From: Escherichia coli
Lineage (GTDB): Bacteria > Pseudomonadota > Gammaproteobacteria > Enterobacterales > Enterobacteriaceae
Length of the DNA: 64,000 nt
Assembly: GCF_030013595.1 (NCBI RefSeq)
Contig: NZ_CP122768.1
Direction: 5' to 3' (one strand)
In this document: piece after piece, positions 1 through 64,000 of the stretch
How positions within the stretch are numbered: the stretch's first letter is position 1
Layout: each line of letters begins with the position of its first letter
Translations under genes and position numbers: made by a program
Notes under the pieces: generated by a model
What the model was told of the DNA's origin: nothing
What the model saw: the letters and a program-made list of their open reading frames with translations, nothing else
The model's database searches: none

Positions 1-689
1 TATCGCGCCTGTCCGGCCCCCTGCTCAGAGAAATAATGCTCAAGCAGTTGCACCATTGCGGAAAGTCCCTGACGAATCTGCCCATCAGAGAGATTTTGCG
101 GATGTGAGGATAACTCACGGGCGAGGAAATCGAGCTGGCGCGCGGTGACTTCCACATTAGGGACATTTGGCACCGTGCCGTTACGAATACGGCGCATAAA
201 ACGGGCATCACGCAAGCGCAGCACCGGCATTAAACGCACCAGATGGCGTGCCTGGTCGTTAATATCCTCGACATCAATCGGATGTCCGTCTTTATCGAGA
301 AAACTGCGCAGTGTCATCACGCTGCCGTCTTCCGCACTCTCCCCTTCCAGACGATAAAAAATACGGTGATAGCCATCGGTGCATGGCGTCCAGCACGCTT
401 CCAGCGGCCGATAGCGGCGAACCCGATGTCGGCCTGGCAGCGATTCGCGGAAGGTCAAAATAATATGCAGATGATGTTCTCGCCCGTTGATATCTCCCGG
501 CGGGAACCAGAAATCGTCGCGCTCAAAATGGTAGAGATCTGATTCTGGCGATAGCAGCAGGGTTAAGGCGTCCAGCAAGCTGGATTTACCCCACGCGTTC
601 TCCCCAATCAGGACGTTGTTTTGTTCCAGCATCAACGACAAACGGTTGATACCGCGAAAACCCACAATTTCAACGCGCTCAAGAATCAT
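1..689 (-). CDS. ybjD: YbjD, OLD-family ATP-dependent endonuclease-like protein; N-terminal part only, 3' end lies beyond the window start
   Basis: Reverse-complement translation from ATG at 687-689 reads MILERVEIVGFRGINRLSLMLEQNNVLIGENAWGKSSLLDALTLL (Walker A-like GKSS), matching remembered YbjD; synteny next to aqpZ. Confidence 0.85.
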   Translation of the reverse strand, partial: MILERVEIVGFRGINRLSLMLEQNNVLIGENAWGKSSLLDALTLLLSPESDLYHFERDDFWFPPGDINGREHHLHIILTFRESLPGRHRVRRYRPLEACWTPCTDGYHRIFYRLEGESAEDGSVMTLRSFLDKDGHPIDVEDINDQARHLVRLMPVLRLRDARFMRRIRNGTVPNVPNVEVTARQLDFLARELSSHPQNLSDGQIRQGLSAMVQLLEHYFSEQGAGQAR

Positions 690-1114
690 ATCCCCTCCAG
701 AAATATGTGACTTATCCTTTACGCTGGCAGTATAACGGGAAAGGCCATGCTAATACGTGATGACATCACATTTAAGCATGGCAAATGTCTGAAAAATGAG
801 CGAATAATCGCGTTATACTCCCTCTTGCTGATAAGCCTGCAAAAACAACAAAATCAAATAATTAGCATGATAAATTATTTTTTATTACGCCTAAAGGATT
901 AAATCTTTTGCTTGCACTACACTGTCAATCAGACAAATGACTATATGGGGCAACCCGCTGTTGCCCTAAATCAAATTTACTGGATTTATTTATCTGGTGA
1001 ATGACTCGCCTTCGTTTTTAAAATAGCCGCGCATTATTTCCGTCGTCACTTTTTTACGACGACCCTATAAAACGACCATATTTTTCACAGGGTCAATTTT
1101 TAATTGAGGTGGAT

Positions 1115-1810
1115 ATGTTCAGAAAATTAGCAGCTGAATGTTTTGGTACTTTCTGGCTTGTTTTTGGTGGCTGTGGTAGTGCCGTACTGGCCGCAGGCTT
1201 CCCGGAATTAGGCATTGGTTTTGCCGGCGTGGCGCTGGCATTCGGTCTGACCGTTCTGACGATGGCCTTTGCTGTTGGTCATATTTCTGGTGGTCATTTT
1301 AACCCGGCGGTCACTATTGGTTTATGGGCTGGCGGACGTTTCCCGGCAAAAGAAGTCGTTGGCTACGTAATTGCCCAGGTTGTCGGCGGTATTGTTGCGG
1401 CGGCGCTGCTGTATTTAATTGCCAGTGGTAAAACAGGTTTTGACGCGGCAGCCAGCGGTTTTGCTTCTAACGGTTATGGCGAGCATTCGCCAGGCGGTTA
1501 TTCCATGCTTTCCGCGCTGGTAGTTGAACTGGTATTGAGTGCAGGTTTCCTGCTGGTGATCCACGGCGCAACCGACAAATTCGCTCCTGCTGGTTTTGCG
1601 CCGATCGCTATTGGTCTGGCCTTAACCCTGATTCACTTAATCAGTATTCCGGTGACTAACACTTCTGTTAACCCGGCGCGCAGCACCGCGGTTGCTATCT
1701 TCCAGGGCGGCTGGGCATTAGAACAACTGTGGTTCTTCTGGGTGGTGCCAATTGTCGGCGGCATTATCGGTGGTCTGATTTACCGGACCCTGCTGGAAAA
1801 ACGTAATTAA
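1115..1810 (+). CDS. aqpZ: Aquaporin Z water channel
   Basis: ORF 1109..1810 reads [19 protein letters not shown]...NPA motifs; true ATG at 1115 with GAGGTGG SD at 1106-1112; 231 aa as in K-12. Confidence 0.97.
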
Positions 1811-1820
1811 TTAACGCAGA

Positions 1821-1848
1821 AGGCCTGGCGCAATGTCAGGCCTTTTTT
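1821..1848 (+). terminator. Rho-independent terminator of aqpZ (AGGCCTG stem, CAGGCCT partner, T-run)
   Basis: Inverted repeat aggcctg/caggcct followed by TTTTTT immediately after the aqpZ stop. Confidence 0.6.
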
Positions 1849-2293
1849 AAATATATTGATTCATCTTCCTGTTGCGCTCCTTGATGTGTTAAGCCACATA
1901 TAGTCACTGGCGCAGGGAGCGCGCAGGGGGCGGCCAATCGCCGCCGCCCCCTGCACCCCCGGGCTCTGGCGAACAAAATCGCCGCTGCGCGGTGCCCTCG
2001 ACTTATCCCTTGCGGCTACCGGGTCGGGCGCGAGGTAACATCCCTGTAAAACGCGCCCTCAGCCCACATCCATGTGGGCTGCCCCGGCCTTCAGGGAACG
2101 CCTCGGCGATTTTGACGCCACCAACACCGGTGCGGTTTGTAATTAAAGCGCAAGAATATCTTTAAATGAAAATGAATACCCTACCGATCCTTATGCATAA
2201 CATTTCCTTTTAATTGCAACTTTACTCGTCCTTCCGCTTTCAGTAGTGTGTCATCGCGCATTTCGACTTCATCTTTGCAAGGACTGGGTTTTC

Positions 2294-3193
2294 ATGTTTT
2301 CTGGGCTGTTAATCATTCTGGTTCCCCTGATTGTGGGTTACCTCATTCCTCTTCGCCAAAAAGCTGCATTAAGAGTTATTAATCAGCTATTAAGCTGGAT
2401 GGTTTACCTCATTCTCTTTTTTATGGGTATCAGTCTGGCGTTTCTCGATAACCTCGCCAGTAACCTGTTGGCGATTCTGCATTATTCCGCCGTCAGCATT
2501 ACCATTATTTTACTCTGCAATATTATTGCGTTGTTGTGGCTGGAGCGCGGTCTGCCGTGGCGCAACCACCACCAGCAAGAAAAACTCCCGTCGCGTATTG
2601 CGATGGCGCTGGAGTCGCTAAAACTGTGCGGCGTAGTAGTGATTGGTTTTGCCATTGGTCTGAGTGGACTGGCTTTCTTACAACACGCGACCGAAGCCAG
2701 TGAATACACCTTAATTCTGCTACTTTTCCTCGTCGGTATTCAGTTGCGCAATAATGGCATGACCTTAAAGCAGATTGTCCTTAATCGCCGAGGAATGATT
2801 GTCGCCGTGGTGGTGGTTGCCAGTTCATTAATTGGTGGTTTAATTAACGCCTTTATTCTTGATCTACCCATCAATACCGCGCTGGCAATGGCCTCCGGTT
2901 TCGGCTGGTATTCTCTTTCCGGTATTTTATTGACCGAATCTTTTGGTCCGGTAATCGGGAGCGCAGCGTTTTTTAATGATCTGGCCCGTGAGCTGATTGC
3001 TATTATGTTGATTCCTGGGCTGATTCGCCGCAGCCGCTCTACCGCACTGGGCTTATGCGGTGCGACGTCGATGGATTTCACCCTGCCCGTTCTTCAACGT
3101 ACTGGCGGGCTGGATATGGTCCCGGCGGCAATTGTTCACGGTTTTATTCTTAGCCTGTTAGTGCCGATCCTCATCGCCTTTTTCTCTGCATAA
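2294..3193 (+). CDS. lysO: Lysine exporter LysO (YbjE)
   Basis: ORF 2246..3193; internal Met at +48 gives MFSGLLIILVPLIVGYLIPLRQ..., 299 aa, matching YbjE. Confidence 0.95.
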   Translation: MFSGLLIILVPLIVGYLIPLRQKAALRVINQLLSWMVYLILFFMGISLAFLDNLASNLLAILHYSAVSITIILLCNIIALLWLERGLPWRNHHQQEKLPSRIAMALESLKLCGVVVIGFAIGLSGLAFLQHATEASEYTLILLLFLVGIQLRNNGMTLKQIVLNRRGMIVAVVVVASSLIGGLINAFILDLPINTALAMASGFGWYSLSGILLTESFGPVIGSAAFFNDLARELIAIMLIPGLIRRSRSTALGLCGATSMDFTLPVLQRTGGLDMVPAAIVHGFILSLLVPILIAFFSA

Positions 3194-3226
3194 TACCTCT
3201 CTGGCGGTAGATCCCTGCCGCCAAAA

Positions 3227-3240
3227 TTGCGCTAAATCAA
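3227..3240 (+). promoter_or_regulatory. Candidate FNR box (TTGCGctaaATCAA) upstream of hcp
   Basis: Matches FNR consensus TTGAT-N4-ATCAA in 8 of 10 positions, about 100 nt upstream of the hcp ATG; hcp-hcr is an FNR-activated operon (established knowledge). Confidence 0.45.
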
Positions 3241-3298
3241 TCTCCCTTAAAGTTGCATGAAAAATCCCTTTTATCCCCGCGTTAAGCGTCTTAACCTT

Positions 3299-3320
3299 AA
3301 ACATGTATATTAAATATAAC
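3299..3320 (+). promoter_or_regulatory. Candidate NsrR-type AT-rich inverted repeat (AACATGTATATTAAATATAAC) in the hcp promoter
   Basis: Imperfect AT-rich dyad between the FNR box and the hcp start; hcp is NsrR-repressed (established knowledge); match to the motif judged by eye only. Confidence 0.35.
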
Positions 3321-3336
3321 TTTAAAAGGTGTGATC

Positions 3337-4989
3337 ATGTTTTGTGTGCAATGTGAACAAACTATCCGTACTCCGGCAGGAAACGGCTGCTCATACGCGC
3401 AGGGGATGTGTGGTAAAACGGCGGAAACCTCTGACCTTCAGGATTTACTCATCGCGGCGCTGCAAGGGCTTTCGGCCTGGGCGGTAAAAGCGCGTGAATA
3501 CGGCATCATCAACCACGATGTAGACAGCTTTGCGCCACGCGCATTTTTCTCAACCCTGACCAACGTTAACTTCGATTCTCCGCGTATAGTCGGCTACGCT
3601 CGTGAAGCGATTGCCCTGCGCGAGGTGCTGAAAGCACAATGCTTGGCTGTAGATGCCAACGCGCGCGTCGATAACCCGATGGCTGACCTGCAACTGGTGA
3701 GCGATGATCTCGGCGAGCTGCAACGTCAGGCAGCAGAATTTACCCCTAACAAAGATAAAGCGGCGATTGGCGAAAACATTCTCGGCCTGCGTCTGCTGTG
3801 CCTGTATGGCCTGAAAGGTGCGGCGGCCTATATGGAACACGCGCATGTTCTCGGTCAATACGACAACGATATTTATGCCCAGTACCATAAAATCATGGCG
3901 TGGCTGGGGACCTGGCCTGCCGATATGAACGCGCTTCTTGAGTGTTCAATGGAAATCGGCCAGATGAACTTCAAAGTGATGAGCATTCTGGATGCAGGCG
4001 AAACCGGTAAATACGGTCACCCGACGCCAACCCAGGTCAACGTCAAAGCGACGGCGGGTAAATGCATTCTGATTTCCGGTCACGATCTCAAAGATCTCTA
4101 CAACCTGCTGGAACAGACCGAAGGCACGGGCGTTAATGTCTACACCCACGGCGAAATGCTGCCTGCGCATGGCTACCCGGAGCTGCGTAAATTCAAGCAT
4201 CTGGTCGGTAACTACGGCAGCGGCTGGCAGAATCAGCAAGTGGAGTTCGCTCGTTTCCCTGGCCCCATCGTGATGACCTCGAACTGCATCATCGACCCAA
4301 CCGTAGGCGCTTATGACGATCGTATCTGGACCCGCAGCATCGTTGGCTGGCCGGGTGTGCGTCATCTGGATGGCGAAGATTTCTCTGCGGTCATCGCCCA
4401 GGCGCAACAAATGGCGGGCTTCCCGTACAGCGAAATTCCGCACCTGATCACCGTGGGCTTTGGTCGTCAAACGCTGCTTGGCGCAGCGGATACGCTGATT
4501 GACCTGGTAAGCCGTGAAAAACTGCGTCATATCTTCCTGCTTGGCGGCTGTGACGGCGCACGCGGCGAGCGTCACTATTTCACCGATTTCGCCACCAGCG
4601 TGCCGGATGACTGTCTGATCCTGACTCTCGCCTGTGGTAAATATCGCTTTAACAAACTCGAGTTTGGCGATATCGAAGGTCTGCCGCGTCTGGTAGATGC
4701 TGGTCAGTGTAACGATGCTTACTCAGCGATTATTCTGGCGGTAACGCTGGCAGAAAAACTGGGCTGCGGTGTCAACGATCTGCCGCTGTCGCTGGTGCTC
4801 TCGTGGTTTGAACAGAAAGCGATTGTCATTCTGCTGACACTGCTTTCTCTGGGTGTGAAAAATATCGTCACCGGCCCGACTGCACCAGGTTTCCTGACAC
4901 CAGATCTGCTGGCGGTGCTGAACGAGAAATTCGGCCTGCGTTCTATCACCACTGTTGAAGAAGACATGAAGCAACTGTTGAGCGCGTAA
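3337..4989 (+). CDS. hcp: Hybrid-cluster protein (hydroxylamine/NO reductase)
   Basis: ORF 3331..4989; [29 protein letters not shown]-terminal Cys cluster; 550 aa from ATG 3337. Confidence 0.97.
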
Positions 4990-5000
4990 GGAGTTTGTCG

Positions 5001-5969
5001 ATGACGATGCCAATGAATCAATGCCCGTGGCGGATGCAGGTTCATCACATTACGCAAGAAACGCCAGATGTGTGGACGATTTCCCTGATTTGCCACGATT
5101 ACTACCCATATCGCGCCGGGCAATATGCACTGGTCAGCGTGCGAAACTCAGCGGAAACGCTGCGTGCTTACACCATTTCCTCCACGCCAGGCGTGAGTGA
5201 ATACATCACCCTGACTGTGCGGCGGATTGATGACGGTGTCGGCTCCCAGTGGCTGACGCGCGATGTAAAACGCGGTGATTATCTCTGGCTTTCGGACGCG
5301 ATGGGGGAATTTACCTGCGACGATAAAGCAGAAGATAAATTCCTGTTGCTGGCGGCAGGCTGCGGCGTCACGCCGATTATGTCGATGCGTCGCTGGCTGG
5401 CGAAGAACCGTCCGCAGGCCGATGTGCAGGTGATCTACAACGTGCGTTCGCCGCAGGATGTTATTTTCGCCGATGAGTGGCGCAACTATCCGGTGACGCT
5501 GGTGGCAGAAAATAACGTTACCGAAGGCTTTATCGCTGGTCGTCTCACTCGCGAACTGCTGGCAGGTGTCCCTGACTTAGCTTCACGTACCGTGATGACC
5601 TGCGGCCCGGCTCCGTATATGGATTGGGTAGAGCAGGAAGTGAAAGCGCTCGGCGTGACGCGTTTCTTTAAAGAGAAATTCTTCACCCCAGTAGCGGAAG
5701 CGGCGACCAGCGGTCTGAAATTCACCAAACTGCAACCGGCACGAGAATTTTACGCCCCGGTTGGCACCACGCTACTGGAGGCGCTGGAAAGCAATAACGT
5801 TCCGGTTGTCGCTGCCTGCCGTGCAGGTGTTTGCGGCTGCTGTAAGACGAAAGTGGTTTCCGGTGAATATACGGTGAGCAGCACAATGACGCTGACCGAC
5901 GCCGAAATCGCTGAAGGTTACGTACTGGCCTGCTCCTGCCATCCGCAGGGGGATTTGGTTCTCGCATAA
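5001..5969 (+). CDS. hcr: NADH oxidoreductase for Hcp (FAD/2Fe-2S)
   Basis: MTMPMNQCPWRMQVHHITQETPDVW...; C-terminal CRAGVCGCCK ferredoxin motif; AAGGAG SD 7 nt upstream of ATG 5001; 322 aa. Confidence 0.96.
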   Translation: MTMPMNQCPWRMQVHHITQETPDVWTISLICHDYYPYRAGQYALVSVRNSAETLRAYTISSTPGVSEYITLTVRRIDDGVGSQWLTRDVKRGDYLWLSDAMGEFTCDDKAEDKFLLLAAGCGVTPIMSMRRWLAKNRPQADVQVIYNVRSPQDVIFADEWRNYPVTLVAENNVTEGFIAGRLTRELLAGVPDLASRTVMTCGPAPYMDWVEQEVKALGVTRFFKEKFFTPVAEAATSGLKFTKLQPAREFYAPVGTTLLEALESNNVPVVAACRAGVCGCCKTKVVSGEYTVSSTMTLTDAEIAEGYVLACSCHPQGDLVLA

Positions 5970-5978
5970 TCGCCTTAT

Positions 5979-6004
5979 GCCCGATGATATTCCTTTCATC
6001 GGGC
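5979..6004 (+). terminator. Stem-loop after hcr (GCCCGATGA / TCATCGGGC), weak U-tract
   Basis: 9-bp inverted repeat directly after the hcr stop, followed by tattta. Confidence 0.45.
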
Positions 6005-6101
6005 TATTTAACCGTTAGTGCCTCCTTTTTCCCCCATCCCTTCCCCCTCCGTCAGATGAACTAAACTTGTTACCGTTATCACATTCAGGAGATGGAGAAC
6101 C

Positions 6102-7820
6102 ATGAAACAAACGGTTGCAGCTTATATCGCCAAAACACTCGAATCGGCAGGCGTGAAACGCATCTGGGGAGTCACGGGCGACTCTCTGAACGGTCTTAGT
6201 GACAGTCTTAATCGCATGGGCACCATCGAGTGGATGTCCACCCGCCATGAAGAAGTGGCGGCCTTTGCCGCTGGCGCTGAAGCACAACTTTCAGGAGAAC
6301 TGGCGGTCTGTGCCGGATCGTGCGGCCCCGGAAACCTGCACTTAATCAACGGCCTGTTTGATTGCCACCGCAATCACGTTCCGGTACTGGCGATTGCCGC
6401 TCATATTCCCTCCAGCGAAATTGGCAGCGGCTATTTCCAGGAAACCCACCCACAAGAGCTATTCCGCGAATGTAGTCACTATTGCGAGCTGGTTTCCAGC
6501 CCGGAGCAGATCCCACAAGTGCTGGCGATTGCCATGCGCAAAGCGGTGCTTAACCGTGGCGTTTCCGTTGTCGTGTTACCGGGCGACGTGGCGTTAAAAC
6601 CTGCGCCAGAAGGGGCAACCTCGCACTGGTATCATGCGCCACAGCCAGTCGTGACGCCGGAAGAAGAAGAGTTACGCAAACTGGCGCAACTGCTGCGTTA
6701 TTCCAGCAATATCGCCCTGATGTGTGGCAGCGGCTGCGCGGGGGCGCATAAAGAGTTAGTTGAGTTTGCCGGGAAAATTAAAGCGCCTATTGTTCATGCC
6801 CTGCGCGGTAAAGAACATGTCGAATACGATAATCCGTATGATGTCGGAATGACGGGATTAATTGGCTTCTCGTCAGGTTTCCATACCATGATGAACGCCG
6901 ACACGTTAGTGCTACTCGGCACGCAATTTCCCTACCGCGCCTTCTACCCGACCGATGCCAAAATCATTCAGATTGATATCAACCCAGCCAGCATCGGCGC
7001 TCACAGCAAGGTGGATATGGCACTGGTCGGCGATATCAAGTCGACTCTGCGTGCATTGCTTCCACTGGTGGAAGAAAAAGCCGATCGCAAGTTTCTGGAT
7101 AAAGCGCTGGAAGATTACCGCGACGCCCGCAAAGGGCTGGACGATTTAGCTAAACCGAGCGAGAAAGCCATTCACCCGCAATATCTGGCGCAGCAAATTA
7201 GTCATTTTGCCGCCGATGACGCCATCTTTACCTGTGACGTTGGTACGCCAACGGTGTGGGCGGCACGTTATCTGAAAATGAACGGCAAGCGTCGTCTGTT
7301 AGGTTCGTTTAACCACGGTTCGATGGCTAACGCCATGCCGCAGGCGCTGGGTGCTCAGGCAACCGAGCCGGAACGTCAGGTGGTCGCCATGTGCGGCGAT
7401 GGCGGTTTTAGCATGTTGATGGGCGATTTCCTCTCAGTAGTGCAGATGAAACTGCCGGTGAAAATTATCGTCTTTAATAACAGCGTGCTGGGCTTTGTGG
7501 CGATGGAGATGAAAGCTGGTGGCTATTTGACTGACGGCACCGAACTACATGACACCAACTTTGCCCGCATTGCCGAAGCGTGCGGAATTACGGGTATTCG
7601 CGTGGAAAAAGCCTCTGAAGTCGATGAAGCCCTGCAACGCGCCTTCTCCATCGACGGTCCGGTGCTGGTGGATGTGGTGGTCGCCAAAGAAGAGTTAGCC
7701 ATTCCACCGCAGATCAAACTCGAACAGGCCAAAGGTTTCAGCCTGTATATGTTGCGCGCAATCATCAGCGGACGCGGTGATGAAGTGATCGAACTGGCGA
7801 AAACAAACTGGCTAAGGTAA
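6102..7820 (+). CDS. poxB: Pyruvate oxidase (ubiquinone-dependent), TPP/FAD enzyme
   Basis: 572-aa [37 protein letters not shown]..., full-length match to PoxB. Confidence 0.97.
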
Positions 7821-7856
7821 AAAGGGTGGCATTTCCCGTCATAATAAGGACATGCC

Positions 7857-8858
7857 ATGATTGATTTACGCAGTGATACCGTTACCCGACCGAGCCGCGC
7901 CATGCTCGAAGCGATGATGGCCGCCCCGGTTGGGGACGACGTTTACGGAGACGACCCTACCGTTAATGCTTTGCAGGACTATGCGGCAGAGCTTTCCGGT
8001 AAAGAAGCCGCCATTTTTCTGCCTACCGGCACTCAGGCCAACCTGGTCGCTCTGCTCAGTCACTGCGAACGCGGCGAAGAGTATATTGTCGGTCAGGCCG
8101 CGCATAACTATCTGTTTGAAGCCGGTGGCGCAGCGGTGCTGGGCAGTATTCAGCCGCAACCCATCGACGCGGCTGCCGACGGCACGCTACCGCTGGATAA
8201 AGTGGCGATGAAAATCAAACCCGACGATATCCATTTCGCCCGCACCAAATTACTCAGTCTGGAAAACACCCACAACGGCAAAGTGCTGCCGCGGGAATAC
8301 CTGAAAGAAGCATGGGAATTTACTCGCGAGCGCAATCTGGCGCTGCATGTTGACGGTGCACGCATCTTTAATGCCGTGGTGGCTTACGGCTGCGAACTGA
8401 AAGAGATCACGCAATATTGTGATTCGTTCACCATTTGCCTGTCGAAAGGTCTTGGGACGCCAGTCGGTTCATTACTCCTCGGTAATCGTGATTACATTAA
8501 ACGCGCCATCCGCTGGCGGAAAATGACCGGCGGCGGGATGCGCCAGTCCGGCATTCTGGCTGCCGCCGGGATGTATGCCCTGAAAAATAACGTCGCGCGC
8601 TTACAGGAAGACCACGACAACGCCGACTGGATGGCGGAGCAGTTGCGTGAAGCAGGCGCGGATGTGATGCGTCAGGACACCAATATGCTGTTTGTTCGCG
8701 TCGGGGAAGAAAATGCTGCCGCGTTAGGCGAATACATGAAAGCGAGAAACGTGCTGATTAACGCCTCGCCGATTGTCCGCCTGGTGACCCATCTTGACGT
8801 CTCGCGTGCACAACTGGCGGAAGTCGCCGCCCACTGGCGCGCATTCCTGGCGCGTTAA
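7857..8858 (+). CDS. ltaE: Low-specificity L-threonine aldolase
   Basis: 333-aa [43 protein letters not shown]... Confidence 0.97.
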
Positions 8859-8868
8859 GGAGGGAGAC

Positions 8869-10299
8869 GTGCCGCAACGCATTTTAGTTCTCGGTGCCAG
8901 TGGCTACATTGGTCAGCATCTGGTGCGCACACTCAGCCAGCAGGGGCATCAGATCCTGGCGGCGGCACGTCATGTCGACAGGCTTGCAAAGCTGCAACTG
9001 GCAAACGTCAGTTGCCATAAAGTCGATCTCAGCTGGCCGGATAACCTTCCGGCCCTGTTACAGGATATCGATACCGTCTATTTTCTGGTGCACAGCATGG
9101 GCGAAAGCGGCGATTTTATCGCTCAGGAGCGCCAGGTGGCTCTCAACGTCCGCGATGCGCTACGTAAAGTCCCAGTTAAGCAATTAATCTTTCTCAGTTC
9201 GTTACAGGCCCCGCCACATGAGCAGTCGGACCATCTGCGTGCTCGTCAGGCTACGGCGGACATTCTTCGTGAAGCGGGTGTCCCGGTGACCGAATTGCGT
9301 GCCGGAATAATCGTTGGTGCAGGTTCAGCGGCGTTCGAGGTCATGCGCGATATGGTCTACAACCTGCCAGTGTTAACGCCGCCGCGCTGGGTCCGTTCAC
9401 GCACCACGCCCATCGCGCTGGAAAACTTGCTGCACTATCTGGTGGCGCTGTTAGATCATCCGGCCTGCGAACATCGCATCTTCGAAGCCGCCGGACCAGA
9501 AGTGCTCAGTTATCAGCAACAGTTTGAACATTTTATGGCGGTGAGCGGTAAGCGCCGCTGGTTGATCCCCATCCCCTTTCCGACCCGCTGGATTTCGGTG
9601 TGGTTTCTCAATGTGATTACTTCCGTACCGCCCACCACCGCCAAAGCGTTGATTCAGGGGCTGAAACACGATCTGCTGGCAGATGACACCGCGTTACGTG
9701 CACTCATCCCACAACGGCTGATTGCTTTCGATGACGCGGTACGTCGCACCCTGAAAGAGGAAGAAAAGCTGGTCAACTCCAGCGACTGGGGATACGACGC
9801 TCAGGCATTTGCCCGCTGGCGACCGGAGTACGGTTATTTCGCCAAACAGGCGGGGTTTACCGTTAAAACGTCCGCCAGCCTTGCGGCTTTATGGCAGGTG
9901 GTGAATCAAATCGGCGGTAAAGAGCGTTATTTCTTTGGCAATATTTTGTGGCAAACCCGGGCGTTGATGGACCGCGCGATCGGTCATAAGCTGGCGAAAG
10001 GCCGCCCGGAGCGTGAATATTTGCAGACCGGCGATGCGGTGGATAGCTGGAAAGTGATTGTCGTTGAACCGGAAAAACAACTTACGCTGTTATTTGGCAT
10101 GAAAGCGCCGGGGCTGGGACGACTGTGTTTTACCCTGGAAGATAAAGGCGACTATCATACTATCGATGTTCGCGCATTCTGGCATCCGCACGGTATGCCG
10201 GGGCTGTTTTACTGGTTATTGATGATCCCCGCGCATCTGTTTATTTTTCGCGGAATGGCAAAACAAATCGCCAGACTGGCAGAACAAAGCACAGATTAA
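8869..10299 (+). CDS. ybjT: YbjT, NAD(P)-binding epimerase/dehydratase-family protein with C-terminal DUF2867
   Basis: ORF track 8794..10299; the likely start is GTG 8869 (gives [17 protein letters not shown], 476 aa) with AAGGAGGG SD at 8858-8865; the longer track ORF would overlap ltaE. Confidence 0.9.
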
Positions 10300-10397
10300 T
10301 CGACAAAACCTGCGTTATTCTTTCATGTTTCCCATTGCATCATGGGGGAAATCACGGAAGAATGCGCACGTCATTTTCTCAACAACAGTGGATTGAT

Positions 10398-11411
10398 ATG
10401 AAGGTACTGGTTACCGGCGCCACCAGCGGCTTAGGTCGAAACGCGGTAGAGTTTTTATGCCAGAAAGGCATCAGCGTGCGAGCGACCGGTCGCAACGAGG
10501 CAATGGGTAAATTGCTGGAAAAAATGGGCGCAGAGTTTGTTCCGGCGGATCTGACCGAGCTGGTCTCATCACAAGCTAAAGTGATGCTCGCGGGCATTGA
10601 TACGCTGTGGCACTGCTCCAGCTTTACCTCGCCCTGGGGGACACAACAGGCTTTCGATCTGGCTAACGTTCGCGCCACTCGCCGCCTGGGTGAATGGGCT
10701 GTCGCCTGGGGTGTGCGTAACTTTATTCATATCTCTTCCCCCTCCCTGTACTTCGATTATCACCACCATCGCGATATTAAAGAAGATTTTCGCCCTCACC
10801 GCTTCGCTAACGAGTTTGCCCGTAGCAAAGCAGCCAGCGAAGAAGTGATCAATATGCTTTCGCAGGCGAATCCACAAACGCGCTTTACTATTCTGCGCCC
10901 ACAAAGTCTGTTCGGACCGCACGATAAAGTCTTTATCCCCCGTCTGGCGCATATGATGCACCACTACGGCAGCATTCTGTTACCGCACGGCGGCAGTGCG
11001 CTGGTCGATATGACCTACTATGAAAATGCCGTGCACGCCATGTGGCTGGCAAGCCAGGAAGCCTGCGATAAGCTACCTTCCGGGCGTGTGTACAACATCA
11101 CCAACGGCGAACATCGCACACTGCGCAGCATCGTGCAGAAGCTAATCGACGAGTTGAATATTGACTGTCGTATTCGTTCCGTCCCCTACCCGATGCTGGA
11201 TATGATCGCCCGCAGCATGGAGCGTTTAGGCCGCAAGTCAGCAAAAGAGCCGCCGCTGACCCACTACGGCGTCTCCAAGTTGAATTTTGACTTTACGCTG
11301 GATATTACGCGTGCGCAGGAAGAGTTAGGTTATCAACCAGTCCTCACCCTGGATGAAGGTATCGAGAAAACTGCCGCCTGGCTACGCGACCACGGAAAAC
11401 TGCCGCGCTAA
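10398..11411 (+). CDS. ybjS: YbjS, NAD(P)-dependent epimerase/dehydratase-family protein
   Basis: ORF 10335..11411; internal ATG 10398 gives [20 protein letters not shown] (Rossmann GxxGxxG), 337 aa. Confidence 0.92.
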
Positions 11412-12238
11412 TCCTGCCCGTATTTCTCCAGCAACGCTTCGGCAATCGCCTGAGTTTCTGCATCCGCTTCGCCGTTGTATAACGTCGGGCGGAAATGCAT
11501 CTGGAACGCCATAATCACGCGCCGCTGCTCGCGCGGTGTCATATCAGGTTTAACGTCATAACCGTAGCGCGCCAAAAGCTCCAGCAATGACGCGGTATCT
11601 ACCGGTGTGTGCGGCGCGCGCCCGGCAAGGTAAAAGTTCACCCGCTGCGCATCCGGCCAGGCACCAATCCCCTGCTGCGCCAGTTGTTGCCAGGGGAATA
11701 ACGGCCCCGGATCGTCTTTGCGCTGCGGCGCAATATCCGCATGTGCCACTACGTTTTCCGGCTTGATGTGATAACGGGCAATAATATCTTTCGCCAGCGG
11801 AATAAGCGCCTGAATCTGTGCCTGTTCAAACGGGGCAAAATATTTCACTCCGGCTGATTTCTGCCAGCCACGGTTTTCCAGCTCAATGCCAATAGAGGTG
11901 TCGTTAAGGCGCGTTGCCCCGCGCCAGGCGCTAATCCCCGCATGCCAGGCCAGTTCTTCTTCCGGCACCAGTTGCCAGATGCGCGGTTTACCGTTGTATC
12001 GCGGTGGTACCGCAGGGACCAGATAATGCGAGCTGACCTGCTTATCGGTCAGTGTCGCCAGCGAGCTATCAAAATCATCTGCGGTGTAGTGGATCACCAG
12101 CACTTTAATGCGAGGATACGCCGCCTGCGCCTGGCGTCGGGTATCAAGCTGATATCCCTCTTTCTCGACAATGCCTTTTTCGCCTGCACACCCTGCCAGT
12201 AACAGAGCGGCGGCGACCAGCCAGAAGACTCTTCTCAT
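11408..12238 (-). CDS. amiD: N-acetylmuramoyl-L-alanine amidase AmiD (lipoprotein)
   Basis: 276-aa [22 protein letters not shown] (lipobox); 4-bp overlap with the ybjQ stop. Confidence 0.95.
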
Positions 12239-22331: not shown

Positions 22332-23272
22332 CCGTGTTCTCCCACGCTTTTTTGCTGATGCTTGTGGAACCACATTATCGGCACAATTAGCAGCAGCAAC
22401 ATGATGATCGCTACCGCTGAGGCCACCGGCCAGTCGCGGTTGTTAAAGAACTCCTGCCACAGCACGCGCCCGATCATGATGCTGTCCGGGCCACCGAGCA
22501 GTTCAGGGATCACAAACTCGCCCACAGCCGGGATAAACACCAGCATCGATCCGGCAATAATCCCGCCTTTGGTCAGCGGCACGATCACAGTAAAGAACGT
22601 TTTCAGCGGTCGTGCACCGAGATCCAGTGCCGCTTCCACCAGCGAATAATCAATACGAATCAAGGCGGTGTAGATCGGCAGAACCATAAACGGCACGTAG
22701 GCATAAACAATGCCGATATAAACGGCCAGATTGGTATGCAGAATGGTCAGAGGTTGATCGATAACCCCCAGCCACAGCAGAAAATTATTCAGCACGCCGT
22801 TATTTTTTAATATTCCCATCCAGGCATAAACGCGAATCAGAAACGAGGTCCACGACGGCAGGATCACCAGTAGCAATAAGATATTACGGGTCGAAGGCTT
22901 ACTGTGCGCCACCGCCCACGCCAGCGGATAGCCGATCAGTAAACAGCAAATAGTCGAAATCGCCGCCACCTGTAACGACTGGAGATAAGCATCGAAATAG
23001 AGCGGATCGTCGGTCAGTTGCAGGAAATTACCGAGATTAAGAGTGATGGAAAGTTGCCCGTCAGCCCACTCCATCAGTTCGGTATAAGGTGGAATGGCGC
23101 GCGCCATCTCCGCCAGGCTTATTTTAAAGACGATCAGAAATGGCAGCAGAAACAGCAGGATTAGCCAGATATAGGGCAGCGCAATCACCAGTTTGCGCCC
23201 ATGCTTCATTTGCAACTGCGACAGCCACAGCTTAAAGGGTTTTGGCTGGGCAGCAGGTTCAAGTGTACTCAT
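22328..23272 (-). CDS. potH: Putrescine ABC transporter permease PotH
   Basis: 314-aa ORF MSTLEPAAQPKPFKLWLSQLQMKHGRKLVIALPYIWL... Confidence 0.95.
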   Translation of the reverse strand: MSTLEPAAQPKPFKLWLSQLQMKHGRKLVIALPYIWLILLFLLPFLIVFKISLAEMARAIPPYTELMEWADGQLSITLNLGNFLQLTDDPLYFDAYLQSLQVAAISTICCLLIGYPLAWAVAHSKPSTRNILLLLVILPSWTSFLIRVYAWMGILKNNGVLNNFLLWLGVIDQPLTILHTNLAVYIGIVYAYVPFMVLPIYTALIRIDYSLVEAALDLGARPLKTFFTVIVPLTKGGIIAGSMLVFIPAVGEFVIPELLGGPDSIMIGRVLWQEFFNNRDWPVASAVAIIMLLLLIVPIMWFHKHQQKSVGEHG

Positions 23273-23281
23273 CTTTGCTCC

Positions 23282-24415
23282 TTAAACCGTCAGCACCACA
23301 CAGCTGTCCACTTCCCAGCACAAACGCACTTCATCGCCCCAGGTCGGTAACCCTTTACGATGACGATGGGCGTTTTGTAGCTGGGCGCTAATCATCTGCC
23401 CACTTTTCAGACGAACGTGATACACCGAAAGATCGCCGAGATAGGCAATGTGTATCACCTCCCCCACCGCAAAATTGTAGCCGTCAGCAGGCGGTTGATC
23501 GCAAAGCATGATTTTTTCCGGGCGAAGCGCCACATGCACCGGCACGTTATCGACCACCGAAGCATCTACATCGACTTTCAGTGGATGCACCAGCCCCGGC
23601 GAATAAAGCACCAGACCATCTTCCTGACGCTCTTTGAGTACACCTTCAAAGACATTAACCGAGCCAATAAATTCGGCGCTGTAGCGGGTGGTCGGATGCT
23701 CATAGATCTCTTCCGGTTCGCCAATCTGGACAAATTTCCCACGATTCATAATGGCGATACGCCCCGCCATGGTCATCGCCTCTTCCTGATCGTGGGTGAC
23801 CATCACACAAGTCACACCGACACGCTCCAGAATATCCACCACTTCAAGCTGCATCCGGTCACGCAGCTTTTTATCCAGCGCGCCCATCGGTTCATCGAGC
23901 AGTAATAGTTTCGGGCGCTTGGCAAGGCTTCGGGCCAGGGCCACACGCTGTCGCTGACCGCCGGAAAGCTGATGCGGTTTGCGTTTGGCGAACTCCTGCA
24001 TATGCACCAGCCCGAGCATCTCATTGACCCGGCTGGCAATTTCCGCTTTCGGTAGTTTGTCCTGTTTCAGGCCAAAAGCGATGTTCTGTTCCACGGTCAT
24101 ATGCGGAAACAGCGCGTAAGACTGAAACATCATATTGATGGGGCGCAGGTAAGGCGGAACCTGTGACAAATCGACGCCATCAAGCATTATCTGTCCGGCA
24201 GAAGGTTGTTCGAAACCTGCCAGCATACGCAGCAGCGTGGACTTGCCACAGCCGGATGCACCCAGCAGCGCGAAGATTTCACCTTTGTAGATGGTCAGGC
24301 TGACATCATCCACCGCATGTTGACCATCGTAGGATTTGGTGAGGTTGCGGATTTCTAATAGCGGCGTCAGCGCCTTACGGGTTTTCGCCTGCGGGCGAGG
24401 GATAGCGTCATTCAC
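23282..24415 (-). CDS. potG: Putrescine ABC transporter ATP-binding protein PotG
   Basis: ORF 23282..24496; GTG at 24415 gives (M)NDAIPRPQAKTRKALTPLLEIRNLTKSY, 377 aa; Walker A GASGCGKST. Confidence 0.93.
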   Translation of the reverse strand: MNDAIPRPQAKTRKALTPLLEIRNLTKSYDGQHAVDDVSLTIYKGEIFALLGASGCGKSTLLRMLAGFEQPSAGQIMLDGVDLSQVPPYLRPINMMFQSYALFPHMTVEQNIAFGLKQDKLPKAEIASRVNEMLGLVHMQEFAKRKPHQLSGGQRQRVALARSLAKRPKLLLLDEPMGALDKKLRDRMQLEVVDILERVGVTCVMVTHDQEEAMTMAGRIAIMNRGKFVQIGEPEEIYEHPTTRYSAEFIGSVNVFEGVLKERQEDGLVLYSPGLVHPLKVDVDASVVDNVPVHVALRPEKIMLCDQPPADGYNFAVGEVIHIAYLGDLSVYHVRLKSGQMISAQLQNAHRHRKGLPTWGDEVRLCWEVDSCVVLTV

Positions 24416-24509
24416 GGCTGCTCTCCGGCATTGAATGTGTGCAAGCGCACCATAATGGTGCGAATTGCCGGCGGGTGTGGTGCGCCCGTCCGGCATCTAC
24501 GACTGCGGA

Positions 24510-25622
24510 TTATTTTCCGCTCTTCACTTTGGTCCACGCGCGGGTGCGCACACGGTCTATTTTTGGATCCTGCACTTTCAGAGTGAACAACTTCGCACGA
24601 ACGTCCGCCGGAGGATAAATCCCTGGATTATCACGCACTTCCGCGCTTACCAGCGGCGTAGCTTCTTTGTTCGCGTTGGCATAGAACACATGGTCGGAAA
24701 TATGCGCCACCACATCCGGGTGCAGCAGGTAATTCAGGAACTGATAGGCTTCGTCTTTATTTTTGGCATCCGCAGGCATGGCGAAGACATCAAAGAACGC
24801 CATCGCCCCTTCTTTCGGAATCGAGAACGAGACATTAACGCCATTCTTCGCTTCCTTCGCGCGGTTTGACGCCTGCCAGACATCGCCTGCCCAGCCGATA
24901 GCGACGCAAATATCGCCGTTTGCCAGGTCGTTAATGTATTGCGATGAATGGAAATAACGAATGTTCGGACGCAGCTTTAACAGCAGATCGGTAGCCGGTC
25001 CGGTGTAATCATCCGCTTTAGTGCTGTTGGGATCTTTGCCGAGATAATTCAGCACGGTAGCAAAAACTTCTTCTGGCGCATCGAGGAAAGAGACACCGCA
25101 GCTTTTCAGTTTTTCCAGATTTTCAGGCTTGAGGATCAAGTCCCAGCTATCGACGGGCGCGTTTTCGCCCAGCACCGCTTTGACTTTATCGACGTTATAG
25201 CCAATCCCGGTTGTCGCCCACATATAGGGCATAGCAAATTTATTATCCGGGTCGTGTTTGGCAACCAACTTCAGCAGTTCCGGGTCGAGATTCTTCCACT
25301 CCGGCAATTTACTTTTATCCAGCGGCTGGAAAACTCCCGCAGTCAACTGGCGTTCAAGAAAGCTTGCTGACGGCACCACCAGGTCAAAGCCGGTGCTACT
25401 CGCCATTAATTTGCCTTCCAGTACTTCGTTAGAGTCGAAAACATCGTAGACGACTTTAATACCGGTTTCTTTTTCAAAATTGGCCACCGTGTCCGGGGCG
25501 ATATAATCAGACCAGTTATAAATGTGGAGTGTTTTTTGTTCAGCCGCGAGCGTGCCGACAGAGACGGCCATCAGAGCACCCGCAACCAGACCCGATAGCC
25601 ATTTTTTATTTAAGGCGGTCAT
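24510..25622 (-). CDS. potF: Putrescine-binding periplasmic protein PotF
   Basis: ORF 24510..25772; ATG 25622 gives MTALNKKWLSGLVAGALMAVSVGTLAAEQK, 370 aa. Confidence 0.95.
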   Translation of the reverse strand: MTALNKKWLSGLVAGALMAVSVGTLAAEQKTLHIYNWSDYIAPDTVANFEKETGIKVVYDVFDSNEVLEGKLMASSTGFDLVVPSASFLERQLTAGVFQPLDKSKLPEWKNLDPELLKLVAKHDPDNKFAMPYMWATTGIGYNVDKVKAVLGENAPVDSWDLILKPENLEKLKSCGVSFLDAPEEVFATVLNYLGKDPNSTKADDYTGPATDLLLKLRPNIRYFHSSQYINDLANGDICVAIGWAGDVWQASNRAKEAKNGVNVSFSIPKEGAMAFFDVFAMPADAKNKDEAYQFLNYLLHPDVVAHISDHVFYANANKEATPLVSAEVRDNPGIYPPADVRAKLFTLKVQDPKIDRVRTRAWTKVKSGK

Positions 25623-25972
25623 ATCTCTTTCCTTCTGAAAGTTCGTTAACAAACGAACAAAAGTTGTCACACTGAAAGATATGCAATAAACGTGCATATT
25701 TTTTATCGGCGCGGTGTAAGAAAAGAGAACTCTCTCCCGGCCAGCACTGCTCGCTATATAAAAGCATCGCAAGAATAACTTTAGCCAGGGTTTGAGACTA
25801 TAGCTCGGATTAAAAAACGGTATTTAACAAATTTTTATGCGTATTTGCTCTATGTGATAAAGCCAAATCGGCACAAGAGAAGTGAAATAATCTTTAAGAA
25901 AAGGTTAAAAACAGCAGATAATTTTGCAGCACGCAGTCACTGCGGCAGCGACTGCGTACTCGAAAGGAGTTA

Positions 25973-26449
25973 TCAGTGGAGGAAATAGTTTTCGGTAACG
26001 TTGTTTTGCCCTTCATCGTCAGTCGGTAACAGCAGTTGATGGGCATTAGCTTCAAGAATGACCATCGAAATCTGCTCTTCGCTCTGACGCACGAACCATG
26101 CAAACTGCTCATAGGTTACGCCCTGCATAACGGATAAAGACTGGCAAACCACCAGCTTTGGCAGATTATCATCCTGCATATCAAGAAATGCTTTCACGGT
26201 CAGCGAACTGGCATTGATGGCTGATAAATCCGCCGCCAGCGGCAATACGGCTGAAGGTCGGACTTCCGCCATGGCAGAAAACAGGATCGTGTTATCGATC
26301 AGATCGATTTTGGCATCAAAGACACCGTCGAAATTCTGCATATGGGGCAGATGCAGAGCCTGACAGTTATCACATTCAAAAAAACTCATCCCCAGGTCAT
26401 CGAGCCATTGACGCAACGTATCCAGACCAGGAACGACCAGCGATGTCAT
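25973..26449 (-). CDS. ybjN: YbjN, putative sensory transduction regulator
   Basis: ORF 25973..26497; ATG 26449 gives MTSLVVPGLDTLRQWLDDLGMSFFECDNC, 158 aa. Confidence 0.93.
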   Translation of the reverse strand: MTSLVVPGLDTLRQWLDDLGMSFFECDNCQALHLPHMQNFDGVFDAKIDLIDNTILFSAMAEVRPSAVLPLAADLSAINASSLTVKAFLDMQDDNLPKLVVCQSLSVMQGVTYEQFAWFVRQSEEQISMVILEANAHQLLLPTDDEGQNNVTENYFLH

Positions 26450-26536
26450 AATTTTGTACAACCTCTTTCGATAAAAAGACCGGCACAGCTTACGCAAAAA
26501 GCGCAGGCAAAACCATGATCAGTAATGTGATTGCGA

Positions 26537-27439
26537 CTAACCACCCGTTTTCAGGCAATATTCTGTCGTAGCGTGGCGTTCGATCCAGCGGATCATTTTA
26601 CCCGCGATGTCGATACCGGTGGTTTTTTCTATTCCTTCCAGCCCCGGCGACGCATTCACTTCCATCACCAACGGCCCGCGATTAGCACGCAAAATATCTA
26701 CACCAGCAACGTCCAGCGCCATCGTTCGCGCGGCTTTTATCGCGATTTCACGCTCCTGTGGTGTGATACTGGCGACGCTTGCCGCGCCGCCACGATGCAA
26801 ATTGGAACGAAAATCGCCCTCTTTCGCCCGCCGTTCAATCGCCGCGACCACTTCATCGCCAACAACCAGACAGCGGATATCGCACCCTTGCGCCTCTTTG
26901 ATATATTCCTGCACCAGAATATGCGCGTTCAGACCGCGGAAAGCGTCAATCACGCTTTCGGCCGCCTGACGCGTCTCCGCCAGCACGACGCCAATTCCCT
27001 GCGTGCCTTCAACCAGCTTGACCACCAGCGGCGCACCACCGACCATGTCGATTAAATCGCTGGTATCATCCGGCGAATGCGCAATGCCCGTGACAGGCAG
27101 GTCGATGCCCTGACGCGCCAGCAGTTGCATGGAACGCAATTTGTCACGCGCCCGGGCAATGGCGACCGACTCATTGAGCGGATAGCTCCCCAGCATCTCG
27201 AACTGGCGCAGTGCCGCCGTCCCATAAAAGGTAATGGCGGTGCCAATACGCGGGATCACTGCGTCAAAATGGGGTAACTTGCGGCCTTTGTAGTGAATAG
27301 AAGACGCCGCAGGATTTATGTTCATGTAGCAAGAAAGCGGATCAAGAATTTCAACCAGGTGACCGCGCTGTATAGCGGCTTCACGCAGCCGCTTACACGA
27401 ATAGAGCGTTCCATCCCGGGACAATATGGCAATTTTCAC
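26537..27439 (-). CDS. rimK: Ribosomal protein S6 glutamate ligase RimK (ATP-grasp)
   Basis: 300-aa [37 protein letters not shown]... Confidence 0.96.
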
Positions 27440-27909
27440 CCTGCACCTCTCTGTCAGACCTGGTCAAAAGCCCGCGTATCATACATCGGCGTGGCGGTTT
27501 TAGCGCGTTGCCCAACCCTGTTTGTGCAAATAATCCAGAATAAATGGGCGGCTTTCTTTAATGATTGTTCGGCGGATATGATCGCTCCAGGTATCCCGGC
27601 GATTATTGCTGCCACGGGTGAGGTAATATTCCGCCAGTTGCTCGTCATACTGCGCCAGTTCGTCTTTATCCAGCGGTTGATAGCTGTTTTCATGCACCAA
27701 AATGGAGGCCGGTAAACGCGGCTTAAGATCTGGATTATCCGCAGGCCAGCCAAGGCACAGCCCAAACAGCGGCAGAACATGCTGCGGTAATTTCAGCAGC
27801 TCCGTCACCGCTTCAATATTATTGCGCAGGCCGCCGATATATACCCCGCCCAATCCCAGCGATTCCGCTGAGGTTAACGCATTCTGCGCCATCATTGCCG
27901 TATCAACGA

Positions 27910-27918
27910 CACCGAGCA
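27910..27918. repeat. IS10 target-site duplication, left copy (CACCGAGCA)
   Basis: Identical 9-mer directly flanks both IS10 termini; IS10/Tn10 makes 9-bp duplications. Confidence 0.85.
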
Positions 27919-27931
27919 CTGAGAGATCCCC

Positions 27932-29140
27932 TCATAATTTCCCCAAAACGTAACCATGTGTGAATAGATTTTGAGTAAGCAGGGTTGCAGCCACGAGTGA
28001 GTCTTCCCTTGTTATTGTGTAGCCAGAATGCCGCAAAACTTCCATGCCTAAGCGAACTGTTGAGAGTACGTTTCGATTTCTGACTGTGTTAGCCTGGAAG
28101 TGCTTGTCCCAACCTTGTTTCTGAGCATGAACGCCCGCAAGCCAACATGTTAGTTGAAGCATCAGGGCGATTAGCAGCATGATATCAAAACGCTCTGAGC
28201 TGCTCGTTCGGCTATGGCGTAGGCCTAGTCCGTAGGCAGGACTTTTCAAGTCTCGGAAGGTTTCTTCAATCTGCATTCGCTTCGAATAGATATTAACAAG
28301 TTGTTTGGGTGTTCGAATTTCAACAGGTAAGTTAGTTGCTAGAATCCATGGCTCCTTTGCCGACGCTGAGTAGATTTTAGGTGACGGGTGGTGACAATGA
28401 GTCCGTGTCGAGCGCTGATTTTTTCGGCCTTTAGAGCGAGATTTATACAATAGAATTTGGCATGAGATTGGATTGCTTTTAGTCAGCCTCTTATAGCCTA
28501 AAGTCTTTGAGTGACTAGATGACATATCATGTAAGTTGCTGATAGGTTTCCAGTTTTCCGCTCCTAGGTCTGCATATTGTACTTTTCCTCTTACTCGACT
28601 TAACCAGTACCAACCCAGCTTCTCAACGGATTTATACCATGGCACTTTAAAGCCAGCATCACTGACAATGAGCGGTGTGGTGTTACTCGGTAGAATGCTC
28701 GCAAGGTCGGCTAGAAATTGGTCATGAGCTTTCTTTGAACATTGCTCTGAAAGCGGGAACGCTTTCTCATAAAGAGTAACAGAACGACCGTGTAGTGCGA
28801 CTGAAGCTCGCAATACCATAAGCCGTTTTTGCTCACGGATATCAGACCAGTCAACAAGTACAATGGGCATCGTATTGCCCGAACAGATAAAGCTAGCATG
28901 CCAACGGTATACAGCGAGTCGCTCTTTGTGGAGGTGACGATTACCTAACAATCGGTCGATTCGTTTGATGTTATGTTTTGTTCTCGCTTTGGTTGGCAGG
29001 TTACGGCCAAGTTCGGTAAGAGTGAGAGTTTTACAGTCAAGTAAGGCGTGGCAAGCCAACGTTAAGCTGTTGAGTCGTTTTAAGTGTAATTCGGGGCAGA
29101 ATTGGTAAAGAGAGTCGTGTAAAATATCGAGTTCGCACAT
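27932..29140 (-). CDS. IS10 transposase
   Basis: 402-aa ORF MCELDILHDSLYQFCPELHLKRLNSLTLACHALLDCKTLTLTELGRNLPTKARTKHNIKRIDRLLGNRHLHKERLAVYRWH..., matches the remembered Tn10/IS10 transposase across its length. Confidence 0.97.
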   Translation of the reverse strand: MCELDILHDSLYQFCPELHLKRLNSLTLACHALLDCKTLTLTELGRNLPTKARTKHNIKRIDRLLGNRHLHKERLAVYRWHASFICSGNTMPIVLVDWSDIREQKRLMVLRASVALHGRSVTLYEKAFPLSEQCSKKAHDQFLADLASILPSNTTPLIVSDAGFKVPWYKSVEKLGWYWLSRVRGKVQYADLGAENWKPISNLHDMSSSHSKTLGYKRLTKSNPISCQILLYKSRSKGRKNQRSTRTHCHHPSPKIYSASAKEPWILATNLPVEIRTPKQLVNIYSKRMQIEETFRDLKSPAYGLGLRHSRTSSSERFDIMLLIALMLQLTCWLAGVHAQKQGWDKHFQANTVRNRNVLSTVRLGMEVLRHSGYTITREDSLVAATLLTQNLFTHGYVLGKL

Positions 29141-29201
29141 TTTGTTGTCTGATTATTGATTTTTGGCGAAACCATTTGATCATATGACAAGATGTGTATC
29201 T
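29133..29201 (+). ncRNA. IS10 RNA-OUT antisense RNA (pOUT transcript), position inferred from the IS10 map
   Basis: Established IS10 biology places pOUT about 115 bp inside the outside end, reading outward across the transposase start at 29138-29140; coordinates come from the known map, not from a motif search. Confidence 0.5.
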
Positions 29202-29247
29202 ACCTTAACTTAATGATTTTGATAAAAATCATTAGGGGATTCATCAG

Positions 29248-29256
29248 CACCGAGCA
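29248..29256. repeat. IS10 target-site duplication, right copy (CACCGAGCA)
   Basis: Identical to 27910..27918. Confidence 0.85.
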
Positions 29257-29543
29257 ACAGTTGTTCCGCCAGGCCAAGTTGTGCATCCGGACAGATCTGT
29301 AAATGGCGGTTAAAGTCGGCACAGAACACCCAGAACTCCGCCGCTTGCGCTACGTGTTTTTGCCCGCCGGTCAGCGTCACCAGTTCATCACGTAACGCTT
29401 TGTCGGTAATGCGAATAATGCTACTGCACTGCAAAAAACTGGAACTGGACGTCGCACGGGCGCTGTTAATAATCGCCTCACGCTGCGCTTCGGAAATGGG
29501 TTCATCAGTGAAATGGCGAATGGAGCGATGGCCACAAATAAGT

Positions 29544-29831
29544 TCAATGGTTGGCGTCATTATCTTTTTCTCTTTCTGAACGTGAATATTGCGGTGGACG
29601 GTTCATCAGCTGTGGGGCAAGACGTTTTGCCACCTGAAGAATAACCACCACCGCAGCGGGAAGCATGAGCAAAACACCGAGAAAAATCATCAGAATCTGC
29701 ACTTCTGGCCGAGAAAATGGCTCAGGCAGCGACAGGGAGCCGCTTACCGACAGCAGCGCCACCGCCAGCAACATCATTCCGATAAATTCCAGTATCAACA
29801 CGCTTTTAGGCAATTTACCGATCGCGCGCAT
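29544..29831 (-). CDS. ybjC: YbjC inner-membrane protein (DUF1418)
   Basis: 95-aa ORF MRAIGKLPKSVLILEFIGMMLLAVALLSVSG... Confidence 0.93.
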   Translation of the reverse strand: MRAIGKLPKSVLILEFIGMMLLAVALLSVSGSLSLPEPFSRPEVQILMIFLGVLLMLPAAVVVILQVAKRLAPQLMNRPPQYSRSEREKDNDANH

Positions 29832-29990
29832 ACGCTTCCCTCTGCAAAGTGAGCCTTCAGTCTAAAACTTTTCACTGTATTGTGTTTAACAGTTATAGCT
29901 TTTAGCAATTAATGCAACAGGTTAAACCTACTTTCAGCGAATAAATTTTAGCGTGATCATTACAGGCATAAATCTATGAGGAGAGAAATA

Positions 29991-30248
29991 ATGCAAACCG
30001 TTATTTTTGGTCGTCCGGGTTGCCCTTACTGTGTGCGTGCAAAAGATCTGGCTGAGAAATTGAGCAATGAACGCGATGATTTTCAGTATCAGTATGTTGA
30101 TATTCGTGCGGAAGGGATCACTAAAGAAGATCTACAACAAAAGGCAGGTAAACCCGTAGAAACCGTGCCGCAGATTTTTGTCGATCAGCAACATATCGGC
30201 GGCTATACCGATTTTGCTGCATGGGTGAAAGAGAATCTGGACGCCTGA
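29991..30248 (+). CDS. grxA: Glutaredoxin 1
   Basis: ORF 29976..30248; ATG 29991 gives MQTVIFGRPGCPYCVRAKDLAEKL with the CPYC active site, 85 aa. Confidence 0.96.
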   Translation: MQTVIFGRPGCPYCVRAKDLAEKLSNERDDFQYQYVDIRAEGITKEDLQQKAGKPVETVPQIFVDQQHIGGYTDFAAWVKENLDA

Positions 30249-30277
30249 TCGTCTGACAAGCCCTCGCGTTGAGGGCT

Positions 30278-30655
30278 TTATTGATTTTTTCTGTGCTGTG
30301 GTTTAAACAAACTACTGATAAATAAGAAACACAGTGCCCCCAGCGCACACCAGAACACCGCACTCAATAACCATGCCAGCTCTTGCCAGAATGAGCGCGT
30401 CGGTGAAAAAAACAGCCGCATAATAAGCATTGAACAGGGTGCCGCCAGCATTGCGCCAAACAGAGGTTTCAGGACTTCTCTACGCTGTGAAAAGAAGCTG
30501 GCAACTGCTCCAGGAAGAATGAAAAACAGCAAGCCGATTTCAGGATGCCCGGCAGCCCGAAAAGCGCCTTTCATGTGCGTCGCCAGAAAAAGGCACACCA
30601 CAATGAAGAGGACAAAACAGCAGATTGCCCCCGCCCAACGTTGTTTATGTTTCAC
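30278..30655 (-). CDS. ybjM: YbjM inner-membrane protein
   Basis: 125-aa ORF MKHKQRWAGAICCFVLFIVVCLFLATHMKG... Confidence 0.92.
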   Translation of the reverse strand: MKHKQRWAGAICCFVLFIVVCLFLATHMKGAFRAAGHPEIGLLFFILPGAVASFFSQRREVLKPLFGAMLAAPCSMLIMRLFFSPTRSFWQELAWLLSAVFWCALGALCFLFISSLFKPQHRKNQ

Positions 30656-30924
30656 TCGTTCCTCCTGACACTGCGTCTATCGAACACATTTTTCGCCAGT
30701 GTGGCGTTCAGTAAGATAAAGCCGCTTCGCATTCCATGCTAATATAGGCCAACGCAATTCATATAGCCGTTGATACCTAATGTGATTACACTAGTAAAAT
30801 ATATTGTTACTTTACTATCGTTTAGGTGCGCTGAATGAATCTGCGCCCTGAATTCTGGTAAAAAACATTATCGTAAATTACCATTTCTTTCAACAGCTTA
30901 CTAGTAAACAAGAAGTTAACCTCC

Positions 30925-32610
30925 GTGAATATAAACGTCGCCGAATTGTTAAATGGGAATTACATTCTGTTATTATTTGTGGTCCTCGCGCTTGGGCTAT
31001 GTCTCGGAAAGTTACGACTTGGTTCGATCCAACTGGGTAATTCCATTGGCGTTTTAGTCGTATCGCTGTTATTAGGCCAACAACATTTCAGCATTAACAC
31101 CGATGCGCTTAATCTTGGCTTTATGCTGTTTATTTTCTGCGTCGGGGTCGAAGCCGGACCGAACTTTTTTTCCATTTTTTTTCGCGATGGGAAAAATTAC
31201 CTAATGTTAGCACTGGTGATGGTTGGCAGTGCGCTGGTGATCGCCTTAGGGTTAGGTAAGCTGTTTGGCTGGGATATTGGCCTGACGGCCGGTATGTTAG
31301 CAGGCTCTATGACGTCAACACCGGTTCTGGTCGGTGCTGGCGATACACTGCGTCATTCTGGCATGGAAAGCAGGCAGCTCTCACTGGCACTGGATAATCT
31401 GAGCCTCGGGTATGCCTTAACCTATTTAATCGGTCTGGTGAGTTTGATTGTTGGTGCGCGTTACTTGCCGAAATTGCAGCATCAGGACTTACAGACCAGC
31501 GCCCAGCAAATCGCCCGCGAACGTGGCCTGGACACCGATGCCAACCGTAAGGTTTATTTACCGGTGATCCGCGCCTATCGCGTCGGCCCGGAGCTGGTAG
31601 CCTGGACCGACGGCAAAAATCTGCGTGAACTGGGTATCTATCGACAAACCGGCTGCTACATTGAACGTATTCGACGTAACGGGATTCTGGCAAATCCAGA
31701 CGGTGATGCCGTGCTACAAATGGGCGATGAAATAGCGTTGGTAGGCTATCCCGACGCCCATGCCCGACTCGATCCCAGCTTCCGTAACGGCAAAGAAGTT
31801 TTCGATCGTGACCTTCTCGATATGCGTATCGTCACTGAAGAAGTGGTCGTTAAAAACCATAACGCTGTAGGTAAACGTCTTGCACAACTGAAGTTGACCG
31901 ATCACGGTTGCTTCCTTAATCGCGTCATTCGTAGCCAGATTGAGATGCCGATAGATGACAACGTCGTGCTTAACAAAGGTGACGTTTTACAAGTCAGCGG
32001 CGATGCCCGCCGCGTAAAAACCATCGCCGATCGCATCGGCTTTATCTCGATTCACAGCTAGGTCACTGACTTGCTGGCATTCTGCGCCTTCTTTGTTATT
32101 GGGCTGATGATCGGGATGATCACATTCCAGTTCAGCACATTCAGTTTCGGCATGGGGAACGCTGCCGGGTTGTTATTCGCCGGAATTATGCTGGGCTTTA
32201 TGCGTGCTAACCACCCGACCTTCGGTTACATTCCGCAGGGTGCATTAAGCATGGTGAAAGAGTTCGGCTTGATGGTGTTTATGGCAGGCGTTGGTCTGAG
32301 CGCCGGTAGCGGTATTAATAACGGCCTGGGCGCGATTGGCGGCCAGATGTTGATTGCCGGATTGATTGTCAGTCTTGTGCCCGTGGTTATCTGTTTCTTG
32401 TTCGGTGCTTATGTATTGCGAATGAACCGCGCACTGTTGTTCGGCGCAATGATGGGCGCACGCACCTGCGCGCCGGCAATGGAGATCATCAGTGATACAG
32501 CTCGCAGTAACATCCCGGCGCTGGGCTATGCGGGCACCTACGCAATCGCCAACGTCCTGCTGACGCTGGCAGGGACAATCATCGTCATGGTATGGCCAGG
32601 ATTAGGATAA
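30925..32610 (+). pseudogene. ybjL: ybjL (putative AAE-family transporter, 561 aa in K-12) split by an in-frame amber codon at 32059-32061 (CAG to TAG, about Q379*)
   Basis: Track ORFs 30925..32061 and 32071..32610 are in the same frame; together they read ...[25 protein letters not shown]..., colinear with remembered YbjL ...[18 protein letters not shown]... Confidence 0.6.
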
Positions 32611-32653
32611 AACTGAAGTTGCCCTGAAAATGAAATTTTTTTGCACAACCGCA

Positions 32654-32680
32654 GAACTTTTCCGCAGGGCATCAGTCTTA
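32654..32680 (+). promoter_or_regulatory. Candidate sigma-E promoter of rybB (-35 GAACTT, 16-nt spacer, -10 TCTTA)
   Basis: GAACTT at 32654-32659 and TCTTA at 32676-32680 sit 7 nt upstream of the RybB 5' end; rybB is sigma-E dependent (established knowledge). Confidence 0.5.
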
Positions 32681-32686
32681 ATTAGT

Positions 32687-32765
32687 GCCACTGCTTTTCT
32701 TTGATGTCCCCATTTTGTGGAGCCCATCAACCCCGCCATTTCGGTTCAAGGTTGGTGGGTTTTTT
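32687..32765 (+). ncRNA. rybB: RybB small RNA (sigma-E-dependent, Hfq-binding regulator of outer-membrane protein mRNAs)
   Basis: GCCACTGCTTTTCTTTGATGTCCCCATTTTGTGGAGCCCATCAACCCCGCCATTTCGGTTCAAGGTTGGTGGGTTTTTT matches remembered RybB including the 3' hairpin and U-tail; lies in the ybjL-rcdA intergenic region as in K-12. Confidence 0.85.
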
Positions 32766-32784
32766 GTTATCTAAAACTTATCTA

Positions 32785-33321
32785 CTACCCTGCAACCCTC
32801 TCAACCATCCTCAAAATCTCCTCGCGTGATAGCGGCTTACGGTCGGTGACAAAATGCAGCGTCATCCCCTCAATAAACGCATCAAGCGTGCGGGCGGTTC
32901 CGGGTTCAAACCATTGTTCGAGCGTTTGCTGACTGCGCTGCATCCAGTTTTGCATTACCGTTTTTAATAGCGGTTTTCGGCTAGCCAGCGCGTAGAGCTG
33001 GTACATCAGCTCCATGTTATCCGGCGTTGCAACCTGTGAGCTGTAAATCATATTGGTGATAGCCTGGCATGCGCCCGGAGCATCACTAACATCGCTAAAA
33101 AATGCCTGATATTGCCGGGACATGATCTCAGTAAAACTGCTGAACGCCTCAAGCAACAACTCATCAATTCCTGAAAAATAGTAGGTCATCGACCCCAACG
33201 GTACCCCGGCAAGGGTAGCAATTTTGCGGTGCGTAACAGCATGTATTCCATAAAGTTTCACCGCCTCCAGCGTGGCCTGGATAATTTTTTCTCGCCGTTG
33301 CGGATCGTTAGCGCGACGCAT
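32785..33321 (-). CDS. rcdA: TetR-family transcriptional regulator RcdA (YbjK)
   Basis: ORF 32785..33351; ATG 33321 gives [40 protein letters not shown] (TetR HTH), 178 aa. Confidence 0.94.
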
Positions 33322-33404
33322 GTCATTTCCTCTCTCTGCAATTGTGTACAAATGTACACAACCTTGCTAATGTTGTCTTCCCTCTCCTTATTTTGACGTG
33401 ATCT

Positions 33405-34613
33405 ATGACCGTAAATTCTTCACGTAATGCATTGAAACGCCGAACCTGGGCGCTGTTTATGTTCTTCTTTTTGCCGGGCCTGTTAATGGCGTCCTGGGCA
33501 ACCCGTACGCCTGCTATCCGCGATATTCTTTCTGTTTCGATCGCTGAAATGGGCGGAGTCCTCTTTGGTCTGTCGATCGGTTCAATGAGCGGTATTCTCT
33601 GCTCGGCGTGGTTAGTGAAACGCTTTGGCACGCGTAATGTCATCCTGGTCACGATGTCCTGCGCATTGATCGGGATGATGATACTAAGTCTGGCACTCTG
33701 GCTGACATCGCCCCTGCTCTTCGCGGTTGGTCTCGGCGTTTTTGGGGCAAGTTTTGGTTCTGCGGAAGTGGCGATAAACGTTGAAGGTGCCGCCGTTGAG
33801 CGAGAAATGAATAAAACGGTTTTGCCGATGATGCACGGTTTTTATAGCCTGGGCACGCTGGCAGGCGCAGGTGTCGGGATGGCACTGACGGCCTTTGGCG
33901 TTCCGGCAACAGTGCACATTTTATTGGCGGCGCTGGTAGGCATCGCGCCTATTTATATCGCCATTCAGGCAATCCCTGACGGTACGGGCAAAAATGCTGC
34001 CGATGGCACCCAGCATGGTGAAAAAGGCGTACCTTTTTATCGGGATATCCAGTTGCTGCTGATTGGTGTTGTGGTGCTGGCGATGGCCTTTGCCGAAGGT
34101 TCTGCCAACGACTGGTTACCCTTATTAATGGTTGACGGTCACGGTTTTAGCCCTACTTCCGGCTCGCTGATTTATGCCGGTTTTACCCTGGGGATGACTG
34201 TTGGACGCTTTACCGGCGGTTGGTTCATCGACCGTTACAGTCGCGTTGCCGTGGTTCGGGCCAGTGCACTAATGGGAGCGTTGGGTATTGGGCTGATTAT
34301 TTTTGTCGATAGCGCCTGGGTCGCAGGAGTGTCTGTTGTACTTTGGGGACTGGGTGCCTCGTTGGGCTTCCCGCTGACCATTTCTGCCGCCAGCGATACC
34401 GGCCCCGATGCACCGACCCGCGTCAGCGTGGTAGCAACGACCGGTTATCTGGCTTTCCTCGTTGGGCCGCCGCTGCTGGGCTATCTCGGCGAACATTATG
34501 GATTACGTAGTGCAATGCTAGTTGTACTGGCGCTGGTTATTCTCGCGGCTATTGTCGCGAAAGCCGTCGCCAAACCCGATACCAAAACGCAGACGGCGAT
34601 GGAGAATAGTTGA
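33405..34613 (+). CDS. ybjJ: YbjJ, MFS-type inner-membrane transporter
   Basis: 402-aa [37 protein letters not shown]... Confidence 0.95.
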
Positions 34614-35428
34614 TGAGCATTAAATTAATTGCGGTAGACATGGATGGTACTTTCTTAAGCGATCAAAAAACCTATAACCGTGAGCGGTTTATGGCTCAGT
34701 ATCAGCAAATGAAAGCACAAGGCATTCGCTTTGTGGTCGCCAGCGGGAATCAATATTATCAGTTGATCTCTTTCTTCCCTGAAATTGCTAATGAAATTGC
34801 CTTTGTGGCTGAAAACGGCGGCTGGGTAGTGAGCGAAGGCAAAGATGTTTTTAATGGCGAGCTGTCGAAGGATGCGTTTGCTACTGTCGTGGAACATTTG
34901 CTGACGCGCCCGGAAGTGGAAATTATTGCCTGCGGAAAAAATAGCGCCTATACCCTCAAAAAATATGACGATGCCATGAAAACGGTGGCGAAAATGTATT
35001 ATCACCGTCTGGAATACGTCGATAACTTTGACAACTTAGAAGATATCTTCTTTAAGTTTGGTCTGAATCTTTCCGATGAACTGATTTCACAAGTACAAAA
35101 AGCATTACATGAGGCCATCGGCGATATTATGGTGCCGGTCCACACCGGCAACGGCAGCATCGATCTGATTATCCCCGGCGTACATAAAGCCAATGGCCTT
35201 CGCCAACTGCAGAAATTATGGAGAATAGACGACAGCGAAGTGGTGGTCTTTGGCGATGGCGGTAACGATATTGAGATGCTGCGTCAAGCAGGCTTTAGTT
35301 TTGCAATGGAAAATGCCGGCAGCGCGGTCGTCGCAGCGGCAAAATACCGGGCAGGCTCCAATAACCGTGAAGGCGTACTGGATGTGATCGATAAAGTTCT
35401 TAAACACGAAGCGCCATTTAACCAATAA
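34613..35428 (+). CDS. ybjI: YbjI, HAD-family (Cof-like) phosphatase
   Basis: ORF 34610..35428; ATG 34613 gives [23 protein letters not shown] (DxDGT HAD motif), 271 aa; 1-nt overlap with the ybjJ stop. Confidence 0.95.
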   Translation: MSIKLIAVDMDGTFLSDQKTYNRERFMAQYQQMKAQGIRFVVASGNQYYQLISFFPEIANEIAFVAENGGWVVSEGKDVFNGELSKDAFATVVEHLLTRPEVEIIACGKNSAYTLKKYDDAMKTVAKMYYHRLEYVDNFDNLEDIFFKFGLNLSDELISQVQKALHEAIGDIMVPVHTGNGSIDLIIPGVHKANGLRQLQKLWRIDDSEVVVFGDGGNDIEMLRQAGFSFAMENAGSAVVAAAKYRAGSNNREGVLDVIDKVLKHEAPFNQ

Positions 35429-35513
35429 AAACGGCAGCACGCCCGGCAACACAATGCCTGAATGAAGGCTGCATAATTCGCGGAAATTAACCCGCTGCAT
35501 TATTTCAGGCGAA

Positions 35514-35798
35514 ATGATTATGAAAAATTGTCTACTGTTGGGCGCGCTTTTAATGGGCTTTACTGGTGTGGCGATGGCGCAAAGTGTCACCGTCGATGTG
35601 CCGAGTGGATACAAAGTGGTTGTGGTTCCTGATTCAGTCAGCGTTCCACAAGCGGTCAGCGTCGCGACTGTGCCGCAAACCGTCTATGTGGCTCCCGCGC
35701 CAGCTCCGGCTTACCGCCCGCATCCTTATGTTCGCCATCTTGCCAGCGTAGGTGAAGGGATGGTTATCGAACACCAGATTGACGACCATCACCATTAA
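35514..35798 (+). CDS. ybjH: YbjH, small secreted protein of unknown function
   Basis: 94-aa ORF MIMKNCLLLGALLMGFTGVAMAQSVTVDVPSGYK... with signal peptide. Confidence 0.9.
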   Translation: MIMKNCLLLGALLMGFTGVAMAQSVTVDVPSGYKVVVVPDSVSVPQAVSVATVPQTVYVAPAPAPAYRPHPYVRHLASVGEGMVIEHQIDDHHH

Positions 35799-35804
35799 TT
35801 TGAG

Positions 35805-35840
35805 AATGCCTGATCGCACAAAGCAATCAGGCATTTTTTT
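35805..35840. terminator. Bidirectional terminator between convergent ybjH and mdfA (AATGCCTGAT...ATCAGGCATT plus T7)
   Basis: 10-bp perfect inverted repeat followed by TTTTTTT. Confidence 0.6.
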
Positions 35841-37071
35841 ATCCTTCGTGCGAATTTCCCATCTGTTTATCTTTTAAAAAGATAACCATCAGCAACAGCC
35901 ACAAAATTCCGTTGACAAGGTTGAAGAGATTAAACAGTCCGTTGCCCCCGTTCAGCCAGGCATGTTTGCTGATTTCAATACCGACGGTAAAGATCAGCAT
36001 TTGCAGCATCCCCATCGCCGCAGAAACCGTACCTTTACTCATATCGCTGGCAAACAGGGTTAATCGCACCAGTCCCGCATTCGCCAGACCAATACCGAAA
36101 GCATAAAGACTTAACCCGGCGGTCATCCATAAATACGCATGCGATGAGATAACCGTTGCCGCAGCAGCGACCAACAGACCAATCATAATCGGCCAGCCGC
36201 CCATAATAATCAGCGAACGTACGGTGCGGCGCGAGGTCAGACGCGCTAACAGCAAGTTACCCGCAATTAACGCCCCGAAAATAGGCACTTGCAGCAAACC
36301 ATATTCATAGCTGCTCAACTGCTCACCGGTAATGATGATAATCGGCGACTGGGCGATCCACGCCAGCAACGGCAAACTAACGAATCCCAGCGCCAGCGCC
36401 CCCGCAACAAAGCGACCGTTCTTCAGCACCAGCTTATAGTCACGACCGAGTTCTTTCAGCGACAGTTTCTCGCCTATACGCGTGGCGGTTTCAGGCATGG
36501 CTCGTTGCAGACCGAAAAAGGAGATCGCTGCCAATGCGGCAAACAAGACAAACATCCCTTCCCAGGGCAGCACATGGATCCACGCCGCGCCCACCAGCGG
36601 GCCAAGTAGTGGAGCAATCAGCGCCACGTTCGCCATCAGCGCGGTGATCTTGATACAAACCGCCTCTTCGAAGGATTCCTGAATTGCGGCGTATCCCACA
36701 GCGCCAATGAAACAGAGGCTTATGCCCTGCAAGAAGCGCAACAGGGTGAATTGTTCAATGTTTTGCGCCAGTAATATTGCCAGACAGGTGATGATAAACC
36801 ACACCACCCCCGCCAGCATCACCGGACGGCGACCAATACGATCCGACAGCGGCCCCAGGAGCCATTGTAAAAACATCCCGCCCGCCAGATACGCGGTCAT
36901 CGAAGTAGGAACCCAATCAATGCCCGCCTGATATTGTTCCACCACGGCCAACATACCGGGTTGAATCATATCGTTGCCGATATAGGTTGAAAATTCGTAA
37001 AGCACCAGACAGAGAGGGAAAAGTAACGCCTGACGTCCAAGCCTGGCACCGGAAGCTAATTTATTTTGCAT
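35839..37071 (-). CDS. mdfA: Multidrug efflux MFS transporter MdfA (Cmr)
   Basis: ORF 35839..37101; ATG 37071 gives [40 protein letters not shown], 410 aa. Confidence 0.96.
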
Positions 37072-37355
37072 GCAATTTCTTCGCCAATAATAATCGCGCA
37101 AAGTTTAATAAAAGCGCAGCTAACGAGAAAGCGAATTTTGTAGCTGAAACCACGGTTAAGCACATTCTTACATTATCGCGAGTATAGCTACGCTTTCTTT
37201 AAGTTTTATTTAACCTATGCCCGTTACAATCACCCACCGTAAACAGGCCGCTTGAGGGAAATAAGACGATGCCGCTTTACCCAGTTTAACCTGCACTTTA
37301 TTCTCAACGACTTGCCTGTATTGGCTCCCTTTTAATCACTTTGCGTCGGGAAGTT

Positions 37356-37952
37356 ATGCTGGAAAATTTGAATCTCTCTCTATTCTCTCTTATTAACGCG
37401 ACGCCAGACTCTGCGCCGTGGATGATCTCGTTGGCGATTTTTATTGCTAAAGATTTGATTACCGTGGTGCCGTTGCTGGCCGCGGTACTTTGGCTGTGGG
37501 GGCTTACAGCACAACGGCAACTGGTGATAAAAATCGCTATCGCGCTGGCGGTCAGCCTGTTTGTGTCCTGGACGATGGGGCATCTTTTTCCGCACGACCG
37601 ACCCTTTGTCGAAAATATCGGCTATAACTTCCTGCATCATGCGGCGGATGACTCATTCCCGAGCGATCACGGTACGGTGATTTTCACCTTTGCACTGGCA
37701 TTTTTATGCTGGCATCGCCTGTGGTCCGGCTCACTTTTAATGGTGCTGGCCGTCGTCATTGCCTGGTCGCGCGTTTATCTTGGCGTCCACTGGCCGCTGG
37801 ATATGCTCGGTGGATTGCTGGCAGGTATGATTGGCTGCCTTAGCGCCCAGATTATCTGGCAAGCGATGGGGCATAAACTCTATCAACGTCTGCAATCGTG
37901 GTATCGCTTCTGTTTTGCATTACCGATCCGCAAAGGCTGGGTGCGTGACTGA
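37356..37952 (+). CDS. ybjG: Undecaprenyl-pyrophosphate phosphatase YbjG (PAP2 family)
   Basis: ORF 37341..37952; ATG 37356 gives MLENLNLSLFSLINATPDSAPWMISLAIFIAK, 198 aa. Confidence 0.94.
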   Translation: MLENLNLSLFSLINATPDSAPWMISLAIFIAKDLITVVPLLAAVLWLWGLTAQRQLVIKIAIALAVSLFVSWTMGHLFPHDRPFVENIGYNFLHHAADDSFPSDHGTVIFTFALAFLCWHRLWSGSLLMVLAVVIAWSRVYLGVHWPLDMLGGLLAGMIGCLSAQIIWQAMGHKLYQRLQSWYRFCFALPIRKGWVRD

Positions 37953-38009
37953 TCTCTGCTAAAAAGTGTAGTATTGAGCGGCTCGCTTCAATAACTATTC
38001 AGAGGGATT

Positions 38010-38768
38010 ATGGAAACACGTCGCGAAGAGCGTATCGGGCAGCTGCTGCAAGAATTAAAACGCAGCGATAAGTTACATCTTAAAGACGCCGCCGCCCTGC
38101 TTGGGGTTTCGGAGATGACGATTCGTCGCGATCTGAACAACCACAGTGCGCCCGTCGTTTTGCTCGGCGGCTATATTGTTCTGGAACCGCGCAGCGCCAG
38201 CCATTACCTGTTAAGCGATCAAAAATCCCGCCTGGTGGAAGAAAAACGCCGGGCGGCAAAACTGGCTGCGACGCTGGTAGAACCCGATCAGACCCTCTTT
38301 TTTGACTGTGGCACCACCACACCGTGGATTATTGAAGCGATTGATAATGAAATCCCTTTCACCGCCGTTTGTTATTCGCTAAATACCTTTCTGGCACTGA
38401 AAGAGAAACCCCATTGCCGCGCGTTTCTGTGTGGTGGTGAATTTCACGCCAGCAACGCCATTTTCAAACCCATCGATTTTCAGCAAACGCTGAATAATTT
38501 TTGCCCGGATATCGCTTTTTATTCCGCGGCGGGGGTGCATGTCAGTAAAGGCGCTACCTGCTTTAATCTTGAAGAGTTGCCGGTAAAACACTGGGCCATG
38601 TCGATGGCGCAAAAGCATGTGCTGGTTGTCGACCACAGTAAATTTGGCAAGGTGCGTCCGGCGCGCATGGGTGACCTGAAACGCTTTGATATTGTTGTGA
38701 GCGATTGTTGCCCGGAAGATGAGTATGTGAAGTACGCGCAGACGCAGCGTATTAAGTTGATGTATTAA
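38010..38768 (+). CDS. deoR: Deoxyribose operon repressor DeoR
   Basis: 252-aa ORF METRREERIGQLLQELKRSDKLHLKDAAALLGVSEMTIRRDL... Confidence 0.96.
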   Translation: METRREERIGQLLQELKRSDKLHLKDAAALLGVSEMTIRRDLNNHSAPVVLLGGYIVLEPRSASHYLLSDQKSRLVEEKRRAAKLAATLVEPDQTLFFDCGTTTPWIIEAIDNEIPFTAVCYSLNTFLALKEKPHCRAFLCGGEFHASNAIFKPIDFQQTLNNFCPDIAFYSAAGVHVSKGATCFNLEELPVKHWAMSMAQKHVLVVDHSKFGKVRPARMGDLKRFDIVVSDCCPEDEYVKYAQTQRIKLMY

Positions 38769-38775
38769 TGACGTA

Positions 38776-38806
38776 TAACCGGATGACGTTTCGCGCCATC
38801 CGGTTA
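38776..38806. terminator. Stem-loop between convergent deoR and dacC (TAACCGGATG...CATCCGGTTA)
   Basis: 10-bp perfect inverted repeat with an 11-nt loop; no strong U-tract. Confidence 0.4.
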
Positions 38807-38814
38807 TCAGAAGA

Positions 38815-40017
38815 TTAAGAGAACCAGCTGCCGAACCACTGATGGAATTTCATCATCACGAAATCCCACATCCGACCAAAGAATCCGCCCTCTTCCACAT
38901 TTTCCATCACGATCAGCGGACGCTGCTCAATGGATTTACCGTTAAGCTGGAAATCAATGGTGCCGACAACCTGACCTTTTTTCAGCGGTGCGGTAAGCTG
39001 CGGTTCCGTTAACGTATAACTCGCCTTCAGGTTTTTCAGCTGCCCACGTGGTATGGTCACTGAGCCCGCTTCGCCTGCCCCGAGATTCACTTCGCTCTTA
39101 TCACCAAACCAGACGCGCTGAGTCACAAAGGTGGCATCTGGTTTAATTGGCGTCACGGTTTCAAAGAAACGGAAGCCCCAGGTCAATAATTTCTCAGACT
39201 CATTAAAACGGATACGGTCAGTTTTCGCCCCCAGCACTACGGAGATTAAACGCATATCGCCCTGGGTAGCCGAAGCAACCAGATTATATCCCGCGCCTGC
39301 CGTGGTTCCTGTCTTCATGCCATCAACATTCAGATTGCTGCTCCACAGCAGACGGTTACGGTTAGGCTGTCGAATTTTGTTGAAGGTGAACTCTTTCTCT
39401 TTATGAATGGCATACTCTTCCGGCACATCGTGGATCAATGCTTTACCCAGCAATGCCATATCGCGCGCGGTACTGAACTGCCCCGGCGCATCCAGACCGT
39501 GCACCGTCTGGAAGGTAGTGTTGGTCAGACCCAGTTTTTTGGCATAACCATTCATCAAACCAATAAATGACTCCTGGCTCCCGGCAACGTAATCGGCCAG
39601 CGCAATACAGGCGTCATTACCGGACTGGATAATCACACCGTTGTTCAAGTCTGCCACCGAAACCTGATCGCCCGGTTTGAGGAACATTACCGATGAACCA
39701 CGCAGTGCCGGATTTCCCGTCGCCCAGGCATCCTTACCGACCGTCACCATATCGGTGAGTTTAATCTTATCGGCCTTAAGCGCCTGCCCAACCACATAGC
39801 TGGTCATGATTTTAGTCAGGCTCGCGGGATCCAGTTTCTCATCCGCATTGCCTTCTGCCAGCACTTTACCGCTGGCGTAATCCATTAAAATCCATGCACG
39901 CGCATCCACGCTCGGCGCTTCAACGGTTTGTTCCGCCGCGAATGCCGTTGGGGCAAAAAGGAATAAAAATGCAGAACCCGCTGCAAGACCACGAAGGAGA
40001 GAGGAGTATTGCGTCAT
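38815..40017 (-). CDS. dacC: D-alanyl-D-alanine carboxypeptidase DacC (PBP6)
   Basis: ORF 38815..40038; ATG 40017 gives [30 protein letters not shown], 400 aa; SxxK motif SLTK present. Confidence 0.96.
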
Positions 40018-40263
40018 AAATGCCACCCGAGTATCCATTCAAAAAAAATACGTTATATCGCCGTATGATAAGTTCGGTGATTAATAACGCACACACAAAC
40101 TTAAAGAAACCGTAAGTTGGTAAAGTTTTTAAAGTTTATGCAATATCCTGCCGCTTCGCTGCTTCTGGTGTCATTTTTTTGCCAGCTGTTGCTTAAAAGT
40201 TAACTTTACTTCACCATCGGAGTCCTGTTCAGCCTGTGGCTGCCTGTCGGAAAAGGGGTGAGT

Positions 40264-40890
40264 ATGATTACGCTGTGGGGTCGGAATAATTCAACCAACG
40301 TAAAAAAAGTATTGCTGACGCTCGAAGAACTGGAACTACCTTATGAGCAAATTCTCGCGGGCCGTGAGTTTGGGATAAATCACGATGCTGATTTTCTGGC
40401 GATGAACCCTAACGGGCTGGTGCCGTTGTTGCGTGACGACGAAAGTGATCTCATTCTTTGGGAATCAAACGCTATTGTCCGCTATCTGGCGGCACAGTAC
40501 GGGCAAAAACGCCTGTGGATCGACTCACCGGCACGTCGTGCGGAAGCAGAAAAATGGATGGACTGGGCAAACCAGACGCTCAGTAATGCCCATCGCGGGA
40601 TCCTGATGGGATTAGTCAGAACACCACCGGAAGAGCGCGATCGGGCCGCCATTGATGCCAGTTGTAAAGAGTGCGACGCCCTGTTTGCCCTGCTCGATGC
40701 GGAACTGGCAAAAGTAAAATGGTTCTCTGGCGACGAGTTTGGTGTGGGCGATATCGCTATCGCACCGTTCATCTACAATTTGTTTAACGTTGGCCTGACC
40801 TGGACACCGCGTCCAAATCTGCAACGCTGGTATCAGCAACTCACTGAACGCCCAGCAGTGCGCAAAGTGGTGATGATTCCCGTTAGCTAA
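40264..40890 (+). CDS. gstB: Glutathione S-transferase GstB (YliJ)
   Basis: ORF 40258..40890; ATG 40264 gives [29 protein letters not shown], 208 aa. Confidence 0.95.
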
Positions 40891-42002
40891 TTGCGTGGGC
40901 TAACTTTAAGTAATTCCCCACTGGACTCGTCGGTGAGAACGTATAAATAACCGTCGGGTCCAGTGCGAACATCACGAATTCGCTGCCCTCTGTCCGTTAA
41001 AATACGGCCATCTTCTGTCACTTTGTCGCCGTTGACGCTCATCACAATGACATCTTTATCTTTCAGCGCGCCAATAAATAATTTTTGCTGCCACTGGGGG
41101 AATTTATCGCTGTTATAGAAGGCCATGCCGCTCACGGCGGGCGAATCTTTCCAGTAAAAAACAGGTTGCTCGGTCCCGGCGACGATCTCCCCTTTCGCTT
41201 CCGGTATCTTAAAGCCTGAATAGTTGATTCCCCAGGTTGCCAGCGGCCAGCCGTAGTTTTTGCCTTTTTGCGGGATATTAATTTCATCGCCACCGCGCGG
41301 GCCATGTTCATTCAGCCATAGTGCATTACTCCACGGATTCATCGCCATTCCTTGCGGATTACGAATGCCATAAGACCAGATCTCGGCGCGCGCACCGGAT
41401 TCCTTTATAAAAGGATTATCATCCGGGATTTCGCCCTGGTCGGTCAGACGCACCAGTTTGCCCTGTAATTTATTCAGATCCTGCGCCGTCGGGCGCTGAT
41501 TGTTTTCGCCCAGAGCAATAAAAAGATAACCTTTACCGTCGAATACCAGCCGCCCGCCAAAATGGTTGCCGGTAGACAGTTTTGGCATCTGGCGAAAGAC
41601 GGTGCGGAAGTCGGTCACCTTTGAGAGATCATCACTTAAGCGGCCATAACCCACAGCAGTTCCGGCTTTGCCATCATCGCCAACTTCGGAATAACTTAAC
41701 CAGATGCGGCGAGACTGAGCAAAATCAGGCGCTAAAACCACATCCAGCAGGCCACCCTGCCCGTGCGCCCAAACTTCCGGCACTCCGGAAAGCGGCGCAG
41801 ATAATCCTTTTCCTGCTTGCCAGTGACGCAACTCGCCGCCGCGCAGAGTGATTAACATACCGTGATTGTCGGGTAAAAAGGCCAGCGCCCAGGGATGGTC
41901 GAGTTTGTCCTGCAGTACTTCGACATTTACCGTTGCAGGAGCCGCCCAGAGAGCGGAAGAAAGACAAATAAGGGGCACAAGGAAAAAGGATTGTCGATGC
42001 AT
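40887..42002 (-). CDS. yliI: PQQ-dependent aldose sugar dehydrogenase YliI
   Basis: 371-aa [48 protein letters not shown]... Confidence 0.95.
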
Positions 42003-42112
42003 AACGCCTCCGGATTGACTCTGGCTTAAAGCGTAGTCAGTGGAGGAGATAACAAATTTATTTTTACAAAAACTTAAACATGAAGGGGGAGACGCTTTCT
42101 CCCCCTTAGTTT

Positions 42113-42496
42113 TCAGGCCTTCTCAAGCATGGCGTGCTTCTGCAGGCTCTGGATACTCAGCGTTAAGCTCATCAGACAATTTTCAAGCTTATCGGCGTTG
42201 ACGGTAATAACAGTCGGGCAATCATGGTGCCCACTCATCAAACATACTGCGGCTGTCGCTAATGCTTCTTCAGCATGATGAAGAGCACTCCACTCTTCCT
42301 GATCCAGATGAAGATTCAACCGCAGCGATTTATCGTGCAGTTCGCGATTCAGTTTAAAAAAGTTATCTCGTAGATGATTGCTTTCGCTGACGGACATGTA
42401 TCCTTTTGCCTTCCTCAGTTGCACGTATGCGGCGAGGTCAACGCGTGCGTCGATCAACCGGTTCAGCAGATCGATTCGCTGTCTGTCAACGAACAT
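42113..42496 (-). CDS. bssR: Biofilm regulator BssR (YliH)
   Basis: 127-aa ORF MFVDRQRIDLLNRLIDARVDLAAYVQLRKAKGYMSVSESNHL... Confidence 0.95.
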   Translation of the reverse strand: MFVDRQRIDLLNRLIDARVDLAAYVQLRKAKGYMSVSESNHLRDNFFKLNRELHDKSLRLNLHLDQEEWSALHHAEEALATAAVCLMSGHHDCPTVITVNADKLENCLMSLTLSIQSLQKHAMLEKA

Positions 42497-42708
42497 ACTT
42501 CGATCCTCCTCTTTCCAGCCTTATTGCAATTAAATAGTATGGCTATTTTTTGAGCAAAATGCTGTCCAGGATCAATTCTTCACGCCGAATTAACAAAATT
42601 TACATTTCCTTCGCCTCCGCCAGCGAATGAGATTGCGATACAAATTTTATCCAGAACTCTGTAGAATCCCTGCCCTGACCTTTCCTGTAACTGAATATTT
42701 TTTAAGCT

Positions 42709-44034
42709 ATGAGCAAAGTAACTCCCCAGCCGAAAATCGGCTTTGTTTCCCTTGGCTGTCCGAAAAACCTTGTCGATTCAGAGCGTATTCTCACCGAACT
42801 ACGCACTGAAGGTTATGACGTGGTACCGAGCTATGACGATGCGGACATGGTGATCGTCAACACCTGCGGCTTTATTGACAGCGCGGTACAAGAATCACTG
42901 GAAGCCATTGGTGAAGCGTTGAATGAAAACGGCAAGGTAATTGTGACCGGTTGTCTGGGGGCAAAAGAAGATCAGATCCGCGAAGTCCACCCGAAAGTGC
43001 TGGAAATCACCGGGCCTCATAGCTATGAGCAGGTTCTGGAGCACGTTCATCACTACGTGCCAAAACCGAAACACAACCCATTCCTGAGCCTGGTGCCAGA
43101 ACAAGGCGTGAAACTGACGCCGCGTCATTATGCCTATCTGAAAATTTCTGAAGGCTGTAATCACCGCTGCACCTTCTGCATTATTCCGTCTATGCGCGGC
43201 GACCTGGTGAGCCGTCCGATTGGCGAAGTGTTAAGTGAAGCGAAACGTCTGGTTGATGCGGGCGTTAAAGAGATTCTGGTGATCTCGCAGGATACTTCCG
43301 CCTATGGCGTCGATGTTAAACATCGTACTGGCTTCCACAACGGCGAGCCGGTAAAAACCAGCATGGTCAGCCTGTGCGAACAGTTATCGAAACTGGGGAT
43401 CTGGACACGTCTGCACTACGTTTACCCTTATCCGCATGTGGACGACGTCATCCCACTGATGGCAGAAGGCAAAATCCTGCCGTATCTGGACATTCCGTTG
43501 CAGCACGCCAGCCCGCGCATTCTCAAACTGATGAAGCGTCCGGGTTCTGTAGATCGCCAACTGGCGCGCATCAAACAGTGGCGCGAAATCTGCCCGGAAC
43601 TGACCCTACGCTCAACCTTTATTGTCGGCTTCCCTGGCGAGACAGAAGAAGATTTCCAGATGCTACTCGACTTCCTGAAAGAAGCGCGTCTGGATCGCGT
43701 TGGCTGCTTTAAATACAGCCCGGTTGAAGGTGCAGACGCCAATGCCCTGCCTGACCAGGTTCCGGAAGAAGTGAAAGAAGAACGCTGGAACCGTTTCATG
43801 CAGTTGCAGCAGCAGATTTCCGCCGAGCGCCTGCAAGAGAAAGTGGGCCGTGAAATTCTGGTGATTATCGACGAAGTGGACGAAGAAGGTGCGATTGGTC
43901 GCAGCATGGCAGATGCACCGGAAATCGACGGCGCGGTTTATCTCAATGGTGAAACCAACGTTAAGCCGGGTGATATCCTGCGTGTGAAAGTCGAGCACGC
44001 CGATGAGTACGATTTGTGGGGTAGCCGGGTTTAA
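42709..44034 (+). CDS. rimO: Ribosomal protein S12 methylthiotransferase RimO (radical SAM)
   Basis: 441-aa [31 protein letters not shown]...; CNHRCTFC radical-SAM cluster. Confidence 0.97.
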
Positions 44035-44218
44035 TTAATCTTAAGGCAGATCTAACAAGGATATTGTTCTTCGATCTGCCTCTGCTACCCTTCCCGATGT
44101 CCTACCCTTACGCACAAAATCCCCTGACGCATAAATCGAGAAAAATGAATCGTACTCGAGGCAACTCTCACTTTTTCACACCAAATTAAAGTTTTGATCG
44201 CAATTACTTGAAATAAGC

Positions 44219-44244
44219 GTAATGGTTACTATAGTAAACATTAC
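44219..44244 (+). promoter_or_regulatory. 26-bp near-perfect palindrome (GTAATGGTTACTATAGTAAACATTAC) just upstream of the toxin gene; candidate autoregulatory operator
   Basis: Dyad-symmetric with 2 symmetric mismatches, core TACTATAGTA, ending about 15 nt before ATG 44260 and overlapping the likely -10 and SD region. Confidence 0.5.
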
Positions 44245-44259
44245 CACAAGGATGGATGT

Positions 44260-44646
44260 ATGGGTGTGTATAAGGCAAGACGATTCAGCCAAAGCACGAA
44301 AAAACTTGGTATTCACGATAAAGTTCTCATGGCTGCCGCTGAAGAAGTGATGCAGGGCATATGGGAGGCTGATTTAGGTAGCGGTGTCATCAAAAAACGT
44401 TTACCCCTCCAACAAGGAAAGAGTGGTGGAGCCAGAACAATTATCTTTTTTAAATCAGCAAATCATGTGTTTTTTTATGATGGTTGGTCCAAGAGTGGTC
44501 TAAGCAGTAAAGGAACCAAAGAAATCGAAGATGATGAACTGGCGGCCTACAAAAAAATGGCAAATGCATTTCTGGCCTTTAGCAATAAGCAAATAGAGGA
44601 TTTGATCGAAACTGGCTTTTTGATTGAGGTGAAAAATGAGCGATAA
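44260..44646 (+). CDS. Putative type II toxin, RelE/ParE-superfamily-like (motif LIKKR...GKSGGxRTIIFF...DDEL...LIEV); not present at this locus in K-12
   Basis: 128-aa ORF MGVYKARRFSQSTKKLGIHDKVLMAAAEEVMQGIWEADLGSGVIKKRLPLQQGKSGGARTIIFFKSANHVFFYDGWSKSG...; AAGGATGG SD; overlaps the downstream HTH gene by 11 nt; looks about 40% GC. Confidence 0.75.
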   Translation: MGVYKARRFSQSTKKLGIHDKVLMAAAEEVMQGIWEADLGSGVIKKRLPLQQGKSGGARTIIFFKSANHVFFYDGWSKSGLSSKGTKEIEDDELAAYKKMANAFLAFSNKQIEDLIETGFLIEVKNER

Positions 44647-44965
44647 ATTACAAATGATGCTGGAAGATGCAAAGGAACTGAATGCACTGGGCCTGATGTC
44701 TGATAGTGAAGTTGATGCCATTGCCGTCATGGTCAAAGCTCGTGAAGTCAGCGCCCGTATAGCCAAAGTCAAATCAATGACGGGTGAAGAGATCAAAGCC
44801 ATCCGCACCCGATACGGCATGTCACAATCCGTGCTGGCACATACAATGGGAATGTCAAAAGAAAGTGTCTCGAAATGGGAACGTAATGAAATAAAACCGA
44901 GCGGCCCGGCATTACGTATTTTGAATACATTGGCAATAAAAGGGCCGGAAGTTTTTGCAAAGTAA
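44636..44965 (+). CDS. Putative antitoxin or transcriptional regulator with C-terminal XRE-type HTH (NadS-like architecture)
   Basis: 109-aa ORF MSDKLQMMLEDAKELNALGLMSDSEVDAIAVMVKAREVSARIAKVKSMTGEEIKAIRTRYGMSQSVLAHTMGMSKESVSKWERNEIKPSGPALRILNTLAIKGPEV; GAGGTG SD; translationally coupled to the upstream gene. Confidence 0.75.
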   Translation: MSDKLQMMLEDAKELNALGLMSDSEVDAIAVMVKAREVSARIAKVKSMTGEEIKAIRTRYGMSQSVLAHTMGMSKESVSKWERNEIKPSGPALRILNTLAIKGPEVFAK

Positions 44966-44995
44966 AATGTTTGCAAATGATTTACCACATTCATT

Positions 44996-45019
44996 AGTAC
45001 CCCTTGATTAAGGGGTACT
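44996..45019. terminator. Hairpin (AGTACCCCTT gatt AAGGGGTACT) between the HTH gene and convergent dgcI
   Basis: 10-bp perfect inverted repeat with a 4-nt loop between two convergent stops. Confidence 0.5.
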
Positions 45020-45034
45020 AACACTATTCTAATT

Positions 45035-46363
45035 CTACTGCCAGCTAATCTGCGCCCTGCCGTTTTTCTTACTTTTATACAGTCGCTCATCCGCCAGCAT
45101 TTTCAAGCGTTCGACGGTAGTACATTCATTTGAATGCGCTACACCGATACTGGTGCTTAAATTAATGCTTCCCACCTGGAAATGAACAATTTCTTTTAGA
45201 ATCGATAGCAACTCTTCCAGCGTTCCACCCGTATAAATCACCGCAAATTCGTCACCGCCGAAGCGGTAGACTTTACCTTTATCTACCGGGATCTGTGATT
45301 TAAGGATTTTCACCACTTTCATCAACACTTCATCGCCCAGCAAATGACCGAAGGTGTCGTTAATGTTTTTGAATTTATCGACGTCAAACAGGCACAAATA
45401 TCCGCCTTTTTCCGGCAGGGCTTTTAAATCTTCGTCAAAGGATTTTCTGCCCATCGCTTTGGTCAGGTCATCCAGGAACGCCGAGTTATACAGACTGTAG
45501 AGTTTTTTGACATCGGCAGCTGAAAAGAAAAGCCCGCCATCCAGTACGCGTTCAAAATGGTTATTAATGATGGCTTCTTTCTCCACAATACCACGATTAA
45601 TCACTCTGCGTACCAGATAGAGGCAACTGACACCCGATATCACTGCCACCAATGCGGCAAAGAAAATAATCAATGTACAGACCCGCAAATAAACATCTTT
45701 TTTATACGCAAATACGTACAATCCGGTCGGCAAATAGGCGAAGTGCTCCATCGCTTCCGAAACGGTGAAGATGGCGTTTTTAGCATTAAATTCATCACCG
45801 GTCACCGGTTTACCGTTCTTAAACAGAGAGAACATCAGGTTCTCGCTATCCATCGCCAGCGATTTTGACAGTAAAGAAAAACGCTCCAGACCAAGCAAAA
45901 ATATCAGACTGCGATTGTGAGTTACCGGATAGAGGTAATAGACGAAGGTTTTACCGTCAAAAGAGATAAACCCTGTATTTTTGACATGTCGATACTTCAC
46001 AATCTGCATAATATCTGCACAATAATTTTTCTCGAACTCCTTTACCTGAATACATTCGTCACTGGAAATCAGATAAGGACCGACATCGTGCAAATAAGAG
46101 GGTGAAACCGAGTCGGCGTAAGCTGTGCGTAAGCCAACCAACAGCTGTTCCTCCGTGGGATTTAGCGTGTTGATAAGATCAATTGCCACGCTACGCCGAT
46201 ATTCAGCAATATTTGCCACCGCAAAAGCAGTATCAATAACGGACTGTTTCAGGTCATACACCCGTTCCTTTACCATTTGAGTGTAGTTCCCGCAGGCAAC
46301 TGCTGAAATCATGATAAAAATCAGCAGACTGACTGTAAGTACGAACTTATTGATTCTGGACAT
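45035..46363 (-). CDS. dgcI: Diguanylate cyclase DgcI (YliF), GGDEF domain
   Basis: 442-aa [30 protein letters not shown]...; C-terminal GGDEF region (RFGGDEF). Confidence 0.95.
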
Positions 46364-46370
46364 ACGTAAA

Positions 46371-48719
46371 CTACTCTTTTACTAATTTTCCACTTTTATC
46401 CCAGGCGGAGAACGGCATGGGTTTCTGGTACAGATACCCCTGAGCCTGAACACATCCTAATTTGATTAATTCGCGCGCAACGTCTTCGCTCTCTACGCCT
46501 TCCGCAATCACCGGGATCCGGTTATAGCGTGCCAGATCGAAAATAATGCGCACAATTTTTCCCGCAGTACCGAAAATATCGCCGGTAAATTGTGAGTCCA
46601 CCTTTATGCTATCTGGATTAATTTCATAAAAACGTTTCAGGTTTGACAAACCGGTGCCAAAGTCATCAATCGATATCCGTACCCCTTGTTTACGCAGTTG
46701 TTCAATATTGAGATAAAAATGTTCATTAATTCGCTCGATCACGGTTTCAGTGATCTCAACACAGAGGCTGTTCGCCTTCAGGCCATTTTCCTCCATGATG
46801 GTGGTAAAACGCTCATGAAAGTGTGGTTCGTTTAACTGCCAGGGCGAAACATTAATATGCAGTAAGAAATCATCCTTCAGCGATGCACGCTGACTAAAAT
46901 GTCTGAATTCACCCATTGCCGTTTTAATAATCTGATAACCCAGCTCATTGATAAACCCGATATCTTCAGCAATGGTAATGAACTTCAGCGGTGAAATGAT
47001 CCCCCGCTCCGCAGACACCCAACGGCACAACGCCTCCGCGCCCAGAATGGCGCGGGTGTTAATATCAACGATCGGTTGATAGACGAGGAATAGTTCGCCA
47101 ATTTCCATTGCATGGCGAATATTACGCGCAATCCAGATATTCTCTTCTATTTCGTTGAGTTTCGCGTCATCACAGAAAATAAACTCGGAGAACATATGGT
47201 CACGGATACTGGAAATCGCCAGTTTCAGTTTTTCTGCGTAACTCCAGGCGTTTTCTCCCTGCAAAGGTTCACAAATGGCAGACTTATGGATGCGCAGATT
47301 GCGGTAGCCAAAGCTGCTGTCAAAATCGTTTATCATCGCTATTTTACGGGTAAATGTCTGTACATTTTCCCGGCACAGAAGTAAATAGAGATCGGCATTG
47401 AATGTCACGATATCGCAGCATTGCGCATATTTCTCGGCAATTCGCTGACACAATTTCCTGACGATTTTATTGCGTTCATCAACACCAAACACCGCTTCCA
47501 CGGCTTCCAGACCACACAGTTTGATGATCCCCACAGCCAGATACTGATTATTGTTGGACTCAATAATCGCCATATTTTTAATAAAACCGCTTTCCTGATC
47601 GTAAGAGATCAGTGAGAGCAATTTATTTGACCGTTCAATTTCGGCATCTTTCATTTCCGCGATCGAATTTTTGATGCTGATAATCTCTTTCGCATCGCCT
47701 TCGCGAATTTTCAGAGCCTCGATCTGATCCGTTGAGTCGGGCAAAAACGCTAGCGTATTAACCAGCTCGGTCATTTCAGAAAATTGCCGACGGAACACAC
47801 GAGTGGTCATTAAATAAACCACCAGCAATACGATAATAATGAAAGCAAACGGCAGATAAAAAAGTTTATCTGATGCGTTCAATAAATTACCGCCAGGATA
47901 ATAAAAATAGATTTCGAATAATGCGTTGTTTGGCACCGCTGATGTTTTTTCGATATATTCAGTATCGACAGAATCAATAATATTATAATTACCTTCGCTA
48001 TTATAAATAATCAGTTTTTCACGCGCGAGTTGATTCTTGGCAATGATCTCATGGCCTTGTTTCAAAAATAGAACTTCATCATTAGCGCTGATTTGATCAA
48101 GATACTCGTTCAGATATCGCCAGTTTAAATCGACATGTATTTTATCCACCGCTAACAAATCGTGATCTTTGCCGTTGATGCGTAGCGTAAAAGAGATACA
48201 TTTTTTACCCGGACGATCAAAGCAATTGTAGGCCGGATTCCAGCTGTTGTTAGAGTCATCTGAAGCCACCGACCATGGTCGTTTCGATGGATTAAAATCG
48301 GCAAAAATAACCCGCCCTGACTCGTCGACAAGCGGTCCATTTACTTCTTCCTGATGATAAACAACGATTTTATCATTCGCCCTCCGCGAAAAGAGATAAT
48401 ATTTATTATCATCAAGTACCAGTCCCACCGAGTCTAAAAATGGCATCATTTCCATTTTAAGGATCACAGCGCGTTGAATCTCCTCTGTATTTTTTAATAA
48501 ATACAGTGAGTCCTTTAATGTCAGGGCCGAACGTTCAATATCTTTAAAGAAATAGCCAACGTTTTTCTGAATAAGTTCAAAGCGGCTATCGGCACGTTTT
48601 ACCGCGCGTTCCGATACCAGTTGATAGTTAATGATGAAAAAAAGGCCAATAAATGACAGTGCTGCCAATAAAAATAAAATTATCAGCCTTATCTTTATCT
48701 TTTCGTATAAACTCAGCAT
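46371..48719 (-). CDS. pdeI: c-di-GMP phosphodiesterase PdeI (YliE), EAL domain
   Basis: ORF 46371..48797; ATG at 48719 (track frame) gives [34 protein letters not shown], 782 aa; C-terminal EAL region. Confidence 0.93.
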
Positions 48720-48896
48720 GTTAATACATTTAACAAAATAACTGTCTGAACGCTGTGCCGCTGCAAAAACAGTCCCTTGCTGCGGCTTTTTAACCAAATT
48801 ACCCGATTCTACAAAATCAGCAGAAAGTTACAACACTTGCTTAGGGCAATAATTTCCTGTGAGGTGATTACCCTTTCAAGCAATATTCAAACGTAA

Positions 48897-49808
48897 CTAT
48901 CCTTTAATTTTCGGATCCAGCGCATCGCGTAAACCATCGCCCAACAAATTGAACGCCAGTACGGTCAGAAAAATAGCCAGGGCCGGAAAAACAGCGACAT
49001 GCGGCGCGATAACCATATCCGCTCGTGCCTCATTGAGCATTGCTCCCCACTCTGGTGTCGGCGGCTGCGCACCGAGGCCGAGAAATGACAGGCTGGCGGC
49101 AGAGATAATCGAGGTGCCAATGCGCATGGTGAAAAACACCACGATAGAAGAGACGGTCCCAGGCAAGATATGACGCAACAAAATGGTCATATCGCTGGCA
49201 CCAATACTGCGTGCTGACTCAATAAAGGTTTGCTGTTTCAACACCAGCGTGTTGCCGCGCACCAGCCGGGCAAACGCGGGGATGGAAAAAATGGCGACTG
49301 CGATAATCACGTTAGCAATGCCGCTTCCCAACACCGCAACAACAGCGATCGCCAGTAAAATACCCGGGAAGGCAAACAGCACATCGCAAATGCGCATGAT
49401 CAGCCGATCCCACCAGCCTTCATAATATCCAGCCAGCAAGCCCAGCAACGTCCCGATCGCCGCACCGATAAACACGGCAAACACGCCCGCCGCCAGCGAG
49501 ATTTGCGCACCAACCAAGACACGGCTGAAAATGTCGCGCCCCAGTGAATCGACACCAAACCAGTGCTGCAAAGAAGGTCCGTTATTCAGATTGTCATAAT
49601 CAAAATAATTTTCGGCGTCATAGGGAGCGATCCAGCGTGCAAAAATGGCCACCACAATCAATAAAATAACGAACAATGCGGCGGTCATCGCCATATGCTG
49701 ACGGCGAAATCGTCGCCAGAATTCATGCCACGGTGTACGTACCTGGTCAGGTTTGACCAGTGGCATGGCGTTTAACACCGCCTGACGTCGCCAGTTAAAT
49801 AGTCGCAT
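48897..49808 (-). CDS. gsiD: Glutathione ABC transporter permease GsiD
   Basis: 303-aa [37 protein letters not shown]... Confidence 0.96.
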
Positions 49809-49810
49809 CC

Positions 49811-50731
49811 TTACTTGTACCTGATAGCCGGGTTAATGGCGGCGTAAAGCACATCCACCACTAAGTTGATAAGAATAAATTCCAGCGAGAAAAGCAGAAT
49901 TTCCGCCTGAATCACCGGGTAATCGCGCATTTCTACGGAGTCAACGAGTAAGCGTCCAAGTCCGGGCCAGTTGAAAACTTTCTCCACCACGATGGAACCA
50001 CCGAGCAAGAAGCCAAACTGTAAGCCCATCATGGTCACTACCGGGATCATCGCGTTGCGTAGCCCGTGTTTGAGGACAACCCAGGTTTCGCTCACCCCTT
50101 TCGCCCTCGCGGTACGCATATAATCTTCGCTTAAAACATCGACAAACGACGCGCGGGTAAAGCGCGCCATCACGGCTGCCACTGCCGCGCCGAGCGTCAG
50201 GGAGGGTAAAATGTAGTGCTGCCAACTGTCTGCTCCCACGGTAGGCAGCCAGCCCAGTTCAACGGAGAATACCTGAATTAAAAGCATCCCCAGCGCAAAT
50301 GCCGGAAACGAGATCCCCGACACCGCAATGGTCATACTCAATCGATCCGGCCAACGATTACGCCAGACGGCGGCGATAATTCCCGCCGCCATACCAAATA
50401 TCACCGCCCAGACCATACTGGTTATGGTCAGCCACAGCGTTGGCATAAAGCGGCTGGCAATCTCATCGCCAACCGGACGACGCGACACCATCGACAGGCC
50501 AAAATCCCCCTGCACAGCATTGCTGATATAGTGCCAGAACTGGTGATACAGCGGCTGATCCAACCCCAGCTGCTGACGCACCAGTTCTATAACCTGCGCA
50601 TCAGCTTCGGGCCCGGCAATCAATCGCGCCGGATCGCCGGGCAGCATATGGACAAATAAAAACACCAGCACCGAGACGATAAACAGCGTCGGAATCAACC
50701 CCAGCAAGCGTTTGATAACGTAATTAAGCAT
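49811..50731 (-). CDS. gsiC: Glutathione ABC transporter permease GsiC
   Basis: 306-aa [40 protein letters not shown]... Confidence 0.96.
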
Positions 50732-50748
50732 TCCACTCCCTGCGTTGC

Positions 50749-52287
50749 TTATTGCAAATCCGCGTCTTCAAAGCTGAAGCCGGTGTCTGGCATGATCCAA
50801 AAACCGGTCAGGTTTTTACTGTGTGCCGACACCAGTTTTTCTACCACCAGCGGGATCCACGGCGACTCTTGCCAGATGATATCCTGCGCCGCCTTATATA
50901 AACGGGTCTTTTCTGCCGGATCATTAGTTTTCAGTGCCTGAGCCAGGAAGTCATCCACCTGTTTATTGCTGTAAAACGCGGTATTAAACAGCGTCGGTGG
51001 CCAGTTCTGCGAGGCAAACAGCGGCGATAGTGCCCAGTCCGCTTCGCCGGTTGAAGCCGACCAGCCAGTGTAGAACATCCGCACGCCGCTCTCTTTTTGC
51101 CCTTTACCTTCAACTTCTGCCGCCCGCTGTCCGGCATCCATCGCAGTCACCTGGGCTTTAATCCCGATCTGCGCTAACTGCTGCTGGGTAAATTGCAGCA
51201 CTTTCTGCGCGGTGCTGTGGTTATGTGACGACCACAGCGTGGTACTGAAACCGTTGGGATATCCCGCCTCTTTCAGTAATTCGCGCGCTTTCACTGGATC
51301 GTAAGGCCACGGTTTATAACTTTGCGCGTAGGCGATACTCGGCGGTACCACACCAGTAGCTGGCGTTGCATAGCCCGCGAAGGCTACTTTCACCAGCGCC
51401 GGGCGGTTAATGGCGTAATTCAGCGCCTCACGGACCTTCGGGTTATCGAACGGCTTTTGCGTCACGTTCATACTGATATAACGCTGCATAATTGACGGAC
51501 TGGCCATCAACTCGATATTTTTGTTTTTCTCCAGCAGTGCGGCCTGCTCGTAGGGAATGGGGAAAGCAAACTGCGCTTCACCGGTTTGCAGCATTGCCGC
51601 GCGGGTATTGTTATCCGCCACCGGACGCCAGGTTATGCTGTCCAGTTTGGGCAATCCTGGCTGCCAGTAACCCGCGAATTTTTTCACCTTCACAAAATCG
51701 GTCTGATTCCAGGTATCCAGTTCATACGGCCCGGTTCCCACCGGATGAAAACCAATCTCCTTGCCATATTTTTCCAGCGCTGCCGGCGAAATCATCGCGG
51801 TCGCCGGATGGGCAAGAATATTAATAAACGCTGAGAACGGCTGTTTGAGGGTAATCTTTACCGTTGTTGGATCGATCGCTTCCGTTTTGGCAATATTCTT
51901 ATACAGGTTGTAGCGTTTAAGATGATTCGCCGGATCGCTGGCCCGGTCCAGATTCGCTTTTACCGCCGCTGCGTTGAAGTCGGTGCCATCCTGGAATTTA
52001 ATGCCTTCCCGCAATTTCACGGTGTAAGTAAGGCCGTCATCGGAAACGGTATAACTCTCCGCCAGCACGTTTTTCAGTTTCATCTCTTTATCGAGACCGA
52101 ACAGCCCCTGGTAAAACGATTTCGCTACGGCCTGAGATAACGTGTCATTTGCGTCATACGGATCGAGCGTGGTGAAGTTCGATCCTACCGCCACCACCAC
52201 ATCTTTGGCAGCGAATGCACAAGATGCCATCAACGCTGTCGCAATGCCCAGCGCCACTAACCCACTACGGTGTACAGCTCTTGCCAT
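50749..52287 (-). CDS. gsiB: Glutathione-binding periplasmic protein GsiB
   Basis: 512-aa [51 protein letters not shown]... Confidence 0.96.
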
Positions 52288-52306
52288 TTTATTCTCCGCC
52301 TGAATG

Positions 52307-54178
52307 TTATCTACGCATGAATGCGTATTCTGATTGTGGTTGTGCGACGTAATGCCCCGGCCCGACGCATTGCAACGAGACGGCTACAACCTCTTCACCA
52401 CGCAGATGAATATTGCTGGGAAGATCGTCCGACAGCAGTACACGCTGCGGTCGTTGTCGGGACGGTTCAGCGACCGGAACTGCCGCCAGTAATTTACGCG
52501 TATAAGGATGCTGCGGGTTTTCGAAGACCGCGCGCCGTGGACCAATTTCAACAATTTGTCCGAGAGACATCACCGCCACACGATGACTAATCCGCTCTAC
52601 CACGGCCATATCGTGGGAGATAAACAGATACGCAATGCCGAAATCACGCTGGAGATCGAGCAACAAGTTGATAATCTGCCCGCGAATAGAAACATCCAGC
52701 GCCGAGACGGCTTCGTCGGCAATGATCACTTTTGGATTCAATGCCAACGCGCGAGCAATGCAGATGCGCTGGCGCTGACCGCCGGAAAACTCATGCGGGT
52801 AACGCCAGGCATGTTCAGGTAACAGGCCCACGCGCTCCAGCAACCACGCAACGCGGGCAGCCGCTTCTTTACCTGGCAATAAACCGTGTACGCGCAGCGG
52901 TTCGATAATCGAATCACCGATGGTCTGACGTGGGTCCAGCGAAGCGTAAGGGTCCTGAAAAATAAACTGAATATCGCGGCGCAATGCCTGAAGTTTACCG
53001 GATGACAAGGTATCGATTCGCTGACCGTTAAAGATAATTTCGCCGCCCTGCGATTCGACCAGGCGCAGCAACGCCCGCCCGGTAGTGGATTTACCGCTGC
53101 CAGACTCGCCCACCAGCGATAGCGTTTCGCCAGGCCAGAGATCAAAACTGACTTTCTCAACGGCATGCACTTCCCGCGTTACGCGATTCAACAAACCGCT
53201 GCGCAAAGGGAAACGGGTGACCAGATTACGCACCCGTAAAATAGGTTCGCCATCCACCACCGTTTTCTGCTCGATGGGGGGTTCCTGTTTCGCTGGATGT
53301 TCAAGCGATATCAATGGGAAACGTCGGGGATAATCTAACCCTTTCATCGCACCAAGTTGCGGAACAGCAGCTAACAGCGCACGGGTGTAAGGATGTTGCG
53401 GTGCATGAAAAATCTGTTCGACGCTACCCGTTTCCACCGCCTCGCCCTGATACATCACCAGTACCCGATCGGCAATCTCTGCCACCACGCCCATATCGTG
53501 AGTGATAAAGATAACGCCCATCGACATCTCTTTTTGCAATACTTTGATTAATTGCAGGATCTGCGCCTGAATAGTGACATCCAGCGCGGTGGTTGGCTCA
53601 TCGGCAATCAGCACCGCCGGGCGGCATGACAGTGCCATCGCAATCATCACTCGCTGGCGCATCCCGCCAGAGAGTTGATGCGGATAACGTGAAAGAATGG
53701 TTTGTGCCTCCGGAATGCGTACCTGATCCAGCATCCGCTTCGCCTCGACCATTGCTTCTTCACGACTGGCGTTTTGATGCAGACGAATAGATTCAGCAAT
53801 CTGTTCACCCACAGTAAATACCGGGTTCAGCGATGTCATCGGCTCCTGAAATATCATCGCCATATCCGCACCGCGCACATGGCGCATTTGTGCAGCGCTC
53901 TGCTCGATAAGTTCAATCACTTCGCGACTGCGCCTCCGCAACAGCATTTTATCGCACTGTACTAAACCGCCCGCCTGTTCCAACAGACGCATCAATGCCA
54001 GCGCAGTCACTGACTTACCGGAGCCGGATTCGCCAACAATTGCCAGCGTCTCACCGCGTTGCAGGCTAAAAGAGAGATTGCGGACCGCAGCTATTTTCTG
54101 CTGGTCCTGCATAAAGGCAATATTCAGATTTTCAACCGCCAGCACATCACCGGCATCAAGTTCATCACTGTGTGGCAA
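52307..54178 (-). CDS. gsiA: Glutathione ABC transporter ATP-binding protein GsiA (two ABC domains)
   Basis: ORF 52307..54286; the start matching GsiA (M)[21 protein letters not shown] is TTG at 54176-54178, overlapping the iaaA stop by 14 nt; start codon is uncertain. Confidence 0.9.
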
Positions 54179-55130
54179 CGGTGTCCCCTTTTTCACGGTA
54201 GATACCGGTGGTTGGCGTATCGCCTGCGTAGCCCCAGGCGCGATACATTCCTTCGGTGTTAAACGGTAGCGCGACATTGCCTTCATGGTCGATAGCGATT
54301 AAGCCACCGCTACCGCCAAGCGCAGGGAGTTTTTCCATTACTACCCGCTCGCAGGCTTCCGCGAGACTTAATCCGCCGTAATCCATTAACGCGGCGATGT
54401 CATATGCCGCCAGCGCGCGGATGAAGACTTCGCCCGTGCCGGTACATGAAACCGCCACACTGGCGTTATTGGCGTAGCATCCGGCCCCCACTAAGGGGCT
54501 ATCGCCAACTCGTCCGGGTAATTTATTGGTCATTCCGCCCGTGGACGTGGCTGCCGCCAGATTGCCGTCTAAATCCAACGCCACGGCCCCCACGGTGCCC
54601 ATTTTCTGTTTTTCATCCAGTGGCGCACCGCTATGGTCGAGAACCATTGCCCCTTCCTCGCGCGCTGCCAGTAGTTGTTCATAACGCAAAGGCGTGGAGA
54701 AAATCTCCGGTGAGACGCGCTCCATGCCATGAGCAAACGCAAAATTTTCTGCCCCTTCGCCAATCATCATCACATGCGGGCTTTGCTCCATCACCAGCCG
54801 GGCGGCAAGAACCGGATTACGCAGATGACTAACGCCCGCCACCGCACCGGCTTTCAGGGTGTTACCATCCATCACACAGGCGTCCAGTTCATGGGTTTCA
54901 TCACGCGTAAAGACAGCGCCAATTCCGGCGTTAAACAGTGGACACTCTTCCAACAGACGCACCGCTTCCGTCACCACATCCAGCGCACTTTCGCCCGCTT
55001 CCAGCATTTTCTGCCCGGTTTCAACAATGGCAGACAACGCCTCGATGTAGCGTAATTCCTGTTGCAGACTCATCTGCGCGCGGCTAATTGCACCTGCGCC
55101 ACCATGAATTGCAATGACTGCTTTGCCCAT
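54165..55130 (-). CDS. iaaA: Isoaspartyl peptidase / L-asparaginase IaaA
   Basis: 321-aa [43 protein letters not shown]... Confidence 0.95.
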
Positions 55131-55333
55131 AGTATTCGTCCATTAAGGGTGGCTCGCCACTTTTGCTATAAATATCAGAATTTTTATGAATTACTCATTC
55201 AATTTTTGAATATAGAAAGATGGATATGGCATGTAAAGGCAGGACCCAGCGCTACGCCCGAGGTGGCATACAGTCTGTGGCGTTTTTCTGACATAATAGG
55301 CAAATTCGATTTTGCCTCCGCAGGAGTGTTTTC

Positions 55334-64000: not shown

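What the first reader, a model, noticed from the sequence alone, without database searches (positions are those of the whole stretch)
1900..2130. GC-rich, highly structured ~230-bp element between the aqpZ terminator and lysO
Within an otherwise AT-rich intergenic region there is a block that looks roughly 70% GC, containing a perfect 12-bp GC stem (GCAGGGGGCGGC / GCCGCCCCCTGC at about 1923-1954), a second 10-bp inverted repeat (CAGCCCACAT / ATGTGGGCTG at about 2060-2081) and a long-range 10-bp complementarity (AAAATCGCCG at about 1975-1984 with CGGCGATTTT at about 2104-2113). It does not match the REP or ERIC consensus as I remember them. It could be a repetitive extragenic element, a structured RNA, or part of a long lysO leader.
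Basis: seen in the sequence. Interest (0 to 1): 0.3.

Follow-up and report, generated by a model that had tools for sequence, protein, structure and literature searches.

The report
Known E. coli TRIP1a/RRS-lysO repeat
The GC-rich block between aqpZ and lysO is the already described E. coli repeat TRIP1a, also called RRS-lysO, a folded DNA element shown in published experiments to leave single-stranded gaps behind the replication fork.

Summary
The block is not unique, and it is not a lysO leader. It is one copy of a dispersed enterobacterial repeat found in 5425 of 5426 complete E. coli genomes (median 3 places, up to 10). Copies also occur in Klebsiella (up to 13 per chromosome), E. albertii, Pseudocitrobacter and Kluyvera.

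Position, sequence and an exact 20-nt G-quadruplex motif (minus strand 1960-1941) identify it as TRIP1a (Rudd 1999; Li 2024), also called RRS-lysO (Pham 2023, 2024; Kusi-Appauh 2026). Published experiments show that the element makes the lagging-strand polymerase skip, leaving gaps of up to 2 kb.

New here:
- 29 distinct copies keep a 75-pair fold (98.9% of cells paired; 17 pairs with compensatory changes).
- Wobble pairs favour the G-rich strand.
- Both inner hairpin loops keep CA-N-GGA-Y-G invariant.
- That inner domain is the top but sub-threshold Rfam match to the orphan TwoAYGGAY motif (23-37 bits; cut-off 43).
- Natural alleles invert the element or delete its hairpins.

Verdict: already known, modest interest.

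The parts
1820..1850 (+). aqpZ terminator-like hairpin (AAGGCCTG / CAGGCCTT) followed by a T run. It is not part of the repeat and marks its upstream neighbour.
   Evidence: Inverted repeat I14; sequence. The consensus scan did not call it. It is absent from the inverted allele in O157:H7.
1870..2143 (-). TRIP1a core element, the unit conserved between copies at different loci and in different genera. The strand given is the G-rich (G-quadruplex) strand.
   Evidence: Alignments. The boundaries TG|TTGCGCTCC ... GGTGCGGTTTGTAA are shared by the forward and inverted alleles. Li et al. place TRIP1a (266 bp) 70 bp after the aqpZ stop and 158 bp before the ybjE start.
1904..2126 (-). Approximate extent of the 222-bp RRS-lysO repeat, the part nearly identical to the dusC copy.
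   Evidence: Near-identity of the window to the yohP-dusC copy in L002. 222-bp definition from Pham et al.. The edges here are my estimate from the alignment.
1941..1960 (-). Published G-quadruplex-forming 20-mer, 5'-GGGGGTGCAGGGGGCGGCGG-3'.
   Evidence: Exact and unique match in the window. The motif is quoted in PMC11194060.
1923..1954 (-). Perfect 12-bp GC hairpin (helix 11). Its arm on the G-rich strand overlaps the G-quadruplex motif.
   Evidence: I3. 12 pairs, 3 with compensatory changes, 99.7% of cells paired.
1874..1922 (-). Terminal hairpin (helix 12: GCGCTCCT 1874-1881 with GGGAGCGC 1915-1922). It encloses a poorly conserved AT-rich loop of about 33 nt.
   Evidence: I13; 8 pairs, 2 with compensatory changes.
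1974..2114 (-). Central domain: a long interrupted outer stem (1974-1989 / 2099-2114 and inner helices) closing two adjacent hairpins. This is the TwoAYGGAY-like region.
   Evidence: I1; helices 2-9. Rfam RF01731 hit 2115-1976 on the minus strand, 29.8 bits, E 0.015, below the 43-bit cut-off.
2060..2081 (-). Inner hairpin 1. The loop region on the minus strand is CAUGGAUG (2074-2067).
   Evidence: I8. Helix 7: 9 pairs, 3 with compensatory changes. The loop letters C,A,G,G,A,T,G are invariant in 29 copies.
2026..2058 (-). Inner hairpin 2 (GGGCGCG 2026-2032 / CGCGCCC 2052-2058). The tip on the minus strand is ACAGGGAUGU (2047-2038).
   Evidence: Helices 8-9. Direct repeat D4, ACATCCCTGT / ACATCCATGT. 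CA-GGA-G is invariant.
2112..2143 (+). Promoter-like pair TTGACG-N20-TGTAAT at the lysO-proximal end of the element, pointing towards lysO.
   Evidence: one match; 0.05 expected. Listed as the ybjE 'constitutive promoter' TTGACG-19-TGTAAT from genomic SELEX in PMC3946193. The stricter consensus scan did not call it.
2294..3193 (+). lysO (ybjE) coding sequence, the downstream neighbour. It is not part of the element.
   Evidence: ORF. K-12 annotation gives lysO as 900 bp.

Best explanation
The block is the TRIP1a copy of the TRIP1 repeat family, the same element that Pham, Cox, Goodman and colleagues named RRS-lysO (replication risk sequence). It acts as DNA.

When the fork unwinds it, the G-rich strand folds quickly into a very stable structure. 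Here that strand is the window's minus strand, which is the lagging-strand template. The published work stresses a G-quadruplex at GGGGGTGCAGGGGGCGGCGG. My covariation data add an extended set of hairpins on the same strand. The fold blocks completion of an Okazaki fragment, so the replisome skips ahead. This leaves a post-replication gap of up to about 2 kb that is coated by SSB and RecA.

Together with the inverted partner copy near dusC, about 650 kb on the other side of dif, the gaps are proposed to act as transient swivels at the borders of the Ter macrodomain.

Status of each step:
- Shown here: identity, copy number, orientation, conserved fold.
- Shown by others on the K-12 copy (97.6% identical): polymerase block, gap formation, conditional essentiality, effect on supercoiling.
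- Inferred: that this strain's copy behaves the same way, and that the hairpin fold, not only the G-quadruplex, contributes.
For: Identity:
- The element lies between aqpZ and lysO.
- It is 97.6% identical over 245 nt to K-12 strains (H9/H10), and 95.7% over 280 nt including the edges (L001).
- The published G4 20-mer is present exactly once, on the minus strand at 1941-1960 (motif).
- Rudd's TRIP1a is described as lying 31 bp after the aqpZ terminator.
- Pham et al. state that RRS = TRIP1.

Orientation:
- The window plus strand has a GC skew of -0.027 over 64 kb.
- The locus maps at about 0.9 Mb on the minus strand of standard-orientation genomes.
- So the G-rich strand is the lagging-strand template, as published for RRS-lysO.

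Partner copy: a copy lies between yohP and dusC.

Fold:
- 75 pairs, 98.9% of cells paired, 17 pairs with compensatory changes.
- Shuffled controls give a mean of 9.5, with 0 of 500 reaching 17. Slid-register controls give 0-2.
- Among the 59 pairs predicted on both strands, G.U occurs at 8 positions and A.C at 1. This favours the G-rich strand as the one that folds.

Published function:
- Pol I, II and IV stop at the G4 in vitro.
- RecA/SSB peaks on the lagging strand disappear when the RRS is deleted.
- Both RRS cannot be deleted cleanly.
- Psoralen mapping shows changed supercoiling.
- Single-molecule assays show gaps at essentially every replisome passage.
Against: - The family as a whole does not keep the 'G-rich strand on the lagging template' rule. 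TRIP1b in K-12 and TRIP1d have the G-rich strand on the leading-strand template.
- About 26% of complete E. coli genomes carry this locus inverted or inverted and shortened. Li et al. report 1255 of 4703 reversed.
- The ST131 allele lacks 75 bp, which is both inner hairpins. Other strains lack about 137 bp. The full structure is therefore dispensable at this locus in successful lineages.
- Most copies have no canonical four-tract G3+ quadruplex motif. In two Klebsiella copies a G-to-A change inside a G5 run is matched by C-to-T in the hairpin partner, so selection there tracks the hairpin rather than the G run.
- The invariant loop motif CA-N-GGA-Y-G in two hairpins is not explained by a simple roadblock model.
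- Klebsiella carries 6-13 copies, which is hard to reconcile with a two-site Ter-flanking device.
Confidence: 0.75

Rival explanations
1. The element encodes, or is part of, a structured non-coding RNA read from the minus strand, related to the orphan TwoAYGGAY RNA motif. The two conserved hairpin loops would be binding sites for a protein or another RNA.
For: - RF01731 is the top Rfam hit for the central domain, always on the G-rich strand and in the same register: window 29.8 bits (E 0.015), E. albertii 36.9 (E 0.0047), L018 30.2 and 29.8, L046 26.6, and a Klebsiella copy 23.3 for the two-hairpin core.
- The architecture matches: a long closing stem and two adjacent hairpins with loops ACAUGGAUGU and ACAGGGAUGU. 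The same decamers occur in canonical Psychromonas members.
- The stems covary while the loops are invariant, and G.U exceeds A.C on this strand.
- Li et al. also suggested that the element may be transcribed.
Against: - All scores are below Rfam's own 43-bit cut-off. Two O157-type copies gave no hit at E<=10.
- No sigma-70-like promoter or intrinsic terminator was found on either strand of 1700-2400, and none lies inside the conserved unit.
- Orientation relative to neighbouring genes is inconsistent: antisense to aqpZ here, sense to dusC in K-12, and inverted in other strains.
- Covariation and G.T tolerance are equally expected for folded single-stranded DNA.
- No expression data were examined.
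- The DNA-level effect is shown experimentally with purified polymerases and replisomes.
Confidence: 0.12
2. It is essentially a selfish or neutral dispersed repeat, like a miniature mobile element or a relic of one. The fold would serve its own spread or persistence. Its main consequence for the host would be as a substrate for homologous recombination and large inversions. Replication gaps would be a side effect.
For: - Copy number varies from 1 to 10 in E. coli and up to 13 in Klebsiella.
- Copies sit in gene-poor spots, just after stop codons or between convergent genes.
- The same spacer can hold the element in either orientation, a shortened form, or a different repeat altogether.
- Recurrent internal deletions occur between short direct repeats.
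- There are 156 documented rearrangements between copies, including a 1.3-Mb inversion.
Against: - No colinear terminal inverted repeats, no target-site duplication and no clean empty site were found.
- No match was found in 50,697 phage records. The 'plasmid' records with hits are mislabelled chromosomes or carry chromosomal genes.
- In E. coli 99% of copies occupy only five fixed loci.
- At least one RRS is reported as conditionally essential.
- Every complete genome but one keeps at least one copy.
Confidence: 0.2
3. It is a cis-regulatory part of lysO: a long structured leader, or a carrier of the lysO promoter.
For: - It ends 150 nt before the lysO start codon.
- A genomic-SELEX study assigns a constitutive sigma-70 promoter, TTGACG-19-TGTAAT, to ybjE. 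That site is window 2112-2143, inside the element's right end.
Against: - With that promoter the transcript would start after the element, so the element is not in the leader.
- The 20-nt spacer is poor, and the consensus scan did not call the site.
- The TTGACG/TGTAAT pair is not kept in the dusC or Klebsiella copies.
- The element is inverted or truncated at this locus in a quarter of strains, with lysO intact.
- No riboswitch or leader family reaches Rfam's cut-off in the window.
Confidence: 0.05

Closest known systems
TRIP1 repeats (Rudd 1999; Li et al. 2024, PMC10888264), also called RRS, replication risk sequences (Pham et al. 2023 PMC10287960; 2024 PMC11194060; Kusi-Appauh et al. 2026 bioRxiv 10.64898/2026.06.16.732529)
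   Same: Same locus, same sequence (97.6% to K-12), same G4 20-mer, same orientation to replication, and the same partner near dusC. This is that element.
   Different: Nothing essential. This strain's copy differs from K-12 by a few substitutions in the core, and its AT-rich left flank is about 11 bp shorter.
TwoAYGGAY RNA motif (Rfam RF01731; Weinberg et al. 2010, PMC2864571)
   Same: A long closing stem encloses two adjacent hairpins whose loops carry A-N-GGA-Y. The decamers ACAUGGAUGU and ACAGGGA(U/C)GU are shared. The canonical motif is multi-copy in a gamma-proteobacterium (Psychromonas), so it also behaves as a repeat. It is the top Rfam hit, on a consistent strand.
   Different: Scores of 23-37 bits are below the 43-bit gathering score. 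In this copy the second loop is AGGGAU rather than AYGGAY. TRIP1 has two extra hairpins, including the G-quadruplex hairpin, outside the motif. It is GC-rich, whereas the Psychromonas members are AT-rich. Neither literature links the two.
REP/BIME and ERIC (IRU) extragenic repeats of enterobacteria
   Same: Intergenic, palindromic, GC-rich relative to the flanks, often after stop codons, and able to form hairpins.
   Different: TRIP1 is about 270 bp and present in 1-13 copies. By my recollection REP is about 35 bp in hundreds of copies and ERIC about 127 bp; mentions about 300 BIMEs. No sequence similarity was seen. The only REP-derived Rfam family (naRNA4) hit a flank of a Klebsiella copy, not the element.
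Neisseria gonorrhoeae pilE G-quadruplex
   Same: Cited by Pham et al. as the other bacterial G-quadruplex that triggers gap formation.
   Different: It is a short canonical G4 that serves antigenic variation. It is not a 270-bp multi-hairpin repeat flanking the terminus.

Membership tests
TRIP1a / RRS-lysO | Lies in the aqpZ-lysO (ybjE) spacer, just after the aqpZ terminator. | tested here: met
   aqpZ 1109-1810, terminator-like hairpin 1820-1850, element 1870-2143, lysO from 2294. Literature positions.
TRIP1a / RRS-lysO | High sequence identity to the K-12 element. | tested here: met
   97.6% over 245 nt to K-12 strains (H9/H10). 95.7% over 280 nt to MG1655 L001.
TRIP1a / RRS-lysO | Carries the G4-forming sequence 5'-GGGGGTGCAGGGGGCGGCGG-3' on one strand only. 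| tested here: met
   One exact match, minus strand 1941-1960. No other match within 3 mismatches in 64 kb.
TRIP1a / RRS-lysO | The G4 strand is the lagging-strand template. | tested here: met
   Window plus-strand GC skew is -0.027 over 64 kb. The locus is on the minus strand at about 0.9 Mb of standard-orientation genomes. This is inferred from skew and synteny, not from a mapped origin.
TRIP1a / RRS-lysO | Inverted partner copy near dusC, about 1.3 Mb away and symmetric about dif. | not testable with these tools
   It lies outside the 64-kb window. The partner exists in other strains (L002) and the locus is present in K-12. A strain 100% identical over the element has 6 places (H1).
TRIP1a / RRS-lysO | Triggers lagging-strand post-replication gaps bound by RecA and SSB. 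| not testable with these tools
   Experimental property, shown for the K-12 copy.
TwoAYGGAY RNA (RF01731) | Scores at or above Rfam's gathering threshold (43 bits). | tested here: not met
   Window 29.8 bits. The best relative (E. albertii) scores 36.9. A Klebsiella copy scores 23.3 for the core only. The O157-type copies gave no hit.
TwoAYGGAY RNA (RF01731) | Two terminal loops, each with AYGGAY. | tested here: inconclusive
   Loop 1 is AUGGAU, which fits. Loop 2 is AGGGAU in this copy (R instead of Y), but ACGGAC or AUGGAC in some Klebsiella copies. Canonical members also include AGGGAC/AGGGAU.
TwoAYGGAY RNA (RF01731) | Large P1 stem closing the two hairpins. | tested here: met
   Helices 2-6 give 29 pairs around the two hairpins. 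Weinberg et al. describe P1 as often about 24 bp.
TwoAYGGAY RNA (RF01731) | Is an RNA, that is, transcribed. | not testable with these tools
   No expression data are available here. No promoter or terminator consensus was found.
Miniature transposable element (MITE) | Terminal inverted repeats and a target-site duplication; filled and empty sites. | tested here: inconclusive
   The AT-rich flank repeats I5 and I12 are not colinear. The K-12 alx-sstT 'empty' site holds a different repeat, so no junction could be read.
Riboswitch or 5' leader of lysO | Match to a known cis-regulatory RNA family on the lysO sense strand, and fixed orientation upstream of the gene. | tested here: not met
   No plus-strand hit of note. 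Only RybB and RNA-OUT reach the cut-off in the window. The element is inverted in about 26% of genomes.

The most novel reading that the evidence does not exclude
The central two-hairpin domain of TRIP1/RRS may be a diverged member of the orphan TwoAYGGAY class, or recognised by the same unknown factor. The invariant CA-N-GGA-Y-G loops would then be specific recognition sites. Two consequences are possible. Either the roughly 200 'TwoAYGGAY RNAs' of gut metagenomes, Clostridia and gamma-proteobacteria are really single-stranded-DNA elements of the RRS kind, or RRS elements also act through a transcript. Neither the TRIP1/RRS papers nor the Rfam literature makes this link.
Probability: 0.2. Interest if true: 0.6.

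Novelty: already known. Interest (0 to 1): 0.3.

Why it matters
The element itself matters. It is one of only two bacterial sequences reported to programme gap formation behind the fork, and at least one copy is reported to be conditionally essential. That is already published, so re-finding it adds nothing new in kind.

The additions here bear on how it works:
- The whole multi-hairpin fold is under selection across genera, not just the G-quadruplex tract, and on the same strand.
- Two hairpin loops are sequence-invariant, which suggests recognition by a factor.
- Natural alleles invert the element, delete the hairpins, or place the G-rich strand on the leading template. These are ready-made tests of the published model.
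- A possible link to the TwoAYGGAY motif would give that orphan motif a testable function.

Tried and rejected
- Second copy inside the 64-kb window: none. Only the self match and its internal palindromes were found.
- Phage origin: no blastn match in the phage collection.
- Plasmid carriage: the 34 'plasmid' records with hits are E. coli or Klebsiella chromosomes or chromosome fragments labelled as plasmids, for example 4.9-5.4 Mb records, or records carrying aqpZ-lysO, ldtB or ABC-F genes.
- Coding potential: the ORFs in the block (57 aa plus strand 1992-2165; 46 and 31 aa minus strand) are not credible. Copies differ by single-base indels.
- Clean empty site to read insertion junctions: the K-12 alx-sstT spacer turned out to hold another repeat.
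- Rfam on five whole loci at once gave nothing, because the filters tighten with more sequence. Short stretches were needed.
- The genome-wide pattern scan returned 59 stretches, about half of them chance matches in GC-rich genomes. These were discarded after blastn.
- Canonical G3+ x4 quadruplex search: absent from nearly all copies. The published G4 is a non-canonical G5/G5/GG/GG motif.
- Literature search for a mapped lysO transcription start found nothing usable.

Full report
**What is in the sequence.**
The window is E. coli: ybjD (minus), aqpZ (1109-1810), lysO (2294-3193), then hcp and hcr. Between aqpZ and lysO, GC content in 60-nt windows rises to 0.60-0.77 from 1880 to 2139 and falls to 0.30-0.45 on both sides.

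- 1923-1934 / 1943-1954: 12 bp, perfect.
- 2060-2069 / 2072-2081: 10 bp, perfect.
- 1974-1989 / 2099-2114: 16 nt at 88%, containing the 10-bp perfect core.

Either strand of 1870-2143 folds about 6-7 standard deviations better than dinucleotide shuffles.

**It is a dispersed repeat.**
- A blastn search of 1895-2140 finds the element in 5425 of 5426 complete E. coli genomes. The median is 3 places per genome and the maximum is 10.
- The 64-kb window itself holds no second copy.
- A second locus lies between yohP and dusC.
- Klebsiella chromosomes carry up to 13 copies. K. pneumoniae ATCC 13883 has at least 6.
- Copies also occur in E. albertii, another Escherichia species, two Pseudocitrobacter species, Kluyvera georgiana and an unnamed Enterobacteriaceae genome.
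- There is no phage match.
- The 'plasmid' records with hits are chromosomes or chromosomal fragments.
- Comparing copies sets the conserved unit at about 1870-2143, from TG|TTGCGCTCC to GGTGCGGTTTGTAA. Weaker AT-rich homology extends to about 1851 and 2185.

**Identity.**
The literature search found the element under two names.
- Rudd (1999) called it TRIP1. Li et al. (2024, PMC10888264) describe five types:
  - TRIP1a: 266 bp, 70 bp after the aqpZ stop and 158 bp before ybjE.
  - TRIP1b: putP-ycdN, a short form.
  - TRIP1c: near yohI (dusC).
  - TRIP1d: alx-sstT.
  - TRIP1e: copA-ybaP.
- Pham, Cox, Goodman and colleagues found the lysO and dusC copies independently, as the two strongest RecA/SSB peaks on lagging-strand ssDNA. 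They named them RRS and state that RRS = TRIP1.

The tests I could run are all met:
- Locus.
- 97.6% identity to K-12.
- The exact published G4 20-mer, once only, on the minus strand at 1941-1960.
- Orientation with the G-rich strand as lagging-strand template, from a window plus-strand GC skew of -0.027 and synteny with K-12.

**How it most likely works.**
The published experiments on the K-12 copy show the following:
- Pol I, II and IV stop at the G4 on the G-rich strand.
- M13 replication is impaired when that strand is the template.
- RecA/SSB gaps of about 1.4-2.5 kb start at the element, and disappear when it is deleted.
- Gaps appear wherever the element is moved.
- Both RRS cannot be deleted without a compensating 200-kb amplification.
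- Deleting or inverting both changes genome-wide supercoiling.
- In a single-molecule assay, gaps form at essentially every replisome passage when the G4 strand is the lagging-strand template. They form less often, but still on the lagging strand, when the element is inverted.

I take this as the best explanation for the window's copy. The extension to this strain is an inference from near-identity and identical orientation.

**What my analysis adds.**
I aligned 29 distinct copies from Escherichia, Klebsiella, Pseudocitrobacter and others on the G-rich strand.

*Conserved fold.*
- RNAalifold predicts 75 pairs in 12 helices.
- On that structure 98.9% of cells pair, and 17 pairs show changes on both sides.
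- Shuffled controls give a mean of 9.5, with 0 of 500 reaching 17. Sliding the partners by 1-3 columns gives 0-2.
- Many of the compensatory changes are fixed differences between Escherichia and Klebsiella, so they represent few events per pair. They are nonetheless spread over 8 of the 12 helices.

*Which strand folds.*
- I folded both strands separately and kept the 59 pairs common to both predictions.
- G.U occurs at 8 positions and A.C at 1 (two-sided sign test about 0.04, my own calculation).
- This points to the G-rich strand as the one that folds. It fits a lagging-template ssDNA fold or a minus-strand RNA equally well.

*G-quadruplex versus hairpin.*
- The G4 20-mer overlaps one arm of the perfect 12-bp hairpin.
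- In two Klebsiella copies a G-to-A change inside a G5 run is compensated by C-to-T in the partner arm.
- Selection there is visibly on the hairpin.
- Most copies lack a canonical four-tract G3+ motif.

*Invariant loops.*
- Both inner hairpins keep CA-N-GGA-Y-G invariant in all 29 copies while their stems covary.
- A plain roadblock does not need that.

**The TwoAYGGAY resemblance.**

| Copy | Score (bits) | E-value |
|---|---|---|
| Window (2115-1976, minus strand) | 29.8 | 0.015 |
| E. albertii | 36.9 | 0.0047 |
| L018, copy 1 | 30.2 | 0.15 |
| L018, copy 2 | 29.8 | 0.19 |
| L046 | 26.6 | 1 |
| Klebsiella, two-hairpin core only | 23.3 | 0.11 |

- The best Rfam match to the central domain is RF01731 (TwoAYGGAY), and it recurs on the same strand in related copies.
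- All scores are below the family's 43-bit cut-off, and two O157-type copies gave no hit. By Rfam's own rule the element is not a member.
- The architecture does match: a large closing stem and two adjacent hairpins with A-N-GGA-Y loops.
- The original alignment shows that canonical members in Psychromonas ingrahamii are themselves multi-copy. They carry the same decamers, ACAUGGAUGU and ACAGGGACGU.
- None of the 12 papers that mention TwoAYGGAY is a TRIP1 or RRS paper.
- I treat this as an open lead, not a finding.

**Natural variation that tests the model.**
- At this locus 4026 of 5426 genomes have the window's arrangement or a close derivative. The rest are different.
- O157:H7 and others carry the element inverted, about 9% diverged, with different flanks and no aqpZ terminator hairpin.
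- MS1737-type strains carry that inverted form minus about 137 bp.
- ST131 carries the forward form minus 75 bp, exactly the two inner hairpins.
- Both deletions lie between short direct repeats.
- The dusC copy is inverted in place in strain E69.
- TRIP1b in K-12 and TRIP1d in strain 64A:C have the G-rich strand on the leading-strand template.
- The K-12 alx-sstT spacer holds a different repeat where TRIP1d sits in other strains.
- So the family has no fixed orientation to replication, and its inner domain is dispensable at this locus in major lineages.
- This weakens any claim that every copy is a tuned device. It keeps alive the rival view that the family is a persistent repeat whose replication effect is partly incidental.

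**Rivals.**
- *Minus-strand ncRNA.* It has the covariation, the wobble asymmetry and the Rfam lead in its favour. Against it, there is no promoter or terminator, orientation to neighbouring genes is inconsistent, and I examined no expression data.
- *lysO leader.* This is contradicted by the element's other locations and by its inversion here. The only promoter proposed for lysO, TTGACG-N19/20-TGTAAT, lies at 2112-2143 in the element's right edge, which puts the element upstream of the transcript.
- *Transposable miniature element.* This could be neither shown nor excluded. I found no colinear terminal repeats, no target duplication and no clean empty site.

**Verdict.**
The element is already known and has an experimentally supported function. 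Interest is therefore modest. The residual novelty lies in the conserved multi-hairpin fold, the invariant loops and the possible TwoAYGGAY link.

Noticed in passing
window 32690-32768 (+): RybB small RNA, 104 bits against a 40-bit cut-off. It is one of only two Rfam gathering-level hits in the 64 kb.
   Followed up: no
window 29133-29202 (+): RNA-OUT, the antisense RNA of IS10, at 97 bits. This implies an IS10/Tn10-type insertion sequence in this strain at about 29 kb. No tRNA genes occur anywhere in the window.
   Followed up: no
window 2112-2143 (+): TTGACG-N20-TGTAAT at the lysO-proximal end of the repeat matches the 'constitutive promoter' assigned to ybjE by genomic SELEX (PMC3946193). 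The repeat may therefore supply lysO's promoter in this allele. The pair is not kept in other copies.
   Followed up: partly
L010 about 600-680 (E. coli O25b:H4 ST131, aqpZ-lysO spacer): The ST131 allele lacks 75 bp, removing both inner hairpins between two TCGG repeats. The G4 hairpin and the outer ends remain.
   Followed up: partly
L008 455-728 and L011 456-725 (O157:H7 and others); L009 and L003 (shortened form): At the same spacer the element is inverted, about 9% diverged, has unrelated-looking flanks and lacks the aqpZ terminator hairpin. A derivative of this inverted form lacks about 137 bp between CCCCGG repeats.
   Followed up: partly
L072 about 2050-2240 (K-12 alx-sstT spacer) versus L006 2501-2767: Where strain 64A:C has TRIP1d, K-12 has a different GC-rich palindromic repeat (CTCCCTCTCCC...GGGAGAGGG, GGGGTGAGGG...CCCCTCACCC). 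The spacer behaves like a swappable cassette between conserved gene ends.
   Followed up: no
L071 1856-1998 (K-12 putP-efeU, TRIP1b); L006 (TRIP1d): These copies have the G-rich strand on the leading-strand template, opposite to the two RRS copies. TRIP1b also lacks the exact G4 20-mer.
   Followed up: partly
L055 1249-1522 (E. coli E69, next to dusC): The dusC copy is inverted in place relative to K-12 and L002, and no aqpZ lies beside it. So this is not the known TRIP1a/TRIP1c chromosomal inversion.
   Followed up: no
L018 5-116 and 420-691 (2.79-kb metagenome-assembled contig): Two copies in inverted orientation only about 300 bp apart. The first is cut by the contig end.
   Followed up: no
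L046 (Bacillus sp., 583-bp contig, coverage 0.7), L053 (Ensifer sp., 439-bp contig, coverage 0.67), L014 (Desulfacinum MAG): Enterobacterial TRIP1 copies appear in assemblies of unrelated organisms. This is most likely contamination or mis-binning rather than true distribution.
   Followed up: no
L004 3274-3314: A REP-like sequence lies about 50 nt beyond a Klebsiella TRIP1 copy (sub-threshold naRNA4 hit, 19.6 bits). Two kinds of extragenic repeat sit side by side.
   Followed up: no
PMC2864571 supplementary alignment, Psychromonas ingrahamii NC_008709.1: The canonical TwoAYGGAY motif occurs at five or more places in one genome, embedded in longer shared flanking sequence. The 'RNA motif' therefore behaves as a dispersed repeat there too.
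   Followed up: partly

What the first reader, a model, noticed from the sequence alone, without database searches (positions are those of the whole stretch)
27910..29256. IS10 insertion inactivating the nitroreductase gene nfsA (nitrofuran-resistance genotype)
A complete 1329-bp IS10 (27919..29247) with intact terminal sequences and a 402-aa transposase interrupts nfsA after about codon 104. It is flanked by a perfect 9-bp direct repeat CACCGAGCA, the hallmark of a bona fide IS10 transposition event rather than an assembly artefact. The two nfsA fragments join seamlessly across the duplication. Loss of NfsA is the established first step to nitrofurantoin and nitrofurazone resistance in E. coli, and insertion sequences are a known way to achieve it. 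The insertion sits within the ybjC-nfsA-rimK-ybjN transcription unit, so polar effects on rimK and ybjN are possible.
Basis: partly seen in the sequence, partly recalled or inferred. Interest (0 to 1): 0.72.

Follow-up and report, generated by a model that had tools for sequence, protein, structure and literature searches.

The report
IS10 insertion knocking out nfsA
A real copy of the well-known mobile element IS10 has inserted into and broken the E. coli nitroreductase gene nfsA, a textbook first step towards nitrofuran resistance, so the finding is correct but ordinary.

Summary
A 1329-bp IS10 (27919..29247) lies between two identical 9-bp repeats (CACCGAGCA) and splits nfsA inside codon 105. 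Removing it restores a 240-aa NfsA. The element looks functional: 402-aa transposase with its DDE triad, both dam sites, and RNA-OUT.

Two refinements:
- **It is IS10-Left, not IS10-Right.** It is 100% identical to the jemA/gltS-side arm of Tn10 on plasmid R100, the arm usually called transposition-defective.
- **The site is a recurrent target.** Among 5,426 complete E. coli genomes, 14 carry IS10-type insertions in nfsA. They represent at least 11 independent events at only four positions, in both orientations. The window's position (nt 313) was hit at least four separate times.

The equal split of orientations argues that gene loss is the common consequence, not a regulatory effect on rimK/ybjN or grxA.

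IS-mediated nfsA loss is long established, as are Tn10 in nfsA and an IS10R-like element in nfsB. The phenotype is inferred only, and nfsB and ribE lie outside the window. Verdict: real, interpretation supported, already known, low interest.

The parts
27910..27918 (.). Left copy of the 9-bp target-site duplication, CACCGAGCA (gene strand TGCTCGGTG, nfsA nt 305-313)
   Evidence: Identical to 29248-29256. It matches 4 of the 6 specified positions of the IS10 target consensus NGCTNAGCN.
27919..29247 (-). Complete IS10, IS10-Left sequence type, 1329 bp. The inside end is at 27919 and the outside end at 29247. The transposase is co-oriented with nfsA.
   Evidence: 100% identical over 1329 bp to the gltS/jemA-side arm of Tn10 on R100. 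It carries all 15 L-specific bases. It differs by 1 nt from the NEB5alpha copy labelled IS10L and by 16 nt from the XL1-Blue copy labelled IS10R.
27932..29140 (-). IS10 transposase gene, 402 aa
   Evidence: ORF. IS4-family transposase NF033591, 402 bits. D97, D161, E292 and Y285/R288/K299 are present. The exact protein is seen on at least 1000 contigs.
29133..29202 (+). RNA-OUT antisense RNA gene of IS10
   Evidence: Rfam RF00240, 97.3 bits (gathering score 41), full length 1-70.
29136..29196 (-). Hairpin predicted in read-through transcripts that pairs the transposase AUG (29140-29138) with upstream IS sequence (fold-back)
   Evidence: The MFE and centroid folds of 29300..29101 pair IS nt 52-112. 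This is the sense-strand mirror of the RNA-OUT stem. The whole-fragment z-score is not significant.
28018..28248 (-). IS nt 1000-1230, the segment reported to hold the outward promoters PIII and OUTIIp. Here they would read toward the nfsA 3' fragment, rimK and ybjN.
   Evidence: Location and direction are taken from PMC11481808. The segment is identical between L and R types here, with no differences between nt 903 and 1249. A simple consensus scan found no site there.
29248..29256 (.). Right copy of the 9-bp target-site duplication, CACCGAGCA
29210..29560 (-). nfsA 5' fragment (29248..29560, codons 1-104 plus 1 nt), read on into the IS to a stop at IS nt 36-38. The truncated product is 116 aa.
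   Evidence: ORF. The exact 116-aa product is also called on about 4-5 public draft contigs.
27500..27918 (-). nfsA 3' fragment (codons 105-240 plus stop), now without promoter or start
29544..29831 (-). ybjC, first gene of the ybjC-nfsA-rimK-ybjN unit, intact
   Evidence: Synteny with K-12. Transcription unit from PMC4207228.
26537..27439 (-). rimK, intact, 60 bp downstream of the nfsA stop. Possibly subject to polarity.
25973..26449 (-). ybjN, intact, last gene of the unit
29991..30248 (+). grxA, divergent from ybjC. It lies in the direction in which IS10 pOUT transcription leaves the outside end.
   Evidence: The direction of pOUT comes from established knowledge of IS10 and was not tested here.

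Best explanation
A single IS10 of the IS10-Left sequence type transposed into nfsA of a natural E. coli lineage by the usual IS4-family cut-and-paste route. The transposase made cuts staggered by 9 bp at TGCTCGGTG (nfsA nt 305-313), and repair duplicated those 9 bp.

Shown here:
- The gene is split. The only translatable product is 104 NfsA residues plus 12 IS-encoded residues, lacking residues 105-240.

Inferred:
- This is a null allele of the major oxygen-insensitive NADPH nitroreductase, so the cell activates nitrofurans less and is less susceptible at the first-step level.
- Transcripts from the SoxS-activated ybjC promoter run into the IS outside end. There the transposase start is predicted to be buried in a hairpin and opposed by RNA-OUT.
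- rimK and ybjN lose their operon promoter. They may still be fed by read-through and by the reported inside-end outward promoters.

The site is a preferred IS10 target and has been hit repeatedly in unrelated lineages.
For: - Structure: exact 9-bp duplication, 1329-bp element and seamless restoration of a 240-aa ORF.
- Identity of the IS: 100% identical to a Tn10 arm on R100. The L-type assignment rests on two independently labelled references (with PMC11481808; with PMC11148124).
- Identity of the gene: restored protein matches NfsA 1F5V (E 8e-159) and NF008033 (436 bits). The window is collinear with K-12 ybjC-nfsA-rimK-ybjN.
- The element looks functional: DDE triad, dam sites at IS nt 67 and 1320, RNA-OUT at 97.3 bits.
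- Independent assembly with the same junction.
- Recurrence: the same site and duplication occur in O111:H11 (R-type, same orientation), SEV1/SEV4 (R-type, opposite) and Z1323CEC0002/4 (opposite). Three other sites are used by eight more genomes.
- Phenotype logic: nfsA-minus strains keep only 20-30% of type I nitroreductase activity, and stepwise resistance starts with nfsA (PMC11936445; PMC8767348).
Against: - No phenotype, expression or read-level data are available.
- nfsA loss alone gives only a modest MIC rise. nfsB and ribE are outside the window.
- The used target matches only 4 of 6 consensus positions, and 33 other 4/6 sites and four 5/6 sites exist in this allele. The consensus alone therefore does not explain why this site recurs.
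- IS10-Left is described as inactive or much weaker than IS10-Right (PMC11148124, PMC8767348), so how this copy moved is open.
- The fold-back hairpin is a prediction. The 200-nt fragment folds no better than shuffles (z = -0.2).
Confidence: 0.9

Rival explanations
1. Assembly artefact: a repeated IS10 copy was wrongly placed inside an nfsA that is intact in the real genome.
For: IS10 is multicopy in many E. coli: 1,902 of 5,426 genomes have matches, with a median of 2 places. The source appears to be a draft assembly, since the longest contig with the fusion ORF is 94 kb.
Against: An assembler does not create a perfect 9-bp target duplication at both junctions. An independent assembly (GCA_021649405.1) has the same outside-end junction at 99.97% identity. 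Closed genomes of three other lineages have IS10 at the identical position.
Confidence: 0.02
2. Neutral hot-spot hit: IS10 landed in nfsA because the gene contains preferred targets and is dispensable. It persisted by drift, with no nitrofuran selection and little practical effect on susceptibility.
For: All 11 or more events fall on four sites that resemble the IS10 target. Wan et al. report that nfsA is under the weakest purifying selection of the three genes. nfsA loss alone is only a first step.
Against: 14 genomes carry IS10 within about 460 bp of nfsA. About 0.4 would be expected if the 4,480 chromosomal IS10 places were spread uniformly over roughly 5 Mb. This estimate is crude: it ignores target preference and shared ancestry. 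Most hosts are livestock (chicken, pig, cattle), where nitrofurans have been used, but that is circumstantial.
Confidence: 0.25
3. The selected effect is regulatory, not loss of NfsA. IS10 promoters change expression of neighbours: PIII/OUTIIp would drive rimK-ybjN, and pOUT would drive antisense ybjC and sense grxA.
For: [quoted passage not shown] In this window the inside end faces rimK and the outside end faces grxA.
Against: An orientation-balanced search found both orientations equally often: 7 versus 7 genomes, about 6 versus 5 events. Gene disruption is the only consequence common to all. Simple promoter and terminator scans were uninformative.
Confidence: 0.05
4. The IS10-Left copy did not move by itself. 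It was mobilised by transposase from an IS10-Right or Tn10 elsewhere in the cell, or it is a relic of a Tn10-related event.
For: IS10-Left transposase is described as inactive or much weaker. Tn10 plasmids carrying both arms are very common: 2,312 plasmid records match.
Against: IS10L was seen inserting de novo into a plasmid in NEB5alpha (PMC11481808). Pure L-type copies sit at many different chromosomal loci, including three other nfsA insertions (APEC O2-211, MB53, 700462). The window's transposase has an intact DDE triad. No tet genes or second arm lie in the window.
Confidence: 0.3

Closest known systems
IS10-Left of Tn10 (plasmid R100/NR1, NC_002134.1, the arm next to gltS/jemA)
   Same: Identical at all 1329 positions. 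Same 402-aa transposase (WP_001352368.1), ends, dam sites and RNA-OUT.
   Different: Here it is a solitary chromosomal insertion, not an arm of the composite tetracycline-resistance transposon.
IS10-Right of Tn10 (the classical active arm, as in XL1-Blue tonB::IS10R and mini-Tn10 ends)
   Same: Same length, organisation, 9-bp duplication and target preference; 98.8-98.9% identical.
   Different: Differs from the R100 arm at 15 nt: IS nt 24, 25, 27, 47, 83, 107, 410, 425, 903, 1249, 1268, 1271, 1272, 1281 and 1300. It differs from the XL1-Blue copy at 16 nt. There are 4 residue differences (I266V, S381L, T389A, V398A).
Published IS-mediated nitroreductase knock-outs: nfsA::IS1, nfsA::IS186 and others (Whiteway 1998), nfsA::Tn10 (Sandegren 2008), nfsB::IS10R-like (Wan 2021), all as cited in PMC8767348
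   Same: Same mechanism and expected phenotype: an insertion sequence destroys a type I nitroreductase gene and leaves flanking direct repeats.
   Different: Here a solitary IS10-Left-type copy sits in nfsA at nt 313. I found no paper describing that particular allele in the searchable library. Wan et al. expected IS10L to be less likely than IS10R to do this.
nfsA::IS10 alleles in closed RefSeq genomes (O111:H11 88.0502 and 88-19539, SEV1/SEV4, Z1323CEC0002/4, APEC O2-211, TUM1880, 700462, EC1722-1, E92/E94, EC21Z-014, MB53)
   Same: Same gene and same element family. The first three lineages share the identical site and duplication, CACCGAGCA.
   Different: The same-site alleles carry R-type elements and/or the opposite orientation, on diverged flanks (17 of 1400 mismatches to O111:H11). 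They are therefore independent events, not the same allele.

Membership tests
IS10 (IS4 family insertion sequence) | Length of 1329 bp with imperfect terminal inverted repeats of about 23 bp (outside end CTGATGAATCCCC..., inside end CTGAGAGATCCCC...) | tested here: met
   1329 bp, both ends present, 17 of 23 positions match between the ends. 100% identical to a Tn10 arm on R100.
IS10 (IS4 family insertion sequence) | 9-bp target-site duplication at a site resembling NGCTNAGCN | tested here: met
   Perfect 9-bp repeat. The site matches 4 of 6 consensus positions, including one perfect half-site. The same site was reused independently in three other lineages.
IS10 (IS4 family insertion sequence) | Single 402-aa DDE transposase (D97, D161, E292) | tested here: met
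   Intact ORF, NF033591 at 402 bits, catalytic residues present.
IS10 (IS4 family insertion sequence) | Antisense regulator RNA-OUT and dam (GATC) sites at both ends | tested here: met
   RF00240 at 97.3 bits. GATC at IS nt 67 and 1320.
IS10 (IS4 family insertion sequence) | Transposition activity of this copy | not testable with these tools
   Only indirect evidence: the fresh-looking duplication, and L-type copies at many loci. A de novo IS10L insertion is reported in PMC11481808.
IS10-Left sequence type (as opposed to IS10-Right) | Carries the bases that distinguish the two arms of Tn10 | tested here: met
   15 of 15 diagnostic positions are of the gltS/jemA-side arm type. It is 1 nt from the NEB5alpha copy labelled IS10L and 16 nt from the XL1-Blue copy labelled IS10R. 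The primary papers (Halling 1982, Chalmers 2000) could not be read.
NfsA (oxygen-insensitive NADPH nitroreductase, E. coli b0851) | Sequence and length of the restored ORF | tested here: met
   240 aa. Matches 1F5V over residues 1-240 (E 8e-159) with 6 substitutions: E58D, I117T, A118S, K141E, G187D, A188E. NF008033 equivalog at 436 bits against a cut-off of 223.
NfsA (oxygen-insensitive NADPH nitroreductase, E. coli b0851) | Genomic position grxA / ybjC-nfsA-rimK-ybjN | tested here: met
   Collinear with K-12 890-893 kb.
Nitrofuran-resistance genotype (stepwise nfsA then nfsB loss) | Loss-of-function lesion in nfsA | tested here: met
   The ORF is truncated to 104 native residues.
Nitrofuran-resistance genotype (stepwise nfsA then nfsB loss) | State of nfsB, ribE and oqxAB | not testable with these tools
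   These loci lie outside the 64-kb window, which corresponds to K-12 857.8-917.2 kb.
Nitrofuran-resistance genotype (stepwise nfsA then nfsB loss) | Raised nitrofurantoin/nitrofurazone MIC | not testable with these tools
   Requires the isolate.

The most novel reading that the evidence does not exclude
nfsA nt 305-313 (with nt 276-284, 72-80 and 157-165) would be a convergent IS10 target under nitrofuran selection. The IS10-Left sequence type, the textbook 'defective' arm of Tn10, would be an autonomous and successful insertion sequence in natural E. coli that causes about half of IS10-type nfsA knock-outs. That runs contrary to the expectation stated in the nitrofurantoin-resistance literature.
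Probability: 0.45. Interest if true: 0.3.

Novelty: already known. Interest (0 to 1): 0.15.

Why it matters
- **Surveillance:** this allele marks an isolate one mutation (nfsB) away from clinical nitrofurantoin resistance. Short-read pipelines can miss it because assemblies break at the IS; the related draft contig ends 97 bp into the element.
- **Survey result:** IS10-type elements account for 14 of the 37 complete E. coli genomes in which nfsA is split or truncated by something large. They use only four sites, which could be added to genotype-to-phenotype rules.
- **IS10-Left:** it adds natural-population evidence that the 'inactive' label for IS10-Left should not be used to discount it as a mutagen.
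- None of this changes current understanding of either IS10 or nitrofuran resistance.

Tried and rejected
1. **Orientation bias.** The first junction search found only co-oriented insertions. That was an artefact of the query. A mirror-image junction query found equally many opposite-orientation insertions. I therefore dropped the idea that orientation is selected to keep rimK/ybjN expressed.
2. **Same allele by descent in O111:H11.** Rejected. The IS differs at 16 positions (R-type against L-type) and the flank at 17 of 1400.
3. **Source genome among complete E. coli genomes.** Not found. The best flank identity is 99.3% and the best nfsA allele identity is 99.7%. The closest relative is a draft assembly, GCA_021649405.1. 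I did not scan genome contigs or metagenome contigs, because a one-genome-per-species set is unlikely to hold this strain.
4. **Promoter and terminator consensus scans of 26400-30400.** Counts were at or below shuffle expectation, and even the known IS10 promoters were not picked up, so the scans were uninformative.
5. **Whole-fragment RNA fold significance for fold-back inhibition.** z = -0.2. Only the specific hairpin is worth noting.
6. **Primary papers.** Halling 1982, Chalmers 2000, Martinez-Garcia 2003 and Whiteway 1998 are not held. The L/R assignment and promoter directions therefore rest on secondary papers plus sequence comparison.
7. **Literal-string search for L- and R-type leader sequences.** It found only the R-type mini-Tn10 end, in one paper.

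Full report
**Observation.**
- Window 27910-27918 and 29248-29256 are both CACCGAGCA.
- The 1329 bp between them begin with the IS10 inside end (CTGAGAGATCCCC, 27919) and finish with the outside end (reverse complement CTGATGAATCCCC, 29247).
- A 402-aa ORF runs 29140 to 27932 on the minus strand.
- Removing the element and one repeat copy restores a 723-nt, 240-aa ORF.
- That ORF aligns end to end with the NfsA crystal-structure sequence 1F5V (E 8e-159, six substitutions). It scores 436 bits on the NfsA equivalog model NF008033, whose cut-off is 223.
- The insertion follows nt 313 and splits codon 105. The only translatable product is 104 native residues plus 12 IS-encoded residues.
- The window is otherwise collinear with E. 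coli K-12 857.8-917.2 kb at 96.4-98.7% identity. The gene order is grxA / ybjC-nfsA-rimK-ybjN.

**Is it real?**
- A perfect 9-bp duplication at both junctions is the signature of transposition, not of assembly.
- An independent draft assembly (GCA_021649405.1, contig JAJARF010000045.1) is 99.97% identical to the window. It carries the same outside-end junction before the contig breaks 97 bp into the IS.
- The exact 116-aa fusion product is called on about 4-5 public contigs.
- No complete RefSeq E. coli genome is the source. The best flank identity is 99.3%.

**What the element is.**
- It is 100% identical over 1329 bp to one arm of Tn10 on plasmid R100, the arm next to gltS/jemA, with transposase WP_001352368.1.
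- The other R100 arm lies next to tetD/tetC and encodes WP_001339197.1. It differs at 15 nucleotides and four residues.
- Two independently labelled references fix which arm is which:
  - The NEB 5-alpha fhuA::IS10 is called IS10L in PMC11481808. It differs from the window copy by one synonymous base.
  - The XL1-Blue tonB::IS10 is called IS10R in PMC11148124. It is one base from the tetD-side arm and 16 bases from the window copy.
  - The 70-bp mini-Tn10 outside end printed in PMC12488917 is also of the tetD-side type. That it derives from IS10-Right is my recollection.
- So the window carries the IS10-Left sequence type.
- The copy looks functional: D97/D161/E292 and the YREK residues are present, GATC sites sit at IS nt 67 and 1320, and RNA-OUT scores 97.3 bits over its full length.
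- I could not read the primary papers.

**Population context.** I searched 5,426 complete E. coli genomes with the inside-end junction and with a constructed mirror-image junction. Each search found seven genomes. Extracting sites, duplications and diagnostic bases gives at least 11 independent events at four positions:

| nfsA site | Duplication | Genomes (IS type, orientation relative to nfsA) |
|---|---|---|
| nt 313 | CACCGAGCA | window (L, same); O111:H11 x2 (R, same); SEV1/SEV4 (R, opposite); Z1323CEC0002/4 (R-type end, opposite, itself hit by IS1) |
| nt 284 | AGCTGAGCA, a perfect NGCTNAGCN | APEC O2-211 (L, same); TUM1880 (hybrid, same); 700462 (L, opposite); EC1722-1 (hybrid, opposite) |
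| nt 80 | CGCTGCGCT | E92/E94 (R, same); EC21Z-014 (near-L, opposite) |
| nt 165 | CGCTTTGTC | MB53 (L, same) |

- The window's nfsA allele lacks the perfect nt 276-284 site that K-12 has (TGCACAACT against TGCTCAGCT). This fits the use of the next site.
- The used site matches 4 of 6 consensus positions. The allele has no 6/6 site, four 5/6 sites and 33 4/6 sites, so context beyond the consensus must contribute.
- nfsA is split or truncated in 37 of the 5,415 genomes that have it. IS10-type insertions account for 14 of these.
- If the 4,480 chromosomal IS10 places were spread uniformly, about 0.4 would fall in this 460-bp stretch. The excess suggests hot-spot preference, selection or both. 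The estimate is crude.

**How it most likely works.**
- Shown: the DNA structure and the truncated ORF.
- Inferred from established knowledge: NfsA is the major oxygen-insensitive NADPH nitroreductase that activates nitrofurans.
  - nfsA-minus strains keep 20-30% of type I activity.
  - Stepwise resistance normally begins with nfsA (PMC11936445; PMC8767348).
- This allele should therefore give first-step, low-level reduced susceptibility. Clinical resistance usually also needs nfsB loss, which cannot be assessed here.
- The transposase is co-oriented with the operon, so transcripts from the SoxS-activated ybjC promoter (PMC4207228) enter the outside end.
- In the predicted fold of such a transcript, the transposase AUG is paired within a hairpin spanning IS nt 52-112. 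This is consistent with the fold-back protection described for IS10 (my recollection of Davis et al. 1985). RNA-OUT adds antisense control.
- Downstream, rimK and ybjN lose the operon promoter. Secondary literature places outward promoters (PIII, OUTIIp) in IS nt 1000-1230, reading across the inside end (PMC11481808; PMC4574204). Here that is 28018-28248, facing rimK, and the segment is identical in L and R types. Polarity may therefore be partial. This is untested.

**Rivals.**
- Misassembly is very unlikely, for the reasons above.
- A purely regulatory explanation is disfavoured because both orientations occur equally often.
- A neutral hot-spot insertion without nitrofuran selection cannot be excluded. 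Livestock sources predominate among the carriers, but that is circumstantial.
- Whether the L-type copy moved on its own or was helped by an R-type transposase elsewhere is open. De novo IS10L insertion has been reported, and pure L-type copies occur at many loci.

**Comparison with what is known.** IS-mediated inactivation of nfsA/nfsB is long established:
- IS1 and IS186 in nfsA: Whiteway 1998.
- Tn10 in nfsA: Sandegren 2008.
- An IS10R-like element in nfsB: Wan 2021.

All three are as cited in PMC8767348. RefSeq already annotates the equivalent alleles as split nfsA pseudogenes flanking an 'ISVsa5 family' transposase. The only mildly new points are the L-type identity, where Wan et al. expected IS10L to be the less likely culprit, and the repeated use of the same few sites.

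**Verdict.** The mechanism is already known and interest is low.

Noticed in passing
window 12620-15164: A 2.5-kb segment absent from K-12 lies between ybjQ and ybjP. Its GC content is 29-37% against about 55% in the flanks. It holds one 600-aa ORF (12769..14571, minus strand) with a pentapeptide-repeat region (aa 366-469, PF13599, E 8e-6) and a sub-threshold 50-aa resemblance to the Hailong effector HalA. Its function is unknown.
   Followed up: partly
window 44040-45035: A 1-kb segment absent from K-12 lies between rimO and dgcI. It encodes a RelE-family toxin (44260..44646, PF06296, E 8e-33) that overlaps by 11 nt a 109-aa HTH protein (44636..44965, MqsA/NadS-like but below cut-offs). This is a probable type II toxin-antitoxin pair.
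   Followed up: partly
L012 (NZ_CP148483.1, E. coli Z1323CEC0004), locus 1951-3890: The IS10-type element inserted at the same nfsA site in this chicken isolate is itself interrupted by an IS1A, so it is a nested insertion.
   Followed up: no
L009 (TUM1880), L015 (EC1722-1), L014 (EC21Z-014): Some nfsA-borne IS10 copies are L/R mosaics, with 4L/11R, 9L/6R and 14L/1R at the 15 diagnostic positions. This implies recombination or gene conversion between IS10-Left and IS10-Right types in the wild.
   Followed up: partly
window 29276-29284 (nfsA nt 276-284): The window's nfsA allele reads TGCACAACT where K-12 and several other lineages have the perfect IS10 hot spot TGCTCAGCT. Natural synonymous variation therefore removes or creates the best IS10 target in this gene.
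   Followed up: partly
protein cluster of the 116-aa fusion product: The 90%-identity cluster holding the truncated NfsA product has 761 members. Many are differently truncated NfsA fragments of 71-146 aa from E. coli and Shigella assemblies, so broken nfsA genes or contig-end fragments are common in public data.
   Followed up: no
window 18794-19767: Small indel-rich stretches relative to K-12 occur in the artJ-rlmC intergenic region, where the alignment breaks at 18794 and 19750-19767.
   Followed up: no

What the first reader, a model, noticed from the sequence alone, without database searches (positions are those of the whole stretch)
29133..29991. IS10 outward promoter pOUT is oriented toward ybjC (antisense) and grxA (sense)
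The IS10 outside end is at 29247, so pOUT (established IS10 biology) fires rightward on the plus strand out of the element. Such transcripts would run antisense through the 5' remnant of nfsA and through ybjC (both minus strand) and could reach grxA (plus strand, start 29991, about 745 bp downstream). I see no obvious intrinsic terminator in between. IS10 pOUT read-out activation of adjacent genes is documented; whether it happens here is inference.
Basis: inference. Interest (0 to 1): 0.3.

Follow-up and report, generated by a model that had tools for sequence, protein, structure and literature searches.

The report
IS10 in nfsA, pOUT facing grxA
A standard IS10 insertion sequence has knocked out the nitrofuran-activating gene nfsA in this E. 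coli, and its known outward promoter does point toward ybjC and grxA as described. Nothing indicates that this orientation matters, so the finding is ordinary.

Summary
A complete 1329-bp IS10 lies at 27919..29247, flanked by a 9-bp duplication (CACCGAGCA). Its outside end is at 29247. RNA-OUT (Rfam RF00240, 97.3 bits) lies at 29133..29202 on the + strand, so pOUT fires rightward. That direction is antisense to the nfsA 5' remnant and ybjC, and sense to grxA, which starts at 29991, 744 bp past the IS end. Two scans found no credible intrinsic terminator in between.

The functional inference is weak.
- pOUT's main product is the ~70-nt RNA-OUT.
- Read-out would be an untranslated antisense RNA.
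- That RNA must cross an unstructured, C-rich, G-poor tract (29712..29913) just before grxA, which looks like a Rho loading site.
- It would also meet transcription from the ybjC promoter head-on.
- grxA keeps its own OxyR-type promoter region.
- Documented pOUT activations have IS10 at the promoter or 5'UTR, not 744 bp away.

Among 5,426 complete E. coli genomes, IS10 interrupts nfsA in 12 records, at four target sites. With the window, that makes about 6 independent events in this orientation and 4 in the opposite one, so there is no bias. The closest relative of this strain has deleted nfsA outright. The most likely selected effect is nfsA loss (nitrofuran resistance), which is known biology.

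The parts
27919..29247 (-). Complete IS10 (IS4 family; RefSeq name 'ISVsa5 family'), 1329 bp. Inside end at 27919, outside end at 29247.
   Evidence: Ends and length. Identical (0 differences) to the IS10 copies in APEC O2-211, MB53 and 700462. RefSeq annotation of homologous loci.
27910..27918 (.). Left copy of the 9-bp target-site duplication CACCGAGCA.
29248..29256 (.). Right copy of the 9-bp target-site duplication CACCGAGCA.
27932..29140 (-). IS10 transposase ORF, 402 aa, intact.
   Evidence: NF033591 IS4-family transposase, 402 bits.
29120..29125 (+). TAAAAT hexamer 7 nt upstream of the RNA-OUT 5' end, read as the pOUT -10 element.
   Evidence: Visible directly in the sequence. The simple sigma-70 scan did not call it because no -35 hexamer reaches 4 of 6 at a spacing of 16-18 nt. 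IS10 positions 108-202 from the outside end are identical between the IS10 variants compared.
29133..29202 (+). RNA-OUT, the IS10 antisense RNA transcribed from pOUT.
   Evidence: Rfam RF00240, 97.3 bits, full-length match 1-70. Folds at -21.3 kcal/mol, z = -4.0.
29209..29236 (+). A/U-only 12-bp hairpin in the IS10 outside-end region. No U tract follows it, so it is not terminator-like.
   Evidence: -12.5 kcal/mol.
29248..29560 (-). nfsA 5' remnant (nfsA nt 1-313).
   Evidence: RefSeq pseudogene annotation at the same site in strain 88.0502.
27500..27918 (-). nfsA 3' remnant.
29544..29831 (-). ybjC (DUF1418, 95 aa), first gene of the ybjC-nfsA-rimK-ybjN operon.
   Evidence: NF007883, 206.7 bits. 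Operon statement from PMC6375286.
29712..29913 (+). C-rich, G-poor, unstructured tract on the pOUT read-out strand. Candidate Rho utilisation (rut) region.
   Evidence: C/G ratio of at least 1.3 throughout. Maximum 2.36 at 29765-29842 (26 C, 11 G), in the top ~1.5% of windows. Fold z = +1.16 with a nearly unpaired centroid.
29895..29931 (+). OxyR-type binding motif upstream of grxA, in the gene's native promoter region.
   Evidence: The only match in 64 kb at up to 3 mismatches; 0.07 expected by chance.
29991..30248 (+). grxA (glutaredoxin 1, 85 aa).
   Evidence: NF008401, 165 bits. RefSeq annotation of homologous loci.
30258..30278 (+). Intrinsic terminator after grxA. This is the first convincing + strand terminator downstream of pOUT.
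   Evidence: -14 to -17.5 kcal/mol, followed by a U tract.

Best explanation
This is a simple IS10 insertion that inactivates nfsA, the main nitrofuran-activating nitroreductase. It is a loss-of-function allele of the type associated with nitrofurantoin and furazolidone resistance. It is also expected to be polar on rimK-ybjN.

Inside the element, pOUT (start at 29133, + strand) mainly makes the ~70-nt RNA-OUT, which represses transposase translation. A minority of pOUT transcripts probably leave the outside end and run antisense into the nfsA remnant. Because they are untranslated, they are expected to be ended by Rho, or by collision with ybjC-promoter transcription, before or within the C-rich tract at 29712..29913.

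Any contribution to grxA expression is therefore expected to be small next to grxA's own OxyR-controlled promoter. The orientation of the element is incidental.

Shown here: the anatomy, the RNA-OUT identity, the absence of an intrinsic terminator, the rut-like composition, and the lack of orientation bias in nature. Inferred: Rho termination, the low level of read-out, and the lack of effect on grxA.
For: - Anatomy.
- RNA-OUT is a 69-nt species ending at IS10 nt 47 (PMC5006887).
- Outward transcription is about 10% of lacUV5, and pOUT transcripts end at several sites (PMC9330008; PMC11774165; both citing Simons 1983).
- All three + frames after 29133 hit stop codons quickly. The C/G ratio peaks at 2.36 in 29765-29842, and that tract is unstructured.
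- An OxyR-type site is retained at 29895..29931.
- Survey of 5,426 genomes: 12 records carry IS10 in nfsA at four 9-bp targets (nfsA nt 313, 284, 165, 80). Three of those targets are used in both orientations. Counting the window, independent events number about 6 with pOUT toward grxA and 4 with pOUT toward rimK. No IS10 lies in the ybjC-grxA spacer.
- The nearest relative (99.9% identical) lost nfsA through a microhomology deletion instead. This points to nfsA loss itself as the selected trait.
- IS interruption of nfsA and nfsB is an established route to nitrofurantoin resistance (PMC8767348).
Against: - There is no intrinsic terminator between pOUT and grxA, so read-through is physically possible.
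- pOUT read-out does activate adjacent genes in other settings: otsBA (PMC2744996) and acrEF and cat.
- Rho termination is predicted from base composition only.
- No expression data were available.
- A 6:4 split from 10 events cannot exclude a modest orientation preference.
Confidence: 0.72

Rival explanations
1. pOUT read-through transcripts cross the nfsA remnant, ybjC and the intergenic region, and reach grxA. They add a constitutive, OxyR-independent component to grxA expression.
For: The orientation is correct and grxA is on the same strand. No intrinsic terminator lies in the 744 bp. pOUT read-out activation is documented elsewhere.
Against: Most pOUT product is the short RNA-OUT. The path is long and untranslated, with a rut-like tract directly upstream of grxA. 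It runs head-on into the ybjC promoter. Documented activations have IS10 at the promoter or 5'UTR. There is no orientation bias (6:4), and no IS10 lies next to grxA in 5,426 genomes.
Confidence: 0.12
2. pOUT read-out acts mainly as an antisense RNA or convergent-transcription brake on ybjC and on the truncated ybjC-nfsA' message. It lowers ybjC expression without reaching grxA.
For: pOUT and the ybjC promoter are convergent and about 740 bp apart. The first ~580 nt after the IS end are complementary to the ybjC-nfsA' mRNA. IS-borne Pout antisense regulation of a neighbouring gene has been shown for IS481 and fim2 in Bordetella (PMC11774165).
Against: The level of read-out is unknown and probably low. 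A weaker C-rich stretch (29315..29405, C/G ~1.5) could already stop transcripts before ybjC. ybjC has no known phenotype. In the opposite orientation the same targets are used about as often, so no selection is visible.
Confidence: 0.25
3. The insertion is selectively neutral. It is a recent hop into an IS10 hotspot, and neither nfsA loss nor pOUT read-out has any consequence.
For: The target resembles the IS10 consensus half-site. The same 9-bp site was hit independently three times: in the window, in O111:H11 88.0502 and in SEV1/4. That pattern fits target preference.
Against: nfsA disruption is a well-established first step to nitrofuran resistance. Four different sites within one 723-bp gene were hit in 12 records. 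The closest relative carries an independent nfsA deletion. Together these suggest selection on nfsA loss.
Confidence: 0.15

Closest known systems
IS10 / IS10-right of Tn10 (IS4 family) with its pIN, pOUT and RNA-OUT antisense control
   Same: Length of 1329 bp, outside and inside end sequences, 9-bp target duplication, a 402-aa transposase, and a full-length RNA-OUT match at the expected distance (nt 115 to 46) from the outside end.
   Different: Six outside-end positions (nt 24, 25, 27, 47, 83, 107) differ from the copy in strains 88.0502, E94 and SEV4. One of them turns a G-C pair in the RNA-OUT stem into G-U. The same variant is present in identical form in APEC O2-211, MB53 and 700462.
Documented pOUT read-out activation: otsBA in rpoS-null E. 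coli (PMC2744996), acrEF in Salmonella, cat in pSU vectors
   Same: The same promoter, with the same outward orientation toward a co-oriented gene.
   Different: In the otsBA case IS10 sits in the 5' leader, tens of bp from the start codon, and every independent isolate had the same orientation. The acrEF and cat cases are cited as insertions just upstream of the gene. Here IS10 is 744 bp away with a convergent gene in between, and natural alleles show both orientations.
IS-mediated inactivation of nfsA/nfsB in nitrofuran-resistant E. coli (IS1 in nfsA, an IS10R-like element in nfsB; PMC8767348)
   Same: An IS with 9-bp direct repeats interrupts a nitroreductase gene.
   Different: The paper read here describes IS10R-like insertion in nfsB, and Tn10 in nfsA from earlier work. 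A simple IS10 in nfsA at nt 313 is seen in RefSeq genomes (88.0502, 88-19539, SEV1/4) rather than in that paper.
IS481 Pout-driven antisense RNA Rfi2 against fim2 in Bordetella pertussis (PMC11774165)
   Same: An IS outward promoter without a strong terminator produces read-through antisense RNA over a neighbouring, oppositely oriented gene.
   Different: That case has experimental support (Northern blots, phenotype). Here the antisense effect on ybjC is only a possibility.

Membership tests
IS10 (IS4 family insertion sequence) | Element of 1329 bp with imperfect terminal inverted repeats (outside end CTGATGAATCCCC..., inside end CTGAGAGATCCCC...). | tested here: met
   The two ends share 17 of their first 30 bases.
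IS10 (IS4 family insertion sequence) | 9-bp target-site duplication. | tested here: met
   CACCGAGCA on both sides. Removing the IS and one copy restores intact nfsA.
IS10 (IS4 family insertion sequence) | Single intact IS4-family DDE transposase ORF. | tested here: met
   402 aa; NF033591 at 402 bits against a cutoff of 152.
RNA-OUT (Rfam RF00240) | Sequence and structure match above the gathering score, on the strand opposite the transposase 5' end. | tested here: met
   97.3 bits against 41, model positions 1-70 of 70, + strand 29133..29202. Stable stem-loop, z = -4.0.
RNA-OUT (Rfam RF00240) | Actually transcribed from pOUT and able to repress transposase translation. | not testable with these tools
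   Needs a Northern blot or RNA-seq.
pOUT read-out activation of an adjacent gene | pOUT oriented toward a gene on the same strand. | tested here: met
   pOUT is on the + strand and so is grxA.
pOUT read-out activation of an adjacent gene | No transcription terminator between pOUT and the gene. | tested here: inconclusive
   No intrinsic terminator. However, an unstructured C-rich, G-poor rut-like tract lies at 29712..29913 on an untranslated RNA.
pOUT read-out activation of an adjacent gene | IS10 inserted immediately upstream of the activated gene, in its promoter or 5'UTR, as in the documented cases. | tested here: not met
   The IS end is 744 bp from the grxA ATG, with ybjC (convergent) and the native grxA promoter in between. 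For comparison, the otsBA insertion is at +12/+13.
pOUT read-out activation of an adjacent gene | Independent insertions share the activating orientation, which is the signature of selection for activation. | tested here: not met
   About 6 events toward grxA and 4 toward rimK. Three of the four targets are used in both orientations.
pOUT read-out activation of an adjacent gene | Raised transcript or protein level of the adjacent gene that depends on pOUT. | not testable with these tools
   No expression data are available.
nfsA loss-of-function (nitrofuran resistance) allele | The nfsA reading frame is disrupted. | tested here: met
   The ORF is split after nt 313. The remnants are 29248..29560 and 27500..27918.
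nfsA loss-of-function (nitrofuran resistance) allele | Raised nitrofuran MIC. | not testable with these tools
   Phenotype is unknown. The literature links IS disruption of nfsA and nfsB to resistance.

The most novel reading that the evidence does not exclude
pOUT read-through escapes Rho and yields a transcript of about 1.1 kb. That transcript both silences ybjC by antisense pairing and gives grxA a constitutive, OxyR-independent boost. The IS10 insertion would then confer a redox-protection benefit on top of nfsA loss, making it a two-for-one adaptive allele under nitrofuran or oxidative stress.
Probability: 0.06. Interest if true: 0.4.

Novelty: already known. Interest (0 to 1): 0.12.

Why it matters
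The practical content is that this strain carries an nfsA-null allele. That is a first-step ("pre-resistance") mutation toward nitrofurantoin or furazolidone resistance. IS10 repeatedly hits the same four 9-bp targets in nfsA in unrelated E. coli from livestock, poultry and humans.

The pOUT-toward-grxA layout is a textbook consequence of IS10 orientation. If read-out did reach grxA, it would be a modest example of long-range IS promoter read-out, but the comparative evidence gives no sign that it is selected.

Tried and rejected
- **Sigma-70 consensus scan.** It did not call pOUT itself, because no -35 hexamer reaches 4 of 6 at the right spacing. Promoter identity therefore rests on the RNA-OUT match and on identity to IS10, not on the scan. 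The one + strand promoter-like hit at 29446..29473 is native nfsA sequence and is at chance level (2 found, 2.3 expected).
- **Hybrid promoter at the IS junction.** An outside-end -35 paired with a flanking -10 would require a -10-like hexamer 16-18 bp past TTCATC (29240-29245). None is there, judged by reading.
- **Weak hairpin plus U-run at 29519..29577 as a terminator.** Rejected because its fold z-score is +0.42.
- **A second IS10 copy or composite Tn10 in the window.** None was found.
- **Primary papers.** Wang & Roth 1988, Ciampi 1982, Martinez-Garcia 2003 and Olliver 2005 are not held in the library. Statements about them come from citing papers or from my own knowledge.
- **Strain identity.** The window's own genome is not in the RefSeq complete-genome set. 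The best match is 99.9%, to strains that carry a deletion instead of the IS.

Full report
**What is in the sequence**

Reading 27700..30400 and the ORF list shows a 1329-bp element at 27919..29247.
- Its left end is CTGAGAGATCCCCTCATAA..., the IS10 inside end.
- Its right end is the reverse complement of CTGATGAATCCCCTAATGA..., the IS10 outside end.
- It is flanked by a perfect 9-bp duplication, CACCGAGCA (27910-18 and 29248-56).
- It carries one intact 402-aa ORF on the minus strand (27932..29140), which scores 402 bits against the IS4-family transposase model NF033591.
- Deleting the element and one duplicate in silico restores a full 240-aa NfsA (NF008033 at 436 bits).
- There is no second IS10 copy in the window, so this is a lone IS10 and not Tn10.

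To the right lie three features.
- The nfsA 5' remnant is at 29248..29560 on the minus strand.
- ybjC is at 29544..29831 on the minus strand (NF007883 at 207 bits).
- grxA is at 29991..30248 on the plus strand (NF008401 at 165 bits).

RefSeq annotation of homologous loci agrees with all of this.

**pOUT and RNA-OUT**

Rfam finds a full-length RNA-OUT (RF00240, 97.3 bits against a gathering score of 41) at 29133..29202 on the + strand. It folds into the expected long stem-loop (-21.3 kcal/mol, z = -4.0).

A TAAAAT hexamer sits at 29120-29125. The simple sigma-70 scan does not call it, because no good -35 lies at the right spacing. Promoter identity therefore rests on sequence identity to IS10. 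Positions 108-202 from the outside end are invariant among the IS10 variants compared.

The window's copy differs from the copy in 88.0502, E94 and SEV4 at outside-end nt 24, 25, 27, 47, 83 and 107. The last of these makes a G-U pair in the RNA-OUT stem. It is identical to the copies in APEC O2-211, MB53 and 700462.

**Is the path to grxA open?**

The consensus scan and a permissive ViennaRNA hairpin-plus-U scan find no credible + strand intrinsic terminator between 29203 and 29990. The first convincing one is at 30258..30278, after grxA. The best intermediate candidate, at 29519..29577, folds no better than shuffled sequence (z = +0.42).

The read-out RNA would be untranslated, since all three frames stop quickly. 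It would also have to cross 29712..29913, where the C/G ratio stays at or above 1.3 and peaks at 2.36 (26 C and 11 G in 78 nt). That peak is in the top ~1.5% of all 78-nt windows on either strand of this 64-kb sequence. The tract is essentially unstructured (z = +1.16, centroid nearly unpaired). This is the composition expected of a Rho loading site.

It is my own knowledge, not a tool result, that Rho suppresses untranslated antisense transcription in E. coli and that Tn10 read-out was reported to be Rho-sensitive (Wang & Roth 1988). That paper could not be read here.

**What the literature held here says**

- RNA-OUT is a 69-nt species that ends at IS10 nt 47 (PMC5006887).
- pOUT lacks a strong terminator and gives several read-through products (PMC11774165 citing Simons 1983).
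- Outward transcription is about 10% of lacUV5 (PMC9330008).
- The proven activation read here, otsBA, has IS10 at +12/+13, with every isolate in the activating orientation (PMC2744996). acrEF and cat are cited as insertions just upstream of the gene.
- nfsA is co-transcribed with ybjC from the SoxS-regulated ybjC promoter (PMC6375286). pOUT and the ybjC promoter are therefore convergent.
- grxA keeps its own upstream region, including the only OxyR-type motif in the window, at 29895..29931 (0.07 expected by chance).

**Comparative test of selection on orientation**

I searched 5,426 complete E. coli genomes with the region. I then used two synthetic queries, made of the IS10 outside-end 300 bp in either orientation joined to the repaired rimK-nfsA-ybjC-grxA locus. 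Twelve records have IS10 in nfsA, and none has IS10 in the ybjC-grxA spacer.

Exact junctions show four target sites.

| nfsA nt | Target sequence | pOUT toward grxA | pOUT toward rimK |
|---|---|---|---|
| 313 | CACCGAGCA | window; 88.0502 / 88-19539 | SEV1 / SEV4 |
| 284 | AGCTGAGCA | APEC O2-211; TUM1880 | 700462; EC1722-1 |
| 165 | CGCTTTGTC | MB53 | none |
| 80 | CGCTGCGCT | E92 / E94 | EC21Z-014 |

Flank SNPs and IS variants were used to merge clonal pairs. That leaves about 6 independent events with pOUT toward grxA and 4 with pOUT toward rimK. There is no orientation bias, which contrasts with otsBA. The recurrent hits in one 723-bp gene fit selection for nfsA loss, and IS disruption of nfsA and nfsB is an established nitrofurantoin-resistance route (PMC8767348).

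**Nearest relative**

The best-matching genomes (HCP5S3_I2 and LCP30S3_I5, from pigs in the UK; 99.9% identical) have no IS10 here. Instead they carry a deletion corresponding to window 27398..29737. It removes the rimK start, all of nfsA and most of ybjC, and is bounded by a 10-bp microhomology, AGCCGCTTAC. This is a second, independent nfsA-null allele in the same lineage. It again points to nfsA loss, not pOUT output, as the trait that matters.

**Verdict**

The layout allows read-out, and some antisense RNA over the nfsA remnant, and perhaps ybjC, is plausible.

A functional effect on grxA is unlikely (about 0.1), for five reasons:
- RNA-OUT is the dominant pOUT product.
- The distance is long.
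- The path carries a rut-like tract.
- The ybjC promoter is convergent.
- Natural alleles show no orientation bias.

Everything here belongs to known IS10 and nfsA biology. Interest is low.

Noticed in passing
window 27398..29737, compared with L010 (NZ_CM149870.1 3443500-3449500): The closest complete genomes (HCP5S3_I2 and LCP30S3_I5, 99.9% identical) lack the IS10. They carry a deletion of the rimK start, all of nfsA and most of ybjC, bounded by a 10-bp microhomology (AGCCGCTTAC). This is a second, independent nfsA-null allele in the same lineage.
   Followed up: yes
window 27919..28250 (IS10 inside end) and 26537..27918: The IS10 inside end faces the nfsA 3' remnant, rimK and ybjN. The inside-end outward promoters pIII and OUTIIp (IS10 nt ~1000-1230 according to PMC11481808) would fire leftward, in the sense direction of rimK. 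They might partly offset the polarity of the insertion.
   Followed up: partly
window 29133..29870, minus strand: Transcription from the SoxS-regulated ybjC promoter now runs through the nfsA remnant into the IS10 outside end, in the sense direction of the transposase ORF. From my own knowledge, IS10 is reported to be protected against such external read-in. This was not tested here.
   Followed up: no
nfsA targets in L001-L009 and the window (nfsA nt 313, 284, 165, 80): IS10 has hit the same four 9-bp targets in nfsA repeatedly in unrelated E. coli from cattle, poultry, pigs and humans. Three of the four targets are used in both orientations. The nt 284 site, AGCTGAGCA, is a perfect IS10 consensus.
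   Followed up: yes
window 29133..29247: This IS10 copy carries an outside-end variant (nt 24, 25, 27, 47, 83, 107) relative to the copy in 88.0502, E94 and SEV4. RNA-OUT nt 9 is U instead of C, which gives a G-U pair in the stem. Identical copies occur in APEC O2-211, MB53 and 700462.
   Followed up: partly
window 29895..29931: An OxyR-type tetranucleotide-repeat motif lies upstream of grxA. It is the only match in the 64-kb window.
   Followed up: yes
window 32690..32768 (+): RybB small RNA (Rfam RF00110, 104 bits).
   Followed up: no
window 16745..16895 and 19093..19243: A 151-nt direct repeat at 74% identity, with copies 2348 bp apart. It is probably a pair of paralogous genes.
   Followed up: no

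Follow-up and report, generated by a model that had tools for sequence, protein, structure and literature searches.

A probable type II toxin-antitoxin operon of the HigB-2/HigA-2 family between rimO and dgcI in Escherichia coli

Among the toxin-antitoxin (TA) systems described so far, the closest to the locus analysed here are ToxP/AntitoxP of Coxiella burnetii and HigB-2/HigA-2 of Vibrio cholerae. ToxP is toxic and inhibits translation, AntitoxP rescues from this effect, and the pair binds its own promoter (PMC10098735). As for V. cholerae HigB-2, a 2025 review places it in a family named PF_RelE, with a toxin-first gene order and ribosome-dependent mRNA degradation as its attributes (PMC11980606). 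The present analysis concerns a two-gene islet in a 64-kb window of E. coli DNA, the window being the whole stretch analysed (64,000 nucleotides). What it directly established is the anatomy of the sequence, the families and fold to which the products belong, and the conservation of residues, of the gene pairing and of the operator core. As a whole, the islet is very probably (at about 90%) a chromosomal type II TA operon of the HigB-2/HigA-2 (PF06296, ToxP/AntitoxP) family.

The module is thus of a known kind, an ordinary HigB-2/HigA-2-type TA, and its toxin is already annotated publicly, since both RefSeq and UniRef label the exact protein as a TA or addiction-module toxin. No study of this E. 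coli locus was found in the literature, and a PSI-BLAST survey from 2009 scored O157:H7 as having neither HigB nor RelE homologues (PMC2654758). The islet is present in 1,128-1,129 of the 5,426 complete E. coli genomes (~21%), O157:H7 included, and EAEC 042 is also among the carriers of the module. Under its RefSeq name of type II RelE/ParE-family toxin, the toxin is recorded in about 1,129 of the 5,426 genomes.

The position of the islet and the features at its borders are as follows:

42709..44034, + strand: rimO, flank of the islet
44040..45035, no strand: accessory segment of 996 bp, replacing the 42-bp K-12 spacer between rimO and dgcI
44044..44081, + strand: hairpin right after the rimO stop codon (inverted repeat I3; -16.2 kcal/mol, z -2.6)
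44994..45021, no strand: hairpin between the antitoxin stop and the dgcI stop (inverted repeat I10; perfect 12-bp stem, TTAGTACCCCTT/AAGGGGTACTAA)
45035..46363, - strand: dgcI, flank of the islet

In strain K-12, rimO and dgcI are adjacent and convergent, and their 42-bp spacer is a hairpin (CAGGCCGG...CCGGCCTG). Alignment to K-12 showed homology up to 44039 and again from 45036, with the 996 bp in between standing in place of this spacer. The extra DNA of about 1 kb reported by the initial annotation is therefore real, and the coordinates then given (44035..45034) were only a few bases off. Since the empty K-12 site has a 42-bp hairpin of its own, the two alleles do not differ by a simple deletion. 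The islet had also been described as lower in GC, which holds with respect to rimO (41.6 vs. 52.7%) and to the 64-kb window (50.6%), but not with respect to the other side, where dgcI (43.6%) and pdeI (41.7%) are equally low. Among the neighbours of the locus are bssR, dgcI and pdeI, i.e. a setting of housekeeping and c-di-GMP genes and not a defence island.

Neither an IS element nor an integrase, nor target-site duplications or direct repeats at the islet ends, were seen in the ORF list and the repeat scan, and an Rfam search with an E-value threshold gave no RNA family in 43900..45200. Concerning the two hairpins, the one following rimO may be the end of the rimO transcript, though it has no U-tract, and the one preceding dgcI, with fold z-scores of -3.4 on the + strand and -4.25 on the - strand, may be a bidirectional terminator, though it too lacks a U-tract. 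The terminator scan called neither the hairpin at 44044..44081 nor that at 44994..45021.

Inside the islet, the following elements were recognised:

44208..44235, + strand: sigma-70-type promoter, with TTGAAA (-35), a 16-nt spacer and TATAGT (-10), 10 of 12 consensus positions
44219..44244, no strand: putative operator, a 26-bp palindrome made of GTAATGGTTACTA followed by TAGTAAACATTAC, with 12 of 13 pairs, straddling the -10 box
44248..44252, + strand: Shine-Dalgarno AAGGA of the toxin gene, read from the sequence, 7 nt before the ATG
44260..44646, + strand: toxin gene of HigB-2/ToxP type, RelE superfamily (128 aa; PF06296)
44626..44631, + strand: Shine-Dalgarno GAGGTG of the antitoxin gene, read from the sequence, inside the toxin 3' end and 4 nt before the ATG
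44636..44965, + strand: antitoxin gene of HigA-2/AntitoxP type (109 aa), with a ~46-aa N-terminal region and a C-terminal XRE helix-turn-helix (HTH; residues 47-106)

The two ORFs, both on the + strand, are co-directional and overlap by 11 nt, exactly as first described. The palindrome noted at the same time also proved to be real, with its 12 of 13 pairs over the -10 box and a core conserved in the relatives: the 64-kb window contains only two palindromes of this kind, vs. 0.05 expected from shuffles, and the core, TTACTATAGTAA, is exact in seven of the ten loci compared and has one mismatch in an eighth. Among these relatives, the distance from the core to the start codon is constant and the outer palindrome positions vary. 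The Kluyvera, Xenorhabdus and Providencia loci possess a TTG-type -35 box and a TATAGT -10 box at the same place. The operator of V. cholerae HigA2, which has been footprinted, also overlaps the -10 box (PMC11006873).

The toxin matches the Pfam family PF06296 ('RelE') with an E-value of 7.9e-33, its residues 1-124 falling on model positions 1-120 of 120. This full-length match agrees with the DUF1044-type family named in the initial annotation, PF06296 being the former DUF1044. The same domain is found in all 69 toxin homologues with precomputed Pfam domains, and with Coxiella ToxP the toxin shares 36% identity over its full length. The motifs quoted at the outset are all present, with GKSGGARTIIFF at toxin residues 53-64, LIEV at toxin residues 121-124 and QSVLAHTMGMSKESVSKWERNE at antitoxin residues 64-85. 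At the structural level, a toxin family profile of 19 sequences matched the solved HigB-2 chains (E 9e-5), and the AF2 model of the toxin (pLDDT 86.9, pTM 0.83) found HigB2 chains as its best five Foldseek matches in the PDB, with probabilities of 0.97-1.00 and TM-scores of 0.44-0.62. No NCBIfam model and no PADLOC defence model matched the toxin.

Several observations count against the TA reading as far as the toxin is concerned. The similarity to V. cholerae HigB-2 (VcHigB2) is weak, with TM-scores of only 0.5-0.6, and a phmmer search of the PDB with the single toxin sequence gave no match at E ≤ 1. To these are added the missing PADLOC model, a C-terminus longer than that of VcHigB2, and a tryptophan, W76, as the equivalent of VcHigB2 Y82.

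RefSeq names the protein a 'RelE/ParE family toxin', and it might accordingly poison gyrase in the manner of ParE instead of cleaving mRNA as RelE-type enzymes do, the more so as RelE and ParE have a common fold and sequence does not easily tell them apart (PMC11980606). ParDE complexes do appear among the weak fold matches of the toxin model (E 0.46 and E 2.1), but HigB-2 or ToxP, both translation inhibitors, come out best by sequence, by profile and by fold, the RNase active site retains its basic residues, and PF05016 (ParE_toxin) is absent from the Pfam matches up to E = 10, all of which makes gyrase poisoning extremely improbable. PF05015 was not matched in Pfam either. These two families are those of E. 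coli K-12 RelE and ParE (PF05016) and of Rts1 HigB (PF05015). The label 'RelE/ParE-like' given to the toxin at first thus stands in the sense of a HigB-2-like member of PF06296, and not in that of PF05016.

As for the HigB-2-type active site, a profile alignment maps VcHigB2 K49, R51, R64, Y82 and K84 onto K45, R47, R59, W76 and K78 of the toxin, respectively. In VcHigB2, changing R51, R64, Y82 or K84 to Ala reduces activity 170- to 3000-fold (PMC5416850), and K49 is counted among the active-site residues (PMC10098735). K45, R47, R59 and K78 are invariant among 19 homologues, and W76, which replaces the Tyr, is found in 18 of them. Toxin K78 also aligns with K79 of ToxP, whose K79E mutant is non-toxic (PMC10098735).

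The XRE-type HTH announced for the second protein is borne out by a match to HTH_3 (E 3.4e-9, residues 53-94). Of the two names then proposed, 'NadS or HigA-like', the second is the better one: HigA-2 is the best PDB match of the antitoxin family profile (E 9e-11; residues 47-102 on 38-93), whereas NadS (NF041265) was rejected with 36.7 bits, below its cut-off of 60, and the literature on NadS yielded nothing relevant to antitoxins. MqsA (TIGR03830, CxxCG_CxxCG_HTH) was likewise rejected, with 47.1 bits for a cut-off of 61.8 and a match restricted to the HTH half (residues 35-106); the protein matches PF15731 with an E-value of 5e-4 and, having no cysteine, is devoid of the CxxCG zinc motifs of MqsA. 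Identity with Coxiella AntitoxP is 33% over residues 10-108, the N-terminal region being aligned in part. In a fused AF2 model, consisting of the toxin, a (GGGGS)6 linker and the antitoxin and built with 10 paired sequences, the N-terminal part of the antitoxin forms two confidently predicted helices (residues 2-17 and 23-43, pLDDT about 90). This differs from VcHigA2 and is a further observation that counts against the TA reading.

The pairing of both genes was compared in ten loci. In all ten, an HTH_3 gene coding for 102-113 aa comes after the PF06296 gene and overlaps it by 4-17 nt, even though the neighbourhoods are unrelated: Kluyvera chromosomes, Xenorhabdus and Providencia plasmids, and metagenomic contigs, two of the loci being on plasmids. 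The plasmid-borne relatives sit beside replication genes, and the chromosomal copy lies between bssR and gsiD in Escherichia as in Kluyvera, with its orientation unchanged. An apparent toxin-only allele in strain BS-01 was discarded, its sequence being full of homopolymer runs and its assembly poor. Compared with the relatives, both genes have dN values of 0.18-0.40 with saturated synonymous sites, for which reason most pairs have no dN/dS ratio.

These data also bear on whether the module is still active. Decay is frequent in chromosomal TA modules, and the protein database contains many truncated E. coli variants of this toxin. With Trp in place of the catalytic Tyr82 equivalent, the toxin might no longer cleave mRNA, the HTH protein having become a plain transcription factor whose targets would possibly be the biofilm and c-di-GMP genes among which the locus is placed (dgcI, pdeI and bssR). 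However, Trp is the norm of the whole clade, plasmid-borne copies by replication genes included, and therefore a clade trait and not a lesion. In addition, the other four active-site residues are unchanged throughout, dN is far below the saturated dS in both genes, the gene pair stays together in its unrelated neighbourhoods, and the sole strong upstream palindrome lies on the promoter of the module itself. Decay or domestication is thus very improbable.

The selected role of an active TA module is another matter: with the same biochemistry, it could be phage defence by abortive infection in place of stabilisation or selfish persistence. A part in defence is discussed for toxins of the RelE/ParE superfamily (PMC11980606), the patchy presence in about one fifth of the E. 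coli genomes resembles that of accessory defence genes, and the antitoxin HTH weakly matches the HTH components found in PADLOC systems. Yet the toxin itself has no PADLOC match, the locus lies outside any defence island, its relatives beside plasmid replication genes are in a classic addiction context, and ToxP/AntitoxP is carried by the Coxiella plasmid QpH1 (PMC10098735). Defence as the selected role is, on balance, unlikely.

More distinctive, but quite doubtful, is the view that the enterobacterial PF06296 clade is a functionally distinct sub-type of HigBA2, with a chromosomal copy that is possibly beneficial to its host and not merely selfish. The marks of such a sub-type would be the Trp for the catalytic Tyr, the extra C-terminal helix, the predicted two-helix N-domain of the antitoxin and the shared TTACTATAGTAA core. 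It could then differ from HigBA2 in its cleavage specificity or in the way its toxin is neutralised, and the host could benefit through phage defence or through cross-talk between the module and the dgcI transcript, which is convergent to it. A host-beneficial role is conceivable because the orientation between bssR and gsiD has been kept in both Escherichia and Kluyvera.

The type II TA reading, already advanced in the initial annotation, is supported by the family matches, the toxin-first order, the 11-nt overlap and the palindrome over the -10 box. By analogy with the described systems, the sigma-70 promoter at 44208..44235 would give rise to one bicistronic mRNA, of which the first cistron would produce the 128-aa RelE-fold toxin and the second, with its 11-nt overlap and its own strong GAGGTG ribosome-binding site, the 109-aa antitoxin. 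Free toxin would enter the ribosomal A site and cut the mRNA being translated, by means of K45, R47, R59, W76 and K78; we infer this ribosome-dependent cleavage from VcHigB2 (PMC5416850) and ToxP (PMC10098735). The N-terminal ~46 residues of the antitoxin would bind and neutralise the toxin, while its C-terminal XRE HTH would dimerise on the 26-bp palindrome and so repress the operon. Once antitoxin synthesis is stopped or the antitoxin is degraded, free toxin would arrest translation and growth.

In terms of significance, the module has little import beyond annotation: through it, about one fifth of E. coli strains have one more RelE-superfamily toxin in their accessory genome. The label 'helix-turn-helix domain-containing protein' of the downstream product can give way to that of cognate HigA-2-type antitoxin. 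EMSA or reporter experiments could readily make use of the conserved operator core, and K-12, as it has no islet, is a clean host in which to test the module.

Other known systems were compared with the module as well. The antitoxin HTH resembles those of NadS and of MqsA (via its C-terminal domain), with both scores below the curated cut-offs, but MqsR is not what the toxin is. The gene order of relBE is antitoxin-first, that of Rts1 higBA toxin-first, like the module. K-12 RelE and Rts1 HigB fall into other Pfam families (PF05016 and PF05015, respectively) than the toxin. K-12 RelE/RelB and Rts1 HigB/HigA nevertheless belong, as does the toxin, to the RelE/ParE (BECR-fold) superfamily of ribosome-dependent mRNA interferases (PMC11980606).

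HigB-2/HigA-2 of V. cholerae (PDB 5JAA, 5JA8 and 5J9I) is the best solved match for both the toxin model and the antitoxin profile, and shares with the module the basic active-site residues and the toxin-first order. In HigA-2, the N-terminal region neutralises the toxin and the XRE HTH lies at the C-terminus. The antitoxin is built in the same way, and neutralisation by its N-terminal region would be expected by analogy. The HigA-2 operator, an inverted repeat, starts downstream of the -35 box and extends across the -10 box (PMC11006873), again the same layout, although the sequence is TGTACGC-N5-GCGTACA in V. cholerae vs. a 26-bp palindrome with the TTACTATAGTAA core in E. coli. Further differences are an identity of only 10-16% between VcHigB2 and the toxin in structural alignments, a toxin that is 18 aa longer than the 110-aa VcHigB2 and is modelled with two C-terminal helices, an antitoxin N-terminus predicted as two helices whereas that of VcHigA2 forms a helix and a strand on toxin binding, and the location of the V. 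cholerae copy in the superintegron. Finally, ToxP/AntitoxP of C. burnetii QpH1 (CBUA0028/CBUA0027) resembles the module in its Pfam family and its toxin-first overlapping operon; it has kept Tyr where the toxin has Trp76, and it is plasmid-borne, whereas the E. coli copy is chromosomal, between rimO and dgcI.

On the evidence of its sequence, the segment between rimO and dgcI (44040..45035) is most precisely named a HigB-2/HigA-2 (ToxP/AntitoxP, PF06296) type II module of predicted function. The two co-directional, overlapping ORFs of the initial annotation were recovered in the ORF list, with an overlap of 11 nt, and all the peptide motifs quoted for them were found. The features of the region are as follows.

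42709..44034, + strand: rimO
44044..44081: hairpin after the rimO stop codon (-16.2 kcal/mol, z -2.6)
44208..44235: promoter TTGAAA-16-TATAGT (scan; 10/12 consensus positions)
44219..44244: 26-bp palindrome, GTAATGGTTACTA / TAGTAAACATTAC, 12/13 pairs, straddling the -10 box
44260..44646, + strand: toxin ORF, 128 aa; Shine-Dalgarno AAGGA 7 nt before the ATG
44636..44965, + strand: antitoxin ORF, 109 aa; Shine-Dalgarno GAGGTG 4 nt before the ATG
44994..45021: perfect 12-bp stem, flanked by the stop codons of the antitoxin gene and dgcI (z -3.4 and -4.25)
45035..46363, - strand: dgcI

The toxin matched Pfam PF06296 ('RelE') over its full length (E 7.9e-33), which bears out the RelE/ParE-like (DUF1044-type) family proposed for it; PF05016 RelE/ParE was rejected as the precise family name in favour of the HigB-2 type. 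PF06296 is named PF_RelE in a 2025 review of the RelE/ParE superfamily and includes Vibrio cholerae HigB-2, which degrades mRNA in a ribosome-dependent manner and whose gene precedes that of its antitoxin (PMC11980606). A single-sequence search with the toxin matched no solved structure, while a profile of 19 toxin homologues matched HigB-2 chains (E 9e-5), aligning VcHigB2 K49, R51, R64, Y82 and K84 with toxin K45, R47, R59, W76 and K78, respectively. Alanine at R51, R64, Y82 or K84 lowers VcHigB2 activity 170- to 3000-fold (PMC5416850). Among the 19 homologues, K45, R47, R59 and K78 are invariant and W76 is found in 18, the most distant one having Tyr. The AlphaFold2 model of the toxin (pLDDT 86.9, pTM 0.83) places two helices at the C-terminus (residues 91-106 and 109-118); HigB2 chains took the first five places among its PDB matches (probability 0.97-1.00, TM-scores 0.44-0.62), followed by the S. 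pneumoniae HigBA toxin. A PF06296-like protein, recorded only as a hypothetical protein and 37% identical to the toxin over 86% of its length, was also observed in Escherichia phage PhiR12_3 (PV340552.1, 4340-4657; H112), a temperate phage of E. coli ECOR13.

As for the antitoxin, Pfam placed HTH_3 at residues 53-94, in agreement with the XRE-type helix-turn-helix proposed, together with a weak MqsA_antitoxin match. The MqsA family was rejected on its NCBIfam score (47.1 bits vs. a cut-off of 61.8), and its zinc motifs are impossible since the antitoxin has no cysteine. Of the NadS- or HigA-like alternatives, NadS fell below threshold (36.7 vs. 60 bits, NCBIfam) and was discarded, whereas the HigA likeness stood: with a profile built from ten cognate antitoxins, V. 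cholerae HigA-2 ranked first among all solved structures (E 9e-11), antitoxin residues 47-102 aligning with HigA-2 residues 38-93.

Ten loci were compared for the pairing. Besides the window, they comprise two plasmids, one of Xenorhabdus, in which the pair adjoins replication genes, and one of Providencia, as well as two Kluyvera chromosomes; the other five are metagenomic or genomic contigs. A PF06296 gene followed by an HTH_3 gene (102-113 aa), overlapping by 4-17 nt, was found in all ten, amid unrelated gene neighbours. Between the window and its relatives, dN is 0.18-0.40 with saturated synonymous sites, which indicates purifying selection on both genes.

The palindrome reported upstream of the toxin gene is indeed present, and it is one of two of such quality in the 64-kb window (0.05 expected), the second being the 3' hairpin. 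In seven of the ten loci its core, TTACTATAGTAA, is equally far from the start codon of the toxin gene, and an eighth has one mismatch; the outer positions vary, with the GTA...TAC frame retained. In the two most divergent loci, other palindromes cover the -10 boxes, so that the putative operator sequence diverges while the layout is retained: L010 shows a perfect 24-bp palindrome (1947-1970), TAACCATTATTATAATAATGGTTA, then AATGGTTACTATA, which is exactly the window's left arm, and L014 shows ATAGCACTTAGTGCTAT (about 1965-1985). In V. cholerae, the footprinted operator of HigA2 consists of a single inverted repeat running from after the -35 box over the -10 box (PMC11006873); the window palindrome likewise spans the -10 box, and the antitoxin would repress its own operon.

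The homology between E. coli and Kluyvera is limited to 44209..44965, from the promoter through the antitoxin stop, and upstream DNA outside the promoter/palindrome element did not align. In K. georgiana and K. sichuanensis (L006 2501-3206 and L008 2501-3207; cf. window 42113..50988), the module directly adjoins gsiD; in the latter species, bssR(-) and gsiD(-) flank it, and it is oriented as in E. coli, but without intervening rimO or dgcI-pdeI. DNA identity between E. coli and Kluyvera is 69-70% for the module and 77% for gsiDC. This placement and these identities argue against a recent insertion and hint at a long-term resident of the neighbourhood, lost from most E. coli lineages.

That rimO and dgcI are convergent neighbours in K-12 was confirmed for MG1655. 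Identity to K-12 ends at 44039 and resumes at 45036, the 996 bp of the window (44040..45035) facing a 42-bp K-12 spacer; as this spacer carries its own hairpin, simple deletion from either allele would not produce the other. The islet showed no IS element, integrase or target-site duplication, and no Rfam family matched its region; its two hairpins (44044..44081 and 44994..45021) lack a U-tract, and the terminator scan called neither. The lower GC content claimed for the islet (41.6%) holds relative to rimO (52.7%) but not to dgcI (43.6%) or pdeI (41.7%).

By megablast of the junction, the full segment was found in 1,129 of 5,426 complete E. coli genomes (~21%), and the 347-bp K-12-type junction in nearly all the others. 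With the islet alone as query, 1,128 full-length matches were obtained in complete E. coli genomes (98.6-100% identity), many of them in O157:H7 strains (98.8%). Since the O157:H7 strains Sakai and EDL933 were listed without HigB or RelE homologue in a PSI-BLAST survey of 2009 (PMC2654758, Table 2), older E. coli TA inventories missed the module. Shorter E. coli toxin versions of 73-108 aa occur on long contigs (P0013, P0024, P0025, P0034, P0038, P0052 of the protein search); these may reflect truncation or a mis-called start, and truncation may fit occasional toxin-gene decay in some lineages. In E. coli BS-01 (L015, 2297-3171; a RefSeq 'complete genome'), long T, C and A homopolymer runs cross the islet and pdeI has an internal stop; the runs account for a spurious 122-aa toxin call and a missing antitoxin call, and a toxin-only allele was rejected as an assembly-quality artefact. 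E. coli STK78-E (L003, 2259-6980) has IS1 directly after rimO, then gsiD, without dgcI, pdeI or any islet, and a second IS1 upstream near yliI, which suggests that IS1 mediated the loss of the c-di-GMP genes.

The type II TA interpretation was thus supported wherever tested. The feature is ordinary and already known, in that the exact protein is publicly labelled a TA toxin and its family is well characterised. Exact sequences of both proteins are in public collections, RefSeq naming them 'type II toxin-antitoxin system RelE/ParE family toxin' (WP_000539521.1) and 'helix-turn-helix domain-containing protein' (WP_001280945.1), and UniRef naming the toxin 'Addiction module toxin RelE'. The literature search found no paper on the rimO-dgcI module.

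Toxicity, cleavage, neutralisation and repression would follow by analogy with two tested homologues, HigB-2/HigA-2 and a closer one. Tblastn of plasmids found toxin homologues on 209 records, including those of Coxiella burnetii, where the QpH1 match is CBUA0028 (ToxP), with CBUA0027 (AntitoxP) as partner. ToxP is toxic and inhibits translation, AntitoxP binds and neutralises it and binds the toxP promoter, and ToxP carrying K79E is not toxic in E. coli (PMC10098735). Full-length alignment of the window toxin to ToxP gives 36% identity (E 5e-24), with K78 aligned to ToxP K79, and the antitoxin is 33% identical to AntitoxP over residues 10-108, part of the N-terminal region included. Compared with VcHigB2, the toxin is longer by 18 residues; where HigA2 has its toxin-neutralising segment, the antitoxin has an N-terminal region of ~46 residues, with helices 2-17 and 23-43 predicted (pLDDT about 90) when toxin, linker and antitoxin were modelled as one fused chain with AlphaFold. 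Clade-level differences are Trp in place of Tyr, the longer C-terminus of the toxin and this predicted two-helix N-domain.

What the first reader, a model, noticed from the sequence alone, without database searches (positions are those of the whole stretch)
44219..44244. 26-bp near-perfect palindrome immediately upstream of the toxin gene
GTAATGGTTACTATAGTAAACATTAC is dyad-symmetric with only two symmetric mismatches and ends about 15 nt before the toxin ATG, where a promoter -10 and operator would overlap. This is the expected geometry for antitoxin or TA-complex autorepression and supports the view that the two ORFs form an autoregulated operon.
Basis: seen in the sequence. Interest (0 to 1): 0.35.

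Follow-up and report, generated by a model that had tools for sequence, protein, structure and literature searches.

The report
Toxin-antitoxin operator over its promoter
The 26-bp palindrome is real and is most likely the site where the antitoxin of an uncharacterised E. coli HigBA2-type toxin-antitoxin cassette binds to shut off its own promoter; this is an ordinary arrangement, probably made of two adjacent 11-bp sites.

Summary
GTAATGGTTACTA|TAGTAAACATTAC (44219-44244) pairs at 12 of 13 positions with no gap and ends 15 nt before the toxin ATG. About 0.06 such palindromes are expected per 64 kb.

The best sigma-70-like promoter in the region (TTGAAA, 16 nt, TATAGT) puts its -10 at the dyad centre.

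The two ORFs are a toxin-first cassette. It is a roughly 1-kb indel relative to K-12 and is present in 1138 of 5426 complete E. coli genomes. The toxin (Pfam PF06296) and the HTH antitoxin both find Vibrio cholerae HigB2/HigA2 as their closest solved toxin-antitoxin relatives. The footprinted HigA2 operator likewise starts after -35 and covers -10.

In 20 distinct orthologous cassettes from other Enterobacterales the element is an island of conservation, 1.34 bits per position against about 0.3 in the flanks. Its consensus is GTAAT-N-ATTAC TATA GTAAT-N-ATTAC.

Variable positions co-vary as a 15-bp direct repeat, not as one large palindrome, and some orthologs keep only the left site. I therefore read it as two tandem 11-bp dimer sites. 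That is the geometry of restriction-modification C-boxes.

Binding is inferred, not shown. Interest is low to moderate: a new member of a known kind.

The parts
44040..45035 (+). Roughly 1-kb toxin-antitoxin cassette (an indel relative to E. coli K-12) between the rimO stop and the dgcI stop
   Evidence: The K-12-like strain has only a 46-bp rimO-dgcI spacer. The cassette is present in 1138 of 5426 complete E. coli genomes.
44208..44213 (+). -35-like hexamer TTGAAA
   Evidence: Promoter scan, 10 of 12 matches with a 16-nt spacer. TTG-type hexamers occur upstream of the site in most orthologs.
44219..44244 (.). 26-bp palindrome, the predicted operator (both sub-sites plus the TATA spacer)
   Evidence: 12 of 13 pairs. 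0.06 expected per window. Mean information content is 1.34 bits per position across 21 distinct sites, against about 0.3 in the flanks.
44219..44229 (.). Left 11-bp sub-site GTAATGGTTAC (GTAA-N3-TTAC), in the promoter spacer
   Evidence: Pattern match. It is the most widely retained part, and the only part retained in L022, L029 and L015.
44230..44235 (+). -10-like hexamer TATAGT at the dyad centre
   Evidence: Promoter scan. Positions 12-15 and 17 are invariant or nearly so in orthologs.
44234..44244 (.). Right 11-bp sub-site GTAAACATTAC (GTAA-N3-TTAC), from the end of -10 to the expected transcription start
   Evidence: Pattern match. GTA and TAC are conserved in 21 sites. The position of the transcription start is inferred, not measured.
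44248..44255 (+). Shine-Dalgarno-like AAGGATGG
   Evidence: Read from the sequence. GGAG/GGGG-type motifs occur at the same place in orthologs.
44260..44646 (+). Toxin gene, 128 aa, PF06296 (HigB2-type RelE-superfamily) family
   Evidence: Pfam E 7e-33. The profile hits only VcHigB-2 in the PDB. The AF2 model has pLDDT 85 and its top Foldseek hits are VcHigB2.
44636..44965 (+). Antitoxin gene, 109 aa, with a C-terminal Xre-type HTH (residues about 48-107); overlaps the toxin ORF by 11 nt
   Evidence: HTH_3 E 2e-9. PDB HigA-2 E 6e-4. The AF2 model superposes on the VcHigA2 C-domain at 1.1 A over 61 residues.
44994..45021 (.). Perfect 12-bp stem with a 4-nt loop downstream of the antitoxin; probably the 3'-end hairpin of the operon (and of convergent dgcI)
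   Evidence: -17.2 kcal/mol, z -4.6. No U-tract. Orthologs carry unrelated hairpins at the same place.

Best explanation
The palindrome is the autoregulatory operator of a HigBA2-type toxin-antitoxin cassette.

It consists of two tandem 11-bp palindromic sites: GTAA-N3-TTAC in this window, with family consensus GTAAT-N-ATTAC. Their centres are 15 bp apart and they are separated by TATA. The left site fills the spacer between -35 and -10. The right site runs from the last two bases of the -10 hexamer to the expected transcription start.

Dimers of the antitoxin's C-terminal Xre-type HTH domain, alone or carrying toxin on their N-terminal segments, bind one or both sites. This excludes RNA polymerase, so the operon represses itself.

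Shown here:
- the symmetry, its rarity, and its overlap with a promoter-like site;
- its conservation, and how its variable positions co-vary, across orthologs;
- homology of both proteins to V. cholerae HigB2/HigA2.

Inferred:
- that the antitoxin binds the element;
- the stoichiometry of two dimers;
- repression, and any role of the toxin.
For: 1. The palindrome is real and rare.

2. The only strong promoter-like site upstream of the toxin has its -10 at the dyad centre.

3. The site is a footprint-like island of conservation.
- 21 distinct sites (the window plus 20 orthologous cassettes with 44-74% toxin identity) align without gaps. They come from Kluyvera, Siccibacter, Photorhabdus, Xenorhabdus, Proteus, Morganella, Providencia, Pantoea, Enterobacter, Pectobacterium, Pluralibacter and Phytobacter.
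- Information content is 1.34 bits per position in the site against about 0.3 in both flanks.
- Upstream of -35 the sequences are unrelated, so the element travels with the cassette.

4. GTA (positions 1-3) and TAC (positions 24-26) are nearly invariant although they lie outside the -10 hexamer.

5. The variable positions agree as a 15-bp direct repeat: 58 matches against 45 expected, reached by 0 of 2000 shuffles. They do not agree as a global palindrome: 53 against 48, p 0.13. L022, L029 and L015 keep only the left site.

6. The antitoxin has an HTH domain that superposes on VcHigA2 (1.1 A over 61 residues) and on the MqsA C-domain. The toxin's only PDB relatives by profile, and its best by fold, are VcHigB2.

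7. The VcHigA2 operator is an inverted repeat footprinted from just after -35 across -10 (PMC11006873). A. baumannii HigA2 represses its own promoter, with the toxin as co-repressor (PMC5906591).

8. Specificity changes in step with the protein.
- Relatives whose recognition helix reads STVRKWEIGD instead of ESVSKWERNE carry a different palindrome, CAC-N3-GTG, abutting their -10.
- Within the GTA...TAC group, the six antitoxins whose sites have C or T at position 4 in place of A (L005, L007, L008, L010, L012, L027) all read EKK rather than EIK after the helix; three further antitoxins with K at that position have mixed sites.

9. The 4-3-4 / N4 / 4-3-4 geometry equals that of R-M C-boxes, where two Xre-HTH dimers bind 15 bp apart (PMC2504287). 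MqsA binds AACCT-N3-AGGTT.

10. The 71 bp around the operator are at least 99% identical in 1119 of 1135 E. coli carriers.
Against: - No binding, footprint, transcription-start or reporter data exist for this locus. No paper on it was found.
- Part of the conservation must come from promoter function: the central TACTATAGT as -10, and possibly TAC at the start site.
- The orthologs are related, so the co-variation statistics are inflated by shared ancestry.
- VcHigA2 uses a single 19-bp operator with 7-bp arms and a 5-bp gap. That geometry does not map onto 11-bp sites.
- All four base-contacting residues of VcHigA2 differ here, so the analogy does not fix the half-sites.
- A centre-to-centre distance of 15 bp puts two dimers on nearly opposite faces of the helix. 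This works for C-proteins but is unproven here.
Confidence: 0.78

Rival explanations
1. The whole 26-bp dyad is a single operator. It is read by one antitoxin dimer, or by one toxin-bridged A2-T2 or larger complex, whose two HTH motifs contact only the outer arms GTAAT and ATTAC about two helical turns apart.
For: In this window the global symmetry (12 of 13 pairs) is better than that of either 11-bp sub-site (4 of 5 arm pairs each). PDB 8a0x shows that a HigB2-HigA2 tetramer can sit on operator DNA.
Against: Across orthologs the variable positions do not keep the global symmetry: 53 against 48 expected, p 0.13. Inner TAC (9-11) and GTA (16-18) are as conserved as the outer triplets. Several orthologs have only the left site. 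The known HigA2, MqsA and C-protein dimers span 11-19 bp, not 26.
Confidence: 0.12
2. The symmetry is incidental. The element is just a strong, AT-rich promoter (-10 plus discriminator and start site) with no dedicated repressor site.
For: The most conserved block, TACTATAGT, contains two overlapping -10-like hexamers. TAC at positions 24-26 lies where transcription should start.
Against: GTA at positions 1-3, in the spacer, is nearly invariant without any promoter role. The two halves co-vary as repeats. Distant homologs have a different palindrome at the same place. A 26-bp palindrome is expected 0.06 times per window. Type II toxin-antitoxin operons with an HTH antitoxin are as a rule autoregulated (established knowledge).
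Confidence: 0.06
3. The palindrome acts as a nucleic-acid hairpin or cruciform. For example, it could be an RNA stem in read-through transcripts from rimO that terminates them or masks the toxin ribosome-binding site.
For: It can fold: -6.5 kcal/mol, z -2.4. rimO is transcribed towards it.
Against: The stem is weak and AU-rich and has no U-tract. The terminator scan finds nothing there. Orthologous elements fold no better than shuffles: -3.4 and -3.2 kcal/mol, z -1.0 and +0.3. There is no compensatory pattern for the global stem and no Rfam match. The predicted transcription start lies at the 3' end of the palindrome, so the operon's own mRNA would not contain it.
Confidence: 0.03

Closest known systems
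Vibrio cholerae higBA2 operator / HigA2 (PDB 8a0w, 8a0x; PMC11006873)
   Same: - Toxin-first operon.
- PF06296-type toxin. The profile and fold hits go only to VcHigB2.
- The antitoxin has an N-terminal toxin-binding segment and a C-terminal Xre HTH, 1.1 A rmsd from VcHigA2.
- The operator is an inverted repeat that starts after -35 and covers -10.
   Different: - Only about 15% toxin and 28% HTH-domain identity.
- The Vc operator is one 19-bp site, TGTACGC-N5-GCGTACA. Here there are two 11-bp sites, GTAA-N3-TTAC, 15 bp apart.
- All four base-contacting residues (R68, E71, N72, R77) are replaced.
- The N-terminal segment is predicted helical here, whereas it is disordered in Vc.
Restriction-modification controller (C) protein operators, 'C-boxes' (C.Esp1396I, C.AhdI, C.PvuII; PMC2504287)
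   Same: Identical geometry: 4-3-4 palindrome, 4-bp spacer, 4-3-4 palindrome, 26 bp in all, with centres 15 bp apart. The binders are small Xre-HTH dimers. C.Kpn2I superposes on the antitoxin HTH at 1.3 A over 52 residues. The element overlaps the promoter of the regulator's own operon.
   Different: The sequence is GACT..AGTC, not GTAA..TTAC. C-boxes overlap -35 and the distal dimer activates, whereas here the sites flank -10, so both should repress. No R-M genes are present. The conserved TATA lies inside each C-protein site but between the sites here.
E. coli MqsA and the mqsRA promoter palindromes (AACCT-N3-AGGTT; PMC4894380)
   Same: Toxin-first operon. The antitoxin HTH domain is of the same structural type: TIGR03830 E 2e-12, with 3gn5 and 3fmy among the top fold hits. 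The palindrome is short, with a 3-bp centre.
   Different: There is no zinc-binding N-terminal domain, and the score is below the family cut-off (47 against 61.8). The half-site sequence differs. The toxin is PF06296, not MqsR.
Acinetobacter baumannii pAB120 higBA2 (PMC5906591)
   Same: A HigBA2-named, toxin-first module whose promoter is repressed by the antitoxin, and more strongly by the toxin-antitoxin complex.
   Different: The homology level to the E. coli pair was not tested here. No operator sequence was compared.

Membership tests
HigBA2-type (PF06296 toxin / HigA2-like antitoxin) type II toxin-antitoxin module | The toxin belongs to Pfam PF06296 and has a RelE-superfamily (BECR) fold closest to VcHigB2 | tested here: met
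   PF06296 at 113.8 bits against a cut-off of 27. Profile A1 hits only HigB-2 chains in the PDB, E 1e-4. The AF2 model (pLDDT 85) has VcHigB2 as Foldseek ranks 1-6.
HigBA2-type (PF06296 toxin / HigA2-like antitoxin) type II toxin-antitoxin module | Toxin gene upstream of the antitoxin gene in one operon | tested here: met
   Toxin 44260-44646 and antitoxin 44636-44965 are on the same strand with an 11-nt overlap. The order is the same in all orthologous loci examined.
HigBA2-type (PF06296 toxin / HigA2-like antitoxin) type II toxin-antitoxin module | Antitoxin with a C-terminal Xre-HTH dimerisation and DNA-binding domain like HigA2 | tested here: met
   phmmer HigA-2 E 6e-4 over residues 47-106. 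The fold superposes on 5j9i at 1.1 A over 61 residues, TM 0.82-0.85.
HigBA2-type (PF06296 toxin / HigA2-like antitoxin) type II toxin-antitoxin module | N-terminal intrinsically disordered toxin-neutralising segment | tested here: inconclusive
   A roughly 45-residue N-terminal extension exists. AF2 predicts two helices with pLDDT about 80-92, which does not tell whether it is disordered when free.
HigBA2-type (PF06296 toxin / HigA2-like antitoxin) type II toxin-antitoxin module | The toxin inhibits growth or cleaves mRNA, and the antitoxin neutralises it | not testable with these tools
   Requires expression and toxicity assays.
HigBA2-type (PF06296 toxin / HigA2-like antitoxin) type II toxin-antitoxin module | The antitoxin binds an inverted repeat lying between -35 and across -10 and represses the operon | tested here: inconclusive
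   Position and symmetry are met and conserved. Binding and repression are not testable here.
R-M controller-protein C-box operator | Consensus GACTnnnAGTCnnnnGACTnnnAGTC upstream of a C gene in an R-M system | tested here: not met
   The geometry is identical (4-3-4, N4, 4-3-4), but the arms are GTAA/TTAC and the neighbours are toxin-antitoxin genes, rimO and dgcI.
MqsA family antitoxin and its operator | N-terminal CxxC...CxxC zinc domain; full-length match to TIGR03830; operator ACCT-N3-AGGT | tested here: not met
   TIGR03830 scores 47.1 bits against a cut-off of 61.8 and covers only the C-terminal HTH part. The antitoxin sequence contains no cysteine. The operator arms differ.
Sigma-70 promoter | -35 and -10 hexamers with a 16-18-nt spacer; a mapped transcription start | tested here: inconclusive
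   TTGAAA-16-TATAGT matches 10 of 12, but the region has as many such sites as shuffles do (2 found against 2.8 expected). No transcription-start data are available.

The most novel reading that the evidence does not exclude
The operator may be a C-box-like, two-dimer cooperative switch rather than a simple one-site repressor target. On this reading, HigA2/MqsA-type antitoxins and restriction-modification controller proteins share not only the HTH fold but also the same 26-bp tandem-site architecture (4-3-4 / N4 / 4-3-4, 15-bp period). This would give this toxin-antitoxin family concentration-dependent, ultrasensitive autoregulation that differs from the single-site V. cholerae paradigm.
Probability: 0.3. 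Interest if true: 0.45.

Novelty: new member of a known kind. Interest (0 to 1): 0.27.

Why it matters
The cassette is carried by about a fifth of complete E. coli genomes, including O157:H7, and appears not to have been studied.

Knowing its promoter and operator gives a ready handle for asking when this toxin is expressed: reporter fusions, operator mutants and EMSA probes.

The comparative data also give a family-wide operator consensus (GTAAT-N-ATTAC, twice). They suggest that HigA2-type antitoxins can use a tandem-site layout like that of R-M controller proteins, which bears on how toxin-antitoxin autoregulation is tuned.

Otherwise this is the expected architecture for a type II toxin-antitoxin operon and does not change current understanding.

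Tried and rejected
- **RNA or DNA hairpin function.** The fold is weak (-6.5 kcal/mol), is not conserved in orthologs and shows no covariation for the global stem. Rejected.
- **Known RNA family in 43900-45200.** None at E <= 1.
- **Single-sequence search of the toxin against the PDB.** Nothing at E <= 1. Only the profile and fold search recovered HigB2.
- **NCBIfam for the toxin.** No family.
- **Extra operator copies.** One further GTAA-N3-TTAC lies at 51851-51861 inside a 512-aa ORF. It is a single site and was taken as chance; 3 matches were found against 0.44 expected, two of them being the operator itself.
- **Literature on this locus.** The WP accession, 'rimO+dgcI+toxin-antitoxin' and 'HigB2+O157' searches found nothing specific.
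- **Membership in the MqsA family or the C-box family.** Rejected on defining features.
- **Palindrome as a cassette boundary or recombination site.** Rejected, because the indel ends at about 44040 and 45035, far from the palindrome.

Full report
**Observation**

The window is an E. coli chromosome segment: yliI, bssR, rimO, dgcI, pdeI. At 44219-44244 the sequence is GTAATGGTTACTATAGTAAACATTAC. It is a gapless inverted repeat of two 13-nt arms with 12 of 13 complementary pairs. It ends 15 nt before the ATG (44260) of a 128-aa ORF, and those 15 nt contain AAGGATGG.

Only two palindromes of this quality exist in the 64 kb, against 0.06 expected from Markov simulations.

**Surroundings**

- The 128-aa ORF matches Pfam PF06296 ('RelE', the HigB-2 family) at E 7e-33.
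- The next ORF (109 aa, 44636-44965) overlaps it by 11 nt. It carries an Xre-type HTH (HTH_3, E 2e-9), with sub-threshold matches to the MqsA and NadS families.
- RefSeq annotates the pair as 'type II toxin-antitoxin system RelE/ParE family toxin' plus 'helix-turn-helix domain-containing protein'.
- Compared with a K-12-like genome, in which rimO and dgcI are 46 bp apart, the pair lies on a roughly 1-kb indel at about 44040-45035.
- The indel is present in 1138 of 5426 complete E. coli genomes, including O157:H7.
- The only good sigma-70-like site upstream of the toxin is TTGAAA (44208-13), 16 nt, TATAGT (44230-35), matching 10 of 12. The -10 sits exactly on the dyad centre, and the palindrome spans from five bases after -35 to the expected start site around 44242-44243. 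The start site is inferred.

**Identity of the proteins**

- A single-sequence PDB search with the toxin found nothing.
- A profile of 24 homologues hit only V. cholerae HigB-2 chains, E 1e-4.
- An AlphaFold model (pLDDT 85) has VcHigB2 structures as its six best Foldseek matches. These include 8a0x, the HigB2-HigA2 tetramer on operator DNA.
- The antitoxin hits HigA-2 by sequence at E 6e-4.
- Its modelled C-terminal domain (pLDDT 89) superposes on the HigA2 C-domain at 1.1 A over 61 residues. The MqsA C-domain and the R-M controller C.Kpn2I come next.
- PF06296 toxins are the family called HigB-2 in the literature (PMC11980606).

For VcHigBA2 the operator has been footprinted. [quoted passage not shown] A. 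baumannii HigA2 represses its own promoter, with the toxin as co-repressor (PMC5906591). So the position of the E. coli palindrome is that of the known operator in the closest characterised system.

**Comparative test**

A scan of one genome per species gave 40 loci encoding relatives of the toxin. I analysed 20 distinct cassettes from other Enterobacterales, with toxin identity 44-74%.

- All carry an ungapped counterpart of the 26-bp element at a similar distance upstream of the start codon, about 36-52 nt in most.
- Upstream of the -35 region the sequences are unrelated.
- Information content is 1.34 bits per position within the element, against 0.28-0.36 in the 30 nt on either side.
- The invariant or nearly invariant positions are G1 T2 A3, T9 A10 C11, T12 A13 T14 A15, T17 A18, and T24 A25 C26. 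The consensus is GTAAT-N-ATTAC TATA GTAAT-N-ATTAC.
- GTA at 1-3 lies in the promoter spacer, where no promoter constraint is known. This argues for a protein-binding site.
- Within E. coli the 71 bp around the element are at least 99% identical in 1119 of 1135 carriers. The O157:H7 copy is identical through the promoter and operator.

**One dyad or two sites?**

Each half of the palindrome is itself a small palindrome: GTAA-TGG-TTAC at 44219-29 and GTAA-ACA-TTAC at 44234-44.

- Across the 21 sites the variable positions agree as a direct repeat with a 15-bp period: 58 matches against 45 expected, reached by 0 of 2000 column shuffles.
- They do not agree significantly as a global palindrome: 53 against 48, p 0.13.
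- These numbers are inflated by relatedness and should be read qualitatively.
- Pantoea allii and P. ananatis (L022, L029) and Providencia rustigianii (L015) retain only the left site, and L018 has an altered right site.

I therefore favour two tandem 11-bp sites. The large palindrome then follows automatically, because a palindromic site repeated in tandem is a palindrome. The same 4-3-4 / N4 / 4-3-4, 26-bp layout defines the C-boxes of R-M controller proteins (GACTnnnAGTCnnnnGACTnnnAGTC). There, two Xre-HTH dimers bind 15 bp apart and rotated by 150 degrees (PMC2504287). MqsA likewise reads AACCT-N3-AGGTT (PMC4894380).

**Protein-DNA co-variation**

- All antitoxins of the GTA...TAC group share the recognition-helix core SVSKWER, with I for V in three.
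- The six antitoxins whose sites have C or T in place of A at position 4 (L005, L007, L008, L010, L012, L027) all read EKK rather than EIK just after the helix.
- Three further antitoxins with K at that position (L019, L021, L033) have mixed sites, so the correlation is one-way.
- Beta- and gammaproteobacterial relatives with STVRKWEIGD carry a different palindrome, CAC-N3-GTG, abutting their -10.
- The four base-contacting residues of VcHigA2 are all different in the E. coli protein, which fits its different operator sequence.

**Rivals**

- An RNA or DNA hairpin role is unlikely. The stem is weak (-6.5 kcal/mol), orthologous elements fold no better than shuffles, there is no terminator-like tail and no Rfam match.
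- 'Just a promoter' does not explain the GTA/TAC conservation outside -10, the repeat co-variation or the rarity of the symmetry.
- A single 26-bp site read by one complex is possible but less consistent with the ortholog data.

**Mechanism**

Antitoxin dimers bind the left site in the spacer and the right site from -10 to +1 through helix 3 of the HTH. This occludes RNA polymerase and autorepresses the toxin-first operon.

Translational coupling through the 11-nt ORF overlap would help keep antitoxin in step with toxin.

Toxin bound to the antitoxin N-terminal segment may modulate affinity, as in VcHigBA2 and AbHigBA2.

The sequence features, conservation and homology are shown. Binding, stoichiometry, repression and toxin effects are inferred.

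**Novelty and verdict**

No publication on this E. coli locus was found, but the arrangement is the expected one for a type II toxin-antitoxin operon. It is a new member of a known kind, with a tandem-site variation on the single-site V. cholerae operator. Interest is low to moderate.

Noticed in passing
window 44994-45021: A second near-perfect palindrome, TTAGTACCCCTT-GATT-AAGGGGTACTAA (12-bp stem, -17.2 kcal/mol, z -4.6), lies between the antitoxin stop and the convergent dgcI stop. It has no U-tract on either strand. Orthologous cassettes have unrelated hairpins at the same place, so it is probably a 3'-end or terminator hairpin.
   Followed up: partly
window 44044-44081: An imperfect hairpin (AGGCAGATCTAACAA / TTCTTCGATCTGCCT) lies directly after the rimO stop, at the left edge of the cassette. 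In K-12 a different hairpin (GGCCGGGCAAAATCATTTGTCCGGCC) occupies the 46-bp rimO-dgcI spacer. The cassette thus replaced the shared terminator with two of its own. About 165 bp (44041-44207) upstream of the promoter has no assigned function.
   Followed up: partly
window 44040-45035; L042: The toxin-antitoxin cassette is a presence/absence polymorphism: 1138 of 5426 complete E. coli genomes carry it, always between rimO and dgcI, and one copy is on a plasmid. The dgcI stop codon is TAG with the cassette and TAA without it. Strain BS-01 (H20) has a partly deleted copy, matching only 47% of the query.
   Followed up: partly
L001 (JAIJJM010000872.1); L005 compared with L011: A 1.2-kb contig binned as a Collinsella MAG is identical to the E. 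coli sequence over the operator region compared and encodes an identical toxin. A contig binned as Paenochrobactrum has the same 110 nt upstream of the toxin gene as Morganella psychrotolerans. Both are probably mis-binned contigs.
   Followed up: no
window 51851-51861: A third exact match to GTAA-N3-TTAC (GTAATCTTTAC) lies inside a 512-aa ORF on the minus strand (50749-52287). It is a single site within coding sequence and is most likely chance.
   Followed up: partly
window 44636-44646: The toxin and antitoxin ORFs overlap by 11 nt (ATGAGCGATAA), which suggests translational coupling of the antitoxin to the upstream toxin.
   Followed up: no
L030, L031, L036-L039 (about 20-40 nt upstream of the toxin start): Distant PF06296 cassettes from Betaproteobacteria and other groups carry a different short palindrome, CAC-N3-GTG (for example TATTATGCCACTAGGTGGCATAATA in L039), fused to a -10-like GGCATAAT or GATATAGT. 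This looks like a second operator class for the family.
   Followed up: partly

What the first reader, a model, noticed from the sequence alone, without database searches (positions are those of the whole stretch)
54165..54178. gsiA appears to start at a TTG overlapping the iaaA stop
The only in-frame start giving the expected GsiA N-terminus (PHSDELDAG) is TTG at 54176-54178, 14 nt inside the 3' end of iaaA. This implies translational coupling within the iaaA-gsiABCD operon, or a start-codon polymorphism relative to reference. Minor, but it affects annotation.
Basis: seen in the sequence. Interest (0 to 1): 0.15.

Follow-up and report, generated by a model that had tools for sequence, protein, structure and literature searches.

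The report
gsiA's normal TTG start inside iaaA
The glutathione-transporter gene gsiA does begin at a TTG codon 14 bases before the end of the upstream gene iaaA, but this is exactly how the E. coli K-12 reference is already annotated, so the finding is correct and ordinary.

Summary
On the minus strand, an in-frame TTG at 54178-54176 lies 14 nt before the end of iaaA, whose TGA stop is at 54167-54165. An AAGGGG Shine-Dalgarno sequence sits 6 nt upstream of the TTG.

It is not a polymorphism. K-12 MG1655 RefSeq annotates gsiA (b0829) from the same TTG with the same 14-nt overlap. The 61-nt junction is identical in 5129 of 5425 complete E. coli genomes. No genome exactly matches an ATG or GTG version.

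Across Enterobacteriaceae the homologous codon is always start-capable: TTG, GTG or ATG. It always follows a purine-rich SD-like motif (negligible predicted pairing in Enterobacter sp. Bisph1). In three lineages an in-frame stop lies 5-6 codons upstream. The other in-frame candidates in E. coli are not conserved as start codons.

The overlap is specific to Escherichia and Citrobacter. The other genera examined that keep iaaA end it before the gsiA start (TAA inside the gsiA SD in most, TAG in lignolyticus), leaving a 5-13 nt gap. In E. coli that TAA is AAA, which extends IaaA by 8 residues into gsiA.

Translational coupling is plausible but untested. Published in vitro (INRI-seq) and in vivo (Ribo-RET) start-site profiling and an N-terminomics table (TRAINSPOTTER) show no signal for this start.

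Verdict: already known, low interest.

The parts
54176..54178 (-). gsiA start codon TTG (UUG, read as fMet)
   Evidence: In frame with the 623-aa GsiA. It is the same codon as the K-12 RefSeq start at 867520 and the PGAP start in the near-identical strain HCP5S3_I2. The homologous codon is TTG, GTG or ATG in 13 lineages.
54185..54190 (-). Shine-Dalgarno sequence AAGGGG for gsiA, lying inside iaaA codons
   Evidence: Best anti-SD duplex of all in-frame candidates, at -7.8 kcal/mol, with a 6-nt spacer ACACCG. AAGGRG-type motifs occupy the same place in the other genera.
54165..54167 (-). iaaA stop codon TGA
   Evidence: End of the 321-aa IaaA ORF. The NCBIfam IaaA equivalog aligns 1-321 of 321.
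54165..54178 (-). 14-nt region translated in two frames (iaaA codons for V-A-T-Q-stop; gsiA codons for M-P-H-S-D)
   Evidence: Read directly from the sequence. The same overlap is annotated in K-12 and in every E. coli record inspected. One strain has 11 nt instead.
54168..54191 (-). 8-codon C-terminal extension of IaaA (KGDTVATQ), beginning at AAA 54191..54189 where most other genera have the TAA stop
   Evidence: Alignment of junctions: GAATAAGGRG in Salmonella, Lelliottia, Leclercia and L090, versus GAAAAAGGGG in E. coli, E. albertii and Citrobacter. IaaA is 312-315 aa there versus 321 aa here.
52307..54178 (-). gsiA coding sequence (623 aa plus stop)
   Evidence: NCBIfam GsiA equivalog NF007613 scores 1372 bits (cut-off 1077) and aligns 1-623 of 623 from the TTG codon.
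54165..55130 (-). iaaA coding sequence (321 aa plus stop)
   Evidence: NCBIfam NF007589 beta-aspartyl-peptidase scores 714 bits (cut-off 567). Annotated as iaaA.
55209..55237 (-). Only sigma-70-like promoter match in 53900-55400, upstream of iaaA (TTTACA-17-TATATT)
   Evidence: Consensus scan only. One site was found, against 1.1 expected in shuffles, so it is a weak hint and not evidence of function. No promoter-like site lies between the iaaA start and the gsiA start.

Best explanation
gsiA is translated from the UUG at 54178-54176 (minus strand). An AAGGGG Shine-Dalgarno sequence 6 nt upstream selects this codon. Both the SD and the start codon lie inside the last 26 nt of iaaA, which is the first gene of the iaaA-gsiABCD operon.

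This is the standard E. coli arrangement and is identical to the K-12 reference annotation.

The 14-nt overlap is an evolutionary by-product. In most related genera iaaA ends at a TAA that sits inside the gsiA SD, 10-13 nt before the gsiA start. In the Escherichia and Citrobacter sequences that TAA is AAA, so IaaA runs on for 8 (or 9) more codons to the next in-frame TGA, which falls within gsiA codons 4-5.

How ribosomes reach the UUG is inferred, not shown. The most likely route is ordinary SD-directed initiation. Some contribution is likely from ribosomes that translate iaaA through the site and terminate 8 nt past the UUG, which would be partial translational coupling.
For: Shown:
- The sequence and frames are as described.
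- The same TTG start and the same overlap are annotated in K-12 and in PGAP records.
- The 61-nt junction is exact in 5129 of 5425 complete genomes. The ATG- and GTG-substituted versions are exact in none. All four sampled variant strains keep TTG.
- The homologous codon is TTG in E. coli, E. albertii, E. fergusonii, two Citrobacter species and L091. It is GTG in Salmonella, Lelliottia, Leclercia, [Enterobacter] lignolyticus and L090. It is ATG in Enterobacter sp. Bisph1. A purine-rich SD-like motif precedes it in each, with predicted anti-SD pairing of -6.9 to -12.0 kcal/mol in all but Enterobacter sp. Bisph1 (-1.7).
- Lelliottia, L090 and L091 have an in-frame stop 5-6 codons upstream with no other start codon in between.
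- E. coli codon 12 (GTG) is GTA or GTT in five lineages. Codon 23 (ATG) is not Met in any genus outside E. coli and E. albertii.
- Codons 2-11 vary mostly at third positions ([7,4,10] variable sites by codon position), like the downstream coding region.
- The NCBIfam GsiA model aligns from residue 1. The 36-codon upstream extension adds no score.
- JGI-sourced orthologues are written with a literal V at position 1, which reflects the GTG start.
- The literature describes the gsi genes as operonic with iaaA (PMC10355420).
Against: No direct experimental evidence for this start was found.
- INRI-seq Table S2 gives 0 reads in all five replicates and FALSE for gsiA at 867520. The same table lists the Ribo-RET peak as 0 and FALSE (PMC9825163).
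- The TRAINSPOTTER N-terminomics table lists the IaaA N-terminus, and its next entry is b0835. No GsiA entry appears (PMC13245402).
- These negatives are weak. INRI-seq misses about 30% of annotated starts and Ribo-RET about 82%.
- ABC ATPase paralogues begin aligning only at residue 12-13, so the first 11 residues are a GsiA-specific leader.
Confidence: 0.88

Rival explanations
1. Obligate translational coupling. The UUG is not recognised on its own. GsiA is made only by ribosomes that have just translated iaaA, either by termination-reinitiation with back-scanning over 11 nt or by unfolding of a local RNA structure.
For: The start lies inside iaaA, and the stop is 8 nt past the UUG. UUG is a weak initiator. 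An isolated -30..+150 gsiA fragment gave no initiation signal in vitro, while the gsiB, gsiC and gsiD fragments did (PMC9825163). The E. coli MFE fold places the SD, UUG and stop inside a long imperfect stem (-39.1 kcal/mol, z = -1.89) whose 5' arm is iaaA coding sequence.
Against: The SD is strong, at -7.8 kcal/mol. E. fergusonii uses the same UUG and a TAAGGAG SD with no iaaA upstream. The stem is not conserved across genera: consensus -5.4 kcal/mol with no covariation. The fold z-score is modest, with 7 of 200 shuffles folding as well. iaaA's own ATG start was also missed by INRI-seq, so a zero there is not diagnostic. Reporter studies summarised in PMC12548453 find that coupling falls with longer overlaps and is absent at -25 nt.
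Confidence: 0.2
2. The true start is downstream, at GTG 54145 (codon 12) or ATG 54112 (codon 23). This would give a protein that begins where the paralogous ABC ATPases begin. The TTG would then be an annotation convention.
For: Paralogue models (YejF, DppD, OppD, SapD) align only from residue 12-13. No experimental signal exists at the TTG. One gene caller produced an MLAVENL... product (P0016).
Against: Codon 12 is GTA or GTT in C. werkmanii, Salmonella, Lelliottia, L090 and L091. Codon 23 is His, Glu, Gln, Pro, Leu or Ser outside E. coli and E. albertii. There is no SD before either codon (-3.0 and +0.4 kcal/mol). The PHS-x-x-L/I-D peptide upstream is conserved, with changes mostly at third codon positions, in lineages where that stretch encodes nothing else.
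Confidence: 0.05
3. The true start is upstream in the open frame, at GTG 54196 (-6 codons) or ATG 54277/54286 (-33/-36 codons). This would give an N-terminally extended GsiA.
For: The gsiA frame is open for 41 codons upstream in E. coli and several genera. Some gene callers chose the -6 GTG (P0019, P0024) or longer forms (P0118). The mechanical ORF list starts at ATG 54286.
Against: None of these codons is conserved. E. albertii and both Citrobacter species lack the -6 GTG, and E. albertii lacks both ATGs. Lelliottia, L090 and L091 have in-frame stops at -5 or -6. Anti-SD pairing is weak, at -1.5 to -3.3 kcal/mol. The extension adds no score to the GsiA family model.
Confidence: 0.04
4. The TTG is a strain-specific start-codon polymorphism relative to a reference that uses ATG.
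For: None found.
Against: K-12 MG1655 has the identical sequence and annotates the same TTG. 5129 of 5425 complete genomes are identical over 61 nt, and none exactly matches an ATG or GTG version.
Confidence: 0.01

Closest known systems
E. coli K-12 MG1655 gsiA (b0829, NP_415350.2), annotated 867520..869391, with iaaA (b0828) ending at 867533
   Same: Identical start codon (TTG), SD, stop codon and 14-nt overlap. The 61 nt around the junction are 100% identical.
   Different: The window has Asp instead of Asn at GsiA residue 11, a common allele. It also has a private Tyr538Ser change further into the gene.
iaaA-gsiA junction of Salmonella enterica, Lelliottia, Leclercia and related Enterobacteriaceae
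   Same: Same gene order, same conserved (M)PHS... N-terminus, and an SD-like motif just before a non-ATG start.
   Different: The start is GTG rather than TTG. iaaA stops at a TAA embedded in the SD (GAATAAGGRG), leaving a 10-13 nt gap instead of an overlap. IaaA is 312-313 aa rather than 321 aa.
Short co-directional gene overlaps with translational coupling (-4 NTGA and -1 TGATG/TAATG pairs; review PMC12548453, Huber et al. PMC6728339 and PMC10666635)
   Same: Co-oriented neighbours in one operon. The SD of the downstream gene lies inside the upstream gene. The upstream stop is within a ribosome footprint of the downstream start.
   Different: The spacing is -14 nt, not one of the enriched motifs (-4, -1, -8). 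The start is UUG. Dependence of gsiA translation on iaaA translation has not been measured.

Membership tests
GsiA, glutathione ABC transporter ATP-binding protein (NCBIfam NF007613 equivalog) | Whole-protein score above the curated cut-off | tested here: met
   1372 bits against a cut-off of 1077.
GsiA, glutathione ABC transporter ATP-binding protein (NCBIfam NF007613 equivalog) | End-to-end alignment starting at the proposed first residue | tested here: met
   Residues 1-623 align to model positions 1-623. When the 659-aa ORF is used, the match starts at residue 37, which is the TTG codon.
GsiA, glutathione ABC transporter ATP-binding protein (NCBIfam NF007613 equivalog) | Operon context iaaA-gsiA-gsiB(-gsiC-gsiD) | tested here: met
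   The near-identical strain and K-12 annotate iaaA, gsiA and gsiB in this order; K-12 also annotates gsiC and gsiD.
GsiA, glutathione ABC transporter ATP-binding protein (NCBIfam NF007613 equivalog) | Transport function (glutathione or GSSG import) | not testable with these tools
   Literature only. PMC11719327 reports that Gsi imports GSSG.
UUG-initiated bacterial gene | In-frame TTG preceded by an SD at functional spacing | tested here: met
   AAGGGG, 6-nt spacer, -7.8 kcal/mol, the best of all in-frame candidates.
UUG-initiated bacterial gene | Start-capable codon conserved at the homologous position, with no alternative start available in some orthologues | tested here: met
   TTG, GTG or ATG in 13 lineages. 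In-frame stops at -5 or -6 codons in three of them.
UUG-initiated bacterial gene | Experimentally mapped initiation site or protein N-terminus | tested here: inconclusive
   No signal in INRI-seq or Ribo-RET, and no entry in the N-terminomics table. These methods miss many true starts.
Translationally coupled overlapping gene pair | Co-directional, co-transcribed, with no promoter or terminator between the genes | tested here: met
   Same strand. No promoter-like site falls between the iaaA start and the gsiA start, though this is a consensus scan only. Described as operonic in PMC10355420.
Translationally coupled overlapping gene pair | Upstream stop within a few to about 25 nt of the downstream start | tested here: met
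   -14 nt spacing. This is within the range where reporters still show reduced coupling.
Translationally coupled overlapping gene pair | Downstream translation depends on upstream translation | not testable with these tools
   Needs a premature-stop or reporter experiment. The indirect hints point both ways.

The most novel reading that the evidence does not exclude
The consistent use of a weak start codon (UUG or GUG in 12 of 13 lineages) placed against the end of iaaA may be selected. On this reading GsiA synthesis in E. coli is set largely by iaaA translation, which would be strong coupling. That would explain why the isolated gsiA initiation region is silent in vitro. The TAA-to-AAA change would then have rewired the junction from 'stop inside the SD' to 'start before the stop'.
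Probability: 0.15. Interest if true: 0.2.

Novelty: already known. Interest (0 to 1): 0.06.

Why it matters
It matters only for annotation hygiene. Mechanical ORF callers that take the first ATG give a 659-aa product, and others pick a GTG six codons upstream. The conserved and reference-supported start is the TTG, giving a 623-aa protein.

The comparative result is a tidy textbook example but not a new kind of biology. It shows the start-codon position fixed while the codon itself varies among TTG, GTG and ATG. It also shows the overlap created by loss of the iaaA stop codon.

Tried and rejected
1. RNA-structure occlusion of the start. The E. coli sequence folds into a long stem around the SD, UUG and stop. 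An 11-genus alignment gives only a -5.4 kcal/mol consensus with no covariation. I rejected it as a conserved feature.

2. Direct experimental support. I searched the supplements of INRI-seq (which include Ribo-RET values) and of TRAINSPOTTER N-terminomics. There is no signal for gsiA. The Ribo-RET preprint and the eLife anti-SD paper have no supplements held as text. The original Suzuki 2005 yliABCD paper (PMC1196167) is not held.

3. The genome-contig scan with GsiA peptides was swamped by ABC ATPases from distant taxa. It gave only two useful enterobacterial loci. I obtained the other junctions through the protein search and exact-protein contig look-ups.

4. Literature searches for 'gsiA' together with start codon, UUG or coupling found nothing specific.

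5. Programmed frameshifting on the A5G4 run to make an IaaA-GsiA fusion. I considered it because 940-aa fused ORFs exist. Those come from a 1-nt deletion in the A-run in draft assemblies. None of 5420 complete genomes exactly matches that 66-mer. I did not pursue it further.

Full report
**Observation**

The two genes lie on the minus strand. iaaA runs from 55130 to 54165 (321 aa) and ends ...GTT GCC ACA CAG TGA, with the TGA at 54167..54165. The gsiA frame reads ...ACA CCG TTG CCA CAC AGT GAT GAA..., with the TTG at 54178..54176. Translated from this TTG, the ORF gives (M)[21 protein letters not shown]... and a 623-aa protein ending at 52307.

The word 'only' needs qualifying. The frame is open further upstream, with in-frame GTG at 54196 and ATG at 54277 and 54286. 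Downstream there are in-frame GTG at 54145 and ATG at 54112. Among all these candidates the TTG has by far the best Shine-Dalgarno pairing. AAGGGG at 54190..54185 gives -7.8 kcal/mol with the 16S 3' end and has a 6-nt spacer. The other ATG/GTG candidates give -3.3 kcal/mol or weaker.

**Comparison with the reference**

A 601-nt query across the junction hits 5425 of 5426 complete E. coli genomes. It is 100% identical to strain HCP5S3_I2. In that strain PGAP annotates iaaA and gsiA with a 14-nt overlap.

In K-12 MG1655 (NC_000913.3), iaaA b0828 is 866568..867533 and gsiA b0829 is 867520..869391. The base at 867520 begins the same TTG in the same sequence context. So the accepted reference start is this TTG, not a downstream ATG.

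At population level, the native 61-mer centred on the TTG is exact in 5129 of 5425 genomes. The same 61-mer with ATG or GTG substituted is exact in none. Four sampled variant genomes all keep TTG. One of them, strain 23CRST011, has a synonymous CAC-to-CAT change in gsiA that creates a TAG in the iaaA frame. This shortens the overlap to 11 nt.

**Is the TTG the real start? Comparative evidence**

I collected iaaA-gsiA junctions from other Enterobacteriaceae. The codon homologous to the TTG is distributed as follows:
- TTG in E. coli, E. albertii, E. fergusonii, Citrobacter werkmanii, C. farmeri and one unnamed metagenomic relative (L091).
- GTG in Salmonella enterica, Lelliottia amnigena, Leclercia, [Enterobacter] lignolyticus and another unnamed relative (L090).
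- ATG in Enterobacter sp. Bisph1.

In each case a purine-rich SD-like motif lies just upstream. Examples are TAAGGAG, TAAGGGGG, CCAGGAG and AAAGGGG; the motif in Enterobacter sp. Bisph1 pairs only weakly with the anti-SD (-1.7 kcal/mol).

Several further points support the TTG:
- In Lelliottia, L090 and L091 an in-frame stop lies 5-6 codons upstream with no other start codon in between. There this codon is the only possible start that keeps the conserved PHS... N-terminus.
- The E. coli alternatives are not conserved. The -6 GTG is absent in E. albertii and Citrobacter. The -33 and -36 ATGs are absent in E. albertii. Codon 12 is GTA or GTT in five lineages. Codon 23 is not Met in any genus outside E. 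coli and E. albertii.
- Codons 2-11 show the third-position-dominated variation of a translated region ([7,4,10] variable sites by codon position). This holds in lineages where that stretch encodes nothing else.
- JGI-sourced orthologues are even stored with a literal V as their first residue, reflecting the GTG start.
- The NCBIfam GsiA equivalog (623 positions) aligns 1-623 from the TTG codon at 1372 bits. The 36-codon upstream extension contributes nothing.

**Origin of the overlap**

The overlap is specific to the Escherichia and Citrobacter sequences. Elsewhere IaaA is 312-315 aa and ends ...GIYRE-TAA. That TAA is embedded in the gsiA SD (GAATAAGGRG), and a 10-13 nt gap precedes the gsiA start (5 nt in lignolyticus, where the stop is TAG).

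In E. coli, E. albertii and Citrobacter the corresponding triplet is AAA (GAAAAAGGGG). IaaA therefore continues for 8 codons (KGDTVATQ; 9 in C. werkmanii) to the next in-frame TGA, which lies inside gsiA codons 4-5. The simplest reading is loss of the iaaA stop codon by a single T-to-A change. This is an inference from the alignment. I did not determine whether it happened once or twice.

E. fergusonii lacks iaaA at this locus altogether. It still starts gsiA at TTG behind a TAAGGAG SD.

**Mechanism**

Both the start site and the SD are well supported. How ribosomes reach the start is inferred.

Arguments for coupling:
- Both genes are on one transcript. No promoter-like match lies between them, and one lies upstream of iaaA, although this comes from a consensus scan only. 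The literature describes the genes as operonic.
- Every ribosome finishing iaaA passes over the SD and UUG and terminates 8 nt beyond the UUG. Some termination-reinitiation or structure-unfolding coupling is therefore plausible.

Arguments against obligate coupling:
- The SD is strong.
- E. fergusonii uses the same signals as a first cistron.
- Reporter studies reviewed in PMC12548453 found that coupling efficiency drops as overlaps lengthen from -4 to -25 nt.

An E. coli-specific predicted stem encloses the SD, UUG and stop (-39.1 kcal/mol, z = -1.89). It is not conserved across genera: the consensus is -5.4 kcal/mol with no covariation.

**Experimental record**

I found no direct mapping of this start.
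- INRI-seq, which uses isolated -30..+150 fragments translated in vitro, lists gsiA at 867520 with zero reads in five replicates. gsiB, gsiC and gsiD were detected.
- The TRAINSPOTTER N-terminomics table contains the IaaA N-terminus ([16 protein letters not shown]), and its next entry is b0835 (PMC13245402).

These are weak negatives. INRI-seq confirms about 70% of annotated starts and Ribo-RET about 18%. iaaA's own ATG start was also missed by INRI-seq.

**Verdict**

It is already the reference annotation, so it is neither a polymorphism nor a novelty. Coupling remains a reasonable but untested side hypothesis. Interest is low.

Noticed in passing
window 56177-56180 (+ strand, moeA): The window has AAAA where its nearest complete genome and K-12 have AAA. 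This frameshifts moeA into two ORFs, 55334..56206 and 56088..56570, instead of one 411-aa protein. No complete E. coli genome of 5426 matches the 67-mer exactly; the best is 98.5%. It is either a private mutation or a homopolymer sequencing error.
   Followed up: partly
window 52565-52567 (- strand, gsiA codon 538): The codon is TCT (Ser) where the nearest genome and K-12 have TAT (Tyr), in the VAVMYLGQIVE segment of the second ABC domain. No exact 67-mer match exists in 5426 complete genomes.
   Followed up: partly
L092 1524-1570 (E. coli draft GCA_014163245.1); proteins P0004-P0006, P0008, P0018: Some draft assemblies encode a single 900-940 aa IaaA-GsiA fusion. In L092 the cause is loss of one A from the A5 run just before the SD (GAAAAGGGG). 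This puts iaaA in frame with gsiA through the TTG, which is then read as Leu. None of 5420 complete genomes exactly matches that 66-mer.
   Followed up: partly
L086 (E. fergusonii GCA_048109445.1) 1067-1301: iaaA is absent. moeA is followed by about 230 nt and then gsiA, which starts at TTG behind a TAAGGAG SD. This GsiA is only 82% identical to the window's, which is lower than Salmonella or Citrobacter (85-87%).
   Followed up: no
L093 (E. coli 23CRST011) 93-103: A CAC-to-CAT change, synonymous in gsiA, creates a TAG in the iaaA frame. IaaA is one residue shorter and the overlap is 11 nt instead of 14.
   Followed up: yes
window 54179-54300 (- strand), gsiA frame upstream of the TTG: The gsiA reading frame stays open for 41 codons inside iaaA in E. 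coli, E. albertii, Citrobacter, Salmonella and Leclercia. The closing stop is at the same place (TAA within GGC TTA ATC). No conserved start codon occurs in this stretch, so it looks like a by-product of iaaA codon conservation. It is the reason naive ORF callers give 659 aa.
   Followed up: partly
window 54166-54193 (+ strand): The terminator scan flags an antisense hairpin plus T-run (CACTGTGTGGCAACGGTG TCCCCTTTTT) directly opposite the junction. The T-run is simply the complement of the A5G4 stretch of the SD, so this is probably coincidental.
   Followed up: no
literature (PMC11719327): A 2024 study reports that GsiABCD imports glutathione disulfide (GSSG) rather than reduced glutathione, which enters via Opp. 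The product name 'glutathione ABC transporter' may therefore need refinement.
   Followed up: no
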